Source: Candidatus Vogelbacteria bacterium (GTDB lineage Bacteria > Patescibacteriota > Minisyncoccia > Phycocordibacterales > XYD1-FULL-46-19). From it: DNA of 46,185 bases. Each line of letters starts with the position of its first letter. Position 1 is the first letter of the stretch. Below are positions 1 to 46,185 of this stretch, piece after piece. The position numbers and the translations under genes were made by a program. The stretch lies in contig JAIOOX010000005.1 of assembly GCA_021414225.1 (NCBI GenBank), positions 1 through 46,185 on the forward strand, given 5' to 3'. The notes beneath the pieces are model-generated. The model saw only the letters and a list, made by a program, of their open reading frames with translations. It had not been told where the DNA came from and did not search any database.

Positions 1-136
1 AACACTACGTTTTAGTTTGTAGATGTCGATGCGGAAAAGCATCGGTTAATTTTTAGAAGATTAAGGATGAATAATGGACTAATTTTACCATGAAAATGCT
101 CAATATTTTGGTGTTTTGAGAGGTGGAGATGGGGAT

Positions 137-180
137 AAAAATTACCCACTAAAAATTAATTTTTAGTGGGTAATTTTTTG
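137..180 (-). terminator. Intrinsic (bidirectional) terminator downstream of secA
   Basis: Perfect palindrome attacccactaaaaatt/aatttttagtgggtaat. An A-run lies on one side and a T-run on the other. It starts about 25 nt past the secA stop codon. Confidence 0.6.
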
Positions 181-204
181 ATAAGAAAACAACTTAAAAA
201 CTAC

Positions 205-2718
205 CTACTGACCATGGCATTTTTTGAACTTTTTTCCTGAACCACATGGACATAAGTCGTTTCGGCCAACGTTTTTATATTCACTATTATTTTGATTAGT
301 GGAATTAGTAGAAACTAAACTACCATCCACTTCCAACTCCTGATGAATTTCTTGCAGATTAGACACAGTTTCCACCTTCACCGGAGCTCCAATGTTGGGA
401 ATAATCCTAAAAATCTCACTGAAAATAGAAAATTCCAAACCTTTAAAGAGATTTAAACCTTCTCGCTTAAATTCTACTAACGGATCACGCTGACCATAAG
501 CCCGTAAGCGCACACTATTTTTCATATAGTCTATAGCCTCTAGGTGTTCAATCCAAAACATGTCAATAATCTGCAAGCAAGCAGCTCTAGTCGATGACAA
601 AAACTCTTCTTCTCCAAGTTGAACCTTTTTTTGCTCAAAAATAACCCAAAAGTTTTCAACCTCCTCTTCAGACCAGCCCATCAATTCACCCCCACGAGTT
701 AGAAAGGTTTTTATTTCAGCTTCACCGCCCAACAAGACTTCTCGCCGTCTGGTGTACATAGTAATTCTCTGGTGATTGATCACATCGTCATATTCCAGTA
801 AGTGTTTCCGAACATCGAAGTGCATTCCTTCAATCTTAGACTGAGCATTCTCAATCGCCCTTGAGACAATTCTGTTTTCAATCGGCTCATCCTCCGGTAT
901 ACCCAAACGATTCATCATGTTTTTAATCCGATCTGGAGCAAAAATACGCATCAAAGAGTCTTCAAGGGAAATATAAAATTGGGTCTCGCCAGGATCACCC
1001 TGACGCCCAGATCGGCCTCGCAGCTGATTATCAATTCGTCTTGCTTCGTGCCTTTCTGTTCCAATCACACAAATTCCCCCAAATGATTTTACATTTTCAT
1101 AATCAACAGTTGAAGCCAATGAACCACCCAACTTAATATCAATTCCGCGACCAGCCATGTTGGTAGCGACAGTTACTGCTCCTTTTTTACCAGCATCAGC
1201 AATAATCATTCCTTCTTGCTCGTGATTTTTGGCGTTAAGAATTTGATGACGAACCCCCTCTTTAGTTAAGTAGGCCGATAATAGTTCATTTTTTTCAATT
1301 GACACGGTACCAATCAACACCGGCTGGCCTTGGTCTTGTAATTCTTTTATCCTTTTTGATAAAGCTTTAAATTTACCTTTTTCAGTTTGAAAAATAAGAT
1401 CAGATTTATCAATACGAGCTGACGGCTTATTGGTTGGTATGGCAATTGTTTCTAAACCGTAAACCTTTAAAAATTCTTCGGAGGAAGTCAGGGCTGTTCC
1501 GGTCATACCCGCTAGTTTTTTATACAAGCGAAAATAATTTTGTAACGTAACAGTAGCATAAGTCCGAGATTCTTCTTTGATTTGCACCCCCTCTTTAGCT
1601 TCTACAGCTTGGTGCAAACCCTCAGACCAGCGACGACCTGGTTGCAGTCGCCCAGTAAATTCATCGACAATCACCACCTCATCATCTTTAACTACATAAT
1701 CACGATCTCGTTCATATAAAGCTTTAGCTCGAACAGCTGTTTCTAAGTGATGCACATACACCACTCCTTTGTCAGTGTAAATATTTTCCACCCCAAGCAA
1801 CCGTTCCGATTTCTCAATTCCAACATCGGTTAGGGTAATCGCTTTCATTTTTTCATCAACTGTATAATCAACTTCTGCCTGTAGTGAGTTGGCTATCTTA
1901 GAACAGGTATTATATAAATCAGTTGACCGACCAGCTGGCGCAGAGATAATTAAAGGAGTTCTAGACTCATCAATCAAAATAGAATCGACTTCATCCACAA
2001 TCGCGTAATTAAATAATCCATTAGCATCTGTACGTTGAGATATTTGATCAGCTCGTTGAGCAATGTTGTCACGTAAATAATCAAAACCGAATTCATTGTT
2101 GGTCCCATAAGTAATATCCGCTAAGTAAGCCTCTTGCCTAGAACAAGGTTTCAAGAATTCATAAACAACCTTGAAACCACCAAGCGCATCTCGCTCTTCA
2201 TCAGATTCTGATTTAACATGACTCGGATCATATAAATAAGCGGTCTGACTATTTATCACCCCAACAGATAGACCAAGAAAATTATATATTTGCCCCATCA
2301 AAACAGTATCTCGGCGAGCAAGGTAATCATTAACTGTCACAACATGCACTCCTTCACCAGATAAAGCATTCAAATAAACCGGTAACGTTGCCACCAAGGT
2401 TTTGCCTTCACCGGTTTTCATTTCCGCAATTCCGCTTTTGTGTAAAAAAAATCCACCCATCAATTGGACGTCAAAATGACGTTGATTTAGGGTTCGTCTG
2501 GCCACCTCTCTTACTACAGCAAAAGCTTCAGCGCTAATATCGTCCAGTTTTTTACCTTCTGTTAGGAGGTTTTTAAAATAAGGCGTTTTAGCCTTCAGTT
2601 CCTCATCAGACAAGCTTTGAATATCAGCCTCCAAAGCATTAACCATGTCCACAAAAGGGCCCAGGGCTTTAACTTTTTGACTATTACCATCGCCAAAGAT
2701 TTTGGTTATAAACGACAT
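205..2718 (-). CDS. secA: Preprotein translocase ATPase SecA
   Basis: 837-aa ORF. Walker A 'MKTGEGKTLVATLP'. DEAD-like 'DEVDSILIDE'. 'GRSGRQGDPG' motor motif. C-terminal zinc-binding tail 'CPCGSGKKFKKCHG'. Confidence 0.97.
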   Translation of the reverse strand: MSFITKIFGDGNSQKVKALGPFVDMVNALEADIQSLSDEELKAKTPYFKNLLTEGKKLDDISAEAFAVVREVARRTLNQRHFDVQLMGGFFLHKSGIAEMKTGEGKTLVATLPVYLNALSGEGVHVVTVNDYLARRDTVLMGQIYNFLGLSVGVINSQTAYLYDPSHVKSESDEERDALGGFKVVYEFLKPCSRQEAYLADITYGTNNEFGFDYLRDNIAQRADQISQRTDANGLFNYAIVDEVDSILIDESRTPLIISAPAGRSTDLYNTCSKIANSLQAEVDYTVDEKMKAITLTDVGIEKSERLLGVENIYTDKGVVYVHHLETAVRAKALYERDRDYVVKDDEVVIVDEFTGRLQPGRRWSEGLHQAVEAKEGVQIKEESRTYATVTLQNYFRLYKKLAGMTGTALTSSEEFLKVYGLETIAIPTNKPSARIDKSDLIFQTEKGKFKALSKRIKELQDQGQPVLIGTVSIEKNELLSAYLTKEGVRHQILNAKNHEQEGMIIADAGKKGAVTVATNMAGRGIDIKLGGSLASTVDYENVKSFGGICVIGTERHEARRIDNQLRGRSGRQGDPGETQFYISLEDSLMRIFAPDRIKNMMNRLGIPEDEPIENRIVSRAIENAQSKIEGMHFDVRKHLLEYDDVINHQRITMYTRRREVLLGGEAEIKTFLTRGGELMGWSEEEVENFWVIFEQKKVQLGEEEFLSSTRAACLQIIDMFWIEHLEAIDYMKNSVRLRAYGQRDPLVEFKREGLNLFKGLEFSIFSEIFRIIPNIGAPVKVETVSNLQEIHQELEVDGSLVSTNSTNQNNSEYKNVGRNDLCPCGSGKKFKKCHGQ

Positions 2719-2738
2719 TTAGGCATTCTAGCATAAAC

Positions 2739-2780
2739 AAAAAAATCCCCCAATTGGCTTACGCCAGGAGGATTTTTTTG
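2739..2780 (-). terminator. Bidirectional intrinsic terminator between the lysine-rich micro-ORF and secA
   Basis: Hairpin atccccc-aa-tggc/ttac/gcca-ggaggat. It is flanked by A7 upstream and T7 downstream, so it gives a T-run on both strands. Confidence 0.55.
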
Positions 2781-2793
2781 TAACTAATTACGA

Positions 2794-2895
2794 TTACGCT
2801 CGTTTTTTAGTTGTCTTCTTCTTAGCAACCTTCTTTACTGCTTTCTTAACAGTCTTCTTTACTGCTTTCTTAGCAGTTTTCTTTTTTGCAGCCAT
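2794..2895 (-). CDS. 33-aa lysine/alanine-rich basic micro-protein (histone-H1-like or ribosome-associated tail-like)
   Basis: Hand-translated: MAAKKKTAKKAVKKTVKKAVKKVAKKKTTKKRA, with an ATG start and TAA stop. The terminator hairpin follows directly. The ORF is below the size cutoff of the ORF track, and no SD was checked beyond the AT-rich leader. Confidence 0.4.
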   Translation of the reverse strand: MAAKKKTAKKAVKKTVKKAVKKVAKKKTTKKRA

Positions 2896-3187
2896 TGTAG
2901 TGATGAAAAAGTTATTTTTAAATAGTCTGGCGATAACACCGACCTTTTGTATAACAACTAAATGAAATACAAAAAATATTTTCTGTTATCACAGCTTGAT
3001 ACTATTATCTCTTGAAAAAAAACTTACTACAATATTTTTTTACAAAAAGTTGTGGATAACAAAATAAAAAAAATATTTTTTATTTTATTTTTTTAAAAAA
3101 TTTTAAATAGTAATATAAAATATATAAAATAATTTTTGTCATTTTAAAATTTATTTGCTAATTCTTTGAAAAAATTTCTATTAAAAT

Positions 3188-3445
3188 AAAAATCACATCA
3201 ACTAATTCTAGTTAATGTGATTTTTATTTTGACTCCATCCAGGTATGACTAGCGGAAGCAAAACTCCAAAGGCTAAATGTCTTAATGTGAGTGCTGCCGC
3301 TAGTCATACCTAGCTGCAGACTCATACAGTATAGCAAATCAATTATCACCAGAAAACACCAAACCCGCCAGAGGCGGGTTTGGTGAAGACATTTAGTTGG
3401 AGATTTGAGGGGTCATTTAATAACAACCCCTAAGCACTCACACCA
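3188..3445 (-). ncRNA. Candidate structured non-coding RNA locus (identity unknown). Either one ~255-nt RNA or a ~90-nt sRNA plus a downstream hairpin RNA.
   Basis: There is no ORF >30 codons. A near-consensus promoter lies just upstream (3449-3476). 13-bp hairpin 3357-3369/3373-3385 followed by UGUUUUC. 15-bp perfect stem 3241-3255/3297-3311 closing a 41-nt loop. Hairpin 3408-3413/3426-3431. Terminal hairpin 3191-3202/3211-3222 followed by a T-run. Two blocks in the 41-nt loop are complementary to blocks in the 5' part. Confidence 0.4.
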
Positions 3446-3448
3446 TCT

Positions 3449-3476
3449 ATTATAGCAGATCTAGACTAAAAGTCAA
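3449..3476 (-). promoter_or_regulatory. Sigma70-type promoter: TTGACT-N16-TATAAT
   Basis: On the minus strand, TTGACT (3471-3476) and TATAAT (3449-3454) are separated by 16 nt. It lies immediately 3' of the stop of the 3480..5729 gene and faces the ORF-free region. Confidence 0.5.
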
Positions 3477-3479
3477 CAA

Positions 3480-5729
3480 CTACTGCACAATAACTGTTCC
3501 TGATTTGATTTGATTCATGGCCTGATTTATATTGTCTTTCAAATTAGGAAATAATCTTAATGCTTCCTCTAAAACAATTAGGGCTTTATCTTTTTGCTTG
3601 TTTGCATACAAACTAACAGCTAGTGATATGTAATTTTGAATATCAGTTGGATTACTTTCTAACTTGGACTGCCACAAACTAACTAGTTTAGAATAATCAT
3701 TTCTTTCAGCGTAATAGTTTATTTGCTCGTTAATACTTAAACTATCAATCGATATTTCTTTTTTTAATTCACTAGCTAAAGTGGTATCCCCAGACAAAGT
3801 AGCCATACTAGCGTAAAGCATACGCGCTTCAAGATAGGACTCATCTAGTTGAAACGCATATTTAGCATCTTCTAGAGCTTTGGGGTAGTTTTTTATAGAC
3901 GCCTGAACCCTTGCTCGCATCATAAAAACCACTTGTTTTTTGGGAGCGAGAGTAGCCGCTTGATCCAATAACTCCAAAGCTTGTTTAGATTGACCAAACT
4001 GTCCCAAAAAACTAGCTAAGACCAAACGAGAACGTACATCATCTGGGTACTTTTTAAAATGTTGCTCATATTGTTCCAATAGTAAGTTAACGTAATCCTG
4101 TTTTAGTCGCGCCTCGACCTTCTGATCAGCCAAGACATTTCCAGCAGCCCTAACAATATTCTCTTTAATTTCTACATCTCCATAAGTTGCAACCGCTAAA
4201 GCTTTTTTAAATTTAGTTAGACCTGACTCAAAGTCTTGATTAGCCACACTTTGTATTGCGCCAATTAAAGACAAGTTGGCATACAAGGGTTTGATATTGA
4301 CCGTATACATAAAAACCAAAACCAAAAAGATCGAGACTACCCCACCCAGAATTCCTAATGAGTTGTTTTTTGGCGATAATTGTTGAGTGTTTTTATCACT
4401 AACATATAGAACATGGACATAGGCCAACAAAGTCACGAACCACAAGTAACTGGTCAGGTTATCAAAAATAACCAGGTTCTGAAATATATACCCAGCAATA
4501 ATAGCTCCCAGTATTACCTTTTGGTTATTTGATAAATACTTTCCAGGGACCTTGATCAAACACCAAACCCAAGCCCCTAATAGATATAGGTAAGATAGCA
4601 AGCCTAATAAACCGCCAGCAATTAACCAATCAAGGATCGTATTATGTGTTCGATCAAACCAAGGCTCTTGATTGTACATACTTGGATCATAATATTTGCC
4701 AAACACGGAAATAAAGTTCTCTTGACCCCAACCAAGAATTGGCCTCTCTTTAAATCCTGGCCAAACTATATTTCTCCAAATAGTTAATCTGGATTCAATG
4801 GTTTTATCTTGTAAGTTAAACGACGAAGCGGCTCGAGCTAAAGTTGGTCGATCAAGAACAAATTGTGAATCTTTAAATGACCATAGAAGCAAGAAAGCTA
4901 CAAACAAAACTGCCAACCCGGAAACCAAAATCAACCTTATTTTTTTAGCCTGACCGCCACCACGATTAATAGCCAACAACCCGACAATAATTAATGTAAT
5001 AGTAACAATTAATCCCAAAAGCGCCCCCCTGGTACCAGTTAAATACACCAAAAAAGCAAACAAGCCAGAAGTTAGACCATAAATCAAATAATGACTACTC
5101 GGCCTTGAATCATGTAATTCTTTCTTACCTAAAAATATAAAAGTGGCTACACCAAAAGCAAAAAACATATAAGTAGCAAAGTAAGAGGCATTTCCAAATG
5201 GCCCATCAATACGTCCTCCACCTTGTTGAATTGCTAACCAACCAATTTTTTGAATAAGACCATAGACCGCCACCACTCCAGCCACCCCCAAGTTAATCCA
5301 GAAAAATTTATTCCAGTGTTTTTCTGTCTTAAACAGACTAATTAGTATAAAAAAATAAGCAGCCAGATGAAGTAAGGTAATCAAACCTTCCATCCTTTCA
5401 AAGTTACTGAAAATACTTCTCGTTGGATTAACCCCCGCAAAATCAGCTATCGTAATTATAATAGTAAAGACCAGGCCACTTATAGTAATCCAAGACCAGG
5501 CAGATCTGTATTTTTTATCCAAAAAACCCAAAGCCAAAACCAGCACCAAAATAACGTCAATCAAAATACGGAAAAAAAATGTTTTTGCACTAATATAGGG
5601 AAAGAAGAATAGGGCTACAATTGGAGAAAATGGTGGCAATGGGGCAATTAATACTGTAATCGGTACAATAAAGGCTAAAATGACAGCTATTTTTTCGATT
5701 AAGTTTATCCCTTTGTTTGATATTATCAT
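3480..5729 (-). CDS. O-antigen ligase (Wzy_C)-like polytopic membrane protein with a C-terminal TPR domain
   Basis: 749 aa with about 12 predicted hydrophobic helices. It has the 'LTGTRGALLGLIV' motif typical of O-antigen ligase/WaaL-like proteins. The C-terminal ~270 aa are helical repeats (TPR-like, 'ALELLDQAATLAPKK...KALEDAKYAFQLD'). Confidence 0.6.
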   Translation of the reverse strand: MIISNKGINLIEKIAVILAFIVPITVLIAPLPPFSPIVALFFFPYISAKTFFFRILIDVILVLVLALGFLDKKYRSAWSWITISGLVFTIIITIADFAGVNPTRSIFSNFERMEGLITLLHLAAYFFILISLFKTEKHWNKFFWINLGVAGVVAVYGLIQKIGWLAIQQGGGRIDGPFGNASYFATYMFFAFGVATFIFLGKKELHDSRPSSHYLIYGLTSGLFAFLVYLTGTRGALLGLIVTITLIIVGLLAINRGGGQAKKIRLILVSGLAVLFVAFLLLWSFKDSQFVLDRPTLARAASSFNLQDKTIESRLTIWRNIVWPGFKERPILGWGQENFISVFGKYYDPSMYNQEPWFDRTHNTILDWLIAGGLLGLLSYLYLLGAWVWCLIKVPGKYLSNNQKVILGAIIAGYIFQNLVIFDNLTSYLWFVTLLAYVHVLYVSDKNTQQLSPKNNSLGILGGVVSIFLVLVFMYTVNIKPLYANLSLIGAIQSVANQDFESGLTKFKKALAVATYGDVEIKENIVRAAGNVLADQKVEARLKQDYVNLLLEQYEQHFKKYPDDVRSRLVLASFLGQFGQSKQALELLDQAATLAPKKQVVFMMRARVQASIKNYPKALEDAKYAFQLDESYLEARMLYASMATLSGDTTLASELKKEISIDSLSINEQINYYAERNDYSKLVSLWQSKLESNPTDIQNYISLAVSLYANKQKDKALIVLEEALRLFPNLKDNINQAMNQIKSGTVIVQ

Positions 5730-5785
5730 ATGGTTAAAACTATAACAGAATCTAATCTAGAATGAAATTAAGGGCTATTCTTATT

Positions 5786-5794
5786 TGTTATAAT
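5786..5794 (+). promoter_or_regulatory. Extended -10 element TGTTATAAT upstream of the flippase gene
   Basis: TGn-TATAAT at 5786-5794, 27 nt before the ATG at 5821. No clear -35 or SD. Confidence 0.3.
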
Positions 5795-5820
5795 ACTAAG
5801 ACTAGGCTACTATTTAAGAC

Positions 5821-7110
5821 ATGTTAAATCACTTGAAGTCAAATTTCATCAAACCCCTAAACACCCTTGAGTCCTACCTTAAAACCGATGTCCGCTACCT
5901 AGCTAAGGGCGGTTTTTGGTTAACTCTTGGTAGTGTAGCTTCCGCCTTTATCTCATTTCTATCGGCCGTGGCTTTTGCCAACTTAATACCAAAAGAAACC
6001 TACGGAACTTATCAATATATTTTATCGGTCAGTAGCATTCTAGCTATTCCTACGCTGGCCGGGATAAACACCGCTGTGACCCAATCAACCGCTAGAGGTT
6101 ACGACAAAACAATCCTAGTTGGTTTAAAAAAGAGAATTCAGTGGGGAATCTGGTCTCTTTTATTAGCTAGTGGTTTAGCAATTTATTACTGGTTTAATTC
6201 TAACAACATATTAGCTATTTGTTTTTTAATTGTCGGACTCTTTATTCCATTATCAGAAACCTTAGGAATATACGTTCCCTATCTACAAGGTAAAAAAAAT
6301 TTCAAAACCTTAAGTTTATATGAACTAGGCGCCCAATCTATATCAGTTGGACTTTTAATATTTTGTATTTGGTTAAACCAAAACCTGCTAATTATTCTGA
6401 CCACTTTTTTCCTTTCTTGGTTATTAGCTAGATTGTTTTTTCTAACATTAACTTTAAAAAAATTTCCCCCAGTCACAGAATCAGACCCTGGAGCAATTTC
6501 TTATGGAAAACATCTAACTGCCATGACTATTCTTAACACTGTTAGTTCTAGTATTGATAAAATAATCCTGTGGAAAGTATTGGGCCCCATCCAAGTTGCG
6601 ATCTACACTTTTTCTTTAACAATTCCCCTAAAAGCGGCCAGTTTTGTTAAAATTATAAATCGTTTAGCTTTTCCTAAATTAGCCACCAATGATTTAAAAA
6701 CAATCCAAAAAACGTTACTACCTAAAATTTTATATTTAATCCTTCCAATCACCCTGGTTACCATAACTTACATTATATTTACCCCTTTAATCTTCAGTTT
6801 CTTTTTTCCTAAATATCTAGAAGCCGTCTTCTACGCCCAAGTAGCTGGACTGTTAATCATCTTCCAACCTTTTGCTCTAATTTCTTCTGCCCTGACCGCT
6901 CAAGCCAAGAAAAAAGAATTATATATCTACAACACAGCCTCCCCTATTATAAAAATAGTTTTGTTTCTATTACTAATACCTCCCTTTCAAATAATTGGAG
7001 CGATCATGGCTTTAGTTGGGTCAAAAATAATAGACACCATTATTTTAATTTTTTTACTAAAATCACCCACCTGGTTTAGTCAATCAAATAGAGAAAAGAT
7101 CTCTCAGTAG
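5821..7110 (+). CDS. Polysaccharide/oligosaccharide flippase (Wzx-like, MOP superfamily)
   Basis: 429 aa, hydrophobic throughout with multiple TM helices. The N-terminal 'LAKGGFWLTLGSVASAFISFL' pattern resembles Polysacc_synt family proteins. It sits inside the glycan locus. Confidence 0.6.
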   Translation: MLNHLKSNFIKPLNTLESYLKTDVRYLAKGGFWLTLGSVASAFISFLSAVAFANLIPKETYGTYQYILSVSSILAIPTLAGINTAVTQSTARGYDKTILVGLKKRIQWGIWSLLLASGLAIYYWFNSNNILAICFLIVGLFIPLSETLGIYVPYLQGKKNFKTLSLYELGAQSISVGLLIFCIWLNQNLLIILTTFFLSWLLARLFFLTLTLKKFPPVTESDPGAISYGKHLTAMTILNTVSSSIDKIILWKVLGPIQVAIYTFSLTIPLKAASFVKIINRLAFPKLATNDLKTIQKTLLPKILYLILPITLVTITYIIFTPLIFSFFFPKYLEAVFYAQVAGLLIIFQPFALISSALTAQAKKKELYIYNTASPIIKIVLFLLLIPPFQIIGAIMALVGSKIIDTIILIFLLKSPTWFSQSNREKISQ

Positions 7111-8223
7111 ATCATCAGCCACCTCAACCACCTCCTCAGCTGTTATTGACTCAATCTGCCGACGAGCCTCTTTGGGATCAAAAGAACGAGCATCCATGAT
7201 AAATAACTCCGCCTTATCTCTCTCGGGAAGAACCAATTTATGTTTTTTGCCAACTGGCGGCTGAACCCTCTCATCAACTGGACCAATAATATCAATAGTT
7301 GGAACACCAAAAGCTTCGGCTATATAAATAGGACCAGTGTCGACTGATATAAATAGCTGTAATTTAGATATAAAACATTTAAGCTCCTCTAAGCTAAAGT
7401 GTCCGGCCACGTTAAAGATTTTAGTTTTTTCACCTTCGACAAATGAACATACTTCTATTGCATCCCCTAAGTCATCCTGACTCCCTATGACAAAGATCTT
7501 AACTCTATCTTTTTTAACTAAATGCTCAGCCACTTTGGCAAACTTGGCGCTACTCCATTTTTTTACTTTATTACCAGCTGACGGTGAAATGCCAACTAAA
7601 ATATCATCCGAAGTTACACCAATACCAGCAAAAAATTCAGCCATCTTGTAGTTGGCTTCTTTTGAGTAAAATAGAGTTTTTTTAGTATCATCGGAAAAAA
7701 CATTAATAACTTCTAATAATCTCAAATATTCTCTTGGAGCATAACCATAAAAATCATGGGTTTTAGTTTTAATAAATAGACAAAGAAGTTTATACCAAAT
7801 CGTCTCATAAGGACTGTTATTATTTATAACTCTTGGAGCAGTAATTAGATCGACGTTCCCCAATAATAATGCTGCCAAACCAAAAAAATCGGGCCCGACA
7901 ATACAACCAAAATCAATCTTTCTAGTCCTTAAAAAGGTAACCAAATTTAACAATCCACTAAAAACAACATACTCATCAACATCTGAATGACCAGTCAATA
8001 AATATTGATTTACCTTGTTTCCAACTACAATAACCTTGGCTTGTGGATATTTTAACTTAACCGCTTTAAACATTGGAGTAGTACAAACCATATCACCCAA
8101 TTTTGCCTGTTGAATAAAGACAACTGTCTTGATACCAGGACTATTTGAAGAAAACCAAGAAACCCTAAACAACCTATAAACCAAGATCCCCAACAATAAT
8201 CCTGTATTTTTAAGCCAAGTCAT
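7084..8223 (-). CDS. Glycosyltransferase family 9 (heptosyltransferase-like)
   Basis: 'KLGDMVCTTPMFKAVKLKYPQAKVIVVG' and 'VDTGPIYIAEAFGVPTIDIIGP' match the two conserved GT9 blocks. Confidence 0.7.
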   Translation of the reverse strand: MTWLKNTGLLLGILVYRLFRVSWFSSNSPGIKTVVFIQQAKLGDMVCTTPMFKAVKLKYPQAKVIVVGNKVNQYLLTGHSDVDEYVVFSGLLNLVTFLRTRKIDFGCIVGPDFFGLAALLLGNVDLITAPRVINNNSPYETIWYKLLCLFIKTKTHDFYGYAPREYLRLLEVINVFSDDTKKTLFYSKEANYKMAEFFAGIGVTSDDILVGISPSAGNKVKKWSSAKFAKVAEHLVKKDRVKIFVIGSQDDLGDAIEVCSFVEGEKTKIFNVAGHFSLEELKCFISKLQLFISVDTGPIYIAEAFGVPTIDIIGPVDERVQPPVGKKHKLVLPERDKAELFIMDARSFDPKEARRQIESITAEEVVEVADDLLRDLFSI

Positions 8224-9310
8224 TGTTAATAAAATTAATTATTTTATCCACCCGAGCCTTCCAAGAGTAGGTTCTAGATTTTTTAAAAGACTGATTGGCA
8301 ATACTTTCAGCCAGCTTCTGATTACTTAAGACTAGTTTAATCCCTCTCGCCAAATCCAGACTATCAGACGGCTCAACCAAAACAGAAGAATCTTCATCTA
8401 AAACCTCTCTAATAGAAGGTAGATCAGAAGCAACAATCGGTCGACCAGCGGCCATATACTCAAATAGTTTCATTGGGGAGGTACAGATACGAGATACTTC
8501 CTCTCGGTCTGAATTTGGCAATACCAAGACATCAGCCGCTTTAAGATAAACCGGTATTTCCTGGTGTTCTTTATGGCCGAGCATTTTGAAATTGTCAGTC
8601 TCAGGATGAACCACCTGAAACTCCTTGACCCAGCTATCACGACCACCAATTATCACAAATAAATAATCGTTACTAAATTCTTTAGCACTTTGATATAAAA
8701 TATCAATCCCTTTCCAAGAAAAAACACTTCCTGTATACATTATTATTTTTCTTTCCACCTGTAATCCTGTCTTTAGCCTAGCCTCTTCTACTGTTAAATC
8801 AAGATTAAATTTGTCAAAATCAACAGCATCAGGTGCTACTAATATTTTTTTAGCCAAACATTTATTTTTATTAACCAAGACATTCTTCATCCCCTCGGTG
8901 ATTGAAATAATAAAATCAGACTTATTTAAGATGACTCGGTACCAAAGTTTGGTCAAATACTCAAGATAATGAATCTCGTAACAAAATTTAACACCAGTCC
9001 TAAACCACCAGTTAAAGATAATCATGAAAAACAAAAGCTTCTCTTCCCGACAAAATACATGAGTAAACTTATTTTTTTTTATATACCGTAGATAAGCTTT
9101 AGCCAAAAAAAAGCTTCTCAGATCTGATTCCATGATAACCATTTGACCATCAAATTCTTTTTCTGATTTAGATTGGCCAATACCTAAGTAAAAATCTTTA
9201 CCAAGCCTTTGGTTAAATATCTCCGCCATACTTAAAATCTGAATTCGATTAGCTAGCGGTGATGGCAAAGTTATCGATGTTGCATATAAAAGTTTCATAG
9301 GCTTAAACAA
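8210..9310 (-). CDS. Glycosyltransferase, GT4-type (GT-B fold)
   Basis: C-terminal Glycos_transf_1-like block 'SPMKLFEYMAAGRPIVASDLPS' (E-x7-E region). The stop overlaps the start of the downstream gene. Confidence 0.7.
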   Translation of the reverse strand: MFKPMKLLYATSITLPSPLANRIQILSMAEIFNQRLGKDFYLGIGQSKSEKEFDGQMVIMESDLRSFFLAKAYLRYIKKNKFTHVFCREEKLLFFMIIFNWWFRTGVKFCYEIHYLEYLTKLWYRVILNKSDFIISITEGMKNVLVNKNKCLAKKILVAPDAVDFDKFNLDLTVEEARLKTGLQVERKIIMYTGSVFSWKGIDILYQSAKEFSNDYLFVIIGGRDSWVKEFQVVHPETDNFKMLGHKEHQEIPVYLKAADVLVLPNSDREEVSRICTSPMKLFEYMAAGRPIVASDLPSIREVLDEDSSVLVEPSDSLDLARGIKLVLSNQKLAESIANQSFKKSRTYSWKARVDKIINFINNDLA

Positions 9311-9317
9311 GAATATT

Positions 9318-10487
9318 TTAGTTAACTAAAACCCCTTCATATTTAGAAATAATCAGATCAAAATCAAAATCTTTCGCCCGCTTACGACTAGCCAAAGAAT
9401 AAGCCTGTCTCAGACCATCATCCTTAAGTATTTTCAAAATAGCTTGCACTAACCCATCTTCATCCCCAACAGCACACAATATACCGAAATCGGCCATCTC
9501 AAATCCTTTATCCAACCTTAAACGATAATCCGTATCAGGAGCTAGAATTTCTCTGGGACCAGAGTCACAATCAGAAACAACAGCCGGGGCTCCACAAGTA
9601 ATAGCCTCCAGAACTCCGTTAGGCATTCCCTCCCACAATGAAGCTGACACAAACACATCAGCCTTAGCTAAATAACGATAAGGGTTATCTGTATAGCCAG
9701 GTAAAGAAACATAATCCTCGCACTTTAAATCTCTAGTAAGTTCTCTCAATCTTTCTTCTTCACGACCAGCACCCACAATTATTAAACGACAATTTATCTG
9801 CGCTCTTACTCGATTAAAAGACTTTATCAAAAAACTAAAATTTTTCTGTTCTCTCAATCTACCAACAGCCACTATTAGTAAATCACTCTTTCTCTCTACC
9901 CAAGAATGCCCGACCGGCTCTGCTGTTTTTTTTGAGATAAAAGATTCTGATTTTGGGTTATAAACAACAACCACTTTCTTCTTATCAAGATCTGCCACAC
10001 TGGTAATATCGTCTGCTACTCCATTAGACACAGCAATGATTTTATCTGCTTGTTTATAAAATTTTCTCACTAATATAGGTATAAGAAACCTGTCTCTTAT
10101 TTTCCCATACCTTCTAAACAATTCAGAATACATATTCCCTACTCGTAAGACTATCCTCACTCGACTGCCGGCCAAACGTTTAGACAATAGTGACACCAGA
10201 TGAGTATATTCATCCAAAGACATAACAACATCTGGATTGTTTAATATTAAATAGTCTTTTAAATTTAAGGGGCTAAAAATAATTCGACCAACTTTCAAAT
10301 CTACCACCCTGACTAGAGGGTCAACTTGACTAAGTAGCGGTCCTTCATTTTTCATCACCACCAAATCAACCCTATGCCCCCTATGAGCCAAAGCACCAGC
10401 CAATTCCACCATCATTTTTTCTCCACCACCAGATCTGAATGATGAAATAAAAATAGTTATAAGTTTTTTGTTTTTATCCATAACCAT
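9318..10487 (-). CDS. Glycosyltransferase, GT4-type
   Basis: N-terminal 'SSFRSGGGEKMMVELA' and C-terminal 'SLWEGMPNGVLEAITCGAPAVVSD'. Confidence 0.75.
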   Translation of the reverse strand: MVMDKNKKLITIFISSFRSGGGEKMMVELAGALAHRGHRVDLVVMKNEGPLLSQVDPLVRVVDLKVGRIIFSPLNLKDYLILNNPDVVMSLDEYTHLVSLLSKRLAGSRVRIVLRVGNMYSELFRRYGKIRDRFLIPILVRKFYKQADKIIAVSNGVADDITSVADLDKKKVVVVYNPKSESFISKKTAEPVGHSWVERKSDLLIVAVGRLREQKNFSFLIKSFNRVRAQINCRLIIVGAGREEERLRELTRDLKCEDYVSLPGYTDNPYRYLAKADVFVSASLWEGMPNGVLEAITCGAPAVVSDCDSGPREILAPDTDYRLRLDKGFEMADFGILCAVGDEDGLVQAILKILKDDGLRQAYSLASRKRAKDFDFDLIISKYEGVLVN

Positions 10488-11551
10488 TATTTTTTATTTA
10501 ACAAATCTAGAAGCTTGGGAACAAAAACCTTAAAAGAACAATCATTCTCCATAAAAGACCTGCCATTAGCCGCCACTTGTGTCCTTAGTTTTTTATCTGT
10601 GATCAAAGACTTCAATTTTTGATACCACTCGTCAGAACCATCTGCTAAAAAACCATTTACCCCTTCTTTAATCAATCTAGGATTTTCACCCCAATCAGAA
10701 ACAACTATCGGCACACCGCAAGCCATAAACTCCTTCGCTTTATATACATCCTTACCTTTATTCCATTCTGTTTTTTCTAAAGGGTAAACACCAATATCAA
10801 AGTTTTGTATATAACGGACAATCTCTCTTGGCTCAGTCCACATACCCGAAGTCGGAGGCACAGAGATGACAGTCAGATTTAAGTCTTTTATATTTCTAAA
10901 TATTTTAGGAATCTCTTCTCCACCACCCACCAATAATAAACGAATTGATAATCCATCAGCGATCAACCGCTTGAGCGGTTCAACTAGAAGCAACATGTTA
11001 TTGTAGTGGACCGGAGTACCAGTCCAACCAATAACCACTTCTACTAAATCTGTCTTGTTCAAGTCAGGTTTGAAGATATTTTCTGTATCAATCACCGTAG
11101 TAAAAACATGAGAATTTAGGTTATATTTTAAAGCGTAGTTCTTTAAAAATTCACTGCCAGCCAAAACAACATCAGCATATTTAATTATTAAACTAGTTTT
11201 AGTATTAGAACTTCCTTTTTCTAGAAAGATAGCGTCATCAAAATCAAAAGCATAACCCCGACCAAATAAAAAACGCCTCAATAATATTAACACCATAAAA
11301 TCCACCTGGTGAACAGTTCTCTGCAAAACAACAACATCTTCTTTATTCAGATGCCAGAGAATTTTTAGGTTTCGGTAATTTTCTAAAAACCTAGCTCTGG
11401 ATATATCCCACCAAGCTCTAGTTTTAATATGATAAACATCACTATCCACCCCCAAAGTTTTCTTTAGGTAATCTGATATCAAAAAAGCCCTGGTTCGAGA
11501 ACTAGGTAAACGCCTATCTCCTTTGGTGAAAAAAATTATTTTCATTAACAA
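10487..11551 (-). CDS. Glycosyltransferase, GT4-like
   Basis: 'KAKEFMACGVPIVVSDWGENPRLIKEGVNGFLA' GT-B C-terminal block. Its stop shares one nucleotide with the downstream gene's start codon at 10487; its own start at 11551 directly abuts the upstream stop. Confidence 0.65.
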   Translation of the reverse strand: MLMKIIFFTKGDRRLPSSRTRAFLISDYLKKTLGVDSDVYHIKTRAWWDISRARFLENYRNLKILWHLNKEDVVVLQRTVHQVDFMVLILLRRFLFGRGYAFDFDDAIFLEKGSSNTKTSLIIKYADVVLAGSEFLKNYALKYNLNSHVFTTVIDTENIFKPDLNKTDLVEVVIGWTGTPVHYNNMLLLVEPLKRLIADGLSIRLLLVGGGEEIPKIFRNIKDLNLTVISVPPTSGMWTEPREIVRYIQNFDIGVYPLEKTEWNKGKDVYKAKEFMACGVPIVVSDWGENPRLIKEGVNGFLADGSDEWYQKLKSLITDKKLRTQVAANGRSFMENDCSFKVFVPKLLDLLNKK

Positions 11552-12730
11552 CTAACTTTTTGATCCCAGGAATTCATCAAAAACCGAGATTATATATTCA
11601 CGATCTTCTTGGGTGTACCGAGGATGAACCCCTATCCAGAAACTGTGTTCTAGAATATAATCTGCTTCTTTCAATTTACTACCCAGTCTGTATTTTGAGT
11701 CCCGATAAGCTGGATGACGAGTGATATTACCAGCAAACATAGACCGAGTCTCGATGCCATTTTTCTCTAGATGAGCCACTAATTTACCTCTATCTCCAGT
11801 ATAAGTTAGCGGTAAAGCAAACCAACAAACATCAGACCCCTTAACAGTAGTTGGCATAATCAAATCTTTATATTTTGATAGATGTTTAACCAAGTAGTCA
11901 AAATTGTCTTTCCGTAACTTTTTAATTTTATCAGCCTTCCTGAGTTGCACACGACCCATCGCTGCCTGTAATTCTAAAATCTGAAAATTGTAACCAATTT
12001 TATCGTAAACAAATCTAGGGTTATAATCTTTTGGTAGAGTTTTACATGTATGAGGCTTGTCCGTATTAGCTTGTCTCCCCCAATCGCGATACATTCTAAC
12101 ATTAACTGCTAACTCCTTGTTATTCGTAAAAACCCCACCACCAACACCCATTGAGACAATGTGAGCCGCATGAAATGAAGTAAACGAAATATCTGCATAG
12201 GTTTCAACTTTTTTACCATTAATACTAGTTCCCCAACCATCACAGTTATCTAAAATTGTTTTAATTTTATATTTTTGGGCAACCTTCTTAAGACCAACCC
12301 AATCAACCGGATTACCAACAGCGTGGACAGCAATAATCGCTTTGGTTTTCTTTGTTATAGCTTTTTCAACTTCATCAATATCAAAAACATAAGTCCCCAC
12401 CTTAGCGTCAACCACCACCGGAACTAATCCGCATTGTAAGATAATATTAAATATGGTTGGGAATGTAACCGCCGAAATAATCACCTCTGACCCTTTTGGT
12501 AATTCAAGAGCAGACAATGCCAGTAGACCAGCCGAAGAGCCCGAATTGGTTAGTATTCCATATTTAAGTCCAATTTGATCACAAGCTTCCTTTTCCATCA
12601 AAGCCCCCTCTTCACCTTGTTGCCAATTACGGCCATCACCTTTATTAATACACTTAATAATAGCGTCTTTTTCTTCTTGTCCAATCAAAGCACCGCCATA
12701 AGTTATTTGTCTAAATTCTTTTTTAGGCAT
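11552..12730 (-). CDS. PLP/PMP-dependent NDP-4-keto-6-deoxyhexose 3-dehydratase-like enzyme (RfbH/DdhC/ColD-like member of the DegT family)
   Basis: DegT/DnrJ/EryC1 fold: 'LTNSGSSAGLLALSAL', 'ISFTSFHAAHIVSMGVGGG'. His occupies the position where aminotransferases have the Schiff-base Lys. Compare 'SFEGKKNMTTGDGG' in the adjacent paralogue. Confidence 0.6.
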   Translation of the reverse strand: MPKKEFRQITYGGALIGQEEKDAIIKCINKGDGRNWQQGEEGALMEKEACDQIGLKYGILTNSGSSAGLLALSALELPKGSEVIISAVTFPTIFNIILQCGLVPVVVDAKVGTYVFDIDEVEKAITKKTKAIIAVHAVGNPVDWVGLKKVAQKYKIKTILDNCDGWGTSINGKKVETYADISFTSFHAAHIVSMGVGGGVFTNNKELAVNVRMYRDWGRQANTDKPHTCKTLPKDYNPRFVYDKIGYNFQILELQAAMGRVQLRKADKIKKLRKDNFDYLVKHLSKYKDLIMPTTVKGSDVCWFALPLTYTGDRGKLVAHLEKNGIETRSMFAGNITRHPAYRDSKYRLGSKLKEADYILEHSFWIGVHPRYTQEDREYIISVFDEFLGSKS

Positions 12731-13838
12731 ATTTTTTTATTAAATTAATAACGTAATCCTGATCTTCATCGGTCATACCTGGATAAAGCGGTAAAGAAAC
12801 AATATTATGCCAAATTTTATCAGCCACCGGAGTATTAGCTTCTTGTTTATACAACGGGTGAAGGTGCATTGGCATAAAATGAACCCCGGTGGTTACACCA
12901 TTATCCTCTAGATACTTCATCAGACCATCTCTATCGGGCACTTTAATTATATAAAGCCACGGAGCAACAACCCCTTTCGGTTCAATCGTAGGAGTTTCAA
13001 CCCAAGCCAACGTCGATAGTTCTTTATTATATTTTTCTACTAGTTTATTTTTTATTTGCAACAACCCAGGCAATCTTCCCAATTGAACCAAACCAATAGC
13101 AGCCATAATATCGTTCATATTATATTTATAACCAATATCAGAAACCTCATAATACCAGCTATAACTACCCTGTTTTTCACTAAATCTCTTCCAAGTATCT
13201 TTATTAATACCCAACCATCGCATCCGTCTTAGTCTGTCATTAAGTTCGTCATCATTTAAAGTAATCATCCCACCATCACCAGTAGTCATATTTTTTTTAC
13301 CTTCAAAACTATGACAACCCACATGTCCGATCGAGCCCAACATTTTACCATCATAGGATCCCCCAACTGCATTTGCCACGTCTTCAATCACCTTGAGACT
13401 ATACTTCTCCGCAATCTTCATGATGGCATCCATATTGACCGGAATACCCCCCAAGTGAGTAGCAATTATCGCTTTTGATTTAGGTGTAATTTTTTTCTCC
13501 AGATCAACAACGTCTATACATAGAGTTTTAGGATCAACGTCAACAAAAACTGGTTTTAATTTATTATAGTAAGCAGCATGGGGAGCAGAAATAAAGTTAA
13601 TAGTTGGCATCAAGACCTCACTACCTTCAGGAAAGTCAAAAATAGCCAAACCTAGATGTAATGCCGCCGTTCCCGAATTAGTACCAATGCCATATTTAGA
13701 ACCAATAAATTTGGCATAAGCATTTTCAAATTCCACTGTTTTAGGACCAAGTGTCACCCACCCAGATAAAAGGACCTCTTTAACAGCCTCCACCTCCTCC
13801 TGGCCCATATAGGTCTTAAATAATGGTACTTTTCTCAT
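12723..13838 (-). CDS. DegT/DnrJ/EryC1/StrS-family NDP-sugar aminotransferase
   Basis: 'GTNSGTAALHLGL' and 'CHSFEGKKNMTTGDGGM', with the catalytic Lys retained. Confidence 0.8.
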   Translation of the reverse strand: MRKVPLFKTYMGQEEVEAVKEVLLSGWVTLGPKTVEFENAYAKFIGSKYGIGTNSGTAALHLGLAIFDFPEGSEVLMPTINFISAPHAAYYNKLKPVFVDVDPKTLCIDVVDLEKKITPKSKAIIATHLGGIPVNMDAIMKIAEKYSLKVIEDVANAVGGSYDGKMLGSIGHVGCHSFEGKKNMTTGDGGMITLNDDELNDRLRRMRWLGINKDTWKRFSEKQGSYSWYYEVSDIGYKYNMNDIMAAIGLVQLGRLPGLLQIKNKLVEKYNKELSTLAWVETPTIEPKGVVAPWLYIIKVPDRDGLMKYLEDNGVTTGVHFMPMHLHPLYKQEANTPVADKIWHNIVSLPLYPGMTDEDQDYVINLIKKYA

Positions 13839-13883
13839 TGGATGCCATTATATATTGAAAATAGGCCTAAAATCAACCTATAG

Positions 13884-14504
13884 CTACTCAACCTTTAATG
13901 CCAATGGCTGGTATTCAAACTTATCCGAAGGATACACTTTTTTCATATAATCACACACGTGTGGCCACTCCCAAATAATAACTTTTTTATTAGCCACTGA
14001 TTCCATATTTTTCATAGCCATCCTCATATCAGACTCATTGTTTAAAAAATACATCATTACTGCCCGACAAAAAACAACATCCCAATTATTAGAATCTAAC
14101 CATTCGTCAGTAGCACTAACTATATCCACCTCAGAAACAGATAGAGATGAATCACATAAATCTAATAAGTCTCTAGATATGTCGATACCACTAACATTGA
14201 AATGATCTTTTAGTTCGAGCAACAAACGACCATAACCACAACCAACTTCTAAAACACTTTTTGGATTATAGACACTTATAACAGCCACTAATTCTTTTTT
14301 ATTAGGGTTCGTGTGTAAAGGATCAGCTCCACCTTTCCTTTGCCTGTCATACATAGATAGACGATATTTTTTACCATCCTCCTTAACCCAGTAGTATTTA
14401 TATCCTCTAGTGTGGGAAGGTAATCTTTTTATAACAAAAGAACGAAATACTTTTAATTGCCAAAATATACTCAAAATAAACAAACGCAACTTAGCAAAAA
14501 ACAT
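13884..14504 (-). CDS. Class I SAM-dependent methyltransferase
   Basis: Motif I 'VLEVGCGYGRLLLEL' followed by 'VSGIDIS'. Confidence 0.7.
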   Translation of the reverse strand: MFFAKLRLFILSIFWQLKVFRSFVIKRLPSHTRGYKYYWVKEDGKKYRLSMYDRQRKGGADPLHTNPNKKELVAVISVYNPKSVLEVGCGYGRLLLELKDHFNVSGIDISRDLLDLCDSSLSVSEVDIVSATDEWLDSNNWDVVFCRAVMMYFLNNESDMRMAMKNMESVANKKVIIWEWPHVCDYMKKVYPSDKFEYQPLALKVE

Positions 14505-14512
14505 AACGTTAT

Positions 14513-15085
14513 TTAAGTATTAACTTTAAACAAATCCGACTTTGGGTTATTGCACCACTCTTTAAAAGCTGGAGCATTTTTATTTTTATCAGATATAACT
14601 GGTTCTTCTTTGATTGGCCAGTTAATGTCGATATCTTTATCATTCCACAAGATTTCTCCTTGACCATCAGGGTTATAGAAAGCCGAAACTTTATATTGAA
14701 CTTCCGTCATATCTTCTAAGGTTTGAAAGCCTCTAGCAAAACCAGCAGGCGCATACAATTGTTTTTTGTTGTCAGCACTAGCCTCAAGACCAATCCATTG
14801 ACCAAAAGTGGGAGAATCCTTCCTTATATCAACTGCCACCAAAAAAGCAGAGCCCTTAGTGACCCTCATTAATTTAGCCATCGGCTTGTCAAACTGAAAA
14901 TACAAACCCCTGATTGTGTTTTTTTTAACTGATAAAGAATGGTTATCTTGAACAAAAAAATCTTCAATACCAACCTCTTTAAACAAATCAGCCCTGTATG
15001 TCTCTACAAAAAAACCTCTCTCATCTAGATTAACCTTAGGGTTAATAACATATACATCTTTCAAAAATGTAGATTCAATATCCAT
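14513..15085 (-). CDS. rfbC: dTDP-4-dehydrorhamnose 3,5-epimerase-like cupin (RmlC family)
   Basis: 190 aa. 'DERGFFVETYR', 'QDNHSLSVKKNTIRGLYFQ' and 'VAVDIRKDSPTFGQW' follow the RmlC pattern. Confidence 0.75.
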   Translation of the reverse strand: MDIESTFLKDVYVINPKVNLDERGFFVETYRADLFKEVGIEDFFVQDNHSLSVKKNTIRGLYFQFDKPMAKLMRVTKGSAFLVAVDIRKDSPTFGQWIGLEASADNKKQLYAPAGFARGFQTLEDMTEVQYKVSAFYNPDGQGEILWNDKDIDINWPIKEEPVISDKNKNAPAFKEWCNNPKSDLFKVNT

Positions 15086-16000
15086 CTACTTAGATAAATT
15101 AAAATATTCCTCGATACCCTGATCGAAGCTGTAGAGAGGTTTCCAATCAAGTTCTTTATTCAATCTTTCTCCATTCATTTGATATTTAAGGTCCATACCC
15201 GGGCGATGAGAAGGAGTGGTTGGCACATTTTTATTAGTCACCTTTTCCACACGGCTTATTAAATCTTTCACTGTAAAACCATCATTTAATGTCACATTAT
15301 ACGGACCGATTCCCTTCTCTAAAATCAGCTCTATGGCCGGTGGTATGTTTTTAACGTAAATATACTCACGGTAACCAGTTCCTTCATTGTGAACAGGTAT
15401 AGGCTCCCCAGTATCAACCCCATGTTTTATTAAAGACAAGATTTTGCGTTTGTCCTGTCTTGGTCCAAAAACGTTACAAAACCTGGTCTCAGCTATCTTG
15501 TTTTTAAGATTATCGTAAGTATTTTCATAAGCCATCCTCATCAAAGAGCCAGTAGCTTTAGAGCATGAATACGGATTTTTGGGATAAAAATTATCGCCTT
15601 CTAATTTTTTTACTTCACACTCACCATAAATTTCGTCAGTCGACACATAGATGTATTTTTGTAAATCAGGCAACAACCGGCAAGCTTCAAATAGATTTAT
15701 ATTAGCCATGATGTTCTTCTCCAAAATACGATTAGGTTTTTTGGTCGAATCATCAACATCACTCAAAGCCGCAGCATGAATAACATATCCCGGATTTTCT
15801 TTTTTTATAATATCTAAAACTTCAGGTCGACAAACATCCAATTTGTAGTAAACAAAAGAACCATCAACTATCTCAGGATGACTACCTGTTGCTTCTTTGT
15901 CTATCACCACCACATTCCAACCTTTTTTAACAAAATACTCTGTTACGTGGGAAAAAATGAAGCCCAGACCACCAGTAATTAAAATTTTTCTATTTTCCAT
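15086..16000 (-). CDS. NAD-dependent NDP-sugar 4,6-dehydratase/epimerase (extended SDR, RmlB-like)
   Basis: Rossmann 'ILITGGLGFIFSHV' and catalytic 'YSCSKA' (YxxxK). It directly abuts the RmlC-like gene. Confidence 0.75.
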   Translation of the reverse strand: MENRKILITGGLGFIFSHVTEYFVKKGWNVVVIDKEATGSHPEIVDGSFVYYKLDVCRPEVLDIIKKENPGYVIHAAALSDVDDSTKKPNRILEKNIMANINLFEACRLLPDLQKYIYVSTDEIYGECEVKKLEGDNFYPKNPYSCSKATGSLMRMAYENTYDNLKNKIAETRFCNVFGPRQDKRKILSLIKHGVDTGEPIPVHNEGTGYREYIYVKNIPPAIELILEKGIGPYNVTLNDGFTVKDLISRVEKVTNKNVPTTPSHRPGMDLKYQMNGERLNKELDWKPLYSFDQGIEEYFNLSK

Positions 16001-16081
16001 AATTACAGGCTATTATATATAAAAAGGGGCACTAATCAAGCTTAGACTGATTATCTGCTTTTGTGATATATTAGGGCCACA

Positions 16082-16819
16082 ATGAAACTTTCTATAATCA
16101 TCCCTTGTTACAACGAACAAGAAACTTTACCTGAATTACTGAACAAGGTGGTTAGTTTATCTCTAGAAAACTGGCTAACAGAAATAATTATAGTTAATGA
16201 CGGCTCAACTGACGAAACTTCACAAATTTTACAAAATTTTAAAGAAAGATACCCCTTTTTAATCATCTATAACCTACCCAAAAATCAAGGCAAAGGATCT
16301 GCCATAAAGTCTGGCCTAACTTTAGCTACTGGTGATTTTGTTATTATTCAGGATGCTGATTTAGAATATGATCCAAAAGATATTGTTAACTTAATTACAA
16401 AAGTTAAGGACAAAAAGACTATTGTTTTTGGTTCACGAAACTTATCAACAGAAACCACTAGGGGTAAATTAATCCCCCGCCTAGGTGTTAAAACTATCAC
16501 TTATTTAATAAACTTATTATATAACCAAAACTTAACTGACGTCTGGACTTGCTATAAATTATTTCCCCGATCTGCATTCATCTTTTTTGACGAAGGAAAA
16601 TTTGAATCTGAAATAACGTTTATCCAAAAAGCCCTTAGGCACGAATACCAAATCTTAGAAGGCAGTATTTCTTACAACCCAAGAAGCGTCGCCGAAGGGA
16701 AGAAGATCCGCTACCGAGATGGTTTAATTACCATATTCAAGATACTTAAACTATTTTTCCAGCAAAAATATCTAGAGAAAAATATCGTAGAGAGACCCAC
16801 CTTGACTGATCACAAATAA
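16082..16819 (+). CDS. GT2 glycosyltransferase (polyprenyl-phosphate sugar synthase-like)
   Basis: 'LSIIIPCYNEQETL', 'VNDGSTDET' and 'QDADLEYDP' (DxD region). Confidence 0.8.
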   Translation: MKLSIIIPCYNEQETLPELLNKVVSLSLENWLTEIIIVNDGSTDETSQILQNFKERYPFLIIYNLPKNQGKGSAIKSGLTLATGDFVIIQDADLEYDPKDIVNLITKVKDKKTIVFGSRNLSTETTRGKLIPRLGVKTITYLINLLYNQNLTDVWTCYKLFPRSAFIFFDEGKFESEITFIQKALRHEYQILEGSISYNPRSVAEGKKIRYRDGLITIFKILKLFFQQKYLEKNIVERPTLTDHK

Positions 16820-18286
16820 AATAACACTGCATAAAACAGGCAGGGCCGCGATGATCCAGAATAATTCCTGTCTATTATTTCGAATGGCTATTTTTTCAAT
16901 CTCGGACAAACCCAATAAAGCCACCGGTATCACCCATAAAAACTGAATAAAGATAATCCGCGAAATAAATATCGGCCACAATAAAACAGGCAAGGTAACA
17001 ACACTTAAAATTAGCATGTATTGCCAAAACATGATGGGATAATAAATTCCCTTCTTCCAAAATTTAAAGGCAAATACTAAAGAAACTACAACCAACAACC
17101 ATAGAATGTTAAAAGATGAGCTCTCCACTAAAACAAAATTAACAAAAGTGTGGTAATCATTTTGATAAACAGACTGATTTTGTTTAAACCAATCTAAAAA
17201 TAGAGGAGCTCGTCCGGCTAGAATCATAAAATAAGACCCGGTAATCAGGCCAGCCGGAACTAGCAACAAAGAGAGTCGTTTCAAGGTTTGACGTAATCCT
17301 TGTTTCTTAAAGTAAAAGACGATGATCACCACACCAAACAACAAACCCATAACTCCTGTTTCTTTAGACAAAAGACCTACTGTTCCAACCAATGAAGCAA
17401 CTAGAAACCTATAATCCTTAGCAGATTTTATAGCAGACAAGATTAAAGCAACTGACATAGCAGCCAAAGCCCAGCCTGATATGTCTGTTCCTAAAGCTAG
17501 TCCATATTTTAATAACGGATAACTGAAAATCAACCAAATACAACCAATCAATGAAAAGCGCTGATTAAAACCGAGTAAGAGTAGGAGCCAAAAAAAGCTA
17601 GCAATTAAAATAAAGAAGAAGCAGATATTGATGAGCAGTAGAGACTGCTGGGGTAACATGATTGTTGAGAAAATTGCCCCAACGAAACCATAGACCGGTT
17701 TAGCCAGCCGCAATAACACCCCTGAACTGCTTTCAAAAAGTTGATTTTTTGAAAATGAATCAATCTGACCCAGATATATTTCACTATCTATCCGGAGATC
17801 ATAAACACCGTTCACACTAAAAACCAAAAAAATCGCAATCACCGCCGCCAAAACCAAAAACGCAGCCTGATTAATTAAATTATATTTTTTCATAGAAGTA
17901 TTGCCAAAAATAAAAAACCGATAAAATATGAAGGACGATACAGCCAGAATGGCAGCTGCCAGACCCTGAGCCAACAACTCAAACGTATTTAACCACTCTA
18001 CCAGAAAAAAAACAATAGCTACGTTAGCTGCCAAATTAAACCCAGCAACTGATAAATAACCCCCAACTTGTGAACTTAAATTATTTATCTCTTTGTTTTT
18101 AAAGGTAAAAAACTTCTGCAATAAAAAACTAACCATCAAAGACACCCCAACCGCCACCATTGAAGCAAACAAATAATGAAACATTAAAACCGAAAATAAT
18201 AAATGGAAAATAAACAGGTTAACTCCTGCCCCTAATGATCCTGCTATTATAAAACGAAAATATAGACTATTAATTATTTTTTTCAT
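16772..18286 (-). CDS. GtrA-like domain fused to a large polytopic membrane domain (possible GT-C/PMT_2-like glycosyltransferase)
   Basis: The N-terminal ~125 aa, 'RFIIAGSLGAGVNLFIFHLLF...FLLQKFFTFKN', is GtrA-like. The remaining ~380 aa are hydrophobic with many helices. The GT-C assignment is inference only. Confidence 0.5.
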   Translation of the reverse strand: MKKIINSLYFRFIIAGSLGAGVNLFIFHLLFSVLMFHYLFASMVAVGVSLMVSFLLQKFFTFKNKEINNLSSQVGGYLSVAGFNLAANVAIVFFLVEWLNTFELLAQGLAAAILAVSSFIFYRFFIFGNTSMKKYNLINQAAFLVLAAVIAIFLVFSVNGVYDLRIDSEIYLGQIDSFSKNQLFESSSGVLLRLAKPVYGFVGAIFSTIMLPQQSLLLINICFFFILIASFFWLLLLLGFNQRFSLIGCIWLIFSYPLLKYGLALGTDISGWALAAMSVALILSAIKSAKDYRFLVASLVGTVGLLSKETGVMGLLFGVVIIVFYFKKQGLRQTLKRLSLLLVPAGLITGSYFMILAGRAPLFLDWFKQNQSVYQNDYHTFVNFVLVESSSFNILWLLVVVSLVFAFKFWKKGIYYPIMFWQYMLILSVVTLPVLLWPIFISRIIFIQFLWVIPVALLGLSEIEKIAIRNNRQELFWIIAALPVLCSVILFVISQGGSLYDIFL

Positions 18287-19352
18287 AAATAATTTTTAGA
18301 TATCCCTTAGCAGCCTTTTCCCAAGAAAAGTTTTTAGATCTCTCTAATCCTAACTCTGTTAAATTTGATCTGAGGTTTTCATCTGAGGAAATTTTTTCCA
18401 TAGCTAAACAAATATCTTCAACCGAGTCAGGATTTACTAAGTAAGCCGCCACTCCAGCCACCTCTTTCATAGCCCCCCTATCAGAAGTAATAACCGGTGT
18501 CCCAACATCCATTGATTCTAAAATAGGCATACCAAAACCTTCCAACAAACTAGGGAAAACTAGGGCTAGGGCCTTTTTGTATAAATAAGCCAATTGTTTT
18601 TCACTAACATAACCCAAACAAAAAATATCATTCTTGTACTTACTTTCGTTAATAAGCTTTGACACCTCACTATTATCATTTTTACCAGCAAAAACTAATA
18701 TATTATGCGAGTGGGTACGTTCCTTAAACAAGTCAAAAGCTTTTACTACACCCATAGGATTTTTACGGTCTTTCAAAACCCCTACAAATAAGAAAAAATC
18801 ATGGTCTGGCAACTGCTTTACAGCTTCTAAATTGTTTGCATTAATTTTATTGAAACCATTTAGAATGACTACTACTTTATCAACCACTTCGGGATAAAAC
18901 TTCTCAATCTCGCTTTTCGTGTAGTCAGATACAGCAATTATTTTATCCACCCTCATTAGAGAGTGCCGGTGAACAAGTTTAACCGCCATTCTACTGAGGT
19001 ACTGCCTAATTCCATTAGCGGGTAAGTTTAAATACCCCAGATCGTGAACAACTAAAACAGTCTTCTTCAACTTAACAAACAACGGCATCACTGGTGTGAA
19101 AAAGACGTAAACATCAAGGTCATTTTTACGGAACAGGCCAAAATCCAACCAGAATAGATGCCCAGGCAAGGTAACAGGTATCCAATTTTTTGTTTCAGAA
19201 AAAGGCTCAACCATCTTTGTATCCTTTAAGAAAATAGTAAATTGGGTCTCTGGCCCACCTTCAACTATAGACTTAGCTAAAGAAAAAATAGACCGCCCTA
19301 AGCCGGCGGCCATTTTTTCACCATAAGGGTGCAGAATTAAACCTACTTTCAT
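18270..19352 (-). CDS. Glycosyltransferase, GT4-type
   Basis: 'PSLLEGFGMPILESMDVGTPVITSDRGAMKEV'. Confidence 0.8.
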   Translation of the reverse strand: MKVGLILHPYGEKMAAGLGRSIFSLAKSIVEGGPETQFTIFLKDTKMVEPFSETKNWIPVTLPGHLFWLDFGLFRKNDLDVYVFFTPVMPLFVKLKKTVLVVHDLGYLNLPANGIRQYLSRMAVKLVHRHSLMRVDKIIAVSDYTKSEIEKFYPEVVDKVVVILNGFNKINANNLEAVKQLPDHDFFLFVGVLKDRKNPMGVVKAFDLFKERTHSHNILVFAGKNDNSEVSKLINESKYKNDIFCLGYVSEKQLAYLYKKALALVFPSLLEGFGMPILESMDVGTPVITSDRGAMKEVAGVAAYLVNPDSVEDICLAMEKISSDENLRSNLTELGLERSKNFSWEKAAKGYLKIIYEKNN

Positions 19353-19389
19353 GTCACAACCCTACCAAAAAGAAAGGATGATTACAAAC

Positions 19390-20184
19390 CTATTTGATTA
19401 ATTCCAAAATAATTAAACTCCGAAATTTAGCAATTTTTCTAACACTTGATAATCGGTAACCTTCGAACCGTTGCAAAAAAACATCTAACGGTACCGCAGT
19501 TAAATCTTCGTGATACTCACCTATCCAAATCATAGGTTTATATCCTAAAGATTCAGGCTTAATAGCTGTGGTTTCTGTTCCTTCAATATCAAACTTAACC
19601 ACATCAAATGATCCGTATTTCTTTTCTAAATCTACCAAGGTCATAGCTGGAACGGAAACTTTTTTTGCCTTAGCATCTCTAATCAATGTAGATCCTGAAA
19701 TACTAACTCCAAAGTTTAAATAAAAATCAACTACCCCTCCATGATCTGAAATCGCCTTAGGTTCTATTACGATACCGTTATCCCCGAAATCACTTAGGTT
19801 TATTTTAAGTTTTTCTATATTACCTGGATCAGCCTCAACTGAAATGACCTGAGCTCCAGGAAATTTATTTGCTAAATATATTGAAGAATAACCACGGTTT
19901 GACCCCAAATCTAAAACCCTCTTAACCAGAGCTTGATCAACTTCGACAAAATACTCTTCAAAAATAAAAATCTCAAAAAAAGTACCCATATCCGTCCAAT
20001 CAAAAATAAAAAGGGATTTATTTTTAAATTTTATGTGTATGGTTGGTATTGGTATTTTTATTTTTTTAAAAAAAGGGCACAAAAAAGACCAGAAAAATAA
20101 TCTCAATTTACTGATAAAAGTTAACTCAAGCTGCCATATCTTAAGTCTATTTGATATAAATTTTATAAACCTATCTAATTTCAT
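19390..20184 (-). CDS. FkbM-family methyltransferase
   Basis: 'VLDLGSNRGYSSIYLA' and 'FDVVKFDIEGTE' are the FkbM hallmark blocks. Confidence 0.7.
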   Translation of the reverse strand: MKLDRFIKFISNRLKIWQLELTFISKLRLFFWSFLCPFFKKIKIPIPTIHIKFKNKSLFIFDWTDMGTFFEIFIFEEYFVEVDQALVKRVLDLGSNRGYSSIYLANKFPGAQVISVEADPGNIEKLKINLSDFGDNGIVIEPKAISDHGGVVDFYLNFGVSISGSTLIRDAKAKKVSVPAMTLVDLEKKYGSFDVVKFDIEGTETTAIKPESLGYKPMIWIGEYHEDLTAVPLDVFLQRFEGYRLSSVRKIAKFRSLIILELIK

Positions 20185-21220
20185 TAAATATTTTAGAACT
20201 TAAACTAGTCAAGGAATGATTAATAACAACATCATGTAAACAGGATCTGTCTCTCTCAGTAGGTGCAAATTTCAACATCGTTTTTAACTTACTAGCTAAG
20301 TCTCGATGATCATCTTCAATAAAAATAAAGTCATTATTTATTTGTCCTACTAGATTTTTATTACAAACAACTGGTAAACACCCACAGGCGATCGATTCAA
20401 AAATAGTTTTATCATACATACCACTTGAACTTAGATTAACAAATATTTTATGACTATTATAAATATTGGCAGTTGAACTATTTGGTACACCTGAATAAAA
20501 CTTAATTTGTCTGTCGAGGCCACCTTGAACAACTTTTTCTTGTAGTTCTTGGTAGTAGCCCTGATCCGACTCCAAAGGGTCACCATAGACACTAGCTGAA
20601 AAGTCTATATTTTCATTTTTTAAATATTTTAGGGCTTCAATCAAAACGTGAATTTTTTTAACTGGAGAAATTCTACCTACAAAAAGAATGGACTTTGGAA
20701 TTTTCTCGCCAACTAGATTTTCTTTAAATAAATCAAGATCTATACCCACCGGCATTAAAACTGTTTTTCGATATTTGGCAGTGTAGGAATATTTTGAAGT
20801 ACAAAAAACCTTATCACAAAAAAGGACACTTAAATCAGTAAGCCATGAGCCTGAATGATGATTTCTCCACATAAAAACTTTTTTACCCAAAAACCACCAC
20901 AACCAGCCAGCCAAAATAACATACTCCTGATTCATATGAACCAGTACGGCGTCATATTTCTTTCTTTCTTTCAAAAGAAAAAAGAAGTAACGCCATAAAT
21001 ACACTGCCTTGGATTTTTTTATCTCTTTACCTAAAGATAAAACCTTAACGTTGCCAGGTAAGTTATACTCACCCTTTCCTAAACAAATAACTGTAATTGA
21101 ATTAAATTTCTGCGAAAATGCCAATATCCAACCATGAAAAAAACCTAATATCGGATCAGCTAAATCAACCTTCTGAGTAATAATTAGCAGCTTCATACCT
21201 AAATTAGTCTCGAGCAACAA
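20171..21220 (-). CDS. Glycosyltransferase, GT4-like (divergent)
   Basis: GT-B layout, 'FVGRISPVKKIHVLIEA' and 'DKTIFESIACGCLPVVCN'. Confidence 0.55.
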   Translation of the reverse strand: MLLETNLGMKLLIITQKVDLADPILGFFHGWILAFSQKFNSITVICLGKGEYNLPGNVKVLSLGKEIKKSKAVYLWRYFFFLLKERKKYDAVLVHMNQEYVILAGWLWWFLGKKVFMWRNHHSGSWLTDLSVLFCDKVFCTSKYSYTAKYRKTVLMPVGIDLDLFKENLVGEKIPKSILFVGRISPVKKIHVLIEALKYLKNENIDFSASVYGDPLESDQGYYQELQEKVVQGGLDRQIKFYSGVPNSSTANIYNSHKIFVNLSSSGMYDKTIFESIACGCLPVVCNKNLVGQINNDFIFIEDDHRDLASKLKTMLKFAPTERDRSCLHDVVINHSLTSLSSKIFNEIR

Positions 21221-21842
21221 AAACTAGATCAAAACTACACCAGCCCGGAAACCAACGAGCTAGTTTGACCCATCTACCCAATCCAATTATTTCGACTTTA
21301 GAAAAATACTTCCCCAGAACAGACCTTAGTTCGTTAATATGGAAATGGTTGATGTGGGTAGGGTCTGAAAGCGGTGTTCCTTTTTTTGATCCCAATAAAT
21401 ACCGTAGTCTATTTTTAAAATTAAAAGGATTAGGTACAGAGCCAATAAAAACACCACCACTATTTAAATGACCCCTGACTTTCTTAATTACCTCTTCCGG
21501 GTAATAAACGTGCTCTAGAACCTCTCCAGCTACTACACAGTCAAACGACCGCCCTGATATCTCAGCCCAGTTACCATGAAGGTCCAAAATGGTCGTTTCT
21601 ATATTAAGCCTCTCTTTAGCCCTTAATAGACTAATGGAATCGACATCAACCCCTAAAACTTTGTTTCCTTCAACAAAAAAACTAGTTAGAGCGCCATCAC
21701 GACAACCAATATCTAAAACCATTTTATTTTGACCCACTAAGAATTTAAATAATTTCCCCCTAGCTTCTTTTAGGATACTAAAATCTTCAGCTCGAGCTGT
21801 AGAATGGTGATATTCGTATATTTGGGCTGTAGAATTTTTCAC
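21204..21842 (-). CDS. Class I SAM-dependent methyltransferase
   Basis: 'VLDIGCRDGALTSF', 'VLGVDVD' and 'FDCVVAGEVLEHV'. Confidence 0.75.
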   Translation of the reverse strand: MKNSTAQIYEYHHSTARAEDFSILKEARGKLFKFLVGQNKMVLDIGCRDGALTSFFVEGNKVLGVDVDSISLLRAKERLNIETTILDLHGNWAEISGRSFDCVVAGEVLEHVYYPEEVIKKVRGHLNSGGVFIGSVPNPFNFKNRLRYLLGSKKGTPLSDPTHINHFHINELRSVLGKYFSKVEIIGLGRWVKLARWFPGWCSFDLVFVARD

Positions 21843-22921
21843 TCTAAACTGGTCTTAAAAATTTTAATATACTCTTCCTTAGTTAGATTAAATTTGGCCG
21901 GAAACAATACTGGGCCAGGTTTACTTAATACAGCGATCATCTTACCAGCAAAATCGTCAGGGGTAAAATCAGCAATTGTTACACCGGCTTCTTTGGCTAT
22001 ACCAACGTCAGTTGAAACTACTGGACAACCACAAACCAATGCTTCTAGCAGGGTCCGCCCAAAACCCTCATACCAGGAAGTATTTACAAATAAATCAGCT
22101 GTTTTATAACAAGAAGTCAGATCATCTGACCAACCCCTAAAAACCACCCTGCCTTCAAGGCCTAAAGCTTTGACCTGATTTTCTAAATTTAACCTCTCCG
22201 GACCATCACCAACAATAATTAAACCAGCCATTGGCCTTTGCTCTGATATCTTTTTAAAAGACAACAAAGCAAGACTGATATTTTTTTCTCTAGTCAGGCG
22301 AGATGAAATTAAAATAATTTCATCAAACTGAGGATACAATTTTCTTAAATCAATTTTAACTGGAGCTGATCTATATTCCCCAAAATCCATCCAGACCGGC
22401 AGAATGGTTATATTTTTTTCTTCAACTCCGAAACTAGAAATTAAAAAATCTTTTATTTTACTTGAAACAACCCTGACCTTGTCCGCTCTTGGTAATAAGT
22501 AACCAGCAATCAATAAACGAATTCTGTTTTTAAACAGATCTTTTCTAAAATAAAAATTACCCAAGTCAGTATGAACTTGTAGTTGTAGTTTGACCCTACT
22601 TATTTTAGAAACTAAATAAGCAATACAGCCAACCTCAAACGGATCTTGAGCTGTGATAACAACTCCGGTTTTTCCTATTTTTTTTACTATTTGCAAACCT
22701 ATCGACAAAGCTGTTGCATATCCAAAAAAATAAAAACTTGCTTGACCGCTATATAAAAACAAATTAGGTGGTAAAAGCTCTGGTAAATATTTTTGACGGC
22801 CAGATGATAAAACTATTATATGAACTTGTTCAAAGGCACCAGCCAGGTCCAGCATCCTTTTTTGGACTGAACTAGACTTGTCAAATATTTTAGTATCTTT
22901 GGAAAAGATAATTAGTTTCAT
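21839..22921 (-). CDS. Glycosyltransferase, GT4-type
   Basis: 'SSRLTREKNISLAL' and 'TSWYEGFGRTLLEALVCGCPVVSTDVG'. Confidence 0.8.
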   Translation of the reverse strand: MKLIIFSKDTKIFDKSSSVQKRMLDLAGAFEQVHIIVLSSGRQKYLPELLPPNLFLYSGQASFYFFGYATALSIGLQIVKKIGKTGVVITAQDPFEVGCIAYLVSKISRVKLQLQVHTDLGNFYFRKDLFKNRIRLLIAGYLLPRADKVRVVSSKIKDFLISSFGVEEKNITILPVWMDFGEYRSAPVKIDLRKLYPQFDEIILISSRLTREKNISLALLSFKKISEQRPMAGLIIVGDGPERLNLENQVKALGLEGRVVFRGWSDDLTSCYKTADLFVNTSWYEGFGRTLLEALVCGCPVVSTDVGIAKEAGVTIADFTPDDFAGKMIAVLSKPGPVLFPAKFNLTKEEYIKIFKTSLE

Positions 22922-23979
22922 TTTTTTGTCATTATAAGCATGATCTCATCAGCAATTTCAACCCAACTGTGTCTGTATTCAGAACTATTTATTTTATCGA
23001 CCAGTGAACGATAAACTTCCGGTTTACTTATTTCAACCATTGCCTCAGCGATAGCTAAACTATCTAAAGGGTCGACCCATAGACCAAGATCTTTTAGATT
23101 TTCATACAGACCACACTCCTTCGTACAGACAAAAGGCTTACCAAAACGCAAACCATCTAAAATCATATTAGGACTAATATCACCAAGGGATACTAAAATA
23201 ATAGCTTGAGATTTCTCGATCACTTTCATAAAATCCTGATACGAAACATTGTCATCAAATAAACGTAATTTAGGATTACTTTTTTGAGCTATAGCTAAAG
23301 CTTTTTCCAAAATTCCTTTATTTTTCCAAACCAAACCCCGACTAGATGACACTAGTATAAAATCACTGTGCACCTCAGGTGAGTCGGTCTTTTTTTGATC
23401 TTGAGTACCCAAATAATTACTAACAATGACCATAGACTGGGAGGATAAACAATATGGTTCTAACCAGATAGACTGCTGCCATTTAGTGGAAAAGATTATA
23501 GTTTTTGCTTGAGATAAAACAAACCTGGTCGTTTTGAAAATAATTCTTTCTTTGAAACTTAAGTTCTGCATTTCTGTTTTATAAAAATCTCGCAATAAAA
23601 CCGGTTTTTTAGTTCTCTCTACATAACTTTCCCATAAAAAATCTCCCCCAGTCCTAACTACAAATTTTTTCCGCAACAACAAACAAGCAGTCGCTACCGG
23701 CAAAGCCACACTCCAAGTATCAAGGATAAAAATAAAATCAGCCCGCCAAATAGTTGGTAAAATTTTACCCAAATAAAACAGATGACGAATCCCGGTCGGC
23801 AAAAAATATTCAAACGTAAAAGTTTTAACCACCACTTTAAAACCTTTTAGCCGCCACTCTCTCTCCACGTTAACGGCATACTGAGCTGGGCCACCAATTG
23901 CCGGCGGATATATACCCGTCGCTATTAAAATCAACTGGCCTTGAGACTTATTTACTATCATTGGTAGTAAGCAAATCAA
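22918..23979 (-). CDS. Glycosyltransferase-like protein (GT-B-like, divergent)
   Basis: 353-aa ORF translationally coupled on both sides. It has only a weak GT-B C-terminal pattern, 'ILDGLRFGKPFVCTKECG'. The function is inferred mainly from context. Confidence 0.4.
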   Translation of the reverse strand: MICLLPMIVNKSQGQLILIATGIYPPAIGGPAQYAVNVEREWRLKGFKVVVKTFTFEYFLPTGIRHLFYLGKILPTIWRADFIFILDTWSVALPVATACLLLRKKFVVRTGGDFLWESYVERTKKPVLLRDFYKTEMQNLSFKERIIFKTTRFVLSQAKTIIFSTKWQQSIWLEPYCLSSQSMVIVSNYLGTQDQKKTDSPEVHSDFILVSSSRGLVWKNKGILEKALAIAQKSNPKLRLFDDNVSYQDFMKVIEKSQAIILVSLGDISPNMILDGLRFGKPFVCTKECGLYENLKDLGLWVDPLDSLAIAEAMVEISKPEVYRSLVDKINSSEYRHSWVEIADEIMLIMTKK

Positions 23980-25108
23980 ATATCGGCTTCAGGCGCAAGA
24001 CGACCGACTCCCAAGTGTAATCTTGATGAACTTTAATAAAAGCTTTTTCAACCACCTCTTGAACCACTTCTTTATTACTAGACTGAAGAATATATGTTAT
24101 TTTTTCTGCTATATCCTTAGAATTATTAGGGTCTGCAAACCAACCAGTCCGCCCGTCATCAAGAAAATCTACAATACCACCTACCGCTGAAGCCAGTACT
24201 GGTACTTTGACTGCCATCGCTTCTAAAAAAGAATTACCTAAACCTTCCGAACGGCTAACTCGAGCGTAAACATCAGCTTGCCGCAAAAAGGTCAACATAT
24301 CTACCTGTGGTAAATAACCAATTATTTCTACCCGATCAGATAAACTCAACTCGTCTATGATTTTAGTTAATTTCCCCCGATCTGGACCATCGCCAACAAT
24401 AGCTAAATGAACATCTGATGGTAAATAAACCATTGCCCTGATCAGGGTATCAATATTATTTTTTTCAACTAACCGCGAAGTTGTCACCACCAACTTATAA
24501 TCTAAAATAAATTTATTGGTCGCTGGTTTAAACACTTCAAAATTAACCCCATTAGGGACGACTGTAATTGGCACATTAACTCCAGTTGTGACTGCTCTGC
24601 TTTTAAGATAATGACTAATAACTGTTACTTGGGTGGCACTTTTTAAAACAAATAAATACCAAGGTTTAATTAATAAGCGGTACAAAAAACTAACACCACC
24701 TACATATCGAGCTAAATGAGTTTCTTCGTCCCCTTCCTGTAAAGTTAGAAGTAATCGACCTTGAAAGAAAAATTTATTATAAATAGCTGTAGTCACGCCA
24801 GCCTGACTGGCCATCATCGCCCACAAAAAATTATATTTTCTTATTTGATTAAGTTTATAGGCTTTTATTACTCCGAAGATTGGTAATAGAAATTTCCCTA
24901 AAGTCCCTCTACCTACTCGATAAACAGTCACTCGACCAACAGTTTCAATTGGTAGGTATTCAGCACCAAAATTAACAGTGATCAAGTCAAAATCATAATC
25001 AATTAGTCGATCAGTAATTTCTTTGATCGCTATTTCTGCTCCACCCACAAATGGAAAATAAGCAGTCGAAAAAATAAGGACTCTTGGTTTTGAGATAGGA
25101 CTAACCAT
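23948..25108 (-). CDS. Glycosyltransferase, GT4-type
   Basis: 'FPFVGGAEIAIKEI' and 'SRSEGLGNSFLEAMAVKVPVLASAVGGIVDF'. Confidence 0.8.
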   Translation of the reverse strand: MVSPISKPRVLIFSTAYFPFVGGAEIAIKEITDRLIDYDFDLITVNFGAEYLPIETVGRVTVYRVGRGTLGKFLLPIFGVIKAYKLNQIRKYNFLWAMMASQAGVTTAIYNKFFFQGRLLLTLQEGDEETHLARYVGGVSFLYRLLIKPWYLFVLKSATQVTVISHYLKSRAVTTGVNVPITVVPNGVNFEVFKPATNKFILDYKLVVTTSRLVEKNNIDTLIRAMVYLPSDVHLAIVGDGPDRGKLTKIIDELSLSDRVEIIGYLPQVDMLTFLRQADVYARVSRSEGLGNSFLEAMAVKVPVLASAVGGIVDFLDDGRTGWFADPNNSKDIAEKITYILQSSNKEVVQEVVEKAFIKVHQDYTWESVVLRLKPIFDLLTTNDSK

Positions 25109-25111
25109 AAT

Positions 25112-26899
25112 TTACTGACTATCAACCGCCAACATTTGCCGTAAAACATCTTCCGGAATTTCTGGTACTAATGGTTTAACCGGATCTGACTTTTTTATCT
25201 GATCAGTTTCAGTCTTCTCTGGGGTTGGTTTTATACCATTTTTTATCTCCTCTATTTTAATATCTGATTTATTATCTCCCAACAATTCTTGAAGGGCTGA
25301 CCGTAATTCCGCCTTACTGGCACCAGTACTTTTCGGTTTGTCTTCTCGTTTTTTATTTTTAAGTTGATCTAAAGAAAAATGTTTTGCAGGAACTTCTTTA
25401 ACTGTCTCTGGTTGGGATTTAAAAACCGGTACCCCTTCGTAAGTCACCTCTTTAGGGGTTGGTTTTGGTTCTTGTTTGAGAGGAGCTGTTGGTTTATTAG
25501 TAGACCCAGTGACAGCTTTCGGTCGGTCATCAGATCGTCCGCCACCAACCTTTTTTTGATTACCATAACTATTGTTATTGGTTTTAGGTGCCTGACTAGC
25601 AGCTACCCTCGCTTCTTCAATCCAAGTAATAATCCGAGCTTCCACTTCCGCTCGTGGTTTAGAGTAATTTTGTCTTGACCAATCAATCAACTCTTGTTTA
25701 TTAGAATTAAGTAAAGCTGGAATAGGTGGTAAAGCCATCGCCGAAAACGGCTGAGACCCAACTCCATCAATCATTAAAGTTAAATACATCTGAAATCGCC
25801 CCATGTTCACCAAATCTTCTTTAGTAAAAGTCGGAAAAAATATCTTTTCAAACGTCTCGGCGTCTAGTGGACCAACTCGAAAACAAATAGTGGTACCCAC
25901 GTTACCAAATACCGCACTTTGGACTTCTTCCGGCATTTGTTCCACATACTGGTGAGCAATTGTCAGAGCTAGTTTATACTTACGAGCCTCTGACAAAATA
26001 TCGGCAAAAGATTCATTAGCAAAAGATTGAAACTCATCAACATATAAATAGAAAGAGGGCAACTTACGTAATTCCAACTCATGAACATTAGCTCTAGACA
26101 TCGCCGCCAAATAAAGTTTGGATACCAACATCCCACCCAACAGTCGCGCATTATCTTCACCCACCAAACCCTTGGACAAGTTAATAATAAAAATCTTTTT
26201 CTCGTCCATCGCTTTACGAAAGTCGATAGTTGATTTCGGTTGACCAATAATATTTCTAATCAACGGATTAGAAGAAAATTGACCAACTTTGTTTTGAATC
26301 GCTGGGGTGGCTTCTTGAGCAAATCGCTCGGTATAATTAGCAAACTCGTCTACCCAAAAAGATTTAACTGATGGATCTTGAATATTGTCCACCACCTTCT
26401 GACGATACTCTTTGTCAGAAAACATTCGGTTAACACCCAATAAAGTTGAGCCTGGGTATTCTAATAAGGCCAAAATAGTATTGTTCAGGATATATTCCAT
26501 TCGAGCTGACCACACATCAGCCCAAATAGTTTTAAAAGTAGCCATCAGACCATTAGCCACCAAGTGGCGCTGATCCTTGCCAACATCCTCCATAATATTA
26601 AAAGCAATCGGGTTATCTAAATCAAAAGGTGCAAAATAAATAACATCCTTCTTTCGTTCTAGTGGAATATAATCCAACAATAATTCGGCTGACTTACCGT
26701 GCGGATCAATAAAGGCTAAACCTTCACCGTTTTTAATATCTTGAATAGCCAGGTTTTCCAACAAGGTCGACTTACCCATACCGGTTTTACCGATAATATA
26801 CATATGACGAGCTCTGTCTTCAGACTTAATTCCGAAAGGAATTTTTTTACCGCGAAAATCAGTCTGAGCAAAATAGTTAATATGAGGATTGGAAGACAT
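25112..26899 (-). CDS. TraD/TrwB (type IV coupling protein)-like P-loop NTPase with a disordered K/P/E-rich C-terminal tail
   Basis: Walker A 'IIGKTGMGKSTLL' and Walker B-like 'FYLYVDEFQSF'. 'ARKYKLALTIAHQY' is typical of the TraM-recognition/T4CP C-terminal ATPase core. The last ~170 aa are low-complexity. Confidence 0.6.
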   Translation of the reverse strand: MSSNPHINYFAQTDFRGKKIPFGIKSEDRARHMYIIGKTGMGKSTLLENLAIQDIKNGEGLAFIDPHGKSAELLLDYIPLERKKDVIYFAPFDLDNPIAFNIMEDVGKDQRHLVANGLMATFKTIWADVWSARMEYILNNTILALLEYPGSTLLGVNRMFSDKEYRQKVVDNIQDPSVKSFWVDEFANYTERFAQEATPAIQNKVGQFSSNPLIRNIIGQPKSTIDFRKAMDEKKIFIINLSKGLVGEDNARLLGGMLVSKLYLAAMSRANVHELELRKLPSFYLYVDEFQSFANESFADILSEARKYKLALTIAHQYVEQMPEEVQSAVFGNVGTTICFRVGPLDAETFEKIFFPTFTKEDLVNMGRFQMYLTLMIDGVGSQPFSAMALPPIPALLNSNKQELIDWSRQNYSKPRAEVEARIITWIEEARVAASQAPKTNNNSYGNQKKVGGGRSDDRPKAVTGSTNKPTAPLKQEPKPTPKEVTYEGVPVFKSQPETVKEVPAKHFSLDQLKNKKREDKPKSTGASKAELRSALQELLGDNKSDIKIEEIKNGIKPTPEKTETDQIKKSDPVKPLVPEIPEDVLRQMLAVDSQ

Positions 26900-26948
26900 A
26901 ATTAGTTCTAGTATAGCGCAGGTTTACTAAGTTAAAAATAGTAATTGA

Positions 26949-28181
26949 TTAATTACTAACTGGTTTTGTTAACACTGCCGAGTCATAAGCCTCGCGAGTA
27001 TAAGTATTAGATGGATCCCACATCAGCCAACTAGTTAACCCAGCATCATAAACAGCCTGTTTTTGCGCTTTAACATCAGCGACCGTGTAAGTAACCGGAT
27101 AATCAAAATCTTGTAACCAGGGCCTAATTTTGTCTGGACTAGAACTAGCCGCAATCGCCCGCTTAACAGCTGAATCCATCACATATTTAATTATTTCATA
27201 AGGTGCTTCGTTTGGATCAGCATAACCATTAAAATGAGGCGGATAATGTGATGGGTAAATCATCGGTGAGACGTAATCAAAATAAGGTAAGGCGTTTTCA
27301 AAAATCTGACCAATATTCATATCATCAAAAGTGGTGGTGGTCATACCAAACAAGTCAGCTGACAACGGCACCCCAAGTGGCTCAAGAGTCTTATCAATAT
27401 AACTAAAGAAATTTTTGATCACCGCCGATCTGGTCGTAGAAGCCAAATTAGAATGAGGGTAAGTTAGATTCCGTAAATCACCATCAGAAGGAAACCTAAT
27501 ATAATCAAAATTTATTTCATCGAAACCAAGCTCGTGAGCTTCTTTGGCAATTTCGGCCACATACTCCCACACCTCTTCAGCGCCTGGATCAACCCAAGAC
27601 AACCCCTTTCTATCTTTCCAGACAGCGCCATCACCTGATCTCAACACCGCTAAGTCTGGTCGAACTTTAGCTAAATAAGGATCCTGAAAAGTAGCAATCC
27701 GAGCAATCACATAAATATCATCTTTATGTAAGTCTTCAATAATAGTCGCCAGGTCACGAATTCTATTTTCCGTTGAACCAATTTTCGTAATTATCTGATT
27801 ATCAGTCGTAAAAGACACCTTACCAGTATCGTCTTTAACATCAATTACGACTGCATTGATTTCCGTGTCTTTAATTAAATTAACCACCCGGTTTCTCAAA
27901 GAAGGAGTGCTCGCCACCCAACTGGTCATATAAATAGCTTTCACCGGCTCTGGAGTGGCTAAGTGAACTCTCTTTTTAGTCTCTATTTTTTCTAAACTAG
28001 TAGTGGCTCCTAAACTGCCGTAAATCGGAACTGTATAATCCGAAGCAGTCACAAAATCTCCAGCATACAAAAAATAACCCACCAGCAATAAACAAAATAA
28101 TCCCAGACCAAGATAAATACCGAGGTGGGATGATTTTGGCATAAGTTTAAATAATTTATTGATTGCTCTCGTTATTATCAC
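26949..28181 (-). CDS. Membrane-anchored putative glycoside hydrolase (DUF4015/GHL TIM-barrel-like)
   Basis: N-terminal TM helix. 'VKAIYMTSWVA', 'NAVVIDVKDDTGKVSF' and 'FDEINFDYIRFP' resemble the DUF4015 family. This is recalled from memory, not aligned. Confidence 0.5.
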   Translation of the reverse strand: MIITRAINKLFKLMPKSSHLGIYLGLGLFCLLLVGYFLYAGDFVTASDYTVPIYGSLGATTSLEKIETKKRVHLATPEPVKAIYMTSWVASTPSLRNRVVNLIKDTEINAVVIDVKDDTGKVSFTTDNQIITKIGSTENRIRDLATIIEDLHKDDIYVIARIATFQDPYLAKVRPDLAVLRSGDGAVWKDRKGLSWVDPGAEEVWEYVAEIAKEAHELGFDEINFDYIRFPSDGDLRNLTYPHSNLASTTRSAVIKNFFSYIDKTLEPLGVPLSADLFGMTTTTFDDMNIGQIFENALPYFDYVSPMIYPSHYPPHFNGYADPNEAPYEIIKYVMDSAVKRAIAASSSPDKIRPWLQDFDYPVTYTVADVKAQKQAVYDAGLTSWLMWDPSNTYTREAYDSAVLTKPVSN

Positions 28182-28371
28182 TCACTTCAGAAACAGTTCT
28201 CAAAAATTCTTCTCGATGTCTAGTTCCAGTAAAACCAAATAAAGCTATAATTGCCCCCAAAATCACAAATAAACTAGTCTTAATCACACTTGGAAAACCA
28301 GTGAAAGGTAGCACAATGATCATCAAACCCAATATCGCGCTAGCTCGGTTGCGCCAAATAATATTATGCAT
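28156..28371 (-). CDS. Small two-TM membrane protein
   Basis: 71 aa with two hydrophobic helices (ILGLMIIVLPFTGF, LFVILGAIIALFGF). It is on the same strand as its neighbours and overlaps the next gene start by 26 nt. Confidence 0.4.
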   Translation of the reverse strand: MHNIIWRNRASAILGLMIIVLPFTGFPSVIKTSLFVILGAIIALFGFTGTRHREEFLRTVSEVSDNNESNQ

Positions 28372-28382
28372 AATGTGTTGGA

Positions 28383-29675
28383 TTATAACATACTTTTAGC
28401 TATTTCCACAACATTGCCAGCCCCCATTGTGATAACCACTTCCCCACTTTCGAGGGTTGTTTTTAGCCTAATTTTAGCCTCAGAAAAGCTCTCCACAGCC
28501 AAAACTTGGACTTGATGCTTACTTATCTCGTCGACTAATATTTGATGACTAATTGTCGGATCGGCCGTCTCTCGCGCTGCATAAATTGGTAAAATAATGA
28601 CCTCGTCAGCCAGAGTAAAGCTGCCAGCAAAGTCATTAAGTAATAATTTAGTTCGAGAATATAAATGAGGTTGGAACACGACAACAATTTTTTTAGCTGG
28701 CCATTTTTCTCGAGCACCAGCTAAGGTCGCTTGGATTTCTTTTGGATGATGAGCGTAATCGTCATAAACCAAAACTCCATCTTTAGTTGTACCCAAATAT
28801 TCAAATCGGCGCCAAGTGCCAGTAAACTTTTCTAAAGCCCCTCGACTAAGCGTGATGGATATTTTCAACCAATCGGCCACCGTTAACACCACTCCAGCAT
28901 CCAGTCGATTGTGTTCGCCTGGCACATTAAGTTTAAGGTTGGGGTCAATAAATTTTGTATAATCAACAATTTGGCAAGTTGCGTCTTTAATTACTGGTCC
29001 AATATTAGGATCACTTGGGTTACAAATCACCACACCATCAACTGGAACTTTCAACACCAACTCCCGAAAGGCTGATTGAATGTCGGCCAGATCTTCATAA
29101 TAATCAAGATGATCAGCATCAATATTAATAATGGCTAAAACTTTCGGAGTAAATTGTAAAAAATGACGGCGATATTCATCAGCCTCCACTACTAACCATT
29201 TACTATTACCAGCTTGGAAATTACTTTTGGTTTTAGCTCGGATAGAACCGACCACCACCGTGGGATCAAGACCAGCATCTTCCAAGACATCGGCCACCAT
29301 CGAAGTGGTGGTGGTTTTACCGTGAGTTCCAGCAATAGCAATCACATCATATCCTGAGGCTATTAAGCCAAGGGCCTCGAAATATGATAAGCAGGGCTTA
29401 CCGGAAGTTTTGGCTTGCGCCAAAACTTCCGGATTATTAGTTAGCCACGCATCACTATAAATATATAAGTCTGCTTCTGGTAAATTAGCTGGATCTAGAT
29501 CTAAAGAAATTTGCACTCCTGATTGTCTTAAGCCGTCCAAAGTGTCTGGACTGGGCCCATCATTAGTGCCGGACACTTCTTTACCTTGGTGTACTAATAA
29601 CCGAGCCAGAGATGAAATCCCCACTCCCCCAATCCCAATGCAGTGGATTTTATTAATTTTTTCTAAATCAATCAT
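28383..29675 (-). CDS. murC: UDP-N-acetylmuramate--L-alanine ligase
   Basis: 'IHCIGIGGVGISSLARLL', 'IAGTHGKTTTTSM' and 'DDYAHHP' Mur-ligase blocks in MurC order. Confidence 0.9.
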   Translation of the reverse strand: MIDLEKINKIHCIGIGGVGISSLARLLVHQGKEVSGTNDGPSPDTLDGLRQSGVQISLDLDPANLPEADLYIYSDAWLTNNPEVLAQAKTSGKPCLSYFEALGLIASGYDVIAIAGTHGKTTTTSMVADVLEDAGLDPTVVVGSIRAKTKSNFQAGNSKWLVVEADEYRRHFLQFTPKVLAIINIDADHLDYYEDLADIQSAFRELVLKVPVDGVVICNPSDPNIGPVIKDATCQIVDYTKFIDPNLKLNVPGEHNRLDAGVVLTVADWLKISITLSRGALEKFTGTWRRFEYLGTTKDGVLVYDDYAHHPKEIQATLAGAREKWPAKKIVVVFQPHLYSRTKLLLNDFAGSFTLADEVIILPIYAARETADPTISHQILVDEISKHQVQVLAVESFSEAKIRLKTTLESGEVVITMGAGNVVEIAKSML

Positions 29676-29678
29676 ATC

Positions 29679-31037
29679 TTATTTAATTTTTTTGACAGCC
29701 ACATTAAACTGATCACCTCTGTCATATTCGTTTTTAAAGACACCAAAACTTTTTGCTCCAGGTGACAACAAAACTAAATCACCCTTTTTAACCAACTCCT
29801 CAACCTGAATAAAAGCCTCTTTCATTGAACTAGCCACAACTGTAGAAAAGTTTTGCCGCTGTGGCAATTGGGTTAAGATCTTATCAGTCGCTGTTCCCTT
29901 GAATAAAATTAAACCCTTAACGTATTTACTGACTTTTTTGTAGTAATTATCTAAATCCAAACCAGCATCTGTACCACCGGCCAGTAAAATAATTTTACCT
30001 TTGTATTTTTCAAATGCCTCCAGGGCCGCATACAATCCATCAGGACTAGTCGCATTGGTATCATTAATATATTTAACTCCTCCCGCTTCCCCAACCAACT
30101 CCAAACGATAAGGTAATCCTGGGAAATTTTGGGCTACTTTTTTAATAACAGAATCTTTAACACCCAGAGCTTGAGCCGCTGTCATAGCCAACAAGACATT
30201 GTAAAGATTATGCTCGCCCGGCATTTTCAATTTCCAACTAGCCACTGAAGATATTTTGGGAGTAATAATCTGTTGTTTTAATTTTTGACCGTCATTTTTT
30301 TTAACCAAACTAGCCACCTGACTGCCTAAAATTAAAATATCATCCTCTTTCTGGAAACGATAAATATTAGCCTTATCGGCAAAATAACGATCCATATCAC
30401 CTTGATAGTAATTCATATGGTCATTCATGAAGGTGGTAAAAACAGCGATGTTGGGACTAATTTTAGACTCACCAAAACCTTGGCACTGCCAAGAATCAAG
30501 TTCCATTACTACCACATGATTAGCTTTAACTTTTTTAAGTAGAGGCAAGGTCGCTACACCTTTAATATTACCCCCCATATGGACAGTGAGCCCGGCCGTC
30601 TTTAAAATTTCGGCCAATAACTGGGTGACGGTACTTTTACCTCGTGTCCCGGTAATACCAATAGTGACCAGGCCAGTTGGAGTTAGTTTACAAAATAGTG
30701 ATGCATCCATTTCCACTGGTACCCCATTTTTATGAGCCTCGGCAAGATAGATTGAGTCAAGTGGCGCATTAGGAGCGCGAATAATCAAATCTCGATTACG
30801 AAAATCTTCAAGCCTATGCTCCCCTAAAATATATTTTATGTTTTCATACCGACTTAGTTGTTTGAGGGATGAGACTAGTTCTTCTTTGGTTTTCAAATCC
30901 GTCACAATCAAATCTGCCCCACAGTCAGCCAAAAACTTAATTACCCCAAGACCACGACCCAAGAGTCCTAGTCCCATTACAGTCACCTTTTTACCCTTAA
31001 AATACTCCTTATAATCCATATTTTGGCATTGTAGCAT
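29679..31037 (-). CDS. murD: UDP-N-acetylmuramoylalanine--D-glutamate ligase
   Basis: 'VMGLGLLGRGLG', 'GITGTRGKSTV' and 'NDTNATSP'. The true start may be the ATG at 31019 (MDYKEY...). Confidence 0.9.
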   Translation of the reverse strand: MLQCQNMDYKEYFKGKKVTVMGLGLLGRGLGVIKFLADCGADLIVTDLKTKEELVSSLKQLSRYENIKYILGEHRLEDFRNRDLIIRAPNAPLDSIYLAEAHKNGVPVEMDASLFCKLTPTGLVTIGITGTRGKSTVTQLLAEILKTAGLTVHMGGNIKGVATLPLLKKVKANHVVVMELDSWQCQGFGESKISPNIAVFTTFMNDHMNYYQGDMDRYFADKANIYRFQKEDDILILGSQVASLVKKNDGQKLKQQIITPKISSVASWKLKMPGEHNLYNVLLAMTAAQALGVKDSVIKKVAQNFPGLPYRLELVGEAGGVKYINDTNATSPDGLYAALEAFEKYKGKIILLAGGTDAGLDLDNYYKKVSKYVKGLILFKGTATDKILTQLPQRQNFSTVVASSMKEAFIQVEELVKKGDLVLLSPGAKSFGVFKNEYDRGDQFNVAVKKIK

Positions 31038-31051
31038 ATTCCTATAGTATA

Positions 31052-31888
31052 GTGAGAATTATGATAAAAAAAGAGCTAGGACCAATTGGTATTTTTGACT
31101 CCGGCTTTGGTGGATTAAGTATTCTCAAAGCAATCACTAAGGAATTGCCAAACTATGATTATATTTATCTTGGTGACAATGCTAGGACGCCTTACGGTAA
31201 TCGATCACCAGAAATAATCTACGAATTCACCAGGCAGGCTGTCGATTTTTTATTTAAAAATAATTGCCAGTTAATCATCTTGGCTTGCAATACCGCCTCC
31301 AGTGATGCTCTACGAAAAATTCAGCAAGAATACCTGCCACAATATTACCCTTCAAAAAAAGTATTAGGTGTCTTAATTCCAGGAGCTGAAGCTGCTGTAG
31401 CTAAAACAAAAAATAAAAAGATTGGAGTTATGGCCACTGAAGGTACTGTAACTTCTGGTTCTTTTGTTAGGGAAATAAAAAAACTAGACTCAACCATTAA
31501 AGTTTTTCAACAAAGCTGTCCTCTGTTAGTCCCCTTAATCGAAGCCGGTGAAAAAAATAATCCAGCCACTAAGATTATTCTGGAACAATATATAAAACCT
31601 CTAAAACAAAAAAAGATTGATACCGTCATCCTGGGCTGCACCCACTATGGTCTAGTAGAAGAGCAAATTAAAAAAATCTTTGGTGACAAAGTTAAAGTTA
31701 TTTCTGAAGGTAAAGAGGTAGCTAAGAAATTAAAAATATATCTTGTAAAACATCCGGAAATAGAAACCACTCTAACTAAAAAATCAAAATTGAGCTTTTA
31801 CTCAACTGATACCACCGCCAAATTTCAGACCCTGGGTAGTAAATTCTTTGGACAGAAAATAAGGGTTGAAAAAGTAAACCTGAATTAA
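31052..31888 (+). CDS. murI: Glutamate racemase
   Basis: 'IGIFDSGFGGLS', 'LACNTAS' and 'LGCTHY' catalytic-Cys blocks. The ORF track starts at GTG 31052; the ATG at 31061 is more likely. Confidence 0.92.
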   Translation: MRIMIKKELGPIGIFDSGFGGLSILKAITKELPNYDYIYLGDNARTPYGNRSPEIIYEFTRQAVDFLFKNNCQLIILACNTASSDALRKIQQEYLPQYYPSKKVLGVLIPGAEAAVAKTKNKKIGVMATEGTVTSGSFVREIKKLDSTIKVFQQSCPLLVPLIEAGEKNNPATKIILEQYIKPLKQKKIDTVILGCTHYGLVEEQIKKIFGDKVKVISEGKEVAKKLKIYLVKHPEIETTLTKKSKLSFYSTDTTAKFQTLGSKFFGQKIRVEKVNLN

Positions 31889-31905
31889 AACCATAAAAAT
31901 CTTAT

Positions 31906-31934
31906 TTGACACGATCATCCAAACGTGTTAAGAT
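31906..31934 (+). promoter_or_regulatory. Sigma70-type promoter: TTGACA-N17-TAAGAT
   Basis: TTGACA 31906-31911, a 17-nt spacer, then TAAGAT 31929-31934. It lies upstream of the SD GAAGGAGG (31943-31950). Confidence 0.45.
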
Positions 31935-31958
31935 TATAAACAGAAGGAGGGTTCACCA

Positions 31959-32147
31959 ATGACAGAACTCCAGAAAAATCTGGGCGAGCTAGGTCTAACC
32001 CTCAGACCCACTTTGACCAGTGGGCCACGGTCCATCTGTTACGAAGTAGACGGGGTAGATGAGATCGTCGTCATCGACGACGAGGGTTTTCCTTGGGTGG
32101 GGTCTAGACCAGAAGTCAGACTGCCCAAGAGTCTGACCTACGCCTGA
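31959..32147 (+). CDS. 62-aa hypothetical protein encoded by a GC-rich, hairpin-dense segment (coding status uncertain)
   Basis: ATG lies 8 nt after the SD AAGGAGG. The ORF is intact and a strong terminator follows it. Composition is visibly more GC-rich than every neighbouring gene. Confidence 0.5.
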   Translation: MTELQKNLGELGLTLRPTLTSGPRSICYEVDGVDEIVVIDDEGFPWVGSRPEVRLPKSLTYA

Positions 32148-32154
32148 CACAAGA

Positions 32155-32190
32155 GCCCCGGCGCGCGCACGCGCCGGGGCTTTTCTTTTT
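32155..32190 (+). terminator. Strong rho-independent terminator
   Basis: 11-bp GC stem gccccggcgcg/cgcgccggggc (32155-32165 / 32170-32180) with a 4-nt loop, followed by TTTTCTTTTT. Confidence 0.85.
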
Positions 32191-32228
32191 AATTTGTGAT
32201 CTAAAAACCTATTGCTATACTAAACATT

Positions 32229-33086
32229 ATGAAAAAACCAAATCTTGAGTCTGCTTCTGAAGTCCTACCCTTCTCTATTGAAGATATCTATCCCTTGGCC
32301 CAAGAAAAACTCCAAAGCTACCAAATACGAATGGATAGTTTCTCTGATCTTTATAGCTCAGAGGTAATACTGGCTGACCAAAAAGAAGTGGAAAGACGTA
32401 AAAAAGGATTTGAAATCCATATGACTGACCAAGAAAAAGAACTAAGAAAGCTAGCCGAAGTCTTAGAAGCTATTATTTTATATCACGGAGAACAAAGTAA
32501 TTGGTTTGGTAGTGAAGCAACCCTAACCAGAACAACAGACTACGACGACTTAACCCATGGGACTGACTGTATTATGGAACTAACTAATCCTAATAACACT
32601 TCTCAATTAGCCCTAGCCATTGACGCAACTTTTAGTAGCCACGTTGGAGAAAAATTAATAGAAATATCCAATGAAATAATTAAAGGCGAACTAACTAAAA
32701 TAAAATATTATATTTCTGACCAAGCGGGAATCAGAGGTGAATTAATTAATGTGCCCAGGATTATTGTCGGCTTAGATACTAATTCTATTATGAATATTTC
32801 CGACCTCTGGCTTAATAATGCTAACGAGCACCTAGCTAACCATCCTGCTCAATTTCAGATTTTAGAAGAAATAATGATGCAGTGTGAATTCTTCAGCCGT
32901 TTAGCTATCGCCGAAGATCAGGTAAAAATTGGTGAAATTTACCGAAAAATGTACGAAAAAATTAAAACAATTTATTCAACCAAGAAAGCTGAGGGTAATG
33001 ATAATCACTGGAGGGACAGTTCCCACGCCAACCTAAAACGAGTCTTACCTCAACTGTTCCCCGATATAGCCAAGGAGATGGTTTAG
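32229..33086 (+). CDS. Hypothetical protein (285 aa), no recognisable domain
   Basis: Long AT-rich ORF matching the composition of the left part. TGCTATACT (extended -10-like) ends 10 nt before the ATG. Confidence 0.55.
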   Translation: MKKPNLESASEVLPFSIEDIYPLAQEKLQSYQIRMDSFSDLYSSEVILADQKEVERRKKGFEIHMTDQEKELRKLAEVLEAIILYHGEQSNWFGSEATLTRTTDYDDLTHGTDCIMELTNPNNTSQLALAIDATFSSHVGEKLIEISNEIIKGELTKIKYYISDQAGIRGELINVPRIIVGLDTNSIMNISDLWLNNANEHLANHPAQFQILEEIMMQCEFFSRLAIAEDQVKIGEIYRKMYEKIKTIYSTKKAEGNDNHWRDSSHANLKRVLPQLFPDIAKEMV

Positions 33087-33113
33087 GCAATCAAAGGCAC
33101 ACACCAGGACTCT

Positions 33114-33289
33114 CCCGCGACTTAAGATTTTCTACCGAGTTAATGCCAGAACTCTCGACTACCGTCGCGGGTACTTTTCTGGTTTACTCGCCTATCGGCT
33201 CATAAACAGAGAAAAGTCTTTCTCGTCCTGACGAAAGTGAAGTAGTTCACTTTCTCCATGCGCACAAATTACGCTTCGCTTATTTGTGC
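33114..33289. repeat. Cluster of stem-loops at the compositional junction
   Basis: cccgcgac/gtcgcggg (33114-33121 / 33164-33171). gaaagtgaa/ttcactttc (33233-33241 / 33247-33255, 9 bp perfect). gcacaaat/atttgtgc (33262-33269 / 33282-33289, 8 bp perfect). No ORF >30 codons. Confidence 0.45.
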
Positions 33290-33427
33290 CCCATTACTGA
33301 CCACGACTCGAACTTTTTTGACACGGTTGTTGGAGGTGTTGATGTTGGAGCCGGGCATATGGAAACAGTTTAGGCGAGGTGAGACGGAAAAGAAAGAGGG
33401 GTGAAGTTGGCACGGGAGGCAACAAAG

Positions 33428-35002
33428 CTAGTTTACAGCTTTCTTAATCTGCTTAATTCCCACCTGGTAACCGTACATACTCAGTCGACGGCGTGCATTT
33501 TTCAGACTCACCTTACTGAAAAACGGGATATCTAACGGTTTGTCTGACTCACTAATAATGCCATAGATTACCTCATAGTCCTTCGCATTCGGGGCGGCAG
33601 AGGGATCAGCCAGTTTATGGCCGACCGGTAACTTTACATTCAGCTTCTGGCGGAAATCCGCGTCGCTGACAAAAAGCTCGGCAGAGACGACCCCTTGGGA
33701 AAACAGGTGACTTAATACGTTAGATCCGCCATACCGTTTTATATGTAGGAGTTTATTTTCCCCGGTATAAATGTCACAAAACTCCACACTGCTATGGCCA
33801 CCGCCGTGCATGATTAATTCGCCATCCATACAACAAGCGCCTTTCAAAGCCGCGGCTGCGATGGGTGTGTAGTCACCTTCCCTGGTCACGGTGCATACCG
33901 GCAGGTCAATATCCGATCGCCTGACAGCATCAAAGTGTTCCTGCACCTGCTCGGTGAATCCCTTTGCAATTCGATACCACTTTGCGTTGTTCAGAATGTA
34001 AACATCATCCCGTAACTCAACCTCAGCATACATACACTGAAAAACGGTCCACCGCTCGACAACATCGTCTGTGGCCATGGATATGCGAAATATTGCAGAG
34101 TGCTTAAGTCGCTCCAACGTCACTGGACTGGGTAGCGTCTCCAAGCAAGCTGGTACGTCTAAATCGTCGTGCAAATCGTTGCTCTTTTGACGGGCGTAGC
34201 GAAAGCCTTTTACGTCGGACCACTCAATGACTTCGGGAACAGCCATCCACACTTTGTCTAGTGTCCGAGTATTTAGTTTGTCAACCAGCACAAGATTCAG
34301 TTCTTCTTCGATTTTCTTGTCACGAACTTCGGCAATCTGATCAATCCAATCAAAATCTTTCTTATAGTCTTCGCTCGTATAGCGTTCCAGGCAATGAGTT
34401 AGAAATTCCACGATGTTTCCGACATTAACCTTTGCCGACCCACTTAGTGCATCTTTCCCCGTGATAATGCCCCCGAGAAGAGGGTCACGTGACTTTCCGG
34501 TTACTGAGCTAACCAGGTCTTGCTCAATATCGATTCCGAAATCAGTTGCGGCAACATTCCGGCTCATTTGTTCCTGGCTGTGTTTCGGTACCGATCCTAG
34601 CGTCGTCTTATCGATCTTGCGAAAACTTGCCGCATCAAGTGAATTGAGAACCGTCTTTAAACCGAAACGCTCTTCAAGCACACCGGGCCGTAAGAGGTGT
34701 CGACCAAATCCAAACACCACTGCAAAATACGTCGCCTTCCCGTGTCTCGAAATAGGTACAATCAAAAGCCCCTTCGAGCTGGCGTTTAAGAGGGGCCGGT
34801 CTAGGCTTATAGCATCACCAAAAAAGTCTTTGACCCAGCTCGGAGTTTTGGGAGGCACTGAAGCAGAGACAAAGTGCCCAACTCCATCGATCTCAATCGA
34901 ATTCTTGCTACTCTGGACAATCTCATCCAGTGTTTGGAACTCCGGCTTGATCATGTAGACAGAGTATTTGTTAGTCTTGACTTTTTTCGCATTCATTGAC
35001 AT
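33428..35002 (-). CDS. TIGR04141/DUF6119-like sporadically distributed protein (possible PD-(D/E)xK-type nuclease core)
   Basis: 524 aa. The N-terminal 'YSVYMIK...' opening and the C-terminal block 'VEFCDIYTGENKLLHIKRYGGSNVLSHLFSQG' match my recollection of the family signature (D...hHhK...SHLFxQG). Confidence 0.5.
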   Translation of the reverse strand: MSMNAKKVKTNKYSVYMIKPEFQTLDEIVQSSKNSIEIDGVGHFVSASVPPKTPSWVKDFFGDAISLDRPLLNASSKGLLIVPISRHGKATYFAVVFGFGRHLLRPGVLEERFGLKTVLNSLDAASFRKIDKTTLGSVPKHSQEQMSRNVAATDFGIDIEQDLVSSVTGKSRDPLLGGIITGKDALSGSAKVNVGNIVEFLTHCLERYTSEDYKKDFDWIDQIAEVRDKKIEEELNLVLVDKLNTRTLDKVWMAVPEVIEWSDVKGFRYARQKSNDLHDDLDVPACLETLPSPVTLERLKHSAIFRISMATDDVVERWTVFQCMYAEVELRDDVYILNNAKWYRIAKGFTEQVQEHFDAVRRSDIDLPVCTVTREGDYTPIAAAALKGACCMDGELIMHGGGHSSVEFCDIYTGENKLLHIKRYGGSNVLSHLFSQGVVSAELFVSDADFRQKLNVKLPVGHKLADPSAAPNAKDYEVIYGIISESDKPLDIPFFSKVSLKNARRRLSMYGYQVGIKQIKKAVN

Positions 35003-35198
35003 AGCATACTCTCGCGAGACGCAAATCGCAATACTGCTGCAATCCAGATTCCAATGTAGCGAGTGATGCTATATTTCAACAATTAGTTCAATAAAAAGAC
35101 AATGAAAAACAATTTTAACGAATATTCGGGTCTGGCCCTACAAGCCTACCTCGCCCTGGTCATCCAGATTTACCAGCGTTCCCTCAATACGCCGGACA

Positions 35199-36221
35199 AT
35201 GACCGGTAAGCCTGTGTACTTCGCCTACATCCGCGTCTCCACCCCGCGCCAGGGCGAGCAAGGTTCCTCGCTGGCGGCTCAGCGTCGGAGCATCGAGTAT
35301 TACGCAGCCCGTCACAACATTATGATTTCAGAGTGGATTGAAGAAACAGTAACAGCCGCCAAAGCTGGTCGTCCCCTGTTCACTCAAATGCTGACCCGGC
35401 TCAGAAAAGGCCAAGCTACCGGCGTCATCATCCATAAAATAGATCGGGGTGCCCGCAATCTCAAAGACTGGGCCGCCCTGGGTGAACTCATTGATCATGG
35501 AATAGAAGTGCGGTTCGTCGCTGACTCAGTAGACCTCAGTTCCCGCTCGGGTCGCCTATCGGCAGACATTCAAGCGGTGGTTGCTGCCGACTATGTACGC
35601 AACCTGAAAGAGGAAGCCCGGAAAGGATTCTACGGTCGACTCAACCAAGGGTTGTATCCTTTGGGTGCGCCGTTGGGATACCTCAACAATGGACGGGGCA
35701 AGGTAAAAACCTGGTGCCCGGAGACGGCCCCGCTTGTTCGGCGCGCTTTCGAGCTCTACGCCGCTGGTGAATTCACCCTCCGACAGCTTTCCGCCGAGTG
35801 CTTCAGTCGCGGCTTACGCAACAGTACTGGACATTCCGTTTCCAACAACGCCCTGGCGCGGATACTGCGCAACCGTTTCTATTGCGGCCAGATGGTTCTT
35901 GGAAAAAGCGGTGAGGTTTTCGCAGGCCTGCATGAACCGTTCATCCCGGACGATCTTTTCCGCCGCGTCGGGGCAATCCTAAATGGCCGGATGAGGCGAA
36001 AGGTGAAGTCGCCTTCATTGGTCTACCGCAAGCTTCTCCGCTGCGCCTCTTGCCGTAACCACCTCATCGGCGAGATCAAGAAAGGCCACACCTATTACCG
36101 CTGTCACACGAAGGGCTGCCCGGTAAAGTGTGTCCGCAGCGAAATAATTGACCGGCAGGTCCAGGAAAAGATACAGCGCCTTCAGGCCGATTCAAAGGTC
36201 TACGTCGACAGGCTAAGTTAG
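35199..36221 (+). CDS. Large serine recombinase (resolvase N-domain + recombinase domain + zinc ribbon), apparently C-terminally short
   Basis: 'YIRVSTPRQ' catalytic Ser block, 'IHKIDRGARNLKD', recombinase-domain 'GLYPLGAPLGY' and zinc ribbon 'CASCRNHL...YYRCHTKGCPVKC'. The ORF ends about 45 aa after the ribbon. Confidence 0.85.
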   Translation: MTGKPVYFAYIRVSTPRQGEQGSSLAAQRRSIEYYAARHNIMISEWIEETVTAAKAGRPLFTQMLTRLRKGQATGVIIHKIDRGARNLKDWAALGELIDHGIEVRFVADSVDLSSRSGRLSADIQAVVAADYVRNLKEEARKGFYGRLNQGLYPLGAPLGYLNNGRGKVKTWCPETAPLVRRAFELYAAGEFTLRQLSAECFSRGLRNSTGHSVSNNALARILRNRFYCGQMVLGKSGEVFAGLHEPFIPDDLFRRVGAILNGRMRRKVKSPSLVYRKLLRCASCRNHLIGEIKKGHTYYRCHTKGCPVKCVRSEIIDRQVQEKIQRLQADSKVYVDRLS

Positions 36222-36604
36222 CATCCCAGTAAGAAACTCGTTTACAGCACCCCAGCGCAGCTTTTCAGGCGGGAATCGTTGCACTTTGAGATCGAAGCTG
36301 CGGGCTACAGAGGCTTGCAAGAATTTGCCCACATGCTACTATTACATTGTGTGTTTTTCCATCGCGGAAAATCACGCGGTGGCCTTTCGTGAGAGGAAAG
36401 TCAGAAATCGCATTGAACAGAATTCATGTGATAACTGGCGAATGGGGTGGTCGCCCCGGACCGCTAGCTAAGGATGTACGGAGCATAGACCTTGTCGCCG
36501 ATGTATACCGATGCCGCGGGTGCGCTTACGCACAGTACTTAGAACGATGGGTCATCGGGAGCTGTTCAGGCAAAGAGCAGCTCCCTTATTGGTTGAGTTC
36601 AGGC

Positions 36605-38455
36605 CTATTCCAGCAATGGTAGCATTGGAGAAAGAATATGCTCTAATGCGTATAAGGCATTTCCCGTGGCAATTTGCCGGAATTTATCATCTTTTTCGCA
36701 ATCTGCATGGTCACTCACCCCCCGCACTATAAGATAGGCTTGGGGTCTATATCCATAGTGTAGCTGATCTTCGACAAATTGTTGTGCGACACCGCCTGCC
36801 TCAGTTTCAAGAGCCAACGTCTTATCATTTACGCCATTTAGCCACACTCGCTCCTCCGCCTCTCGGTACCTGATCACGGCTTCCCCAGTGCCAATGGGTC
36901 CAAAATGCAATCGAAACTTTGTCGAATCATCATTAGCGTTGGAATTGAGACAACAGATATCACCCGAATTATCAAAGACGGAATTAATAGCGTTTCTCAC
37001 TATAGGATTTAAATTATACGGCAATAATCTATGCTGAGTGCCTTGCTTAGTCACGACGCGTTTATCATAATAAAAAATATCATCTGCCACGACAACGTCA
37101 CCTATGCTCACATCCTTGTGTATAGATCCGGCGATTCCAACTAATACCATAACCTTTGGGGCAAACTCTTCTGCCAGATCACGATACGCTGGCATTATCG
37201 ACCTATTGCCTTGCTCAAGGGCACGCACGGCGGCTACACTAAATGATTCGCCAGCAGGCAACCTTCCAAATCCTTCGGAATACTTTCGCGTCGAACGTGA
37301 GCCAGCGGCTTCTCCAAACCCACCTCTTTCTTTCAACCAATTCCTTACCATATACATTTCATCTGGAACTACAGTTAGAATTCCAACGTCAACCTTTGGT
37401 CGTCTCGGCATTTCATGAACCCTTTTCGTGCTCTTAGGGGATACTTCGAATTGAACTAGATCGATCATATGGGGAACTAGCGCCCCGATAGAATGCCTCT
37501 CGAGCTCAGACGCTCGAAAAATGCGTTTGCCAAGCTCGATACGAACTTCCCGTTCAATGCCCTTGATATCACCGTCTACAGTACCAGATACCAACATCAA
37601 GGCGGTCGCTTTCGCATAACCGAGTTTAGCATCAAGGAATATGCGTGCCCTCTCCCAAAACGTTGGCCCGAGATAGCTTGTTGAACGATCGCTTCTAACT
37701 AACCGGCCATTACTTGGTAGACTTGAAAACAGTACACACCGAACTACAATATCCGAACCAAGCTCTTCAATCGCCTGAATCGCCATTCTGGTAAGCCAAA
37801 CTCGCGCAAGAGGTCCTGTAGCGCAGATCCAAGCGCCATGCGAAACCACCGTCTCTCCTGGAGGAATTTCGGCTATAATTGCCGTGCGTCCGTTTTTTGA
37901 CTGTCTACGGGCTTTCATACGAATCGCATGTAGAATCCCTCGGAGCCTGCTCCAGTTCGCACCCCGTTGAGCATTTGACGTCACCATATCGACACAAAGG
38001 ACGTTCTCGTAATAGGTCAGCTTTTCTGATTTCCCGAAAACGCTTGCAAGTTCATCAACTTCTCCAAGAATATCCCGCATTTCCCCCAAAGATATTCTCA
38101 TTCTTTCTATTAAAAAGGAAAGAAGGGGAATCCAATCTAACGACTGAGTTCTCAGTCTATCATCCAGTCGCAATGCCGCCTTGTGTAGATTCTTATCGAG
38201 CTGTCCATATAACTCAAGCTCTTTAATGCTAGCATGCATTTCGTTATAGGCGCGCTTAGAGTTTTTATCCTCGTTAGGATATAAAAGCCCTATTTCGAGC
38301 ATGGCTAATACCGTCTTTACTTGAAGCAACCATTTCGCTTGGCGCAGTATAATTGATTCCAAGTTTGTCGCTTTAAAATTGAGGTTCTCCCCAACGATAG
38401 TTACCGGAATCTGGATGCAGCTTGCCGGGGTCAATAATTTTGTCGCAATTCGCAT
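36605..38455 (-). CDS. Two-domain protein: unknown ~345-aa N-terminal domain fused to a C-terminal PNP_UDP_1 (purine nucleoside phosphorylase / MTA-SAH nucleosidase-fold) domain. Putative nucleotide-depleting effector.
   Basis: C-terminal ~270 aa: 'VDVGILTVVPDE', phosphate-loop-like 'MVLVGIAGS', 'ALETEAGGVAQ' and 'IVRGVSDHAD' (nucleosidase-type SD motif). The N-terminal part has no motif I recognise. No obvious SD at the ATG. Confidence 0.75.
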   Translation of the reverse strand: MRIATKLLTPASCIQIPVTIVGENLNFKATNLESIILRQAKWLLQVKTVLAMLEIGLLYPNEDKNSKRAYNEMHASIKELELYGQLDKNLHKAALRLDDRLRTQSLDWIPLLSFLIERMRISLGEMRDILGEVDELASVFGKSEKLTYYENVLCVDMVTSNAQRGANWSRLRGILHAIRMKARRQSKNGRTAIIAEIPPGETVVSHGAWICATGPLARVWLTRMAIQAIEELGSDIVVRCVLFSSLPSNGRLVRSDRSTSYLGPTFWERARIFLDAKLGYAKATALMLVSGTVDGDIKGIEREVRIELGKRIFRASELERHSIGALVPHMIDLVQFEVSPKSTKRVHEMPRRPKVDVGILTVVPDEMYMVRNWLKERGGFGEAAGSRSTRKYSEGFGRLPAGESFSVAAVRALEQGNRSIMPAYRDLAEEFAPKVMVLVGIAGSIHKDVSIGDVVVADDIFYYDKRVVTKQGTQHRLLPYNLNPIVRNAINSVFDNSGDICCLNSNANDDSTKFRLHFGPIGTGEAVIRYREAEERVWLNGVNDKTLALETEAGGVAQQFVEDQLHYGYRPQAYLIVRGVSDHADCEKDDKFRQIATGNALYALEHILSPMLPLLE

Positions 38456-38468
38456 CTATGTTTTATTG

Positions 38469-38509
38469 CACAGCTATCCCATCCATTGAATAATGATGGG
38501 ATGGCTGTG
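38469..38509. promoter_or_regulatory. 15-bp inverted repeat (1 mismatch) immediately upstream of the PNP-fusion gene start
   Basis: cacagctatcccatc (38469-38483) / gatgggatggctgtg (38495-38509) with an 11-nt spacer. It ends 13 nt from the ATG at 38455. Confidence 0.5.
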
Positions 38510-38519
38510 ATCTCTATTT

Positions 38520-38554
38520 ATAAAAAATGCTTGAATGACGGATATCACTCAAGC
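38520..38554 (-). terminator. Probable intrinsic terminator after the 68-aa gene
   Basis: Minus strand GCUUGAGUGA-UAUCCG-UCAUUCAAGC (9 bp, 1 mismatch) followed by AUUUUUUAU. Confidence 0.45.
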
Positions 38555-38579
38555 AAAGGTTGCGAATTGCCCAGCGCAA

Positions 38580-38786
38580 TCAAGCAATCTTGTGCCGAAA
38601 TACACGCTGGAATAGCCCTGGAGGGCGCGTAATGCGTCTCTCTACCTGAACCGGAGAAGGTGTACCCGGAGGTGCAACCATCACCAGTGATTCAACTCGA
38701 TGCCCCTGAGCGTTCTCGCTTATGACCTTAAATGTCCGGTCATCGACGCGTTCGCAATGGAGCGACGACTCATCCTTTTTTGTCAT
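38580..38786 (-). CDS. 68-aa hypothetical protein, translationally coupled to the upstream 2TM gene
   Basis: ATG preceded by GGAG at 7 nt. It overlaps the stop region of 38770..39648 by 17 nt. No recognisable domain. Confidence 0.5.
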   Translation of the reverse strand: MTKKDESSLHCERVDDRTFKVISENAQGHRVESLVMVAPPGTPSPVQVERRITRPPGLFQRVFRHKIA

Positions 38787-39648
38787 TGAGATTCTCCTGC
38801 TTGGGATATTTTTTTGACAGCCATTCGTATACCAACGGGTGTAGAGCAGCAGCCAAGCTTCTTACCAATTGAATATCGTAACGTCGATAAAATGCTTTTC
38901 GGGACCGACTATCTACGGCAAGAAATCCGACAATTTTCTCTTTCTCGCCGCTCAAACGCGGCACTATCGGCGACAGGATGACACTTTGGTATGGTAATCT
39001 CCAAGTCATCCGACGCCGCAACGGATTAAGAAACATTGGCCGATCTTCTTTTGGTTTACCATATACCTCGAACGAGGTATTTTCATAATGCGGTCGTCCT
39101 GGCAAGTCGTCTTCGAAAAAGACTTCCATTTCAGGTTGGCCAACATGCTCAAAAATCCAAAGTAATGCACTATTTTTCTGAAGTGAGTGCCTCACTCTAC
39201 CATGTGCGGCATCTCGATCTTTCGAGTGTGTGCTCCGACACAATGTGACAAACTCTAGATCTGAGCTTTCAGCAGTGGGCTGAACAAATTTGACACATGC
39301 TGCACACTGGGTGCCTGTCAAAACAGTGAATGCTTCGGCGATGAGATTTGTAATCGAGGTAATCGGCTCGGAATTTGCCATCGCTTCGGGTGAGGCGTCC
39401 TGTGCATCAAGGAAAGCGGCCGTCAGCATTTGGAGTGATTCCACATACCGTGCTTTTCTCGAGTAACGAAACTGCTGATAGACCATGACGATGAAAAAAA
39501 GAACTGCGAGTAGTCCAAGAAAAAATATGCCAATGCGAGCGTCGGGTTGTGATTTGGCCCAGACAGCTCCAACTGCCACCATGATCGATATTACGGCGCT
39601 CAAGTTGTTGACTATTGGCCCGAACCACCCCCAAAAACGCTGCATCAA
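38770..39648 (-). CDS. Membrane protein: two N-terminal TM helices + cytoplasmic GAF-like domain
   Basis: TM1 'AVISIMVAVGAVWA' and TM2 'IGIFFLGLLAVLFFIVMVY'. The C-terminal ~200 aa have a GAF-like pattern ('ITNLIAEAFTVLTG...', 'KIVGFLAVDSRSRKAFYRRYDIQLVRSLAAAL'). The likely start is the ATG at 39645. Confidence 0.55.
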   Translation of the reverse strand: MMQRFWGWFGPIVNNLSAVISIMVAVGAVWAKSQPDARIGIFFLGLLAVLFFIVMVYQQFRYSRKARYVESLQMLTAAFLDAQDASPEAMANSEPITSITNLIAEAFTVLTGTQCAACVKFVQPTAESSDLEFVTLCRSTHSKDRDAAHGRVRHSLQKNSALLWIFEHVGQPEMEVFFEDDLPGRPHYENTSFEVYGKPKEDRPMFLNPLRRRMTWRLPYQSVILSPIVPRLSGEKEKIVGFLAVDSRSRKAFYRRYDIQLVRSLAAALHPLVYEWLSKKYPKQENLNDKKG

Positions 39649-39696
39649 GGCATCTCCCCGACAAAAATAATGAGTTCGTGTGTCAAAGATCCAATG

Positions 39697-39831
39697 TTAA
39701 TCCCGCGATTCCTCCAACTCTTCGATTTCCGCGTCAAGCTCACATGCTATCGTTTCAATGTCGTCATCGGAGACATTTTGGTCGATTTCGAAGGTTAGAG
39801 GCGTCTTTGACGCATCTGGAACCGTTGCCAT
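39697..39831 (-). CDS. 44-aa highly acidic micro-ORF at the head of the cassette
   Basis: Hand-translated: MATVPDASKTPLTFEIDQNVSDDDIETIACELDAEIEELEESRD. The SD AAAGGAGG lies 6 nt before the ATG. The ORF ends 48 nt before the 2TM gene and is below the ORF-track cutoff. Confidence 0.4.
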   Translation of the reverse strand: MATVPDASKTPLTFEIDQNVSDDDIETIACELDAEIEELEESRD

Positions 39832-41160
39832 GCACGGCCTCCTTTTGCGGAAATCCTGAAGTTAAAACCCTAGAGAATACCATGCGACGCTGTAGAAGTA
39901 AAGAGCCTCCCTTAAGATACATGCTGAGCATGTATGTGCTTTCACTGTGCGCTTTTTAAAGAACAACGATGCAAATGTCAAGTATTTTCCCCTCGTCACT
40001 TTCGCAACTATCCATAAGCCATTGTATCCCAATATCTTATGGACTTCTAGATTGGGATGTGGATAACAATTGCTGCCCTCTTGTGGGTGCTTTTTTGCAC
40101 CCAAGAGAGCGCTTCGGGTGGGGGCGGATTAGTTTGCCGACACTATCTGTAGTGTTTTGCCTGATCGAGCACGAAAAAGAGTAAGAAACAGAAAACTATC
40201 AAAATGCGTCTATGGTAAAACCATTGACAAAGCAACATCTGAAATTATCAAGCCAGGGTGGCCTATGGCCACATTCGCCTTGATTAGGTGCCGCCCACAA
40301 CACAAAATGCCTTCTAGCCCCGATCCATCGCAAGCCCTACACTTACTAATAAGGGGGGTACGCAATGACTCTCAAAAAGCTCGCTATACCCTTATTTTAC
40401 TTACTCCTTTGGGTGTTGTCTTTTGGGCGAGCGGCAAGTGGGCGGAATAATTTCAGTCCGCCTTTTGGGGCACAACGCTCCGCCGAGCGGCGCGGCAGCG
40501 CCTGAAAAAGCAGGCCATCCTTTTGGGACAGGAGCATTACCGCAACGAAACCGCAATCCAGCCCATACTGATCCGCTTGCCCCTGGGGTATGGAGACAAT
40601 TCCAATGTCCCCGGTTGAGGCATAGACGAAACAATCGTCATGCCTTGGAAAGTTCTGTGAACCAGTTGGACCCAGTACCGGAATTTCTTCTCGCAGTATG
40701 GTGGTCTTTGCCGTCTTGTCGATGAGATCCCCTCCTCGTCGGCCTCGGGGTGCTCACTCGGCCTTCCGTTTGTCGTACTGATCCCAGCCGTTGGCTTTTC
40801 CGCCATGCATCTGCCGCCACAAAAGGCTGAAGGAGAACAGCGACACAGGATGCGTGGATGAATCTCAAATTTGAAGCGGACTTAACGATGAGAAGTTCAA
40901 TGAGATGCTCTAATCCCGGCCATTCCCTTTGCAGAACCAGCAATGCGGTGTTTGAAGCCAGCTCAGCTTTAAACTTGCCGGCCCGTTGTTCGCGCACTTG
41001 CAGTTGCCATTGCGCTTGGACGCCATCAATCGAAGTACGGGGCAGCGTTTGAAAATGCTCCAGTACACGGTCGTGAAGACATCGAAAGGGAGAAGAAAAT
41101 AGCCCATGAACTCCAATTTCCGCGTAGGAAATTAGCGTAACCAAATTCTCTCCGCCCTCA

Positions 41161-41247
41161 TCATGTACAGAGGGCAACAACCGGCTCGCTGGCAAAATCG
41201 GCTTCCGAATAGGTCTCGATAGTCGGCATTTCGTATGGGTTCTTCAT
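41161..41247 (-). CDS. 28-aa candidate RiPP precursor peptide
   Basis: Hand-translated: MKNPYEMPTIETYSEADFASEPVVALCT. The SD GGAGGA lies 7 nt before the ATG, and the ORF has its own near-consensus promoter. It sits directly downstream of the PqqD-like gene. Confidence 0.55.
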   Translation of the reverse strand: MKNPYEMPTIETYSEADFASEPVVALCT

Positions 41248-41272
41248 GACAAATTCCTCCAAAGTTTGCGGA

Positions 41273-41301
41273 ATTGTAGCCTAATATGCAATTGATGTCA
41301 A
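41273..41301 (-). promoter_or_regulatory. Near-consensus sigma70 promoter: TTGACA-N17-TACAAT
   Basis: On the minus strand, TTGACA (41296-41301), a 17-nt spacer and TACAAT (41273-41278). It lies ~25 nt upstream of the 28-aa ORF start. Confidence 0.6.
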
Positions 41302-41376
41302 GCGAAATCCATCGCCTCTCCCACTACTGCGGTACTGGCAGGGCAAGTTGTCAAGACGCTTCAGAAGCACCTCCAT

Positions 41377-41661
41377 CTATTCTAAGCCGCGCATGCAAAC
41401 GCCCAAGCTGTAGAGTTTTTCGAGTGTAACTTGGATGTCCAACTCTAAACGCTCGCGTGGAACCTGCCCGTATCGCTGAAGCATCTGCTCCAACAAGTCC
41501 TCGACAGTTGTCATCCCATCACATTTCTGCCAAATGAAAAAGGCAGAGTCGTTCAAAACGTGCACTAGACCTCCGGCGGCATCGTACAAGGCCCCATCCT
41601 CACCAAATTCATGAACACTCACGTCCGCTCTTCGTCTAGGTAGTCGTTTGGGCTGAAGCAT
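41377..41661 (-). CDS. PqqD-family protein (stand-alone RiPP recognition element)
   Basis: 'VHVLNDSAFFIWQKCDGMTTVEDLLEQMLQRYGQVPRERLELDIQVTLEKLYSLGV' follows the PqqD pattern (LN.ta..iW..cDG..tv.el...l...y.v......D....l..L...g). The ATG at 41661 has the SD GGAGAGG. The ORF track extends to GTG 41676. Confidence 0.75.
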   Translation of the reverse strand: MLQPKRLPRRRADVSVHEFGEDGALYDAAGGLVHVLNDSAFFIWQKCDGMTTVEDLLEQMLQRYGQVPRERLELDIQVTLEKLYSLGVCMRGLE

Positions 41662-41715
41662 CTGTATCCTCTCCACTCAACTTCATGTGTCAACGCAAGA
41701 CATTATGCGTGGCAT

Positions 41716-42051
41716 TTAGCGAGCGGCCATAATGCCAAGGATATCGCGATAAAGACAAATACCAGGCCAGCGATTAGCATCCCCTTTTTCGACACATACG
41801 GGGCCAAAACGCAAGATGAAGCGATGTAGCACTCTCGCACAGCCGCGACGAAAACAGATGACCTCTCCGAACTTGGGCTTCGGATCGAGCGCATAGCGAA
41901 TTTCTACCTCTGAGCCTGGGGGAAGTGTTGGCGACATGCTTCGACCAGTAACCCGCTTCAGCATTGTCTTACGGTCATGTCGCCAGGCTTCTTCGACTGC
42001 CCGTCGAGCTTTGTCGTGATCTCTGGCTGGCAAAGGCACACTATGCTCCAT
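41716..42051 (-). CDS. Soluble S24/S26-family (signal-peptidase/LexA-fold) serine peptidase-like protein
   Basis: 'VTGRSMSPTLPPGSEVEI' (Ser nucleophile box), then 'GEVICFRRG...VLHRFI'. There is no N-terminal TM anchor, unlike true signal peptidases. Confidence 0.6.
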   Translation of the reverse strand: MEHSVPLPARDHDKARRAVEEAWRHDRKTMLKRVTGRSMSPTLPPGSEVEIRYALDPKPKFGEVICFRRGCARVLHRFILRFGPVCVEKGDANRWPGICLYRDILGIMAAR

Positions 42052-42158
42052 CTGGATATTCTATCATCCCTGTAGACATTGGTGAAAAGGCCCAGTTACC
42101 GTGGAACCGCCGAAGAAAGAGATCGGAATGCCAGTGCAATTGCAAACGAAACAAAAAA

Positions 42159-43316
42159 CTACTCATGATATTGCGCCCAAATACTAGACATGTCAATTAG
42201 TCTGTATTCCCCGTCTGGCGCTGGAATCATCTCATGGGCAACAGCAAGGCTCATCTCCGCCGGAAACATCAAGACACTCTGAATCGTGTGATGGTTGCAT
42301 ATACAATTATAGCTCTTCCCATTCTCGCGGCCTGTCGCTCCGTCGTATTTGTCACGCAGAAATCGAAGCGCGGCCTCCGCGCACAGCGCTCCTCGATGTT
42401 CCTCTATCAAGGTGCGCATTCGCGCGTATCGAAAGGTTCCTGCTGAATAGGTAAGTCTATTTCGCGCAGTCTGTGGGCACTGGCAACAATCGTCAACAAT
42501 GAGCGTCCCTCTCCGCGCCGACCTCCAGGCACACAAACTTCGGGTGAACTCAATCGCACCGGCCTCCCCGCTCTTTCCGTCAGCGAGCGCAAGATTATAC
42601 CCACAGGTACGGGGCACATTCTTGACTATTTCCAAAGCATCGGCGAGGTTTCGTGCCTTTTCCAGGACCATTCGAAGCACAATCGAAATCGGTACCCCCT
42701 CAATGTCGCAATCGCTCGCCGGGGTGCTGACTTCAGAGAGCGAAAGCCTAGCAGCACTCATTCCCGTGTACGTCCCAACCATCCCCACAATTGTCGGCGA
42801 TATTGTTGGAAGCAGCGTCTCCGAAGCCGGACTCCGAGCTATGCAAATGCCCACCCTTGCATGGATGTCGCGACCCAACGGAAAATCAAGGTTTCTTCCG
42901 TGTATAAGCCGACCTCTAGTAACGCTTGGAAGTAACACAAAATTGCAACATTGATGCAAGGCTCCCATGTAACAGCCATCGACATCCGCGATGCAGTTCA
43001 GCGCAAGAATGTCGGCATACGGGACCTCGCATCCCTCGGCAATGGCACGCATCTCTTCCAGGTACATCGACGGTATGAAATTCGCGCATCTGGCTGATTG
43101 CTCAAGGAGGAAATGATAAGGAACCCCGAATATCTCGTTACTTCGTCGCACAAAACCATCCACTAGGAGCCCGATCTCATTCTTCAGCAAGCGGCCATGC
43201 TCGTGCCCCATTTCTTCTGGTGTTCCCTCAAGCAGAAGGATCGGTATAGATTCTATTAATTCTAGCGGCACGGAAACGACCACTCCTGCAACAGTGTTCG
43301 GAACACCGGAACTCAA
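42159..43316 (-). CDS. Peptidase C45 / acyl-CoA:6-APA acyltransferase-family Ntn hydrolase
   Basis: 'EGTPEEMGHEHGRLL' N-terminal block, candidate nucleophile 'QCCNFVL' and 'HGRNLDFP'. The start codon is uncertain (the track uses TTG). Confidence 0.65.
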   Translation of the reverse strand: MSSGVPNTVAGVVVSVPLELIESIPILLLEGTPEEMGHEHGRLLKNEIGLLVDGFVRRSNEIFGVPYHFLLEQSARCANFIPSMYLEEMRAIAEGCEVPYADILALNCIADVDGCYMGALHQCCNFVLLPSVTRGRLIHGRNLDFPLGRDIHARVGICIARSPASETLLPTISPTIVGMVGTYTGMSAARLSLSEVSTPASDCDIEGVPISIVLRMVLEKARNLADALEIVKNVPRTCGYNLALADGKSGEAGAIEFTRSLCAWRSARRGTLIVDDCCQCPQTARNRLTYSAGTFRYARMRTLIEEHRGALCAEAALRFLRDKYDGATGRENGKSYNCICNHHTIQSVLMFPAEMSLAVAHEMIPAPDGEYRLIDMSSIWAQYHE

Positions 43317-43534
43317 GAAAAACGAAAGAATTTGATCTCAAAAGCACCAAACCTCTGTAAACGGCATGGACATGAGGCACGATGCGCCGCAAGGGGGGGC
43401 AAGCGAGCAAAACTCTGCTTCGGTTTCCACCAACAGAGTACCATAACCACATCTACTTGACAAGCAAAAATTATTGTGTAATACTGCTCCAGATGTAAGG
43501 TTGCAAGGTCCCGACTTAGGAGGAAGACGTAACT

Positions 43535-44587
43535 ATGTGTCAGTTGCAGGAACTTAAGACGAAGACAGAGTATCGCCAGCAATTCCACTTTATCCTAAGG
43601 GGATTAACCCTTCTCTCCGTCGGCGTCCTATCCCTTCTGGCAGTTGCCCCTGCCTTGGGTGACGTTACAGGCTCACCAGATTGCGCCACAGACCCTATAC
43701 CGGTGAATGGGGATTCAGGATCTGCATATGCTGCGGTGACATTAACGGCTCCAGTGTCCTTGTGTCCTGGAGCATCGAGTGAATTGGTCGCAAGCGGAGG
43801 TGGCGACTGTGACGTTAAGCGAACCACTGGGTGCAGCCCCGCATGTTCTACCTCCTCACGGTGCGGTGCAGACGTGGACAATAGTGATGTCGTTTTCACG
43901 TGGACATCAACAGGATCCTTATCCAAGGATGGCCCAGCAACCGGCACCCTTGAAAACAAGCAGTGGTACAAGACTGATCCCGCAATATGGGGCACTAGCG
44001 GAACTGTCACCGTAAGCAGGGATGAGGCTTCGCACGTGGACGAAGGCAGCGTTCATACTGACACTGAGACGATTACGATAAGCACGCCACCACTCACAAG
44101 CTTTGCGAACCATAAACATGTTGATGCGTCCTCGCCCGGCGACCTTACCGCTAAATTCAAGAGTGCAAGCAGCGATTTTTACTTGATGGATAATGATGGC
44201 CACACCGGAACAGCGGATATACACTGTTGCATTGGCCTTCAACCTTCTGGAAGTCTCGCCAGCTTTGGAACAGCAGGTGACGGCTTGGACGTGATTGACA
44301 ATGACGGCGAGAAAGATGCCGTGTTCGCAGTAGGTAGTGGGGCAAAAATAAAGTGGGTGACAACAATTAATACCTGCGGCGGCATGCCAGGAAGTTATTC
44401 CGGTTGTGCAATGACCGCATACCACGCCCGAAACGCCATTATCAAAGTGGCAGCCTCAAATTCGACGATTGCACACGAATTTGGGCATACTGAAGGTGGT
44501 CTTGGACATGTACCTGCTCCAAACATAATGCAAACTCCCTCTGGTGCGGGCGAATTTACGTCTACCCAGTGTTCTAGCATGTTTTAG
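43535..44587 (+). CDS. Secreted protein with a C-terminal metzincin-like zinc-metalloprotease motif
   Basis: Signal/TM segment 'LTLLSVGVLSLLAVAPALG'. The middle region is Cys-rich. The C-terminus has 'IAHEFGHTEGGLGHVPAPNIM' (HExxH...G...H then a Met-turn-like IM). The third His is one residue further than in canonical HExxHxxGxxH. Confidence 0.55.
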   Translation: MCQLQELKTKTEYRQQFHFILRGLTLLSVGVLSLLAVAPALGDVTGSPDCATDPIPVNGDSGSAYAAVTLTAPVSLCPGASSELVASGGGDCDVKRTTGCSPACSTSSRCGADVDNSDVVFTWTSTGSLSKDGPATGTLENKQWYKTDPAIWGTSGTVTVSRDEASHVDEGSVHTDTETITISTPPLTSFANHKHVDASSPGDLTAKFKSASSDFYLMDNDGHTGTADIHCCIGLQPSGSLASFGTAGDGLDVIDNDGEKDAVFAVGSGAKIKWVTTINTCGGMPGSYSGCAMTAYHARNAIIKVAASNSTIAHEFGHTEGGLGHVPAPNIMQTPSGAGEFTSTQCSSMF

Positions 44588-44648
44588 CTGCATATTTCAT
44601 GAGAGAGTTCACAATTGCTATCAACTTAGCCCAAAAGGAGGCGCTGTC

Positions 44649-45434
44649 ATGAGCACGTCACATTATGTTCTTCGCGGAAGACATGAGGTTTCTTTAAATG
44701 TATACATCTTGTCGATCTGCGTTTCCTTGACCCTTTTCATCGCAAATGCAACCGCAGATTCTACGTTTGATTCCATAAAAAGCGACGCTTTCTTGGAAGA
44801 ACTAACTCGGATCGCCCAACCGCCGTGTGAATTTCCCAGTGCAACGGAGTCTTTCTTTGCTGTATTTGGGCGCGATTCGAACACCGAGACGGCGCTCCTA
44901 AGCGTGCTGAGAGATGAGAGTTCCGATTTTTACGCGCGCCGTCTGACGGTTTGGGCATTGACAGAACTTGGTACGGACGCGGCACAGACTGAACTAACAA
45001 AGTTTATCGAGGCACCCTTACCCAGCAGCCTTCCAGAGGGTACAACGTTGGAGCAAAGACTGGATGTGCTTCGTACAGGCATTATGTACTTGGGCCGCAT
45101 TAAGAATTCAAGCCTTTTACGCCAACTCGAAAACTGGTCTTCAGGAGCGTATTGGGATAGCCGTGCTGATTTTCAAGTTGCCGGAACCCAAATCATGACT
45201 ATGGAAGCTTCTCAGCGCGAACGCATCATTGCGGGACTACGTGAAGCGGCGTTATTGAGCATAACTTGGCAAGCATCCTCCGAAGCCGTCGCGCTGGTCG
45301 AGCGACTTGTGGGCACCACTTGTAACGACATGCATCCAACTGTACTCGGCAATATTGTGAATGAAGCACGTTCCAAGGCGGGTATTACTAATACCGCAGA
45401 ACCGACTTCCAACACTACTGCTGAACTTCCTTAA
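44649..45434 (+). CDS. Hypothetical exported/anchored protein with HEAT-like helical repeats
   Basis: The ATG at 44649 has the SD AAAGGAGG 7 nt upstream, whereas the track ORF starts at 44544 inside the previous gene. Hydrophobic 'VYILSICVSLTLFIANA'. Confidence 0.5.
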   Translation: MSTSHYVLRGRHEVSLNVYILSICVSLTLFIANATADSTFDSIKSDAFLEELTRIAQPPCEFPSATESFFAVFGRDSNTETALLSVLRDESSDFYARRLTVWALTELGTDAAQTELTKFIEAPLPSSLPEGTTLEQRLDVLRTGIMYLGRIKNSSLLRQLENWSSGAYWDSRADFQVAGTQIMTMEASQRERIIAGLREAALLSITWQASSEAVALVERLVGTTCNDMHPTVLGNIVNEARSKAGITNTAEPTSNTTAELP

Positions 45435-45475
45435 AGCATGCTCATGCGCCCAACAAGTGAGCTATAGAGCTGTCG

Positions 45476-46078
45476 ATGAAATCTCGCTTAGCATCAAGCA
45501 TCAAGTTCGTGTCTATTTGCCTTCTACTAGGAGGCGTATTCTGGGCGCAACTTGCACGAGCAACAAACTTTGCAGGCGAAATAATCCGTATCGTCAGAGA
45601 ACCAGAGTACATAGCGGAATCACTTTCGCCAAGTCTGTTGGAATATTTCCGCGAGTTCCAAGCGAGCCAGGAGAGACAAGATCTCGACGGGGCATTGCGT
45701 GCTATTCAGCGACTTACTACCGAATTGACCGCCGAACCTACGTCTGATGCCTACACTTACTGCATGGGCTATCGTGCGCTGTTAGAGGAAACTGCTAATC
45801 GCCACAGCGAAGCGATTCAAACATTGGAGCGCTTACGTACAGCGAGATCGGATTTACAAGGTATCGAGATTCGGTATCTGGCAGATCTCGAAGTTGCGAG
45901 AATAATGTTGGATAATGGCGGCAACCCGAATCTGCCCGATTTCACACCTAGTTTTGAGGATGTCTCCGGTGCCGTAAATCGTGTGTTCTCAAATTATGAC
46001 GCTTATCAGTATGACGTCATTCTTATGCATGTAAAGTATGCCAATGATGTCATTGAGAAGGGCATCTTCTGGCTGTAA
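45476..46078 (+). CDS. Hypothetical secreted helical (TPR-like) protein
   Basis: Signal peptide 'FVSICLLLGGVFWAQLARA'. 200 aa of helical-repeat-like sequence. The 3' ~90 nt overlap the antisense Dam-like fragment. Confidence 0.45.
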   Translation: MKSRLASSIKFVSICLLLGGVFWAQLARATNFAGEIIRIVREPEYIAESLSPSLLEYFREFQASQERQDLDGALRAIQRLTTELTAEPTSDAYTYCMGYRALLEETANRHSEAIQTLERLRTARSDLQGIEIRYLADLEVARIMLDNGGNPNLPDFTPSFEDVSGAVNRVFSNYDAYQYDVILMHVKYANDVIEKGIFWL

Positions 46079-46183
46079 CCCTAACGTGATCGCAAGGCCG
46101 CCACAGAACGGCTCGACAAGACGGCGCTGGGCATGACGGGCAAAAATTGTACGAAGGTGCGGGAGAAGCCAGCGCTTCCCTCC
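45989..46183 (-). pseudogene. N-terminal fragment of a Dam-type (D12 class) N6-adenine DNA methyltransferase, entering from the window edge and stopping after 64 codons
   Basis: Hand-translated minus frame: GGKRWLLPHLRTIFARHAQRRLVEPFCGGLAITLGLQPEDALLNDIIGILYMHKNDVILISVII*. 'GGK..LL', 'LVEPFxGG' (motif I) and 'LNDI' are the conserved N-terminal Dam blocks. No DPPY region follows. Confidence 0.5.
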
Positions 46184-46185
46184 GA

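Follow-up and report, generated by a model that had tools for sequence, protein, structure and literature searches.

A rare short-form N-domain–PNP nucleosidase gene, a candidate for abortive infection, beside a probably unrelated gene pair in a Candidatus Vogelbacteria contig

ATP nucleosidases of the PNP fold are an established class of immune effector, with members from bacteria to fungi and sponges; they convert ATP or dATP to adenine and ribose-5′-triphosphate and are toxic when freed. Among them are DtcC of Detocs and Cap17 of type III CBASS, D472 of Cap17 being the counterpart of D353 of DtcC. The latter residue is essential (Rousset et al., doi 10.1101/2023.01.24.525353). Both effectors carry a C-terminal PNP_UDP_1/MTAN-fold domain fused to a sensor or regulatory region, an arrangement that the 616-aa protein described here appears to share. 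Fungal NLRN and bacterial Avs likewise unite effector and sensor in a single protein, but with the PNP domain at the N-terminus rather than the C-terminus, and with a STAND/NACHT NTPase or repeats that the 616-aa protein lacks.

The 616-aa gene lies in a window of 46,185 nucleotides, the whole stretch of DNA that was analysed (contig JAIOOX010000005.1, positions 1 to 46,185). An earlier note had proposed that four ORFs on one strand, the 616-aa gene last among them, form an undescribed four-gene anti-phage system. All four are present, on the minus strand between 36605 and 39831, and domain matches confirm the recombinase and TIGR04141 genes that the note named as neighbours; the 'Dam fragment' that it also listed was not found in the window by tblastn, a limited test with one D12-class methylase as sole query. 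The features are:

33428..35002, minus strand: TIGR04141/DUF6119 protein (family-model matches)
35199..36221, plus strand: serine recombinase, convergent with the 616-aa gene (Resolvase, Recombinase and Zn_ribbon_recom domains)
36605..38455, minus strand: 616-aa gene, N-domain fused to PNP nucleosidase (ORF and end-to-end family alignment)
36605..37408, minus strand: PNP/MTAN-fold nucleosidase domain, residues ∼350–616 (PF01048, PADLOC, Foldseek)
37436..38368, minus strand: N-domain, residues ∼30–340 (secondary structure, pLDDT, alignment columns)
38469–38483 and 38495–38509, minus strand: 15-bp inverted repeat (hairpin), 14 nt upstream of the start codon of the 616-aa gene
38528..38555, minus strand: terminator-like hairpin and T-run, 3′ of the 68-aa ORF
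38580..38786, minus strand: 68-aa ORF (position shared across loci of the 292-aa family)
38770..39648, minus strand: 292-aa protein with two transmembrane segments (homologues and hydropathy)
39697..39831, minus strand: 44-aa very acidic ORF (ORF and strong SD)

Our preferred reading, to which we give a probability of about 0.6, is that this recombinase-bearing stretch holds two independent units side by side: a 616-aa candidate abortive-infection protein and an unrelated pair, the 292-aa and 68-aa ORFs.

That the 616-aa protein fuses a non-Pfam domain to a PNP/MTAN-fold nucleosidase is well founded. The protein does contain LVGIAGS, ETEAGG and RGVSDHAD, as first reported; PNP_UDP_1 (PF01048) is matched at E = 3.2e-14 (53.3 bits against a cut-off of 25.1), and Foldseek aligns the protein with MTAN structures at E = 1e-15 and a target-normalised TM-score of 0.77, up to 0.80. 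PADLOC returns the CBASS 'PN-superfamily' effector (1.6e-14) and, as its best match, component C of PDC-M60 (PDC-M60C, 3.1e-18), an unvalidated candidate system; the latter match covers profile positions 193–394 of 407, which is the PNP part only. The scanned neighbour ORFs match no other PADLOC model, and the TIGR04141/DUF6119 protein has no PADLOC match. By Pfam and PADLOC, the histidine kinase DtcA, the buffer receiver DtcB and the receiver on the PNP protein, all parts of Detocs, are absent; the CD-NTase and TPALS/SAVED of CBASS with Cap17 are likewise absent from the 616-aa protein and its scanned neighbours. This agrees with the earlier statement that no cyclase, SAVED domain, kinase or receiver is present.

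The catalytic residues E366, E552 and D582 are invariant in the 15 family members and align with those of DtcC, NLRN, DDAN and MtnN. D582 aligns with DtcC D353, and the two catalytic aspartates sit in the same motif (...GVSDHADCEKDDKF in the 616-aa protein, ...AVVDMGDSSKGDKF in DtcC), although identity to the DtcC PNP domain is ∼23% and the N-terminal regions are unrelated. After the catalytic aspartate the family and the immune PNPs have K-x-D-[KDR]-[WF] (with lysine for the aspartate in NLRN), whereas MtnN does not. In BLASTP the 616-aa protein scores 41.6 bits over 187 aa against the DtcC PNP and 32.7 bits over 51 aa against MtnN. With the family HMM, NLRN, the fungal PNP that is a validated ATP nucleosidase and the closest validated relative, scores 65.8 bits, DDAN 44.5, DtcC 41.8, MtnN 38.4, DeoD 11.0, Amn 6.9 and Udp 5.6. 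By neighbour joining, the family and NLRN form one group with 100% bootstrap support. DDAN and DtcC attach to this group with no more than 69% at the node that unites all immune PNPs, and MtnN stays outside. The test was small: it set the immune PNPs NLRN, DDAN and DtcC, each an experimentally validated ATP nucleosidase, against four housekeeping enzymes of E. coli, and did not include Cap17, XapA or MqnB. Table S4 of the Detocs study (Cap17 clade, doi 10.1101/2023.01.24.525353) includes genes from four strains that also carry PNP relatives with ∼33–38% identity. BLASTP scores, HMM scores, tree and catalytic-motif alignment all place the nucleosidase nearer the immune effectors than the housekeeping enzymes, as had been supposed, and the domain looks like an immune-effector ('Cap17-like') nucleosidase rather than MtnN, DeoD, Udp or Amn.

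The same comparisons bear on the alternative of a nucleosidase for metabolism or salvage (MtnN, futalosine hydrolase or AMP nucleosidase-like) that is equipped with a regulatory domain. The best matches among solved structures are indeed MTANs, NCBIfam models for MtnN and futalosine hydrolase are weakly matched, and a PRTase-like domain in the large relatives described below suggests nucleotide metabolism; E. coli MtnN has the same fold (E = 1e-15, TM 0.77–0.79) and the same Glu/Glu/Asp positions. However, MtnN shares only ∼18% identity, carries nothing fused to its N-terminus and has a housekeeping gene context, and both NCBIfam matches lie far below the equivalog cut-offs (MtnN, NF004079: 54.7 against 169; futalosine hydrolase, TIGR03664: 23 against 124.7). 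In the tree the domain falls with validated ATP nucleosidases, and members of its PNP subclade are joined to several N-terminal regions that are unrelated to one another, modularity of the sort that characterises immune effectors. The family is moreover very sporadic and its neighbourhoods are varied, restriction-modification and GmrSD among them. We consider a metabolic role improbable.

As to those neighbourhoods, one relative (P0003) shares an integrase island with GmrSD and a type I restriction-modification system, a second (L009) adjoins a QueC-like protein fused to a REase, a third (L014) is flanked by a Dam methylase on one side and a fragment of a type I R subunit on the other, and a fourth (L095) adjoins a kinase and an SMC-like ATPase. 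The neighbours of L010–L012 and of the remaining loci are uninformative, and the defence-type context, at 3–4 loci, is anecdotal.

The N-terminal ∼345 aa had been said to match nothing. An exhaustive HMMER search of 1.84 billion cluster representatives recovered 28 relatives, 18 with E ≤ 1e-10. N-domain and PNP domain together align over their full length with the last ∼620 aa of proteins of ∼1,315–1,405 aa, at ∼34–36% identity. These large forms (for example among L009–L014 and P0009–P0034) consist of a PRTase-like domain, a conserved middle region, the N-domain and the PNP domain; from the start of the N-domain to the C-terminus, all 28 representatives measure 565–641 aa, one fragment excepted. 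Among 185,579 species genomes there are six loci with N-domain and PNP, each from a different MAG or genome: five are genes for 1,315–1,376 aa and the sixth is truncated by the end of its contig. The sole protein common to these loci (L009–L014) is the large protein itself; the family is a single-gene unit with no conserved neighbour. No Walker A motif was found in any family member, and the literature searched yielded no description of the ∼1,315–1,405-aa family. By alignment, then, the N-domain belongs to an existing but undescribed family.

Alignment-based AlphaFold2 modelling of the 616-aa protein (pLDDT 81.4, pTM 0.70) predicts an N-domain made of a bundle of long helices (30–137) followed by an alpha/beta part (146–338). 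It has no Pfam match and no PDB sequence match, and a profile search of PDB sequences gave weak hits (E 0.036 or worse). Across the 15-sequence alignment, which covers residues ∼30–616, the only invariant columns of the N-domain are G141 and L246; L130, G214, L221, A225, F266 and W267 are nearly invariant, and no polar residue is invariant. Because it lacks a conserved polar residue, the N-domain most likely serves in regulation, sensing or oligomerisation and not in catalysis; its fold may be that of some known sensor.

The 616-aa protein differs from its large homologues in lacking their N-terminal ∼740 aa: this part (PRTase-like PRPP loop and conserved middle region) is found neither in the protein nor in any of the window's six reading frames, which marks the 616-aa protein as a short-form variant. 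Also missing is the segment D.IY..W..FWP..G.Q, conserved ahead of the helical bundle in relatives; in its place stand 29 unrelated residues (1–29), disordered and of low confidence in the model. The gene has no SD, and an in-frame stop lies immediately 5′ of its ATG. These features would fit what is left of a ∼1,350-aa gene after decay, nonfunctional or unregulated since the loss of its N-terminal, PRTase-containing half. The 616-codon ORF is nevertheless intact and keeps all catalytic and nearly invariant residues, and identity to the large forms of merely ∼34–36% argues that it is no recent truncation. Standalone short forms also occur independently elsewhere (P0021, P0026 and P0035), called inside their contigs, and the gene fragment 5′ of P0035 has no relation to the N-terminal part of the large forms. 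Decay is therefore in our view rather unlikely, and the homology evidence favours a rare standalone short form of the undescribed family.

If so, the N-domain would hold the nucleosidase off until an infection cue caused its release; the freed enzyme would take adenine off ATP/dATP or a related nucleotide, and growth would arrest ahead of phage maturation, that is, by abortive infection. Substrate and trigger are proposed here by analogy with the validated immune PNPs, and the phenotype, too, is one that we infer. The family would then represent an immune effector wired to a new N-terminal domain, mostly with a PRTase-like domain in addition. The short form would be its smallest natural version and a handy construct for asking what switches the effector on.

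The second unit has a distribution of its own. Hydropathy supports the two transmembrane helices previously noted in the 292-aa protein (hydrophobic segments at about residues 8–31 and 35–61), and a conserved ∼225-aa cytoplasmic domain follows. Homologues at 32–35% identity (P0006, P0007, L097) and a distant one in Azospirillum were found, so that the family recurs at four other places: L004 and L005/L006 (metagenome), the viral contig L097 and a low-GC islet of Azospirillum (L098). At each of the four a coupled ORF of 54–85 aa follows the 292-family gene; sequence similarity among these small ORFs is weak. Here the 68-aa ORF overlaps the 292-aa gene by 17 nt, as stated before, and is preceded by AGGAG at 8 nt, suggesting that it is translationally coupled to the 292-aa gene. 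The description of the cytoplasmic domain as GAF-like fared less well: the 292-aa protein itself has no match, and the hint comes from homologue P0007 at a sub-threshold score (E = 0.003, 18.4 against 22.4 bits). P0007 also weakly matches SLATT_5 (E = 0.008, 15.9 against a cut-off of 29.5; NCBIfam SLATT_5, E = 0.034), a match not found for the 292-aa protein.

From this recurrence, the 292-aa and 68-aa genes would constitute a separate mobile two-gene module, conceivably a membrane-acting toxin, exclusion or abortive-infection module. Such a pair of a membrane protein and a micro-ORF is a very rare mobile unit, present in a phage and in a low-GC islet, and offers a second candidate. A more ambitious proposition covers both units at once: the N-domain would be a new type of infection sensor, its fusion with an ATP nucleosidase the minimal core of a PRTase-containing, single-gene defence family of ∼1,350 aa, and the pair a horizontally mobile, also phage-carried new system of membrane exclusion or abortive infection, built from a two-helix GAF-like protein and a micro-protein. 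We put this forward tentatively and hold it to be doubtful as a whole.

The 44-aa ORF is very acidic (15 D+E against 2 K+R) and has a strong SD (AGGAGG 6 nt 5′ of the ATG), both as reported. It has no family match in Pfam, PADLOC or NCBIfam, and nothing comparable precedes the other 292-family genes (L004, L005/L006, L097, L098); its status is uncertain, conservation lending it no support.

We return to the proposal of a single new defence system made up of all four co-directional genes, in which infection would be sensed, and the PNP fusion controlled, by the membrane-anchored GAF-like protein together with the micro-proteins. Shared strand, close spacing and a nearby recombinase speak for it, as do the absence of the usual PNP partners and the weak GAF and SLATT-like hints in one homologue. 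Against it, homologues of the 292-, 68- and 44-aa ORFs are missing from all 87 loci that contain PNP relatives (1.6 Mb), and a PNP gene adjoins none of the four other 292-family loci. Lack of co-occurrence was one of the outcomes that the earlier note had named as refuting the cassette, and it is what is seen here, in both directions. Nor do the relatives of the N-domain–PNP protein keep a conserved neighbour, or the 44-aa ORF show conservation. We judge a single four-gene system very unlikely. Local co-option of the 292/68 pair may have occurred. Recognising the neighbouring genes as a probably separate module spares annotation a false entry for a 'four-gene system'.

The sequence between the two proposed units also argues for their separation. 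The terminator-like hairpin described earlier (38555–38528, minus strand) divides the 68-aa ORF from the 616-aa gene, and a second hairpin, the 15-bp inverted repeat (2 matches, where chance alone would give 0.08), follows it. The spacer as a whole (38440–38585) has a folding energy of −54.4 kcal/mol (z = −6.7), and is closed by a 10-bp helix in which 38570–38561 pairs with the beginning of the 616-aa gene, from the third base of its start codon to the end of its fourth codon. A strongly folded leader that pairs the first codons would, together with the missing SD, keep basal expression of the 616-aa gene low.

Four ORFs occupy the - strand between 36605 and 39831, together with two structured elements in the spacer ahead of the largest, the 616-aa gene; all six features were located as an earlier note had described them, including the two transmembrane helices of the 292-aa protein and the strong Shine-Dalgarno (SD) sequence of the acidic 44-aa ORF:

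39697-39831, - strand: 44-aa ORF; AGGAGG 6 nt 5′ of the ATG; 15 acidic versus 2 basic residues
38770-39648, - strand: 292-aa ORF; two hydrophobic segments close to the N-terminus
38580-38786, - strand: 68-aa ORF; 17-nt overlap with the 292-aa gene; AGGAG 8 nt upstream
38555-38528, - strand: terminator-like hairpin and T-run, in the spacer that follows the 68-aa ORF
38469-38483 / 38495-38509: 15-bp inverted repeat, in the same spacer
36605-38455, - strand: 616-aa ORF; N-domain::PNP nucleosidase

The 15-bp inverted repeat gave 2 matches where 0.08 were expected, and the 146-nt spacer (38440-38585, - strand) has a folding energy of -54.4 kcal/mol, compared with -31.6 ± 3.4 for shuffled sequences (z = -6.7). 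Within this fold an outer helix of 10 bp joins upstream sequence to the final start-codon base of the 616-aa gene and to the three codons that follow; an SD is absent from this gene, whose ATG directly follows an in-frame stop. The helix over the first codons may hold back translation of a toxic effector. Taken together, the evidence divides the locus into two units: a self-contained N-domain::nucleosidase gene, which has a structured leader of its own, and an independent mobile pair comprising the 292-aa and 68-aa ORFs.

Residues ~350-616 of the 616-aa protein match PNP_UDP_1 (E = 3.2e-14), and also, in their PNP portions, PADLOC PDC-M60C and the CBASS ‘PN-superfamily’ effector; the PNP/MTAN-fold nucleosidase proposed from the sequence, fused to an N-terminus that has no Pfam match, is thus borne out. 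Immune effectors Cap17 and DtcC cut ATP and dATP at the N-glycosidic bond, and their PNP clade is enriched near defence systems, unlike the clades of MtnN, DeoD, Udp, XapA and MqnB; a PNP domain of this clade in a protein of unassigned function predicts immune activity (Rousset et al., doi 10.1101/2023.01.24.525353). Comparison was made with a small sample of three validated immune domains (DtcC, NLRN and DDAN, from Table S8 of the same study; Cap17 is not in the set) and four E. coli housekeeping enzymes (MtnN, DeoD, Amn and Udp, from NC_000913.3). By BLASTP the window PNP scored 41.6 bits over 187 aa to DtcC, 41.6 bits over 212 aa to DDAN and 32.7 bits over 51 aa to MtnN. The family HMM gave 65.8 bits for NLRN, 44.5 for DDAN, 41.8 for DtcC, 38.4 for MtnN, 11.0 for DeoD, 6.9 for Amn and 5.6 for Udp, and in a bootstrapped neighbour-joining tree the family groups with NLRN at 100% support, DDAN and DtcC attach next (69%) and MtnN falls outside (80%). 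Catalytic Glu/Glu/Asp positions are invariant in the family, and the segment after the Asp reads K-x-D-[KDR]-[WF], without MtnN's insertion, as in DtcC and DDAN; exceptions are NLRN, which has Lys at the Asp position of this segment, and the actinomycete PNPs and P0026 (a 634-aa relative), which have no aromatic residue. BLASTP, HMM, tree and catalytic residues thus agree, within this small-sample test, that the domain is probably of the immune kind.

A metabolic nucleosidase is a rival reading: when the whole 616-aa model was the Foldseek query, the best 50 PDB rows were MTAN or futalosine hydrolase throughout. The protein scores far below the cut-offs of the MtnN and futalosine-hydrolase equivalogs, and we regard a metabolic role as improbable.

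The N-terminal ~345 aa, in which the earlier note recognised nothing, have relatives: an exhaustive HMMER search of 1.84 billion representatives found 28 other proteins matching residues 1-350, 18 of them at E <= 1e-10. Nearly all are 1,259-1,405 aa long and match at roughly residues 730-1,070. In each, some 600-640 aa separate the first matched residue from the C-terminus, PNP_UDP_1 lies at the C-terminal end in all nine relatives scanned, and a 15-sequence alignment is collinear across residues ~30-616. AlphaFold2, unusable from the single sequence (pLDDT 32), gave with the family alignment a confident model (pLDDT 81.4, pTM 0.70) in which long helices (30-137) are followed by an alpha/beta part (146-338) and the PNP domain. 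Invariant N-domain columns in the alignment are G141 and L246 only, and a motif W-[IV]-C-A-S-G..AR.WL.RLA is nearly conserved; with zero invariant polar residues, the domain appears to have a non-catalytic role. No convincing N-domain match was obtained in Pfam or in a profile search of PDB sequences, and in BFVD the whole model matched only PNP proteins significantly. A word-indexed protein search with the same alignment returned only four proteins, all of them already found, and a viral scan had zero matches to the PNP family.

In a scan of one genome per species, six loci carry N-domain plus PNP (in Syntrophorhabdaceae, Ferruginibacter, Saprospiraceae, Paraflavitalea, Cyclobacteriaceae and Verrucomicrobia): five are genes of 1,315-1,376 aa and the sixth is cut by the contig end. 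The N-termini of these large forms match a PRTase PRPP-loop weakly but consistently (residues ~65-127). There follows a strongly conserved middle region of unrecognised nature, rich in invariant polar residues (among them D472, D476, R493, R496, H497 and E499 in the numbering of P0011, a large form). All-against-all BLAST across the six loci revealed no conserved partner among the neighbours. Short forms also stand alone elsewhere, each called inside its contig: P0021 (637 aa), P0026 and P0035 (661 aa); a gene fragment 5′ of P0035 shows no relation to the large-form N-terminus. A split gene, with the upstream ORFs as the missing half, was considered and rejected, as the ~740-aa region, searched by tblastn and as an HMM, had zero matches in the six window frames. 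Since the window carries nothing of this N-terminal region of the large forms, the 616-aa protein is, judged by sequence, a short-form family member and not half of a split gene. That the gene is a decayed remnant would fit the absence of that region; given the other standalone short forms and the invariant catalytic positions, we consider it unlikely.

The 616-aa protein therefore belongs, as a short-form variant, to an unnamed N-domain::PNP family. The defining partners of CBASS and Detocs were looked for and are absent, so the protein belongs to neither system; by analogy it may work like the Cap17, DtcC and NLR-PNP effectors. We infer a regulated immune-type nucleosidase that would deplete ATP/dATP or a related nucleotide on infection, causing abortive infection, with the N-domain as its putative switch or sensor. 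Fusion of immune PNPs to varied sensors is already known as a general principle. A literature search found no paper describing a PRTase-PNP defence protein or an N-domain::PNP family, and the union of PRTase and PNP domains within one ~1,350-aa protein appears to be undescribed, as do this N-domain and the separate 292-aa pair.

The 292-aa protein has very few relatives. A word-indexed search of 5.8 billion clusters returned two relatives (at L004 and L005), a metagenome scan with the family alignment only fragments of L004, a viral scan one more (L097) and a plasmid search one distant member on an Azospirillum replicon (L098). At all four places an ORF of 54-85 aa overlaps or abuts the 3′ end of the gene; sequence similarity among these small ORFs is weak, and conservation is positional. 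At L004 the neighbours on either side are an HTH_17 gene and a HEPN-like gene, and era lies downstream of the L005 pair. On L097 (1049-6257), a predicted viral contig from IMG/VR, the gene and its coupled small ORF lie directly 5′ of portal and protease/capsid-like genes, named by eye from translations, which suggests that the pair travels as phage cargo. On Azospirillum argentinense plasmid p1 (NZ_CP032322.1; L098 4700-6200) a 331-aa distant homologue and an 85-aa downstream ORF form an islet of ~1.5 kb (GC 0.44-0.51, against ~0.70 for the replicon) between a PAS-GGDEF-EAL gene and recO, flanking genes likewise named by eye; the pair alone seems to have been inserted cleanly there by horizontal transfer.

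The earlier note read all four co-directional ORFs as one candidate anti-phage system. The 292-aa family (BLAST and HMM) is absent from 87 loci (1.6 Mb) with PNP relatives, no PNP gene lies near any of the four other 292-family loci, and the 44-aa ORF has no counterpart among the loci examined; a true four-gene system is thus very improbable. The label ‘GAF-like’ for the 292-aa protein survives only as a sub-threshold GAF match in one homologue, alongside an equally weak match to SLATT_5, a 2TM effector domain. Only a mobile two-gene membrane module is justified for the pair.

Neighbourhoods of PNP relatives vary. A QueC-like::REase protein precedes one large gene (L009), another (L014) has a Dam methylase on one side and a type I R-subunit fragment on the other, and P0026 adjoins a protein kinase and an SMC-like ATPase. 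P0003, 48% identical in PNP with an unrelated N-terminal region, lies in an integrase island that also encodes GmrSD, an HD protein, a kinase and a type I restriction-modification system. Inside such an island lies a tight four-gene operon (L001 8705-12534; also L002, L003) of an HD_3 phosphohydrolase, an AAA_18 kinase-like protein, a 649-aa protein of the same PNP subclade (48% identity, different N-terminal region) and a 195-aa unknown protein, which may be a distinct PNP-based candidate system. Dozens of Actinomycetota loci (L017-L088) carry a PNP relative (~33-38% identical to the window PNP). Several of eight inspected have a two-gene operon (e.g. L026 8202-10756, L046 8106-10789, L057 8168-10554) in which a ~555-685-aa protein that matches nothing in Pfam, PADLOC or NCBIfam is followed immediately by a ~300-aa standalone PNP (~38% identical). 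The published Cap17-clade list (Table S4, doi 10.1101/2023.01.24.525353) includes genes, of unassigned defensive context, from four of these strains, a match by strain. Both the ~560-aa actinomycete partner and the P0003 N-terminal region were tried as distant N-domain homologues and rejected by hhalign.

Window GC rises from ~0.36 (1-33.0 kb, with Mur ligases and a racemase) to ~0.49 (33.1-46.2 kb) at 33000-33200, just past the stop of a 285-aa ORF at 33086, which would mark the boundary of a large foreign island or else a chimeric assembly. Rfam found nothing in the window at the gathering threshold, nor anything above gathering score at the junction at permissive E, and no tRNA was found in the window, junction included. 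A Dam fragment reported earlier was not recovered in a limited test with one D12 methylase query, a literature search found no functional papers on TIGR04141/DUF6119, and a 185-aa ORF (40638-41195) has no Pfam, PADLOC, NCBIfam or PDB match. Within the AT-rich part, a GC-rich (0.57) 62-codon ORF (31960-32190) is preceded by an SD and promoter-like hexamers, and it carries a strong GC hairpin with a T-run terminator (~32157-32190). Finally, genes at 41377-43316 (- strand) for a PqqD-like protein (99 aa), a weakly S24-peptidase-like protein (111 aa) and an AAT/acyltransferase-family protein (385 aa) may form a small peptide-maturation cluster, separate from the PNP finding.

Follow-up and report, generated by a model that had tools for sequence, protein, structure and literature searches.

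The locus raises the question of what a PqqD-type RiPP recognition element (RRE) serves in a gene row without a recognised maturase; RRE clusters of this kind are a source of new RiPP chemistry. The window, i.e., the whole stretch of 46,185 nucleotides analysed here, carries four minus-strand genes in a row at 41161–43316 (peptide, PqqD, S24-like, C45). The first-pass annotation had read them as an RRE teamed only with two hydrolases, an Ntn enzyme and a Ser-peptidase-fold protein, and hence as a previously undescribed processing logic. The coordinates were confirmed, and each gene passed independent tests. A fifth gene, overlooked in that annotation, lies immediately downstream of the peptide (Table 1). 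The reading we favour, and hold to be fairly probable, is that a conserved, uncharacterised RRE-dependent RiPP-like peptide-maturation system, occurring mainly in uncultivated Hydrogenedentota-type bacteria, is represented here by a reduced copy. The cluster is a candidate for a new RRE-dependent RiPP class, present here in reduced form.

Table 1. Features of the putative peptide-maturation cluster, with their positions in the window.
Feature	Position	Strand	Basis
C45 proenzyme	42159..43316	-	NF040521 156 bits, PF03417
S24/S26-fold soluble protein (S24L), 111 aa	41716..42051	-	AF2 and Foldseek
PqqD-family RiPP recognition element, 94 aa	41377..41661	-	PF05402 53 bits
Sigma-70-like promoter before the peptide gene	41273..41301	-	TTGACA-17-TACAAT, 11/12, consensus match only
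28-residue putative precursor peptide MKNPYEMPTIETYSEADFASEPVVALCT	41161..41247	-	ATG and GGAGG upstream; homologues
HprK-like truncated remnant	40638..41144	-	profile positions 25-103 of ~317

The PqqD assignment held in profile searches, with 53.1 bits against PF05402 (cut-off 23.4); the family VLN/CDG motifs are retained, and an alternative GTG start at 41676 would give 99 aa. A profile of eight orthologues matched PqqD (5sxy, 3g2b) and the lasso B1 proteins TbiB1 and TfuB1 (5v1u, 6jx3) in the PDB. The AF2 single-sequence model reached a pLDDT of only 64 and showed the order E-E-E-H-H-H (beta3-alpha3); the top Foldseek matches of this low-pLDDT model were the TbiB1/TfuB1-leader complexes and PqqD (TM ~0.6, E 0.06). 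In NCBIfam the protein scored under the thresholds for ScmD, PqqD, HPr-rel-A PqqD and lasso PqqD. Its best match there was ScmD (TIGR04248, 36 vs 100), and PqqD_rel_X (TIGR04353) gave 26 vs 35.

For the 28-codon ORF, a near-consensus promoter match and the Shine-Dalgarno sequence ascribed to it earlier were confirmed, GGAGG standing 8 nt upstream of the ATG. Five homologous peptide ORFs, far above chance, were found in other loci (L033, L083, L084, L088, L090), all with ATG and a Shine-Dalgarno sequence. The peptides are small and acidic; Y-E-x-P-x-Φ-E-T occupies the N-terminal part, (D/E)-F the middle, and a short C-terminal tail follows a conserved Ala, the pattern across the six copies being Y-E-x-P-x-Φ-E-T…EF…A-Φ-C-S/T. 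Tyr, Pro and Phe are invariant in the alignment, and the C-terminal Cys neighbours Ser/Thr. The tails (LCT, LCT, ICS, SGSC, LCSVC.. and VVSCQC) extend 3–10 residues past the conserved Ala. A profile of the peptide searched against a set of 5.8 billion proteins returned just three of the already known peptides; gene calling misses most peptides of up to 28 aa. Judged by sequence, the Y-x-x-P-x-Φ segment resembles the leader sequences that lasso B1 RREs bind, whose motif is YxxPxL (PMC10368454).

The 111-aa protein, here S24L, was likewise borne out as an S24/S26-fold protein. Sequence profiles matched it below threshold, with 16.7 bits for Pfam S24 (PF00717, cut-off 23.3) and weak NCBIfam matches to TIGR02228 (18.5 vs 51.9) and TIGR02754. 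The AF2 model (pLDDT 92.3) matched S24/S26-fold proteins exclusively in Foldseek: SpsB, LexA, lambda cI, UmuD', SipA and human SPC. The absence of any hydrophobic segment (max KD19 0.76) indicates that S24L has no membrane anchor, as had been claimed. G36-x-S38-M39 and H76-R77 are invariant among orthologues, and in the alignment to SpsB, His76-Arg77 takes the place of the Lys in the KR box. These invariant motifs argue for a Ser38/His76 pair rather than Ser/Lys, which we take to be the arrangement of ER/archaeal-type S26 peptidases. The small NiSOD maturation protease SodX, which is dedicated to a single substrate, and the SipW-type and archaeal Ser/His signal peptidases share with S24L the fold, GxSM, the small size and a His where the bacterial Lys general base stands. 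These enzymes are the ones behind the weak TIGR02228 and TIGR02754 matches. S24L differs from them in scoring far under their family cut-offs, in having neither a signal-peptide substrate nor a membrane anchor, and in belonging to a family whose genes are linked to those of an RRE, a kinase and an NTase. We regard it as a candidate leader peptidase.

Assignment of the 385-aa ORF to the C45/IAT family was upheld by NCBIfam NF040521 (C45_proenzyme, 156.3 bits vs cut-off 85) and Pfam AAT (PF03417, 50 bits). In alignment with IAT from P. chrysogenum (2x1d), Cys123 falls on Cys103, the nucleophile there, and HGRNLDF on QGQNWDF (Asn/Asp oxyanion motif); NAAA and acid ceramidase also matched. Cys123 is invariant, and so is HGRNLDFP (H139-GRNLDFP-146) in 19 homologues. 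The protein is a predicted Cys-Ntn autoproteolytic amidase/acyltransferase proenzyme. While 385 aa is the length of the longest ORF, every orthologue alignment begins at the GTG at 43271 (MPLEL...), which is probably the real start and gives 370 aa. With IAT the protein has in common the C45 proenzyme family, the Ntn fold, the aligned nucleophile Cys and the N-x-D motif, whereas identity is ~20%, beta-lactam genes are absent, and its setting is bacterial and ribosomal-peptide-associated, that of IAT being non-ribosomal. What IAT works on is the N-acyl group carried by a nucleus that derives from a Cys-containing tripeptide, and this acyl chemistry offers a model for the role proposed below for the window C45.

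C45 orthologues (39–51% identity) were found in ~11 independent metagenomic or MAG loci, Hydrogenedentota included; all homologues are metagenomic. The proposed triad of PqqD, C45 and S24-like genes with a small ORF did recur in independent loci, and the C45 and S26-like folds co-occur with PqqD and a conserved putative precursor in several uncultivated bacterial lineages. In nine of these loci (the window, L002, L003, L033, L083, L084/85, L088, L089, L090) a PqqD gene lay no more than 10 kb from the C45 orthologue; S24L was present in six (the window, L002, L084/85, L088, L089, L090), and the homologous peptide in six (the window and the five loci named above), where it was co-localised with PqqD or S24L. 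Within the fetched DNA no peptide was found in L002, L003, L086 and L089, and no S24L in L003, L033, L083 and L086, contig ends limiting the view in several of these. The closest C45 orthologue (L031/32, 51% identity) had no PqqD, S24L or peptide in the fetched range and is adjoined by glycosyltransferases. Further out, distant C45 homologues (22–30% identity; L004–L030) of Bdellovibrionota, Spirochaetota and Planctomycetota were without any partner gene. In a sister subclade (L035–41) the C45 gene comes directly after two ranthipeptide/SCIFF-like rSAM/SPASM maturase genes, accompanied by a 43-aa ORF whose product ends in ..TCC, and the C45 clade is thus peptide-associated in two different architectures.

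The description of an RRE teamed only with two hydrolases did not survive this comparison. All ten of the other independent orthologous loci that allowed the check had an HprK-like P-loop gene, and an NTase was present (PF14907 or PF00483) in nearly all (L002, L003, L033, L083, L084/85, L086, L088, L089, L090); a GT30-like transferase, a solute-binding protein and an ABC exporter are also often present. The fifth gene of the window is what is left of the kinase-like gene. It keeps the N-terminal domain of an HprK-related P-loop protein at about half length, the C-terminal ~170 aa being gone, and its Walker A motif is degenerate (AADAWRKS vs GATTSGKTT, GxxxxGKT). A frameshifted complete kinase was rejected: tblastn and profile searches in all frames of 38.4–41.3 kb recovered the N-terminal part only, with no further kinase remnants, and a C-terminal match in another frame of this interval was insignificant (E-value 0.39). 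Neither an NTase nor NTase remnants were detected at the window cluster, where ~1 kb downstream is without coding potential. The window copy is a reduced, possibly decaying version on a recombinase-bearing island.

No known maturase was found beside these genes. Pfam and NCBIfam scans of window ORFs of at least 90 aa covered 205–14504 and 25112–46078 and detected no radical SAM, lasso B2 (PF13471), cyclase (PF00733), Asn-synthase-like or transglutaminase-like gene. In L083, L084/85, L088, L089 and L090, precomputed Pfam lists and additional scans over ±10 kb turned up neither rSAM genes nor any of Asn-synthase-like or transglutaminase-like type, and no lasso B2 or cyclase appeared in the Pfam lists of L083–L090. 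A radical SAM gene lies ~8 kb upstream in L086; the only others are those of the sister subclade. The earlier statement that radical SAM and lasso B2/C genes are absent nearby thus stands for what was scanned of the window and for the majority of orthologous loci.

The nearest named systems are tailored lasso clusters of the paeninodin, pseudomycoidin and Sphingobium yanoikuyae type. In lasso clusters, HPr-kinase homologues phosphorylate the precursor's C-terminal Ser and an NTase adds a hexose to that phosphate, both being tailoring rather than core enzymes, and NTase-B2 fusions have been reported (PMC8498205). The present system shares with the tailored clusters a stand-alone PqqD-like RRE (B1), a short precursor that bears YxxPxΦ as leader motif and Ser/Thr at or near its C-terminus, an HPr-kinase homologue with an NTase in the complete orthologous versions, and an ABC exporter in some loci. 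Fusions of an NTase to a leader peptidase occur in some genomes of both, the partner being B2 in lasso clusters and the candidate peptidase S24L here. In contrast, the scanned window ORFs and the Pfam-listed orthologous loci are without the B2 transglutaminase-like Cys protease and the Asn-synthetase-like cyclase. Instead there are an S26-like peptidase with a Ser/His pair and an Ntn enzyme of family C45, and the C-terminus is spaced from YxxPxΦ such that only 3–10 residues follow the conserved Ala. Reading the window peptide as a lasso precursor (Thr12 at -2, Ser14-Glu8 ring) was rejected. Its Thr-x-Ser…Glu8 pattern is unconserved in the five homologues, where the would-be position 1 is Asp in L088 and L084, and B2/C genes are absent. 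A macrolactam lasso is not to be expected, since Thr(-2) and Gly/Ala/Ser/Cys1...Asp/Glu7-9 lack conservation among the six peptides.

HPr-rel-A (TIGR04352/TIGR04353) and the SynChlorMet cassette are named, uncharacterised NCBIfam systems that likewise combine a PqqD-related chaperone with an HprK-related or ScmC-like P-loop protein, and their models are the best NCBIfam matches for the window PqqD and the kinase-like proteins of orthologous loci. However, the kinase-like proteins score far under the cut-offs (at most 50 vs 200 for HprK_rel_A, TIGR04352; 17 vs 125 for ScmC, TIGR04249), and the ScmE/F radical SAM genes of SynChlorMet are absent here.

Under the favoured reading of a reduced RiPP-like system, PqqD would take up the YxxPxΦ segment in beta-strand form, in the manner of lasso B1 proteins and PqqD, and present the peptide. 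In complete systems the HprK-like enzyme would phosphorylate the tail Ser/Thr and the NTase would extend the phosphate, as in paeninodin and pseudomycoidin; with this step lost in the window, an undecorated product would be expected at most. The S26-like peptidase may fill the role of B2 in lasso maturation, cutting an AxA-like site 15 residues past the RRE motif (between A and L of V-V-A-L-C-T here) and freeing a Cys-containing core of 3–10 residues. The IAT-like C45 would then hydrolyse or exchange the N-acyl or aminoacyl group of the core, amounting to trimming or N-acylation. The roles of S24L and C45 are those we infer, and the chemistry put forward in the first-pass annotation, in which the leader would be removed and a very short core N-acylated or transpeptidated, is a plausible proposal. 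A fully specified version, which we rate as rather unlikely, would be a new RiPP class in which a PqqD-bound scaffold donates a 3–10-residue Cys-Ser/Thr tail, a soluble Ser/His S26-type peptidase excises it, and an IAT-like Cys-Ntn enzyme re-acylates or trims it to a small N-acyl thiol peptide that full systems phosphorylate and glycosylate or nucleotidylate.

In the literature searched, no relevant paper on PqqD with a C45 or S24-like partner was found, and C45 Ntn and soluble Ser/His signal-peptidase-like folds had never been tied to RiPP maturation. The claim of an undescribed processing logic accordingly holds for the enzymology, within the libraries searched, and needs amending for the partner set, which also includes the HprK-like protein and the NTase. 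Should C45 and S24L process the peptide, they would form a new class-defining enzyme pair and a second, non-homologous solution to the leader-peptidase role of B2, and IAT-type acyl exchange would be linked to ribosomal peptides. The complete clusters L088 and L090 are small enough for direct synthesis.

Among other explanations, the system may be real and the window copy a decaying, non-functional relic on a mobile island, which we consider unlikely, if worth weighing. The losses of the kinase C-terminus and the NTase would then have inactivated the pathway; the half-length gene with its degenerate Walker A, the non-coding kilobase downstream and the position of the cluster on a 50%-GC segment by a serine recombinase, DUF6119 and a defence-type PNP effector in a 36%-GC genome fit such decay. 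Yet all four core ORFs are intact, with C123, HGRNLDFP, S38/H76 and PqqD VLN/CDG kept, the peptide retains its near-consensus promoter and Shine-Dalgarno sequence, and the missing functions are tailoring steps in the lasso analogues (PMC8498205). The passing PqqD profile, the recurrence of the system and the absence of rSAM and lasso genes from the scanned window ORFs and most orthologous loci speak against a broken or split canonical RiPP cluster, with rSAM/SPASM or lasso B2/C genes elsewhere or past the contig end and C45 and S24L as accessory proteases only. We hold this to be very unlikely, even though ScmD, from a radical SAM cassette, is the best (below-threshold) NCBIfam match of PqqD, the kinase-like protein of L090 weakly matches ScmC, L086 and the sister C45 subclade do have radical SAM genes, and the window stops 2.9 kb beyond C45. 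The three genes past C45 are on the other strand and show no conservation with the system.

A GT30 gene (Kdo-transferase-like) lies directly beside C45 in L031, L083, L086/87 and L090, fused to PF14907 in L086, and L083 also has a GT9 gene. With GT30-like genes so often adjacent, a cell-envelope role is possible, in which C45 and its partners act on an LPS-core-like lipid or glycan and the small ORF is a regulatory or structural micro-protein. Acyl-amides rather than peptides are what the structurally solved relatives of C45 (IAT, NAAA, acid ceramidase) cleave, and L031/32, with C45 but no PqqD, S24L or peptide in the fetched range, point the same way. Nevertheless, we find this non-RiPP explanation highly improbable. 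PqqD-family proteins are, to our knowledge, known only as peptide-binding chaperones, a peptide with an RRE-type YxxPxΦ motif lies beside PqqD or S24L in six loci, S24L-like and PqqD genes with small ORFs recur in unrelated clusters, and an ABC exporter adjoins the peptide in L088.

A chimeric assembly behind the jump from 36% to 50% GC was rejected, as an independent Logan contig crosses the 33-kb junction. Logan did not bridge 37.5–40.3 kb, and L001, being the same DNA as the window, is not independent support; the link between recombinase and cluster is therefore that given by the window assembly itself. PADLOC returned zero defence-system matches among the cluster genes, and Rfam and tRNA scans of the window returned nothing.

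If the proposed role holds, S24L would be the first leader peptidase of S26-type fold partnered with an RRE, and its wider family would point to a large set of such pathways still to be explored. That family comprises ~900 representatives at 50% identity and includes Rosetta-stone fusions to PF14907 or to an HprK-like P-loop domain; distant S24L homologues adjoin PqqD and a 41-aa ORF.

Five open reading frames lie in succession on the minus strand at 40.6-43.3 kb of the window. The first-pass annotation had named four of them, a C45-family enzyme, an S24/S26-like protein (S24L), a PqqD-family protein and a short peptide, and all four were recovered; it had overlooked the fifth, an HprK-related remnant whose Walker A now reads AADAWRKS, a degenerate form, and which lacks ~170 residues at its C-terminus.

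Features of the cluster and of the high-GC segment around it
Feature	Position	Strand	Description
C45 proenzyme	42159-43316	-	NCBIfam NF040521 and Pfam AAT
S24-like protein (S24L)	41716-42051	-	111 aa; AlphaFold2 fold and invariant GxSM/HR
PqqD-family RRE	41377-41661	-	94 aa; PF05402
Precursor peptide	41161-41247	-	MKNPYEMPTIETYSEADFASEPVVALCT; ATG, GGAGG upstream
HprK-related P-loop remnant	40638-41144	-	N-terminal third; profile and alignment
DUF6119 protein	33428-35002		Start of high-GC segment
Large serine recombinase	35199-36221		Start of high-GC segment
PNP_UDP_1 protein, 616 aa	36605-38455		PADLOC PDC-M60C / PN-superfamily effector match

The C45 protein scored 156 bits against NF040521 ("C45 family autoproteolytic acyltransferase/hydrolase", cutoff 85) and 50 bits against Pfam AAT. 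Cys123 and H139-GRNLDFP-146 were invariant in an alignment of 19 C45 homologues, whose profile matched the isopenicillin-N acyltransferase (IAT) of P. chrysogenum (2x1d, E 1e-13) as well as NAAA and acid ceramidase; Cys123 aligns on the IAT nucleophile Cys103. Every orthologue alignment begins at position 43271, so the GTG there (MPLEL...) is the likelier start. Divergent from the cluster, positions 43535-44587 (+) encode a 350-aa protein whose N-terminus resembles a signal peptide and whose C-terminal region bears an HEFGH motif, features that suggest a possible secreted Zn-metalloprotease; this protein had no Pfam or NCBIfam match and was not conserved with the system at other loci.

S24L reached 16.7 bits against Pfam S24, under the threshold. 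Its AlphaFold2 model, built on 11 homologues, had a pLDDT of 92, and the best PDB neighbours were exclusively of the S24/S26 fold (SpsB, LexA, lambda cI, UmuD', SipA and human signal peptidase). G36-x-S38-M39 and H76-R77 were invariant among homologues, and in an HMM alignment the HR pair sits on the KR box of SpsB, which makes the putative catalytic pair Ser/His rather than Ser/Lys, the arrangement of ER/archaeal-type S26 enzymes. No hydrophobic segment was found in S24L. The small soluble clade is rare, with 8 representatives at E<=1e-30 in an exhaustive profile search that returned 899 for the larger family at E<=1e-10.

The PqqD protein matched PF05402 at 53 bits and stayed below every named PqqD-subfamily cut-off (ScmD 36 of 100, PqqD 29 of 46, HPr-rel-A 26 of 35, lasso 18 of 70). 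In the PDB, a profile of eight orthologues matched PqqD together with TbiB1 and TfuB1, two lasso B1 proteins. A weak single-sequence model of the window protein is ordered beta3-alpha3, and the structures closest to it are TbiB1/TfuB1-leader complexes. The window peptide is preceded by TTGACA-17-TACAAT (41301-41273). Homologous small ORFs were found at five further loci: L088 (MKPYEAPTIETFDEQEFRADVAEALCT), L084 (MKKYEAPRIETHDEAEFLSDVALASGSC), L033 (MTYQAPKVESFEVEEFESDVALALCSVCENNEV), L090 (MANLPNYEPPKVVTYDEQEFVADDLKAICS) and L083 (..KITYEKPAFETIPEEEFFEKQVANVVSCQC). ATG and a Shine-Dalgarno sequence were present in 6/6, and the aligned peptides share an invariant Y, P and F. A conserved small residue precedes the tail (VVA-LCT, AEA-LCT, ALA-SGSC, ALA-LCS.., LKA-ICS), 15 residues past the RRE motif at a site resembling an AxA signal-peptidase site; in the tail, Cys is always adjacent to Ser/Thr.

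To test for recurrence, C45-orthologue loci were fetched and searched with a profile of each cluster component. About 20 C45 orthologues were found at 35-51% identity, all metagenomic or from MAGs, the named sources being two Hydrogenedentota (L002, L083) and one FCB-group MAG (L003). Counts refer to ~11 independent loci of the C45 clade with at least 39% identity. PqqD lay within 10 kb in the window, L002, L003, L033, L083, L084/85, L088, L089 and L090, and S24L was present in the window, L002, L084/85, L088, L089 and L090. Gene order is fluid, the window having the most compact arrangement. The C45/S24L/PqqD set with its peptide thus recurs at independent loci, so that non-recurrence of the triad, which the first-pass annotation had named as a refutation, does not hold. 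The earlier reading is borne out in that the RRE system is real, recurrent and orphan, with no known maturases, but not as a three-enzyme system: a ~310-340-aa HprK-related P-loop protein occurred in 10/10 other independent loci where checkable, and a nucleotidyltransferase (NTase) in nearly all. The best NCBIfam match of these HprK-related proteins was TIGR04352, L090 giving a weak ScmC match; the NTase was of type PF14907 (L002, L033, L083, L086, L088, L090) or PF00483 (L003, L084/85, L089). Other frequent genes encode DUF1573 proteins, a solute-binding protein of family 1, an ABC exporter (L033, L088) and a GT30-like protein, the last lying next to C45 and in L086 joined to PF14907. In L084 (12544-15165) and L089 (12541-15099), the stand-alone C45 shares its locus with a ~850-870-aa PhoPQ_related (PF10142) protein carrying a second, C-terminal C45-like domain (...GTPEEMGLAHGRLLKEE...).

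By gene content in the parts scanned, the cluster is neither a lasso nor a radical SAM (rSAM) cluster. As the first-pass annotation had stated, both sets of partners are missing: the scanned window ORFs (205-14504 and 25112-46078) and the Pfam-listed loci held no lasso B2 (PF13471) or cyclase (PF00733), and the same window ORFs, L083, L084/85, L088, L089 and L090 held no rSAM gene; L086 has one 8 kb off. The window peptide can be read in lasso fashion (Thr at -2, Ser1…Glu8), but this pattern is not conserved and the reading was rejected. The nearest named NCBIfam systems are HPr-rel-A and SynChlorMet, and since all scores fall far below their cut-offs, the cluster belongs to neither. The literature searched contained nothing on a PqqD/C45/S24-like combination. 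Judged from sequence, the system is a candidate new class within the RiPP/RRE paradigm.

The closest characterised analogues are phosphorylated/glycosylated lasso pathways. In lasso pathways a YxxPxL leader is bound by the PqqD-like B1 (PMC10368454); in tailored ones a homologue of HPr kinase puts a phosphate on the precursor's C-terminal Ser, and an NTase, in some cases fused with the leader protease B2, adds a hexose to that phosphate (PMC8498205). The RRE/kinase/NTase trio is common to both, with S24L and C45 here where the lasso analogues have B2 and C; the B2-NTase fusion has its counterpart in wider-family S24L proteins fused to PF14907 (P0128, P0154) or to an HprK-like P-loop domain (P0193). 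By this analogy, S24L would act as a B2-like leader peptidase, with the AxA-like small residue before the tail (VVA-LCT in the window) as candidate cleavage site; the Ser/Thr beside the tail Cys is a plausible kinase target; and, on the model of IAT, NAAA and ceramidase, C45 would hydrolyse off or exchange an N-acyl/aminoacyl group of the Cys-containing core after its release.

C45 and S24L are each independently tied to peptide-maturation contexts. In a sister C45 subclade (L035-L041, 35% identity to the window protein), C45 is the last gene of what looks like a different RiPP-like operon (e.g. L038 5295-11116): an ECF sigma factor whose tail is a DUF7351 zinc ribbon, a 43-aa ORF ending ..TAV(L/Y)(T/V)CC (...IDIGPDVTAVLTCC), two ranthipeptide/SCIFF-like rSAM/SPASM maturases, then C45. 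Besides the S24L fusions, the distant member P0049 lies in a different cluster with PqqD, a 41-aa ORF, two DUF455 genes and an Asp/Arg hydroxylase. Fusions in the wider family, represented by proteins P0125, P0128, P0129, P0154 and P0193, also include fusion to a fatty-acid hydroxylase.

Relative to the full system, the window copy is incomplete. Its C45, S24L, PqqD and peptide genes are intact with all invariant residues kept; the kinase is a remnant only and the NTase is absent. The ~1 kb between the remnant and a 292-aa membrane protein (39650-40640) has no recognisable coding sequence: no ORF >100 aa, homology to system components, Rfam family or tRNA was detected there. The copy is reduced and possibly decaying.

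The cluster lies inside a 13-kb, 50%-GC segment, the rest of the contig having 36% GC; the jump from ~36% to ~50% occurs near 33 kb (1-33000 vs 33000-46185), and the segment agrees with the 48-64% of orthologous loci. The segment has the look of an integrated island. Its junction at 33 kb is covered by an independent Logan contig (L092); no such contig bridges 37.5-40.3 kb, and L001 and the window are the same DNA. Directly beside the orthologous cluster in L088 are, at 2257-6721, a tyrosine integrase, an HTH/M78 pair and ThiF/Multi_ubiq/BubE genes, a setting that again suggests mobile or defence islands as carriers. Given the recombinase-bearing segment and these integrase neighbours, the system looks horizontally mobile. 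Within the polysaccharide locus of the low-GC part, positions 25112-31888 hold an unusual grouping: two Mur-ligase paralogues and a Glu racemase together with a TrwB/HerA-like ATPase and a glycosyl-hydrolase-like DUF4015 protein. This group may make a peptide-decorated glycan.
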